Shown here: positions 1-64,000 of the stretch, piece by piece
Position numbering within the stretch: the stretch's first letter is position 1
Layout: each line of letters starts with the position of its first letter
Assembly: GCF_001194135.2 (NCBI RefSeq)
Contig: NC_068990.1
Coordinates: 72,613,465-72,677,464, forward strand
Reading direction: 5' to 3'
Length of the DNA stretch: 64,000 nucleotides
Source: Octopus bimaculoides
Lineage: Eukaryota
Position numbers and translations under genes: made by a program
Notes under the pieces: model-generated
What the model saw: only the letters and a program-made list of their open reading frames with translations
What the model was told of the DNA's origin: nothing
The model's database searches: none

Positions 1-42039: not shown

Positions 42040-42410
42040 ATTATTTTCTTTCCTGGTTTCAGTCATTGAGCTGTGACCATGCTGCAGCACTGCCTTCAAG
42101 GGCTTAGTCGATCAGATCAAATGTAGTGCTAATCTTTTCAAGTTAGGCTGGAACTTATTTTACTAATTTCTTATTTGTTGAAATGATTAGTTATGGGACA
42201 TAAATAAACATGCATACAGATGGGGATACACACATGCATATGACAGGTTTCCATACAGGTTCCGTCCATCAAATTTCACTCACAAAGGCATTAGTCAACC
42301 AAAGGATATAGTAGAATCCACTTGCCCAAATTATTACGCTGTGGGATTGAACCTGAAACTGAGTAGTTACAAAGCAAACATTTTAACCATCAAACCATGC
42401 CTGTGTCTGT
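42040..42410 (-). mobile_element. SINE family A
   Basis: tttcagtcattgagctgtgaccatgctgcagcact..aaatttcactcacaaagg..gggattgaacc. Confidence 0.8.
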
Positions 42411-42814
42411 ATATAACATGCCTGTATAACAAGATAGAAAGATAAAATATATTCTTTTCTATAGAGAAACATACAAAAAGCTCTTACCTAGCCTTAGGAA
42501 AGTAGATACAGAAATTATATTTTAAAACCAGATGGACCAAGAAGCAAGTGAGAATTATTGATTTGATAATTATACTAATTATACCAAACTGATTGCAAAC
42601 AAACTGAGAGTAGTCTTGATATGTCTTGTTTGAGAATATTCCCTTTGATTGATGTGATACTGACATTGAAATTATGCTGATCACAAAGAAAAAGAAAATT
42701 CTACATATCAGTTTTGAAAGATGAAAAGAAACTGAACAAGTGGTTGGAGCATTACACCAAATTATTTTGTATCTAGTCTTACACAACACAAAACATATTA
42801 CTTAGACATATACC

Positions 42815-43100
42815 TGACGTGAACTCTAAGACTCATGAGGATAGAGTTTAACCCCAGTCCCTATGGTGTATAAGTAACTGAGTGAGATTACAATGCTCTC
42901 CACTTGACGGGAAGTCAGTCTGTCACAGGGTTAACTTCCCAGGTATTGCCGGAACTCATGTGCAGCTGAGAGGACTGGAGCAATGTGAAAAGAAGTGTTT
43001 TGCTCAAGTATTAAATGCACCACCTGGTCCAGGAACTGAAACCACAACCTTAGGATTATAACTGCACACCCTAACCACTAAGCCATATGACTTCACTAGA
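42815..43100 (-). mobile_element. SINE family D (tRNA-like head, different tail)
   Basis: RC head atggcttagtggttagggtg, ttgagcaaaacacttcttttcacattgctccagt; related copy at 56455-56690. Confidence 0.75.
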
Positions 43101-43478
43101 GCTTAATGTAAACTTATCCAGTTTGGAAGATATTTTCAAATAAAGTACATGTATGGTAGTAGTAGTAGAGGTGTTGATATAAGGTACATGCAAAGTGGTG
43201 GTGTCAGATATGAATGAGTAGAATCTAAAATCAAAAATATTTTAGTCATGAATGTCCTATCCTTTTCTTTGGTGCTGAGCACTCAGGACCATATTCCCAA
43301 ATAGATCCTCCTTTTCTAAGATGGTTGGGGTGTGATGAGGGAGATTTGACTCTTTTGTCTAGCAGGTCAAGAGACCATGAAGAGGCTCTGTTGTTGGCTT
43401 GAAAAATGTATACACAAATATTACATATTCAAAATATGCACATGAGTGTCTTAAGTAATTCTTTCCCTAGTTTTCATA

Positions 43479-43522
<44 letters not shown>

Positions 43523-44390
43523 NNNNNNNNNNNNNNNNNNNNNNNNNNNNNNNNNNNNNNNNNNNNNNNNNNNNNNNNNNNNNNNNNNNNNNNNNNNNNN
43601 NNNNNNNNNNNNNNNNNNNNNNNNNNNNNNNNNNNNNNNNNNNNNNNNNNNNNNNNNNNNNNNNNNNNNNNNNNNNNNNNNNNNNNNNNNNNNNNNNNNN
43701 NNNNNNNNNNNNNNNNNNNNNNNNNNNNNNNNNNNNNNNNNNNNNNNNNNNNNNNNNNNNNNNNNNNNNNNNNNNNNNNNNNNNNNNNNNNNNNNNNNNN
43801 NNNNNNNNNNNNNNNNNNNNNNNNNNNNNNNNNNNNNNNNNNNNNNNNNNNNNNNNNNNNNNNNNNNNNNNNNNNNNNNNNNNNNNNNNNNNNNNNNNNN
43901 NNNNNNNNNNNNNNNNNNNNNNNNNNNNNNNNNNNNNNNNNNNNNNNNNNNNNNNNNNNNNNNNNNNNNNNNNNNNNNNNNNNNNNNNNNNNNNNNNNNN
44001 NNNNNNNNNNNNNNNNNNNNNNNNNTATATATATATATATATATATATGAGAGGGACAGACAGATATACAGATGGTCAAATGAATGGATAGACAGACAGA
44101 TAGATGGATAGAGCAGTGAATGGATAGACAAACAGACAGGTGCATGGATGGATAGATAGGTGACAGATGGATAGATCATCATCATCATTTAACGTCCATT
44201 GCATTGTCCATGCTGGTATGGGTGTGTTTACATGGCACCAGTATGGGTCCTTTTTATGCAGTAGCAGCACCTGCGAACCTGCAGGTTTAAGAATGCTCAG
44301 CTGGAGAGGGATGTAGGGAATGGCCTGTATGCAAGGACAACCACAAAAAGATAGATAGTTGCTAGATAGACTGCTACACAGATAGATACA

Positions 44391-44427
<37 letters not shown>

Positions 44428-44615
44428 TATATACAGAAAGATATATATATATGTGTGTGTGTATAGGGAGAGAGTAGAGAGAGACAGAGATAGACTGACA
44501 GACAGATAGATAGATCGACAGACTGATGGATGGACAGACAGATGAGTGTATAGAGATATGGATACAAAGAGAGAGAGAGAGAGAGAAATGGATAGATAGA
44601 TGGATAGATAGATAG

Positions 44616-44698
<83 letters not shown>

Positions 44699-45879
44699 GA
44701 TAGATAGATAGATAATAGATGAATAGACAGATAACCGGATAAATAGATGGACATGTAGATGGGTAAATAGATGAATAGGCAGATACATTGATAGGAAGAT
44801 AAATAAGCAGATAAAATGTTAGATACATACAGACATGCTGACAGACAGAGACATAAAGAATGCAGTAGAATAACAATGAAATACCATCTAAAAATAGATA
44901 TGGTAGAAGGGGATGAATAATCAACAGGAGGTTATCACTGATTCAGAGAGAAATACAAAAAGAAAAGGCTGTTGATGATAGGAAAATAAAAAAATAAAAT
45001 AAAAAATACATTACCTGACATCATATGAAATACGATTTAAAATATATTTGAGACAATATGAAAGCTTACAGCTCAAACTCATGAAAGTCTAAAGAAACTC
45101 ATTTTTATGAAACCTCCTTAAAAGACGATTCATTAAAAGTTAATTCTTTTTTTTTTCAAAAATGTTAAATTAAAACAGCTGATAGTCAGTGAGAATTAAA
45201 AGAAATAATAAAGACTGACAAGTAAGTTTATGACTATAAACAAACAACACTGACTATTGTTAGTAGATGATAGGATGTTTCGCAATGGGTTTGAATTATA
45301 TAATTATGAACTTATTTGGTAAACAATAAGTTGTCTCCCTTTAAATTAACACTGTAAAGGGTAAAAAATCAATTCTGGGAAAATACTTATTGCATACAAT
45401 AATATAAATAGCCTACGTAGAGTGTTACTAATATCTAGTTTGAAAATATTTATCGAATTAAGATTGTGTCTGTGTAACATTGATCAAAGTATTAAGTATT
45501 AGTTACTAATAAGATTTTAGTCTACACATTTAGGATGGATGAATTTCCAAGGATTGACAAGTCCGGGTTGGTATACAAACCATGCAGACTCAACTCACTG
45601 GGAAGAGAAGAGGAGCAAAGAATTAGTTTTGGTTAGATTAGTACAAATTGGATTAGTTCAAGGCTAGGCTTCTATCCCCACCTCTCTCTTTATTATAGAT
45701 TAAATGGTAATATATGGAGAGGAGAAAAAGTATGCACGATAATTTAATGTGCTGCCTTGTGGGGACATGAATGCAGTGAGGTATACCGCAGAAATAGCAG
45801 CCAACAAAATAATTACAAAAGTGGTTAAGTGTGTGTGTGTGTGTGGGTGCTCATACATGTGCGTGTGTGTTGGTTGAGA

Positions 45880-47400
45880 ATAATATTGATAGGTCAATGC
45901 GTGAAAGAGTTTGTAGCACAATTGATTACGAGCAAAATAAACCACCCCCTAGATGAGATGCAGTTCAGTTTTATGCCAGAAGGATTTACGTGCAGAAGTA
46001 CTTATCGAGGGGTAAAGCCCAATATGTCACATTTAACAGTCTGGAGAAGAGTTTGACAGGGTTCCGTAATCTGCAGCCTGGTGGTCACTAAGGAAACTAG
46101 GGATAGACAAATGGCTTCTGACAACTATACAAGCCATGTATAGAAGTGCAGTCTTCAAGGTGAGAGCTAGGAAGGAGTTCAACAAACACACTAGGTAGCT
46201 AGGGGTTTGCCGGAGTTCAGTCCTTAGCATGTTCCAGTTCATTATAATTCTCCAGGCTACAACATAGGAGTTTAAGATCAGTTGTCCAATGGGAGCTCAT
46301 ATGCTGGCGATTTAGTTCTTGTAGCCAGATCTGAAGAAAATTCAAAGAAATTCCATACAGAGAAGCAAAATCTAGAATCAAGAGTAAACTGAACAGACAG
46401 AAGAAAGAAAAGGCTGTTATCAAACAGGGAAATGGTTGTGTTTTGTCTGCAGAAATTCTATATGGTGTACCCAGTATAAAGCATGGGCTCAGATGAGATG
46501 TAATGATATCACAGGCAGACTAACAGAAAAAAATTTGATACCATAAATGGCAGATGCACAGGTGTAGTTAGCAATATGAATACACATAAAATCAAATGTT
46601 AGGGAGGCTCACTAGTAGTGGTTGATGACTTTTGTTATCTAGGTGATCTAACTTAAGAGAAGTGGCAGGCAGTACTGTCTTAAGACATGAGAACCTGGAC
46701 GCCCTCACAGGTCTGGGGACCCAATCTTGATCTATATATGTTGTGGTTTACTGTTGATAAATGAACACTATAAGACCCAGTGCACTGATTTGCCCAGGCG
46801 CCTATAATGCTGCTACGATGGCTCTTGAGGTGGGTGTATCAATGGCATAGGAGCTAGAGTAAGAACAGGGTGGAAAAAGTTTAAGGAATCATTACCTCTG
46901 CTGATAACAAAAGATTTCTCTCAGAGTTAAGGGGTAACTGGATGATGAAATGCAATGCTGTATAGTAGCATAAATTTAAGACATGATATGTTGGAAATTG
47001 AGACAGCAAGGAAGAAACAGGAAGAAATGAAGTAAGATCTGCTAGATATGTGATGTTGGCTTTTATGAACAACTATGTAGAAAGGAATAGAGAAGAAAAA
47101 AAATGGCAATGAGGAAGGAATTAGAATGTGCAAAAGTGAGAGAGAGAGAGAGAGAGAGAGAAGACTGTGCTGGTATGGATGTGTGATACATTTGGAGTAT
47201 ACCAGCTGCGTAAAGATGTTCTGAGCGCTCAAAGAACATGGAATCTGTAGAAGACTCAGAAAGTCATAGGCCAAAATGGTGATGGCTAATCTCAGGAAGC
47301 CAAATCTCATGAAAGAGCGACAAAGTACAATGACGAGTGGTAATGTGATACTGGAGAAGGCCCACTCTTAAATGCAACCGCAGGGAAAACAATCGTTATA
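45880..47400 (+). mobile_element. Fragmented RTE LINE interrupted by a small insertion near 46670-46830
   Basis: FVAQLI....LDEMQFSFMP, later VVDDFCYLGDL-like and WYG/EHGICRR-like 3' motifs. Confidence 0.7.
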
Positions 47401-49169
47401 ATGATGGATGGTGGTGGTGGTGAGGTTAGGATAATATTTCTACATTTGAGTCCTTGTTCATTATATTAATTATATTCCTATTAATTCTCCTTCAATTGCA
47501 ATCTTCATTACTCTCTGAACTGTCAATCTCGCCACAGTTATTCACTGCGCATCATCTGAGTAATGAGTAACAGCACTGGATTTATCAAAAGTCAATCCTT
47601 TCAGCCATTGCCCTTTGTCATCCTACATTTCTACTGTTGTGATGACTGTATAACAAAGGATGGCTAGCCTTCGTTGCCTTTCCCACCATATCATCATTCA
47701 TCACTCTCTCTCTTAGCATCACCCATCTTTATTGCTATTCTTCAATCCTTCACTCTTTCTCTCACATCATTTCCTCTTCTATTTTTCTTCACTGACACAT
47801 ATCACTCTACTCAGCGTTAACTCCCATCACTCACCTCCCCTTCTATTTCTCCTCCTGTCATCTCCATCATGTAGCTGCTCATCACTGTCTCCCTTCCATT
47901 GCTCCCTCCTCTAACACCCAATTAACTATGCTTCTCCTATCACATTCATATCCTTTCTTCTATTCATCTCTTCGGTCATGTCTGCATTGAATGAAGACAA
48001 GAGGACCTCTCTAATGCTTGTGCCATGATAAGCAGCATTGATTATGCCGCACAGAATGGTTAGCAAGTTAACCCCTTAGAATTTAAATCTGCCATATCTA
48101 GCCCAGATATCTTACCTGTTTTATGGTCAAACCAGCCAAATTTGGTTAGCAGACTTTTGTTTCTGGTTTGGCATGGATTTTATGGCTAGATGCCCTTCCT
48201 AACACCAACCACCCCACAGAGTGGACTGAGTGCTTTTTACATGGCACCAACACAGGTGAGAGTCAATGTGAATCAATAAGCATTTTGTCAGACAAAATAA
48301 TCTAAAAGTTAGTGGGTTAAAGGAGACAACATAAGATAGAGAGGACTCATCTGTCTTACCAGAAACTTGGCAATCTTTAGAGCAATGATGTCACAATAAA
48401 ATGTTCCTTGCACACACTGTAAAATGATTGGTGTTACAAAGGGCACAGTGCTGTAGAAGTCATGCTAGATACAATGTATGAGTGAGATGTGGCTCCCCAA
48501 CTTGTCACTAATTCCAAATAGGAGGTAACAAGGTAACTCGTGACAAGCCATCCAACCTATGCCAGCATGGAAAACTAACATACAATAATGATGATGGTTG
48601 TTATTGCTTAGGTTCATGCTACTCCTGATAAAGGTATTCTGACATTCCGGACATGACCACTCCACCTTTTTTTCTTTCTTTCTCAAGCACATTGCACTCA
48701 AGACCACATTAGGCCAATGTGACCAGTGCTGAGACAGTAACATATGATTCAAGGAAAAATCTGGCTGCTATGTCTAGCATGTCAAGCGACCATATAGAGG
48801 CTTTCTCACTGAGCTTTGAAGTTGCATATAGCTAAGAGAATATACACTCATATAGACTATTTAATGATAGAGTGAAGAGGTTTGATTCAGTCAGTTTATT
48901 ATGAATGGAAACACTAATTCTAACAGTGTTCATTGATTCTCAGATGCTTTTTTTTTTAATTGATTTATTTTCTTCTTCTGCCATATAGATTTTCAACATG
49001 GTCATTTCTATTCTTAATTTAATTTTACTGCCATTCTGTTTCAATTAGTTGATACTTAGAGTGTCGGAAATTAAATAGAAAAGTAAAAACTAAAATTCTG
49101 AAAATACTAAGTTCTTTTAATCTGATTAGTGTTACCACACAGACACCAGATAAAGTCCATCAATAAATC

Positions 49170-49860
49170 ACTTATATCTTTTATTTGTTTCAATCAATAG
49201 ACTGTGGCCATGCTGGGGCACTGCCTTGAAGAATTTTTGTAAAATGAATCAACCCAGTACTTATTCTATCAGTCTCTTTTGCTGAACCACTAAGTGATGG
49301 AGAGATAAACAATCACAAAGACACAAACACACACATAAATGATGGGTTTCTTTCAGATTCTGTCGACCAAATCCACTCACAAAGCTTTGGTCAACTGAGA
49401 CTTTAGTAGAAGACACTTGCTCAAGGTGCCACACAGTAGGACTGAACTCAGAACCATGTGGTTGGGAGGCAAACTTCGTACTACATGGCCATCTATATTA
49501 CTTACTTTTAACTTGTTTCAGTCTTTGGACTGTGGCCATGCGGAGGCATTGCCTTGAATGGTTTTAGTCAAACAAATCAACCCTAGAACTTATTTTAAAG
49601 CCTGGTACTTAATCTTTTGGTCTTACAGGAATGTAAACAAACCAACAACAGGTGTCAAGTGGTAGCTGGGGAGAAGCACAAACACAAGGACATGCACACA
49701 TTTATATATATACAATGAGCTTCTTTTAGTTTCTATCTACCAAATCTACTCACAAGGCTTTAATCATCCTGGGGCTATGGTGGAAGACACTTGTCCAAAG
49801 TGCTGTGCAGTGGGACTGAACCAAAGACCACATTGTTGGGAAACCAGCTTCTCACACAGC
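49170..49860 (-). mobile_element. Two head-to-tail SINE family A copies
   Basis: gactgtggccatgc..gcactgccttgaa repeated at about 49200 and 49530, each followed by caaatc.actcacaa.gct. Confidence 0.85.
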
Positions 49861-50464
49861 CGGTAAGTATGATGTTCTTTTATCCTAATTGGAAATATCA
49901 TGACATTCTACCAGATTACTTGGCCATTTACACATTTGTATTGAAGTCTAACCTTAACAACTCAGATCAGGTCATTTCACAGCATAGACTTATAGACACT
50001 GTGGTAAACTGCATGCTAGAGTAGCAACCAACCCACCACAAAAAAACAAAAAACAAAAACAAAAAAACAACTTTTTTTTGAAATTCTAACACTTGTTTGA
50101 TATCTTTCTAACTAAACATAAATCTAAAGTGTATGCGTATGTAGACTTTACCACTGTAGTAAAAAACAGTTTGAGAAAAAAAATAAGATAATGAAACAAT
50201 ATACTATTTCAGTAAGCAATGATACAGAAGGTAGTTTATGCTTAACAATTCAAGAAGATGGATACTTACTAATAGCATGAGCAAACTAATAGCTGGAAAG
50301 GATGGTAAATCTGGTTAATTTCGTTTGATCATGGATGAAACGCTACAGACAATGAGAGATGTTATATCTGCAGTGGTAGAGATATTATAGCAGAATTATT
50401 AAGGTATCCTTGTGAGCAGAATTAATTATATCAAAATGGGTTAGAGCAAGACACAACTTTATGT

Positions 50465-50640
50465 ACATTACCTTTATCTGGCACACTCTGTAAAGTGGTT
50501 GGCATTAGGAAGGACATCCAACCACAGAAACCAAGCCAAAACAGACCATGGAACCTGGTGCGGCTCCTGATCTTGCCAGTTCCTGTCAAGCCATCCAACC
50601 CATGCCAGCATGGAAAATGGATGTTAAATGTTGATGGTGA
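50465..50640 (-). mobile_element. RTE-type 3' tail
   Basis: Written in its own sense on + as ggttggcattaggaaggacatcca..ccatgccagcatggaaaatgga; strand call uncertain (reads like the + copy at 33860). Confidence 0.55.
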
Positions 50641-51283
50641 TGTACTAGTAACCCAGGTAGTGTAACAGACTGGTGTTCTAAATGCCATTCTCCTTTGCCC
50701 AATGAAAGCTGAGCTAAACACCAGACATTCATTTCGCTTTTTGTTGTTGCCATATTACAGTGTGGGAGATGAATACCATAGTATAGTGAGGAGTACAATT
50801 ATAGATTTTGGTAACTAAATATGGAAGTCAATGGCTGTGAGGTCAAGACGTAAGATTATTGATCACTTAGTGGTCATGAAATTAAATCTTACTAAAGATA
50901 GTCATAGTGTTTGGCTGCCAGACAGGCACATAGTTCTGTCTATCACAATCTACATGACTGAAAACAAGCAATGTTTCTATGTCATAGACAAACGCATTGG
51001 ACTGAAGTTTAGATTTGTAGTCATTGAGGCATAAGAAATAAATAAAGTGTTTCTTTCAGTAATGTATCATCGTAACTTGTTCACATAAGAATAAACTAGA
51101 AAGATGGTTCTTTTAAGAACAATGTGTAAAATACCACAGGAATAGCTTTGGGGTAGGACATTTGCTTCCCAACCACATAGCTTCAGGTTCATTCCCACTG
51201 CTTGTCATCTCGAACAAATATCTTCTATACCTCTGGGATGACCAAAGCCTTGTGAGTGGATTTGGTAAATAGAAACTAAGAGA

Positions 51284-51513
51284 GGCGGCGAGCTGGCAGA
51301 AACGTTAGCATGCCGGGCGAAATGCTGAGTGGTATTTCGTCTGCCGCTACGTTATGAGTTCAAATTCCGCCAAGGTCGAATTTTCCTTTCATCCTTTGGG
51401 GTCAATAAATTAAGTACCAGTTACGCACTGGGGTTGATGTAATCGACTTAATCCCTTTGTCTGTCCTTGTTTGTCCCCTCTATGTTTAGCCCCTTGTGGG
51501 CAATAAAGAAATA
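51284..51513 (+). mobile_element. SINE family B, young, with 13-bp target-site duplication
   Basis: agaaactaagaga at 51271-51283 and 51514-51526; many CpGs retained. Confidence 0.92.
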
Positions 51514-51556
51514 AGAAACTAAGAGAAGCCTGTTATACAGATATATATATATATGA

Positions 51557-51875
51557 AGGTGGTTAGAGCATTGGGCTCACAATCATGAGGTAGTGAGTTC
51601 GATTCCCGGACTGGGCTGTGTGTTATGTTCTTGAGCAAGACACTTTATTTCTCAATTCTCCAGTTCACTCAGCTGTAGAAATGAGTTGTAACATCACTGG
51701 TGCCAAGCTGTATTGGCCTTTGCCTTGAATAATATCAATGGCATGAAGAGGGGAGGTTGGTATGCATGGGCGACTGCAGGTCTTCTATAGACAACATTGA
51801 CTGGACTAGTGCCTTGGAGGGGAACTTTCTAGGAGCAGCGCCATGGTCATTCATGACTAAAAGGGGTCTTTACCC
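51557..51875 (+). mobile_element. SINE family C
   Basis: ggttagagcattgggctcacaatcatgaggtagtgagttcgattcccgg; collinear with 18695-18985. Confidence 0.85.
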
Positions 51876-51886
51876 TTTTATATATA

Positions 51887-51936
<50 letters not shown>

Positions 51937-52611
51937 CGTGTGTTTATGTTAATGTAACTTAGTGTTTTGGCAAAATAGACCAGTAGAATTGGTACCAAAC
52001 TTAAAAAAAAAAAAAAAGAAGTACAGAGGTAGATCTGTTCAACTAAACCCTTCAAAGTGGTGCCCCAGCAAGGCTGCAGTCCAATGACTGAAACAAGTAA
52101 AAGAAATAAAATACATATTAGGAGTCAAAAAAAGTGTTCATTTCAACCACTGTTTTGAAAGTCACAAGACCAAATAATTCAAGTCCAGAAAGGTAAAAAA
52201 ACCCAGAAATATGGCCACAACATACAAACCTAACTGAAGGAAGCGAGAGTATGGGTCTGAATATATCAAACATACGTGCTTGTTCACAGCTTGTTCATAA
52301 ATATCTGCAGTCAGCCTTGCCAATATAGTGAAATAGTATGATTCAGTCTAATCCACTAAAATAGGATGAGAAATATAGATGCTAAATCTGGAAAAATGAT
52401 TCATATAAGTGATTACGCCTCTCTATGAAAATAACTCGGAATCAATAAAAAAAAAATGTTTATCAATAATTTAAGGCCAATTTAAGAGTTTACATAAGCT
52501 CACTCACCAAACTCATTATTTTTCTGTATGTATTACACTCATCATTGCAATAGAGAGGTTTCGAATGAAATCAGGAAAGTCATCGACTATGAATTCCGTA
52601 GTATGCTAACA

Positions 52612-52692
52612 GGTAGGAGAAGGAGGAAAAGGAGAAGGAGTAGAATGAGGAGGAGGAGGAGGAGAAGAAGAAGGAGGAGAGGGAGAAGAAGA
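52612..52692 (+). repeat. Purine trinucleotide microsatellite (AGG/AGA)n
   Basis: Direct reading. Confidence 0.9.
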
Positions 52693-53199
52693 TTTAGAGC
52701 CCTCTATTAAGTATAGAGAAAAGCTATATATTTAAAAACTGATACAAAAGGCCATTAATCAACAAATATTAATGACAATGTGTTTATGATGATGGAAGTG
52801 TGTTCATGTAATAATTCAACAGATACTGTGGACAGGAAGTGTTGTGGTAGCCAAGATTATACATACCTAATAAGTATTTGGGCAATTCTTTTTCTAAGAA
52901 AAGGTGAACATTCAGGAGATAGCTTAAGTTTAAAACTAAAATATAAATATTCTGATCGAATCTTCCTTGTGTCAACACACACCTCCTTGCAACAATGTAA
53001 CTTTTAATTTAATCAAGATATCCTTGGCCTGAAGAGTAGTCGCCAGTATACACCACATTTGGATTTTACCACTTCTGAGGTTCCACTCAATTTGAAATGT
53101 ATGTAGCCCAGATCTTTCCTACTCCATTCTGTAACTCTTATACACACACACACACATTATATTATAATATATATATATACCAAATTATATAATATATAC

Positions 53200-53950
53200 A
53201 CCTATATATAGGCAAGAGTGGGGAAAACAAGGGTGGGGTGTGGGTTAGGTGGGGTATGTAGGAGGATAGGGAAGGTGGAGTTGGAATGTGTAGGGGTGGG
53301 GTTACGAGGCAGGGGAAGGAGAAGGTGGGTAGGAGTGAAGAGAAGAGAGGAGAGTAGGAGTTGGAGCAAGAGAGAAGAGGTGGGTGAGAGGAAGTAGGTG
53401 TGAGGGGGAGAGAGGCGAGGGGAGGAGAGTTGAGCCCATGTGGTGCAAAGGAGCGAAGAGAAAAGATTAATCCCTGTTCATGGTGCAAACGGGTGTCCGG
53501 ATGGCCCCTGTGCAAGGACAATCCGAACACGGACAGGTGTTGCAAAAAGTGACTGGTAGAGCGGAAATGGCGTGAGACCGGGGTGTCATTGCCGAGTCAG
53601 ATGTCTCAGAGGTGTTCTGTGAACCGGTCAGTCAAGCAGTGTCCCGTCAGCCCAATGTATAGAGAAGGGCAGAGAGCGCAGGAGATGCAGTAGATGACAT
53701 TGGTAGACATGCAGGTGAAGGAAGGAGTCGGTGATGTGATAGGGTCGATGATGGGTGCCGGTGAGGAGGGTGGTATTGGAGAGGTAAGCGCAAGTGCGGC
53801 AGCATGGGCGGGAGCAGGGGAATGAGCTGGGTTGGAAGGTTGGGTTAAGGAAGAAGCTGTGGACCAAGAGGTCTCGCAGGTTGTGGGCTCATTTCGCTGG
53901 AAGGCTCAGAGAATGGTGTGTTGGAGAGGTAGAGTGGTAGGTGAGGGGAA
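53200..53950 (-). mobile_element. Penelope-like element remnant: GIY-YIG endonuclease plus pyrimidine-rich 3' region
   Basis: NLRDLLVHS..FPCSRPCCRTC..(frameshift)..TCMSTNVIYCISCALCPSLYIGLTG..L.DRFTEHL*DI*..PVSRHF..EQGLIFSLRSFAPHGLN. Confidence 0.9.
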
Positions 53951-54120
53951 ACACAGACATACTAATATATACATATTTATATATGACAGGCTTCTTTCAG
54001 TTTCCATCTACCAAATTCACTCACAAGGCTTTGGTAGGCCTGAGGCTATAGTACAAGACACTTGCCCAAGATTTCAAGCAGTGGGACTGAACCTGGAAGC
54101 AAGCCACTCCTGCACCTATG
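53950..54120 (-). mobile_element. SINE family A fragment
   Basis: gacaggcttctttcagtttccatctaccaaattcactcacaaggctttgg. Confidence 0.8.
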
Positions 54121-54201
54121 AGTACACAGATACATTTTTTCTATTAAATGTATTTAATATTCTGTGTAAATTGACTTGTTTAACTTACTTCTCATTACAT
54201 T

Positions 54202-54236
<35 letters not shown>

Positions 54237-55739
54237 NNNNNNNNNNNNNNNNNNNNNNNNNNNNNNNNNNNNNNNNNNNNNNNNNNNNNNNNNNNNNNNN
54301 NNNNNNNNNNNNNNNNNNNNNNNNNNNNNNNNNNNNNNNNNNNNNNNNNNNNNNNNNNNNNNNATATATATACTGTGTTTATTTGTGTATAGGGTGCACT
54401 ATTTCATACCTGATTATAACTTTAAAAAAATGGGGAGTGACTAATACATGACTAAATAAAATATATAAACACCATTAAGTTCAACAAATTACTTTGCTTT
54501 ACCTATGACATTATGGGAAGTGTATATATATATATATATATATACATACATACATATTTGTTTGTGTGTGTGTGTAAGTGTGGTGGAAGGGCATGTGTAC
54601 AAAGCCTTAGCAAGCTCTATAGGACAGGTGAGACTGATGTGGTTAATTGCTTCTCTTGAACTGCATGTTGGCAACCACAGGAAAATCACGGATGTGAAGG
54701 AAATTCTAGAGGGCTAACATTTCGGCAAGGAAGAAATAGGTATAATTACATTAATGCATAAGCCTGATGGAATAGACAATGTGGAAGAGACAAGAGTCGA
54801 GTAGGCCTAAGTGGAGGTAGCACACATACACACACACTTATTCATGTGTGTAACTGTGTGATTATAAGCTAAGTAGAAAATGCATTAAAGCCTGGATTTC
54901 TTACCTAGAGCATAAAACATTAAACTGCAGTGCAAAAAAAGGCTGCAAACACTGCAAAAGAGCAATACAGAATATAGCTGAAATATTGCTTATGTGCAAC
55001 ATCCTGTTCGTTCAATTCAATTTCTCAAGAGAAGGAAGCACACTAGAAACTAAACCCCAACAATGGCTGTATAATTAAACTATCAGACTCCTTTTTATTT
55101 TTGGTTTATATATTTTTGAGACAACTTGTAACATAAAACAGTTCAAGTTTATCAGATGTTTAATCTCATCATTGGCGTTTCTGTTTACACTATATTTCCT
55201 CAAGGAATATATATGTGTTTATATGTGTGAAAAAAATATGCATGCATGCATGCATGCTTACACAAACAGGGCAACTAAAGGTAATCAGAATATACTGATA
55301 GAAACAGTTAAAAGAGCAGTTACTAATTTGATAAATCACTGCTCAATTGTGCTGCATTATTCACACTTTATTTCTCATCAATCTTTATCCTTTCTTGTTT
55401 TCAGAGTTACAACATTAAACAGAATTACACTGAAAAAAAGCATTGTCTTCATCCAACTTATTATACCTAAAACTACTTGCAACACCTTCACAACTGATTA
55501 AGCATATTATATCTAATCCTACTGTTGGAGAGAGGCTGAAATGGCCAAATGGTTAATAAAATAAAATAAAAAAAATAGTGGGAGGCGTATAACTGTTGAT
55601 CTCCCATCCCTTGTTTAATCCATAAGTATTTAGTAATACTTGTGAAGTAGTTTCTTCTACCAAAAATCGAAATTAAGAAGCCATGGCCTATTTTATAAAT
55701 AAAGTATCCTTGTTTAATGACAGTAGCTGTGTAACTAGT

Positions 55740-56070
55740 TGTTCACATTTTTCAAGGATGAGGGAACAAACATGCAGTACAACTTTACAAGCAATAAATT
55801 TCAGTATTAGTAATGAACTGAAAATTAAGTGAACTGCAATACAAGCAAGCCAAGGGAGAAACACTTGTGACAGAGGAAGACCAAGGAAGTCATGCCACCC
55901 AAAACAGGTGTAAAAAATGACCTCAGAAGGCTGAAATCTCACGAAGGAGATGAACAAGGGGGCACAGCAAAAAGTGAAAACAATAAGCTGGAAAAACCTC
56001 AAACAACCCATGCAAACATGGAAAATGGAAGTAATGCCACCACTACCACTGATGATGATGATGAAACTTA
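55740..56070 (+). mobile_element. Decayed RTE 3' end
   Basis: gacagaggaagaccaaggaag, aaatgacctcaga, acccatgcaaacatggaaaatgga, (GAT)n. Confidence 0.7.
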
Positions 56071-56192
56071 TGTTAATTAATGTTCCAAACTACAGCTTAA
56101 TAATGAAAAAGTTGGTTACTTCACCAAGTCCCTCCAAATCCTTATTTATTTTCCAAAGTAATTAAAACATATAGGCAGAATGTGGTTAAATA

Positions 56193-56264
56193 GAAATATA
56201 GTGGCAAAAGTTTCCAAAGGGCCAACTACTGTTGGCCTTTTGGAAACTTTTGCTACCATATTTC
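56193..56264. repeat. 34-bp-arm fold-back hairpin with 4-nt loop
   Basis: Arms 56193-56226 and 56231-56264; 31/34 Watson-Crick pairs. Confidence 0.92.
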
Positions 56265-56349
56265 AGCTGCTGAATCTGTTGGAAATAGCAGGTAAATCTT
56301 CTTCAGATCATATCCTACCATTTAAAAAAAAAATACGCATATAATACAC

Positions 56350-56790
56350 ATGACAGGCTTCCACGTAGTCTCCATCTACCAAATTTATTCACAAGGAACT
56401 GGTCAACCGAGAGCTATGGTAGAAGGTACTCGCCCAAGGTAAAAGTTAAAGTTACCTTCTTGAGGTACGCCAACTCATAAGAGCTGGTTTCCCGGTTTCA
56501 TGACATATAAACTCCTCACCTGGATGGGTCACCAGTCTGTTGCAGGTTTACTCATTTTTGCCAGGTGAGTGGACAGGAGCAATGTGAAATGAAGTGTTTT
56601 GCTCAAGAACACAACGTGTTGCCTAGTTCAGGAATCAAAACCACATTCTTAAGAAGAGTCCACCCTAACCACTAAGCCATGCACCTCCACACTTGCCCAA
56701 GGTGTTGCATAATGGAACTAAAATCGAAACTATAAGATTGCAAGGGAAGCTTCTTAACCACACAGCCATGTTTGCACTGCACCTATATAT
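56350..56790 (-). mobile_element. SINE family A copy split by a SINE family D copy (about 56455-56690)
   Basis: A body at 56350-56440 resumes as cacttgcccaaggtg..cttcttaaccacacagccatg at about 56690-56770. Confidence 0.7.
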
Positions 56791-56828
56791 ATATATATAT
56801 ATATATATATNNNNNNNNNNNNNNNNNN

Positions 56829-56875
<47 letters not shown>

Positions 56876-58169
56876 CATGAAATACAAGTATGTCCATTTT
56901 CAGGCAAGACTGAACAGCTTCATGAAAATGGAACTGTATATTAAATTACAATAATCTAGTTATTTGTAGTAACTATTCAATAGAGAGCAAGAATTCAGTA
57001 TGACAGGACACTTGATATCCATGAAAGATCACAAAAGACCACTCCAGGTGAAAAACAAACTCCTTAAGTTAAAGAACTTTTAAAACATGATTCATCCAAA
57101 AGACAGATGCCATGGAGAAACTTTGAAAGAAAACCGAAACCAGGTTAATCATTTCAACATGGACCTACTCACAATGGTTTCTATTAAAATGTTTAAATTT
57201 AGATTCAAATCTTGGACGGAAGTTTCATTATTCTATGAAAGATATTTAGATCTTAAGATGTAAATATTCATCTTTCATTAAAGTAGAAAGTTATTTTCAC
57301 TAACTTCATTAAACCTCTCATAATTTGTGATTATTTTTTGAAAATTAAAACACAAAGGCAGTATATTCTTGTTAAGAAATATGGTTACAAAAAGGTTAAA
57401 TATATATGAATATCACTTCAGATACATCTTTGCAAAAATGACAATTTTATAAATATTGACATTCAATTAAATAGTAATTATACACTGCAGGTGGGGGGTG
57501 GTTATATAATAATACAATACATTCTAATTTAAATAATGTAATTAATTCTCAAACAGCTATAGTGTAATTATTTCTCTAGTACATTTTGGTAAATAACATA
57601 ATTGATATCTTCAAATTTTCAATTTCATTTTCCTCAGTTTGTTATGTAGCATTTAACTAATCAATGCTATTTCAGTAATGAACTCTAGATATCACAAACA
57701 GATGATAGTTTTCTTAGTACAGACAAAAACAAAAACAAAAAAAAAAGTTTTAGAAATTGATTTTTCTTTTATAAAATCTATGTTATAAACATTACAGGAA
57801 TGTGTTCTGAAATTGATATTTCTATATTGATAATTCCAATAAACCAAAACTTTCCATTCAATTACAAAAGCAATATTAGTTAAAATTAGCGTTATTACTC
57901 TAAATATTATTCTAAATACATTCCAAATAGAAAGCTGGGAAATTCTTTAAAAGGCTAGAATGTCTACATCATACAATTTTGGTTACAAGTTAATAATTAC
58001 TGTGTTAAAAATCTGCAAGTTAAAGAAAGTATTTTACTAATTGTCAATAGTTAAAGGTACCGTCCCACTCTACTCTATTTGCATGTAAAAATAAAAAGTA
58101 AATAATTTTGTGGTTATAGCCTGATATAAATTAATAGCCTGATATAAATTAATGCTTCATTATCTTTAT

Positions 58170-58460
58170 CTTTTGCTTGTTTCAGTCATTGGAGTGCAGC
58201 CATGTTAGGGTTTTAGTCAAACAGAATCGACCTTGGGCTTATTTCTTAAAGTATAATGCTTATTTTATCAGTCTCTTTGACTAAACTGCTACATTACGAG
58301 GATGTAAACAAACCAACACCAGTTGTCATACAATGTCTTTGGGTGACAGACACAAACACACACAAACATTATAAAAATATACATACACTCACAATGAGCT
58401 TCATTCAGTTTCCTTTTACCAAATCCACTCCCAAGGCATTGTTCAGCCTAGGAGAGTTGT
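58170..58460 (-). mobile_element. SINE family A
   Basis: tgtttcagtcattggagtgcagccatg..aaacaaaccaacaccagttgtca..caaatccactcccaaggc. Confidence 0.8.
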
Positions 58461-59118
58461 AGATAAAAAAGAAAAAGAAAATTGATCCTTTTAATGCAGA
58501 TCTGAAGAATCTAGAGAGAATGATATGAGTATGGTCCACTGAACAATGCAAAAGAAAGAGTGGGAGATGAAGAGACCAGCAAAAATCAGAGGGTCCAACA
58601 GCTACTAGTAAAAGATGAAAAAGAGAGAGAAGCATTTAAAAAATGAAATGATAGTAGAGAGGAGACATGTAGATTATGGGGAAAAGAAAAAAAAGGAAAA
58701 TAGTTGTGGGAACTGATTTAGGAGAAATGAAGGGTAAAAACAGATGAAGGATGGTGAGGTTGTTGACATGCAAAACAAAGAAAAGTAAATACCAAAATAT
58801 GTTGATGATGATGATGAGCATTAGATATGATAATAATGATTATTATTATAGGGGGCAGGAGTGTAAATACACAGGAAATTAAAAGAAAACATGCTTCATC
58901 TTATAATTTTGCTAATTTCTGCTGAAGATGGTCTATTCCAAGTAAAAGCAACCCAATTGTTTCAGAACTAGATTTTCTTTCTATGGTAATATCAACATGT
59001 AATTTAATACATTTTCCAAGAGTAGTGTAAAGACAGAAGATGCAGATAGCACCTTGTAGACTTTTTTACATTTTACACTTCATATTTTGTCAGATACATT
59101 TCAGGTGACATTTCACAA

Positions 59119-59193
59119 CCTTACCTTGTTTCCAATTAATTCTTACCTTCCTTGTGCTTGAAATACAGCCTAAAAGAGAAACTTAGTTACCTG
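59119..59193 (-). promoter_or_regulatory. Three candidate 5' splice donors downstream of the stop codon
   Basis: CAG|GTAACT (exon end 59191), AAG|GTAAGA (59147), AAG|GTAAGG (59125). Confidence 0.45.
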
Positions 59194-59223
59194 AGAGAAT
59201 AGAGGGCTTCTGTGATCATATAG

Positions 59224-60702
59224 TCAACACAGGTAGCTTTCCTTGAAAGGTTGATAATTTGGTATAGTGTGAGGGTACTTGACATGCCAAACAATGTGGA
59301 ACGTGAACTCAATTCGGTCTTGGCAGTGCTTGTTACAGGACGGACATCGAAACGGATCTTCGTCAATCGGTGAGTGCAGGCTCTGATGGAGGTGGAACAT
59401 TGTGTAGTCATGAAAGTAAATCCCGCAGTGGAAACACTGATGGAAGCCAACATCCGTAGTTGGGGTAGCTGAGGTAGTTGTCACATCACGTTTTTCCTCA
59501 GATTCTGAATCTAAGCTTGGAGTTTTAGACGTTTGGATAAAGCTACCTCTCTTCCATCGATAATGCTCGGATGTAGCCGTTTCGCATACCATGCTTGCAG
59601 TTGAAACAGTTGCAGTAGACTTGTTCATGCTCAAGTCCATAACGCTGTCCTCAGATGTACGGGTCAAAGTTGACAAAGGTGGTGCCATCTGGGCAGACTG
59701 AGGTAGATCTGTTAATGGAGTGTTTGAGGGCGATAGGATTTGTGATGCAGATGAGGTAGAGGGGTATTGCTTTTCTTTATCTTTCTGACTCTCTGCTGAT
59801 GATGTTCTTAGAAGTTCTGAAGAGCTCATATCAGCCACCGAAGTCAATGATGGTGGAGAATGGATAACGCTACGTGATGGCATGGCAATTGTGTACAAGC
59901 TTGGAGGTGTACTCGTATGAACATAAGTCGTTGTTTCTGCAGTATGACAATTGCCGCTACTAGTGGCCATGCTTTTGTGAACCCCATGTTGCTGGTCTTC
60001 CATTTCAGATGGTGTCGTTGGTGGAGTCACTTGTTCCAGTTTAATTGAACTCAGAGAAGAAATAGCCTGAAGGTGCTGTTGCTGTTCATTTTGCATATCT
60101 CTTTGGTGCGGTTGCTGTGATGACCTTTCAAGTTGTTGAGGCGGTGGCTTACCTTGTAGCAGTCCAGCTTGTTGCTGTGACTGATCATGGAGTGTTAAAT
60201 TTGATGGAACTGCTGGTCCTGAGGTTGTTGTCGTTGTGTTGTGCATAAGAGTCTCATAAGTCAATGCTTGTTGCAGCAAAGCTCTCTGTTGCATGGCAAA
60301 AGCCTGGTAGGCAGCCAAGTTGACCTGGGGAGTTGGTCGTGCTGGATTTCGGTATCCATAAAGTTTACCCCGCATGTGTACATTACGCTCGTGACGGCGT
60401 AGATCGTTGCTCTGTGTAAAGCATCTGTGACAAATCTTACATTTGTAAGGTCTCTCACCAGTATGCACCCTCTCGTGCACCTTGAGATTAGATGACCACA
60501 GGAACGACTTTCCACATGTTTGGCAAACGTACGGGCGATCCGCACGATGGAGCTGTTCATGCTTTCGCAGTGTTGCCACCTCGCGGAACGAGCGCTGGCA
60601 CAGTTCACAACGATATGGCCGAGCACTGCTGGAGGATACCGCGGCGGGAGGTGGGTATTTAATCCCGCTATTTGCTTCGTTACCACCACTGGAATCCTCC
60701 AT
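59224..60702 (-). CDS. C2H2 zinc-finger transcription factor, 492 aa: three N-terminal fingers plus a C-terminal Ikaros/Hunchback-type dimerisation finger pair
   Basis: Uninterrupted ORF. The first 34 aa of the track ORF are the intron polypyrimidine tract (…ttttttgttttgcag|AGG ATG G), so the likely start is the ATG at 60702 (A at -3, G at +4). TGA stop at 59226-59224. Fingers: YRCELC..HEQLH, YVCQTC..HERVH-TGERP, YKCKIC..HERNVH; C-terminal CFHC..F.D..M...H...H and DPFRCPSC...QDRIEF..HIVWH. Q-rich and S/T/P-rich spacer. An additional upstream coding exon cannot be excluded (the exon begins in frame with AGG). Confidence 0.95.
   Translation of the reverse strand: MEDSSGGNEANSGIKYPPPAAVSSSSARPYRCELCQRSFREVATLRKHEQLHRADRPYVCQTCGKSFLWSSNLKVHERVHTGERPYKCKICHRCFTQSNDLRRHERNVHMRGKLYGYRNPARPTPQVNLAAYQAFAMQQRALLQQALTYETLMHNTTTTTSGPAVPSNLTLHDQSQQQAGLLQGKPPPQQLERSSQQPHQRDMQNEQQQHLQAISSLSSIKLEQVTPPTTPSEMEDQQHGVHKSMATSSGNCHTAETTTYVHTSTPPSLYTIAMPSRSVIHSPPSLTSVADMSSSELLRTSSAESQKDKEKQYPSTSSASQILSPSNTPLTDLPQSAQMAPPLSTLTRTSEDSVMDLSMNKSTATVSTASMVCETATSEHYRWKRGSFIQTSKTPSLDSESEEKRDVTTTSATPTTDVGFHQCFHCGIYFHDYTMFHLHQSLHSPIDEDPFRCPSCNKHCQDRIEFTFHIVWHVKYPHTIPNYQPFKESYLC
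59284..59445 (-). other. Ikaros/Hunchback-type C-terminal dimerisation zinc-finger pair (DZF)
   Basis: FHQCFHCGIYFHDYTMFHLHQSLH-SPIDEDPF-RCPSCNKHCQDRIEFTFHIVWH matches, by eye, the Ikaros pattern C..C...F.D..M...H...H..DPF.C..C....QDR.EF..HI. Confidence 0.85.
60376..60615 (-). other. Array of three DNA-binding-type C2H2 fingers
   Basis: Three CxxC-x12-HxxxH/HxxxxH units with RADRPY and TGERPY linkers. Confidence 0.95.
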
Positions 60703-60705
60703 CCT

Positions 60706-60745
60706 CTGCAAAACAAAAAACAAAAAGAAAAAATATAGCAAATGT
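60706..60745 (-). promoter_or_regulatory. 3' splice acceptor of the zinc-finger coding exon
   Basis: Minus strand long T-rich tract ending ttttttgttttgcag; exon starts at 60705, 3 nt before the ATG. Confidence 0.85.
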
Positions 60746-61559
60746 GAGAAAAATTGTAAAATAAATAAATTCAAAATATACATGCATAAATACAATAGAA
60801 ACAAAATTTTTAAAACTTTTCCTGTTCTGGGAAAATAAATGCCTGCTGAAAATAAGGTTTTACTGATCCATTAAACTTTTCTCATAATATGGCATAAAAA
60901 CTAATTAGATATTATACAATATTTAGAGCAGAGATAAAAAAAAAAAAGAGTAAATTGTACTCCTGGTTACAAACAAGAGTACGACAGGTTAGAGTGAATA
61001 AATTATATTCACTCAACTACATTGGAATTGGAGATCATGCTGTGATAAGGAGGTTACATATTATCTGACAGGATGCAACATACTTAGTTGATGACAAAAT
61101 GAAGTTGGAAAACTTTATAGAGGATGAACTATCGGTTTAACACTAAACTATACACTGTAAGCATGTAGTTTAGGAGAGGAAATATCAGGTAAAAATGGAA
61201 GAAGTGATCTACCTGGAAAAAACAAAAAGGAAAAGAGAAAGCCACACCAATACAGTTAAAACCCTGAGTACGAAGAAATACTGAAAAACATTACGGCTAC
61301 TAGAAGCAGCCGGTGCATGCGTGATAAGTGTTTCAACTGATATAGCTACAACATCTGAAAGCAAGGGCACTGCTACAATGACATTCTCCCATCACAAATG
61401 TGTATACATAACACAAATCTACTTAAATAAATGTTTCAATTTACAAACTGAGCGAAAAAAATGATTTAATCCACAATGGACATCCATTGGAAGTTTCAAA
61501 TTCAAACTGAAAAAGTACATAGCATATTATATGCACAATATACACACATAGTGATCGTT

Positions 61560-61950
61560 TCAATGCTGACATAGGTCAAATGGAATTTGCTGAGGCAAAT
61601 TTTCTACGGCTGAATGCCCTTCCTGCCAATAGCCCTTGCTTGTTTCCAAGTAAGGCAATATTTCCTCCATCACCAGATATGCTTTCATGGAAAATTGGAA
61701 ATGAAAGGGCACTACTTGCATGACAGGGACACTCGTTTACAACTATCATGCAATGCCAAGGCAAGGTAGTCAGCAACACTCTCTCACATACATGAAGAAC
61801 TTCTTTTATTATCTGTCTACCAAATCTACGCATAAGACTCTGGTTGACATAGGGATATAGTAGATGTTTGCCCAAGGTACCATGCAGTGGGATTGAACTT
61901 GAAATCATGTGGATGGGAAACAAATTTTTTTACTACACAACCATATATAT
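61560..61950 (-). mobile_element. RTE-tail-like fragment followed by SINE A 5' part
   Basis: tttctacggctgaatgcccttcctg (RC of the RTE tail) and ctaccaaatctacgcataagac..gtgggattgaac. Confidence 0.6.
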
Positions 61951-62012
61951 GTGTGTGTGTGTGTGTATGTAAAAACATCACATACATACATATATATACA
62001 TATACACATATA

Positions 62013-62055
<43 letters not shown>

Positions 62056-63399
62056 CAACATAGGCTGATGTTCTATAGCCTCTATTGGTCAGGGTTAAAG
62101 ACACATGTGCACCCACTTACACAGGTAAGGTTTTTGTAGAAGACCACCAGTTGCTCATGCAAGCAAGTCTCCCTTCACCAAGGCAACAATTCTCACAGAG
62201 ACACAACCTATTATGAAAGGCTGATACAACCTGGTACCAGAGTTATAAGCATTGCCATAATGGAAAAAAAAAAGTCAGCATCACAAATAGCATTCTAATA
62301 GTTCTCCCAATACAGTACCTTTGATTAGTAATGTTCTTTTTATATATATATATTTTTACCCCAAAAGGATGAAAGACAAAAATGGTTACAGCAGAAGATG
62401 GATTCAGAGTTTCTCTCTATATATCTATCTAAGTATAACTGCAACACATTAACTTCTCAGCCATTGAGTCATTAAGTAGCTCTACAGCTAAATGAAAATC
62501 ATATTTATTTGTGTGTATCTGTGCATGTACACATATGTATGTATGTGTGTGCATGTATATGATTGTGTGTGTGTATGTGCAGTGCATGTATGAGTGTGTG
62601 TGTTTATGTGTGTACACAGAGGCAGGTGTATGTGTGTACACGGAGGCAGGTGAATGTGCCTTTCTGTGTGTGTGTGTGTGTGTGGCAACATTATTTCATA
62701 CTCATCTATATATCTGTATTTCATAATGAATAGCCAGAGGTGACAGTGGAGAAAACATCTATACTAACATGAGAGCATCTACATAATTGCAGCACAGAGA
62801 TCAACACACACACACACACATGATAGTGACTAAACATATGAAATGGATTATACTCTATATGTTCTTTAATTGTATTGAGTTATTCGAGTAATCATAGTCT
62901 ATGTCTAGATTGTGGAGTTTACGTGTGCACACACAACATGTACACACTGAGGTTCTGTCTCACAGATTTCATTCACATGGCATTAATCAACCTGAAGATA
63001 TAGTAGAAGACAATTGCCTAATATGGCATGCAGTAGGAATCAATTTTGAGCCATGTGCTGTACAGAGATCTTCTAAACCATGCACAGCCACATTTACAGT
63101 CAATATGCATATATTTTCTCTAAATTATAATTATTATTTTTAACAACATACATTGGTGGAATTGTGCAATAAGTTCACCCGCCTCCTATGTAACTTTTCT
63201 ATCTGTCTCAAAAAAATTTCTTGATGCTCTGAGAGGTGGGAACATATCTAAATATTAGTTTTGTCATCTTTTAACCACCTCTGCCTTCTGTTTCTGAGTA
63301 TGCAACCAGCTATAGATTTTCAACATTTTTTTCCCTGGATTTTCTAAATTATAGGTTTTAAACGTATGGAATTTTAAAACTGCAGAAAAGAAATTAAAT

Positions 63400-63500
63400 T
63401 TAGGGTTTGTGCGTTAAAAAGTGGGGTTTAGGAGCTGGGGCTTTGATTAGGAATTAGAATTAGGGTTAGATTTTGGAGTGTGGTTTAGCTTAGGGCTGGA
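63400..63500 (+). repeat. Degenerate TTAGGG-like hexamer tract (interstitial)
   Basis: ttagggttt, tttagg, attagg, ttagaattagggttag, cttaggg. Confidence 0.6.
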
Positions 63501-63604
63501 ATTAACTAAAAAAAATGAAGAAGGTTGAAAAAAAAACAAAACAGAATGTGAATTATATTTATTTCCAGAATCATAATTTTCAATATTTAAAGAATCTTTC
63601 TACT

Positions 63605-63752
63605 GCATCATCATCATCATCGTTTAACGTCCGCTTTCCATGCTAGCATGGGTTGGACGAGTTGACTGAGGACTGGTGAAACCGGATGGCAACACCAGGC
63701 TCCAATCTAAATTTGGCAGTTTCTACAGCTGGATGCCCTTCCTAACGCCTCA
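63605..63752 (-). mobile_element. RTE-type 3' tail, young copy
   Basis: catcatcgtttaacgtccgctttccatgctagcatgggttggacg..ctacagctggatgcccttcctaacgcc. Confidence 0.85.
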
Positions 63753-64000
63753 TCATCATTAATTGTATATCTGCATGGGTTTAACAAGATTTCTTATAGT
63801 ATTCTATGGATGGATGCCATTCCTATCCCCAACCCTTATGTTTTCAAGTGAAGCAATTTAGTGTATGCACATCACCACTGCCCAAATGCATCACTGCAAA
63901 AACTCATGGAGACAAATGCATACATGCACAAACACACTTGAATGAATATGTATACACACACACACACATATATATATACACATACTGATATATATATATA

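What the first reader, a model, noticed from the sequence alone, without database searches (positions are those of the whole stretch)
59470..59759. Three let-7 8-mer sites (CTACCTCA) clustered in 290 nt of the coding sequence
Plus strand tgaggtag at 59470-59477 (extends to nt 9), 59699-59706 and 59752-59759, so the mRNA has three seed+A1 8-mers. They fall in two reading phases (T-T-S and S-T-S versus D-L-P-Q), so one repeated peptide does not explain them, and they lie in the low-constraint S/T/P spacer rather than in finger linkers. My rough expectation for one such 8-mer in the CDS is about 0.02-0.1. The 59752 site also offers possible 3' pairing (agg..gtat). Caveat: S/T/P-rich codons enrich this motif.
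Basis: partly seen in the sequence, partly recalled or inferred. Interest (0 to 1): 0.8.

Follow-up and report, generated by a model that had tools for sequence, protein, structure and literature searches.

The report
Ancient let-7 sites inside coding sequence
An octopus zinc-finger transcription-factor gene has three perfect let-7 microRNA target sites in its coding sequence and a fourth in its spliced 3' UTR; its orthologues in cuttlefish/squid-type cephalopods, abalone, scallop and chiton also carry 2-4 coding-sequence sites, so this looks like a phylum-wide let-7 target rather than chance.

Summary
TGAGGTAG is at 59470, 59699 and 59752 on the + strand, so CTACCTCA occurs three times in a minus-strand coding exon (60705-59191). 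Protein-preserving codon shuffles expect 0.085 sites, and none of 20,000 reach three.

The interpretation as let-7 target sites is supported and can be extended:
- All three sites survive in Argonauta. Two survive as 8-mers and one as a 7mer-m8 in three decapodiform lineages.
- A fourth site at 12560-12572 has 13 nt of contiguous complementarity to let-7. It opens a 3' UTR exon joined across a 46.6-kb intron, a junction seen in decapod RNA-seq contigs.
- The orthologous coding sequences of abalone, scallop and chiton carry 3, 4 and 2 let-7 8-mers, in three reading phases.
- Of all 65,536 8-mers, CTACCTCA is the only one with at least two copies in all four coding sequences.
- The scallop 3' UTR adds 16 more copies in a 62-nt tandem repeat.

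Two details in the finding fail. The "spacer" is not low-constraint, and the extra 3' pairing at 59752 is no better than shuffled flanks.

The protein has a hunchback/Ikaros-like finger layout, which recalls let-7 regulation of hbl-1 in C. elegans. No repression has been shown experimentally. I class it as a new member of a known kind.

The parts
59191..60705 (-). Main coding exon of a C2H2 zinc-finger transcription-factor gene. Acceptor AG at 60707-60706, ATG at 60702-60700, stop TGA at 59226-59224, then 33 nt of 3' UTR up to a GT donor at 59190-59189.
   Evidence: ORF and translation. Splice-site context. 100% identical to Octopus proteins and 95% to Argonauta.
60376..60615 (-). Three N-terminal C2H2 fingers, the presumed DNA-binding cluster.
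   Evidence: Pfam zf-C2H2 and zf-H2C2_2 hits at residues 31-110 of the exon translation. Nearly invariant across four mollusc classes.
59752..59759 (-). let-7 8-mer site 1 (CTACCTCA; codons TCT ACC TCA = S-T-S; CDS nt 944-951).
   Evidence: Invariant at all three 4-fold positions in Octopus, Argonauta and three decapodiform lineages.
59699..59706 (-). let-7 8-mer site 2 (CTA CCT CA(G) = L-P-Q; CDS nt 997-1004).
   Evidence: It shares an alignment column with an L-P-Q 8-mer in the scallop. Similar LP(Q/P)AH sites occur in abalone and chiton.
59470..59478 (-). let-7 8-mer site 3, pairing through nt 9 (ACT ACC TCA = T-T-S inside the KRDVTTTS motif; CDS nt 1226-1233).
   Evidence: It is an 8-mer in Argonauta and in abalone (identical GTGACAACTACCTCA) and a 7mer-m8 in decapodiforms.
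59284..59445 (-). Pair of C-terminal C2H2 fingers, resembling the hunchback/Ikaros-type dimerisation fingers.
   Evidence: Sequence.
12576..59190 (-). 3' UTR intron of 46.6 kb. The donor is 33 nt after the stop codon.
   Evidence: The donor CTCTCAG|GTAA is conserved in Argonauta and decapodiforms. The acceptor is ttccag|GTGACC. The spliced junction is seen in decapodiform RNA-seq contigs L003-L012. The homologous intron is about 4.5 kb in decapod contig L013.
12358..12575 (-). Conserved part of the next 3' UTR exon. Its 3' end is not determined; poly(A) signals lie 319-441 nt into the exon.
   Evidence: BLAST blocks of 91% and 85% identity between octopus and decapod contig L013. Poly(A) signals.
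12560..12572 (-). Fourth let-7 site. It is an 8-mer (12560-12567) extended to 13 contiguous complementary bases (ACCTACTACCTCA = let-7 nt 1-13), 42 nt after the stop codon in the spliced mRNA.
   Evidence: Duplex energy is -24.4 kcal/mol versus -17.5 +/- 2.4 for shuffled flanks (1.1% as good). Decapodiforms keep the 8-mer; the extension has one C-to-T change that would give a G:U pair. The region is not a let-7 hairpin or gene.

Best explanation
The three CDS motifs and a fourth motif at the start of the next 3' UTR exon are target sites for the let-7 microRNA. Selection has kept them in the mRNA of a hunchback/Ikaros-like zinc-finger transcription factor since before the mollusc classes diverged.

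Proposed mechanism, inferred from established miRNA biology: when let-7 is present, let-7-loaded Argonaute binds the four 8-mers, which lie within about 580 nt around the stop codon, and lowers translation and mRNA stability. The factor would then be made only where or when let-7 is low. Three of the sites are in the coding sequence, so no alternative 3' UTR isoform can escape all of them.

Shown here: the sites, their excess over codon-preserving nulls, their synonymous conservation, and their recurrence in four mollusc classes.

Inferred, not shown: Argonaute binding, repression, and the developmental role.
For: 1. Excess over protein-preserving nulls in every lineage tested. Counts are observed versus shuffle mean:
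- Octopus 3 versus 0.085.
- Haliotis 3 versus 0.12.
- Pecten 4 versus 0.15.
- Chiton 2 versus 0.13.
- With dinucleotides also preserved, empirical P values are 4e-4, 0.010, 5e-5 and 0.0145.

2. Unbiased scan of all 8-mers. CTACCTCA is the only one with at least 3 copies in each of the octopus, abalone and scallop CDSs. It is the only one with at least 2 copies in all four CDSs. It has the highest summed count, 12, and the next two 8-mers are its 1-nt shifts.

3. Reading frames. The motif is encoded in all three phases and through different peptides: STS and TTS, LPQ, and SYLT or PYLM. A peptide-level cause is therefore excluded.

4. Conservation within cephalopods.
- All three sites are kept in Argonauta; 2 stay as 8-mers and 1 as a 7mer-m8 in three decapodiform lineages.
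- 7 of 8 4-fold sites inside the motifs are invariant against a 43.7% background, while 4-fold sites flanking site 3 vary freely.

5. Positional sharing across classes.
- The LPQ site is shared by cephalopods and scallop.
- The TTS site is shared by cephalopods and abalone.
- The C-terminal site is shared by scallop, abalone and chiton.

6. The 3' UTR site pairs with let-7 well beyond the seed, 13 contiguous nt. This points to let-7 itself rather than to another reader of the 8-mer. Decapodiform transcripts carry this exon and keep the 8-mer.

7. Specificity. There are no consistent miR-125/lin-4 or miR-100 seed sites.

8. Octopus let-7 has this seed. Zolotarov et al. 2022 use CTACCTCA as the Ovu-Let-7 response element and find only 77 such 8-mers in the 3' UTRs of 74 genes, so four in one mRNA is exceptional.

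9. No selective sampling. Every orthologue whose DNA could be fetched showed sites. The two oyster look-ups failed for technical reasons.
Against: - There is no experimental evidence here: no AGO-CLIP, reporter, or let-7 perturbation.
- From general knowledge, CDS sites are usually weaker than 3' UTR sites.
- Conservation within cephalopods is only modestly significant on its own. Synonymous divergence in this gene is low (4-fold identity 0.62-0.76), 13-18% of matched control 8-mers are fully invariant, and sites 1 and 2 lie in a broader peak of synonymous conservation.
- Use of the 12575 acceptor in octopus is inferred from conserved splice sites and decapod transcripts, not from octopus RNA-seq.
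- One decapod contig (L002) uses a different 3' UTR exon without the site.
- The chiton 3' UTR (2.5 kb) has no site.
- Individual sites turn over between classes. The scallop lacks the TTS site and cephalopods lack the C-terminal site.
- Co-expression of let-7 and this mRNA was not examined.
Confidence: 0.8

Rival explanations
1. Chance clustering helped by S/T/P-rich codon content and by look-elsewhere effects. A genome-wide scan will find some gene with three copies of some famous 8-mer.
For: Some 8-mer with at least 3 copies is expected in this CDS; shuffles give a mean of 1.2 such 8-mers. At about 1e-4 per gene, a few genes per genome could show three let-7 8-mers by chance.
Against: The same 8-mer is independently over-represented in the abalone, scallop and chiton orthologues. 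It is the single top 8-mer out of 65,536 in an unbiased cross-species scan. The product of the per-lineage empirical probabilities is about 3e-12 under the strictest null.
Confidence: 0.02
2. The motif is a by-product of another constraint on the same nucleotides. Candidates are conserved peptides with biased codon choice, an exonic splicing or RNA-structure element, or the synonymous constraint tied to cephalopod RNA editing.
For: The amino acids at the sites are invariant in cephalopods. Sites 1 and 2 lie in a roughly 165-nt stretch of raised synonymous conservation.
Against: - The motif recurs in three reading phases and in non-homologous peptide contexts across classes.
- Protein-, codon- and dinucleotide-preserving shuffles do not reproduce it.
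- It also occurs in non-coding 3' UTR sequence in cephalopods and 16 more times in the scallop.
- Extensive RNA editing is not abundant in molluscs outside the coleoids, according to the introduction of Zolotarov et al. 2022.
Confidence: 0.05
3. CTACCTCA is read by some trans-acting factor other than let-7, such as an RNA-binding protein or a DNA-level exonic regulatory element.
For: Eight of the ten coding-sequence copies in octopus, abalone and scallop share a T before and a G after the motif, and let-7 pairing does not require either base.
Against: - The conserved core matches exactly let-7 nt 1-8 with the A opposite nt 1.
- The 3' UTR copy extends to 13 contiguous let-7-complementary bases in octopus, and in decapods has one C-to-T change that would give a G:U pair.
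- The upstream T of the S-T-S copies is fixed by the serine codon.
- All copies lie on the mRNA-sense strand of exons.
Confidence: 0.1
4. The + strand sequence TGAGGTAGTAGGT at 12560-12572 is the 5' arm of a let-7-family microRNA gene rather than a target site.
For: It is identical to the first 13 nt of mature let-7 on the + strand.
Against: - No Rfam family reaches its gathering score anywhere in the window.
- The region does not fold into a pre-miRNA-like hairpin (z = -1.2).
- The identity stops at nt 13.
- The complementary strand is demonstrably exonic in decapodiform transcripts of the zinc-finger gene.
Confidence: 0.01

Closest known systems
C. elegans hbl-1 (hunchback-like), a let-7-family target in the heterochronic pathway; and ztf-16, a second hunchback/Ikaros-like (HIL) factor downstream of let-7
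   Same: A transcription factor with an N-terminal or central finger cluster plus a C-terminal finger pair, carrying multiple let-7-complementary sites. The HIL family definition and the let-7 links of hbl-1 and ztf-16 are described in bioRxiv 10.1101/2022.06.20.496913.
   Different: By my own recollection the hbl-1 sites are all in the 3' UTR; here three of four are in the coding sequence. ztf-16 regulation by let-7 was found to be indirect. Orthology of the mollusc gene to hbl-1 or Ikaros is not established. Its closest relatives in the searches are all molluscan wherever the source names the organism; several close hits are unnamed.
let-7 sites in the human Dicer coding sequence (Forman, Legesse-Miller and Coller, PNAS 2008; cited from memory, title seen in reference lists)
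   Same: Several let-7 seed matches inside an ORF, recognised through conservation at synonymous positions.
   Different: A different gene and clade, and a negative feedback on miRNA biogenesis. The sites here span four mollusc classes, turn over among three reading frames, and are coupled to a 3' UTR site with 13-nt pairing.
lin-41/TRIM71 as a deeply conserved let-7 target (own knowledge)
   Same: An ancient, multi-site let-7 target encoding a developmental regulator.
   Different: lin-41 sites are in the 3' UTR, typically with 3' compensatory pairing. The gene family is also different.
Repeat-borne CDS miRNA sites in C2H2 zinc-finger genes, such as miR-181 sites in finger-coding repeats (Huang 2010; Schnall-Levin 2011; own knowledge)
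   Same: Multiple miRNA sites inside the ORF of a C2H2 zinc-finger gene.
   Different: In those genes the sites are copies of one repeated finger or linker sequence. Here they lie outside the fingers, in unique sequence and in different reading phases, so they are not a by-product of domain repeats.

Membership tests
Canonical animal miRNA 8-mer target site for let-7 | Watson-Crick complement to let-7 nt 2-8, plus A opposite nt 1, on the sense strand of a mature mRNA. | tested here: met
   CTACCTCA occurs on the coding strand at 59752, 59699 and 59470 and at 12560 in a 3' UTR exon seen spliced in decapod transcripts. CTACCTCA is the Ovu-Let-7 response element used by Zolotarov et al. 2022.
Canonical animal miRNA 8-mer target site for let-7 | Preferential conservation beyond background. 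| tested here: met
   7 of 8 4-fold positions are invariant against a 43.7% background. The excess recurs in four mollusc classes, and CTACCTCA is the unique top 8-mer.
Canonical animal miRNA 8-mer target site for let-7 | Co-expression with the miRNA, Argonaute occupancy and measurable repression. | not testable with these tools
   Only literature context is available. Let-7 is broadly expressed in non-neuronal tissues of O. vulgaris (Table S5 of PMC9699675).
Hunchback/Ikaros-like (HIL) zinc-finger transcription factors | N-terminal or central cluster of C2H2 fingers (definition quoted). | tested here: met
   Three tandem C2H2 fingers at residues 31-110 (Pfam).
Hunchback/Ikaros-like (HIL) zinc-finger transcription factors | A separate pair of C-terminal C2H2 fingers at the end of the protein. 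| tested here: met
   Two fingers at residues 421-474 of 493. They are 37% identical over 59 aa to the Ikaros C-terminal pair, including the DPFxC...QDRxEFxxHI pattern, and 27% identical to the Hunchback pair.
Hunchback/Ikaros-like (HIL) zinc-finger transcription factors | Orthology to Ikaros-family or hunchback genes, and dimerisation through the C-terminal fingers. | tested here: inconclusive
   Some bivalve orthologues are named Ikaros-like or Pegasus by automated annotation, while others get unrelated ZNF names. An HMMER scan of 1.84 billion representatives finds close relatives that are molluscan wherever a name is given, plus molluscan paralogues. PDB holds no C-terminal Ikaros finger pair. 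Dimerisation cannot be tested here.
let-7 microRNA gene (Rfam let-7 family) | Precursor hairpin with the mature let-7 in the 5' arm. | tested here: not met
   No Rfam hit in the window. No significant hairpin at 12530-12660 on the + strand. Identity to let-7 ends at nt 13.
Repeat-borne CDS miRNA sites of C2H2 ZNF genes | Sites arise from repeated finger- or linker-coding units in one reading phase. | tested here: not met
   The sites lie between the finger clusters, in two phases in octopus and three across species, with no 9-mer repeated three times.

The most novel reading that the evidence does not exclude
The let-7 to hunchback/Ikaros-like transcription-factor link known from C. elegans (hbl-1, ztf-16) may be ancestral to protostomes or bilaterians. 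On this reading, molluscs have kept it for more than 500 million years, largely through coding-sequence sites. The factor would be a mollusc temporal-identity or juvenile-state regulator, shut off as let-7 rises at the larva-to-adult transition or in non-neuronal tissues. Coding-sequence placement, and the 20-copy array in the scallop, would be means of making the repression independent of 3' UTR isoform and unusually strong.
Probability: 0.3. Interest if true: 0.8.

Novelty: new member of a known kind. Interest (0 to 1): 0.66.

Why it matters
Deeply conserved microRNA sites inside coding sequences are rare and poorly documented, and target surveys in cephalopods have looked only at 3' UTRs (PMC9699675).

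In this gene the same let-7 8-mer is kept in 2-4 coding-sequence copies across four mollusc classes. Individual sites turn over between three reading frames, which is direct evidence that selection acts on the RNA motif rather than on the protein.

The gene encodes a hunchback/Ikaros-like factor. That makes a long-standing question directly testable in molluscs: is the let-7 heterochronic circuit of nematodes, and the temporal role of Hunchback and Ikaros in neural progenitors, part of an older shared programme? Synonymous seed mutants and let-7 inhibition would address it.

The finding also gives a concrete positive control for miRNA target prediction in coding sequence outside the model organisms.

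Tried and rejected
- **let-7 gene at 12560.** Rejected: no Rfam hit and no hairpin.
- **Extra 3' pairing at the 59752 site.** It can be drawn but is no better than shuffled flanks. The same holds for the 59699 and 59470 sites.
- **Partner miRNAs of the let-7 cluster (miR-125/lin-4, miR-100).** No consistent seed sites in the orthologous coding sequences or in the octopus 3' UTR exon.
- **Naming the gene family.**
  - Pfam gives only generic C2H2 models.
  - PDB hits are generic fingers or the N-terminal Ikaros/Helios fingers.
  - A word-indexed search with the C-terminal 106 aa returned only 5 short proteins, the two named ones molluscan.
  - Names of HMMER-found relatives and paralogues were uninformative.
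- **Oyster orthologue DNA (P0004, P0006).** Not on record, so the LPH variant of the LPQ site could not be checked.
- **Other genes or tRNAs in the window.** None. The long 'ORFs' are runs of N, and ARAGORN finds nothing.
- **The TGAGGTAG at 51586.** It lies in a tRNA-like repeat inside the 3' UTR intron.
- **The TGAGGTAG at 2356.** It lies about 10 kb past the first poly(A) signals.
- **The TGAGGTAG on the opposite strand at 28227.** It is antisense to the gene.
- None of these three is counted as a site.
- **Prior description in the literature.** Searches found none for this gene as a let-7 target. I could not tell whether its 3' UTR site is in Data S3 of PMC9699675, because the stored file is truncated and I have no LOC identifier.
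Full report
**The observation**

A search for TGAGGTAG finds seven copies in the window against 1.32 expected from dinucleotide-preserving shuffles. Three are at 59470, 59699 and 59752 on the + strand, exactly as reported.

The only real gene in the window is on the minus strand. Its main coding exon runs from 60705 to 59191. The ATG is at 60702-60700, just after a CAG acceptor, and the TGA stop is at 59226-59224. The mRNA therefore contains CTACCTCA, the let-7 seed match plus A opposite nt 1, at CDS nt 944, 997 and 1226.

The 59470 copy pairs on to let-7 nt 9.

**Is it more than chance in this one gene?**

- Permuting synonymous codons while keeping the protein and the codon usage gives 0.085 sites on average, and none of 20,000 permutations reaches three.
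- A stricter permutation that also keeps every dinucleotide count gives a mean of 0.21 and an empirical P of 4e-4.
- Having some 8-mer in three copies is unremarkable for this CDS; shuffles give 1.2 such 8-mers on average.

On this gene alone, a look-elsewhere objection would still stand.

**What the gene is**

The exon encodes 492 residues:

- three tandem C2H2 fingers near the N-terminus (Pfam);
- a Q/S/T/P-rich middle region;
- two further C2H2 fingers at the extreme C-terminus.

The C-terminal pair is 37% identical to that of human Ikaros, including the DPFxC...QDRxEFxxHI pattern, and 27% identical to that of Drosophila Hunchback.

The protein is 100% identical to annotated Octopus proteins (O. 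vulgaris/sinensis and O. bimaculoides), 95% to Argonauta hians and about 90-93% to decapodiform sequences, including one from Acanthosepion pharaonis. Orthologues at about 50% identity occur in bivalves, gastropods and a chiton. Automated annotation names some of these "Ikaros-like", "ikaros family zinc finger protein-like" or "Pegasus", and gives others unrelated ZNF names.

An HMMER scan of 1.84 billion representatives with the C-terminal 106 residues found 18 close relatives. Where the source names the organism they are all molluscan, and several are unnamed. It also found several molluscan paralogue families with similar C-terminal finger pairs. Orthology to Ikaros or hunchback is therefore unresolved.

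The residues at all three sites are invariant in 17 cephalopod sequences. The T-T-S site lies in a KRDVTTTS motif that is nearly invariant in all four mollusc classes examined; the chiton has KRDVTTTT.

**Conservation within cephalopods**

I fetched orthologous DNA from Argonauta (L001) and from three decapodiform lineages (group A L002-L011 and L014-L023; L013; L012).

- Identity at 4-fold sites to the window is 0.76 for Argonauta and 0.62-0.67 for decapodiforms.
- All three 8-mers are intact in Argonauta. Sites 1 and 2 are intact in every decapodiform, and site 3 is a 7mer-m8 there (TCA to TCT).
- Of 199 comparable 4-fold sites, 43.7% are invariant in the five lineages. Inside the three motifs, 7 of 8 are invariant, which gives a binomial P of about 0.015 (my arithmetic).
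- Around site 3 the neighbouring 4-fold sites vary freely while ACT ACC stays fixed.

This evidence is only moderate. Among control 8-mers with the same number of 4-fold sites, 13-18% are fully invariant, and sites 1 and 2 sit in a broader peak of synonymous conservation at CDS nt 920-1085.

The 33 nt after the stop codon end in CTCTCAG|GTAA. This sequence is conserved in Argonauta and all decapodiforms, and similarity stops at the GT.

Decapodiform RNA-seq contigs continue from that point with GTGACTTACTACCTCAGTAATGG.... The window has the same sequence on the minus strand behind a ttccag acceptor, at 12575 downward: GTGACCTACTACCTCAGTAATGGCTGATTCCTGGAGGAGTTGTCAGAAC. The octopus 3' UTR is thus interrupted by a 46.6-kb intron (59190-12576). 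The homologous intron is about 4.5 kb in decapod contig L013.

The TGAGGTAG at 12560 is therefore a fourth let-7 8-mer of the same mRNA, 42 nt after the stop codon. In octopus it is complementary to let-7 nt 1-13 without interruption. Its duplex energy is -24.4 kcal/mol against -17.5 +/- 2.4 for shuffled flanks, and 1.1% of shuffles do as well. Decapodiforms keep the 8-mer; the extension has one C-to-T change that would give a G:U pair (-21.7 kcal/mol).

The region is not a let-7 gene. No Rfam family reaches threshold in the window, and there is no precursor-like hairpin. In octopus, use of this exon is inferred from homology. One decapod contig (L002) joins the same donor to a different exon without the site.

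**Outside the cephalopods: the decisive evidence**

| Species (class) | Locus | CDS 8-mers | Peptide contexts of the 8-mers | Other sites | Shuffle mean |
|---|---|---|---|---|---|
| Haliotis rubra (gastropod) | L024 | 3 | ETM-STS-VPN; HN-LPQ-AHG; DV-TTS-AS (identical GTGACAACTACCTCA to octopus) | two 7mer-m8, one 7mer-A1 | 0.12 |
| Pecten maximus (bivalve) | L025, four exons rebuilt exactly | 4 | AV-STS-TDS; TT-LPQ-PVP; QT-STS-DRA; E-SYLT-stop | 16 more 8-mers in the 3' UTR repeat | 0.15 |
| Chiton (cluster includes Liolophura sinensis) | L026 | 2 | SSC-LPQ-TPS; PYLM at the C-terminus | one 7mer-m8 | 0.13 |

Sources.

In the scallop, a 62-nt tandem repeat of 20.9 copies begins inside the last codons and places 16 further 8-mers within 1.3 kb after the stop.

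With dinucleotides also preserved, the empirical probabilities are 4e-4 (octopus), 0.010 (abalone), 5e-5 (scallop) and 0.0145 (chiton).

An unbiased scan removes the look-elsewhere problem. Among all 8-mers, CTACCTCA is the only one with at least three copies in each of the octopus, abalone and scallop CDSs. It is the only one with at least two copies in all four. It also has the highest summed count, 12, followed by its own 1-nt shifts.

The protein alignment shows both retention and turnover:

- The L-P-Q site is in the same column in cephalopods and scallop. Abalone and chiton share an LP(Q/P)AH site nearby.
- The T-T-S site is shared by cephalopods and abalone.
- The C-terminal site is shared by scallop, abalone and chiton, but is lost in cephalopods (CTACCTG).
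- The S-T-S sites are lineage-specific.

The motif is thus encoded in all three reading phases. Seed sites for miR-125/lin-4 and miR-100 show no such pattern. Every orthologue whose DNA I could obtain had sites. Two oyster look-ups failed.

**Mechanism**

The best-supported reading is that this mRNA is a multi-site let-7 target maintained by selection on the RNA sequence.

What is shown:
- the motifs and their statistical excess;
- their synonymous conservation;
- their recurrence across classes;
- the extended let-7 complementarity of the 3' UTR copy.

What is taken from the literature:
- Octopus let-7 has this seed, and its response element is CTACCTCA.
- Only 77 such 8-mers were found in the 3' UTRs of 74 O. 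vulgaris genes.
- let-7 is broadly expressed in non-neuronal tissues (PMC9699675).

What is inferred:
- let-7-loaded Argonaute binds the four sites clustered around the stop codon and reduces translation and stability.
- The factor is therefore confined to times or tissues with little let-7.
- Placing sites in the ORF makes repression independent of alternative 3' UTR exons, such as the one seen in L002.

By analogy with hbl-1 and ztf-16 in C. elegans, the factor may be a juvenile or early temporal regulator. That is speculation.

**Rivals**

- Chance or composition is contradicted.
- A peptide, codon, structure or editing constraint is contradicted by the three reading phases, the non-homologous contexts, the UTR copies and the presence outside coleoids.
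- A different reader of the 8-mer cannot be excluded computationally. It is disfavoured by the exact match to let-7 nt 1-8 and the 13-nt pairing of the UTR site.
- A let-7 paralogue gene at 12560 is rejected.

**Comparison with what is known, and novelty**

The closest precedents are:
- the let-7 sites of C. elegans hbl-1 (same protein architecture, but 3' UTR sites);
- the let-7 sites in the Dicer ORF (same site location, different gene);
- lin-41 (an ancient multi-site let-7 target).

Repeat-borne ORF sites of KRAB-type ZNF genes are different in kind, because the sites here are not copies of a domain repeat.

I found no description of this gene as a let-7 target in the held literature. The octopus miRNA target survey examined 3' UTRs only.

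I rate it a new member of a known kind. It is well supported computationally and of real interest for miRNA evolution and heterochrony, but it is experimentally untested.

Noticed in passing
window 12576-59190 (minus strand): The 3' UTR contains a 46.6-kb intron whose exon junction lies only 33 nt after the stop codon. The donor is conserved in Argonauta and decapodiforms, and the same intron is only about 4.5 kb in decapod contig L013.
   Followed up: partly
L002 1581-2008 versus L003-L012: One decapodiform RNA-seq contig joins the same donor to a different 3' UTR exon (GAAGTGTTTCTATACC...) that lacks the let-7 site. This suggests alternative 3' UTR exons. The coding-sequence sites would remain in both isoforms.
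   Followed up: no
L025 15812-17110 (Pecten maximus): A 62-nt tandem repeat of 20.9 copies at 94% identity starts inside the last codons (..ESYLT-stop) and carries the let-7 8-mer in 16 further copies after the stop. I did not determine whether it is a selected 'super-target' or a neutral minisatellite, nor whether all of it is in the mature mRNA.
   Followed up: partly
window 51557-51615 (+): A tRNA-like fragment (GGTTAGAGCATTGGGCTCACAATCATGAGGTAGTGAGTTCGATTCCCGG) lies inside the 3' UTR intron and is probably a tRNA-derived SINE. It accounts for one of the window's other TGAGGTAG matches. ARAGORN calls no intact tRNA.
   Followed up: partly
window about 6.5-7.4 kb, 10.8-11.7 kb, 34.0-34.5 kb, 43.5-44.0 kb and 54.2 kb: Runs of N (2,880 in total) flanked by (TA)n, (CA)n and similar microsatellites. 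These are assembly gaps, and they produce spurious long 'ORFs' in the mechanical ORF list.
   Followed up: no
window 59227-60702 (protein); alignment: Short motifs outside the fingers are conserved in most or all of the four mollusc classes: IKLEQVTPP, V(M/I)DLS (not seen in the chiton), KRDVTTTS, and the C-terminal VKYPHTIPNYQPFKESYL. VMDLS resembles a CtBP-binding PxDLS motif (from memory, untested), which would suggest a repressor.
   Followed up: no
window 59620-59785 (CDS nt 920-1085): A local peak of synonymous conservation in cephalopods: 67-73% of 4-fold sites are invariant against 44% overall. It is broader than let-7 sites 1 and 2, which lie inside it. It might reflect 3' supplementary pairing, another RNA element, or low local mutation.
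   Followed up: partly
proteins P0121, P0124, P0135 (Octopus isoforms): Annotated Octopus isoforms differ only in short alternative N-terminal peptides encoded by upstream exons beyond the window. This implies alternative first exons or promoters, with the in-exon ATG at 60702 as another possible start.
   Followed up: no
window 2356-2363 (+): Another mRNA-sense CTACCTCA lies about 10 kb downstream of the first poly(A) signals of the 3' UTR exon. It is probably outside the transcript, but the 3' end was not mapped.
   Followed up: no
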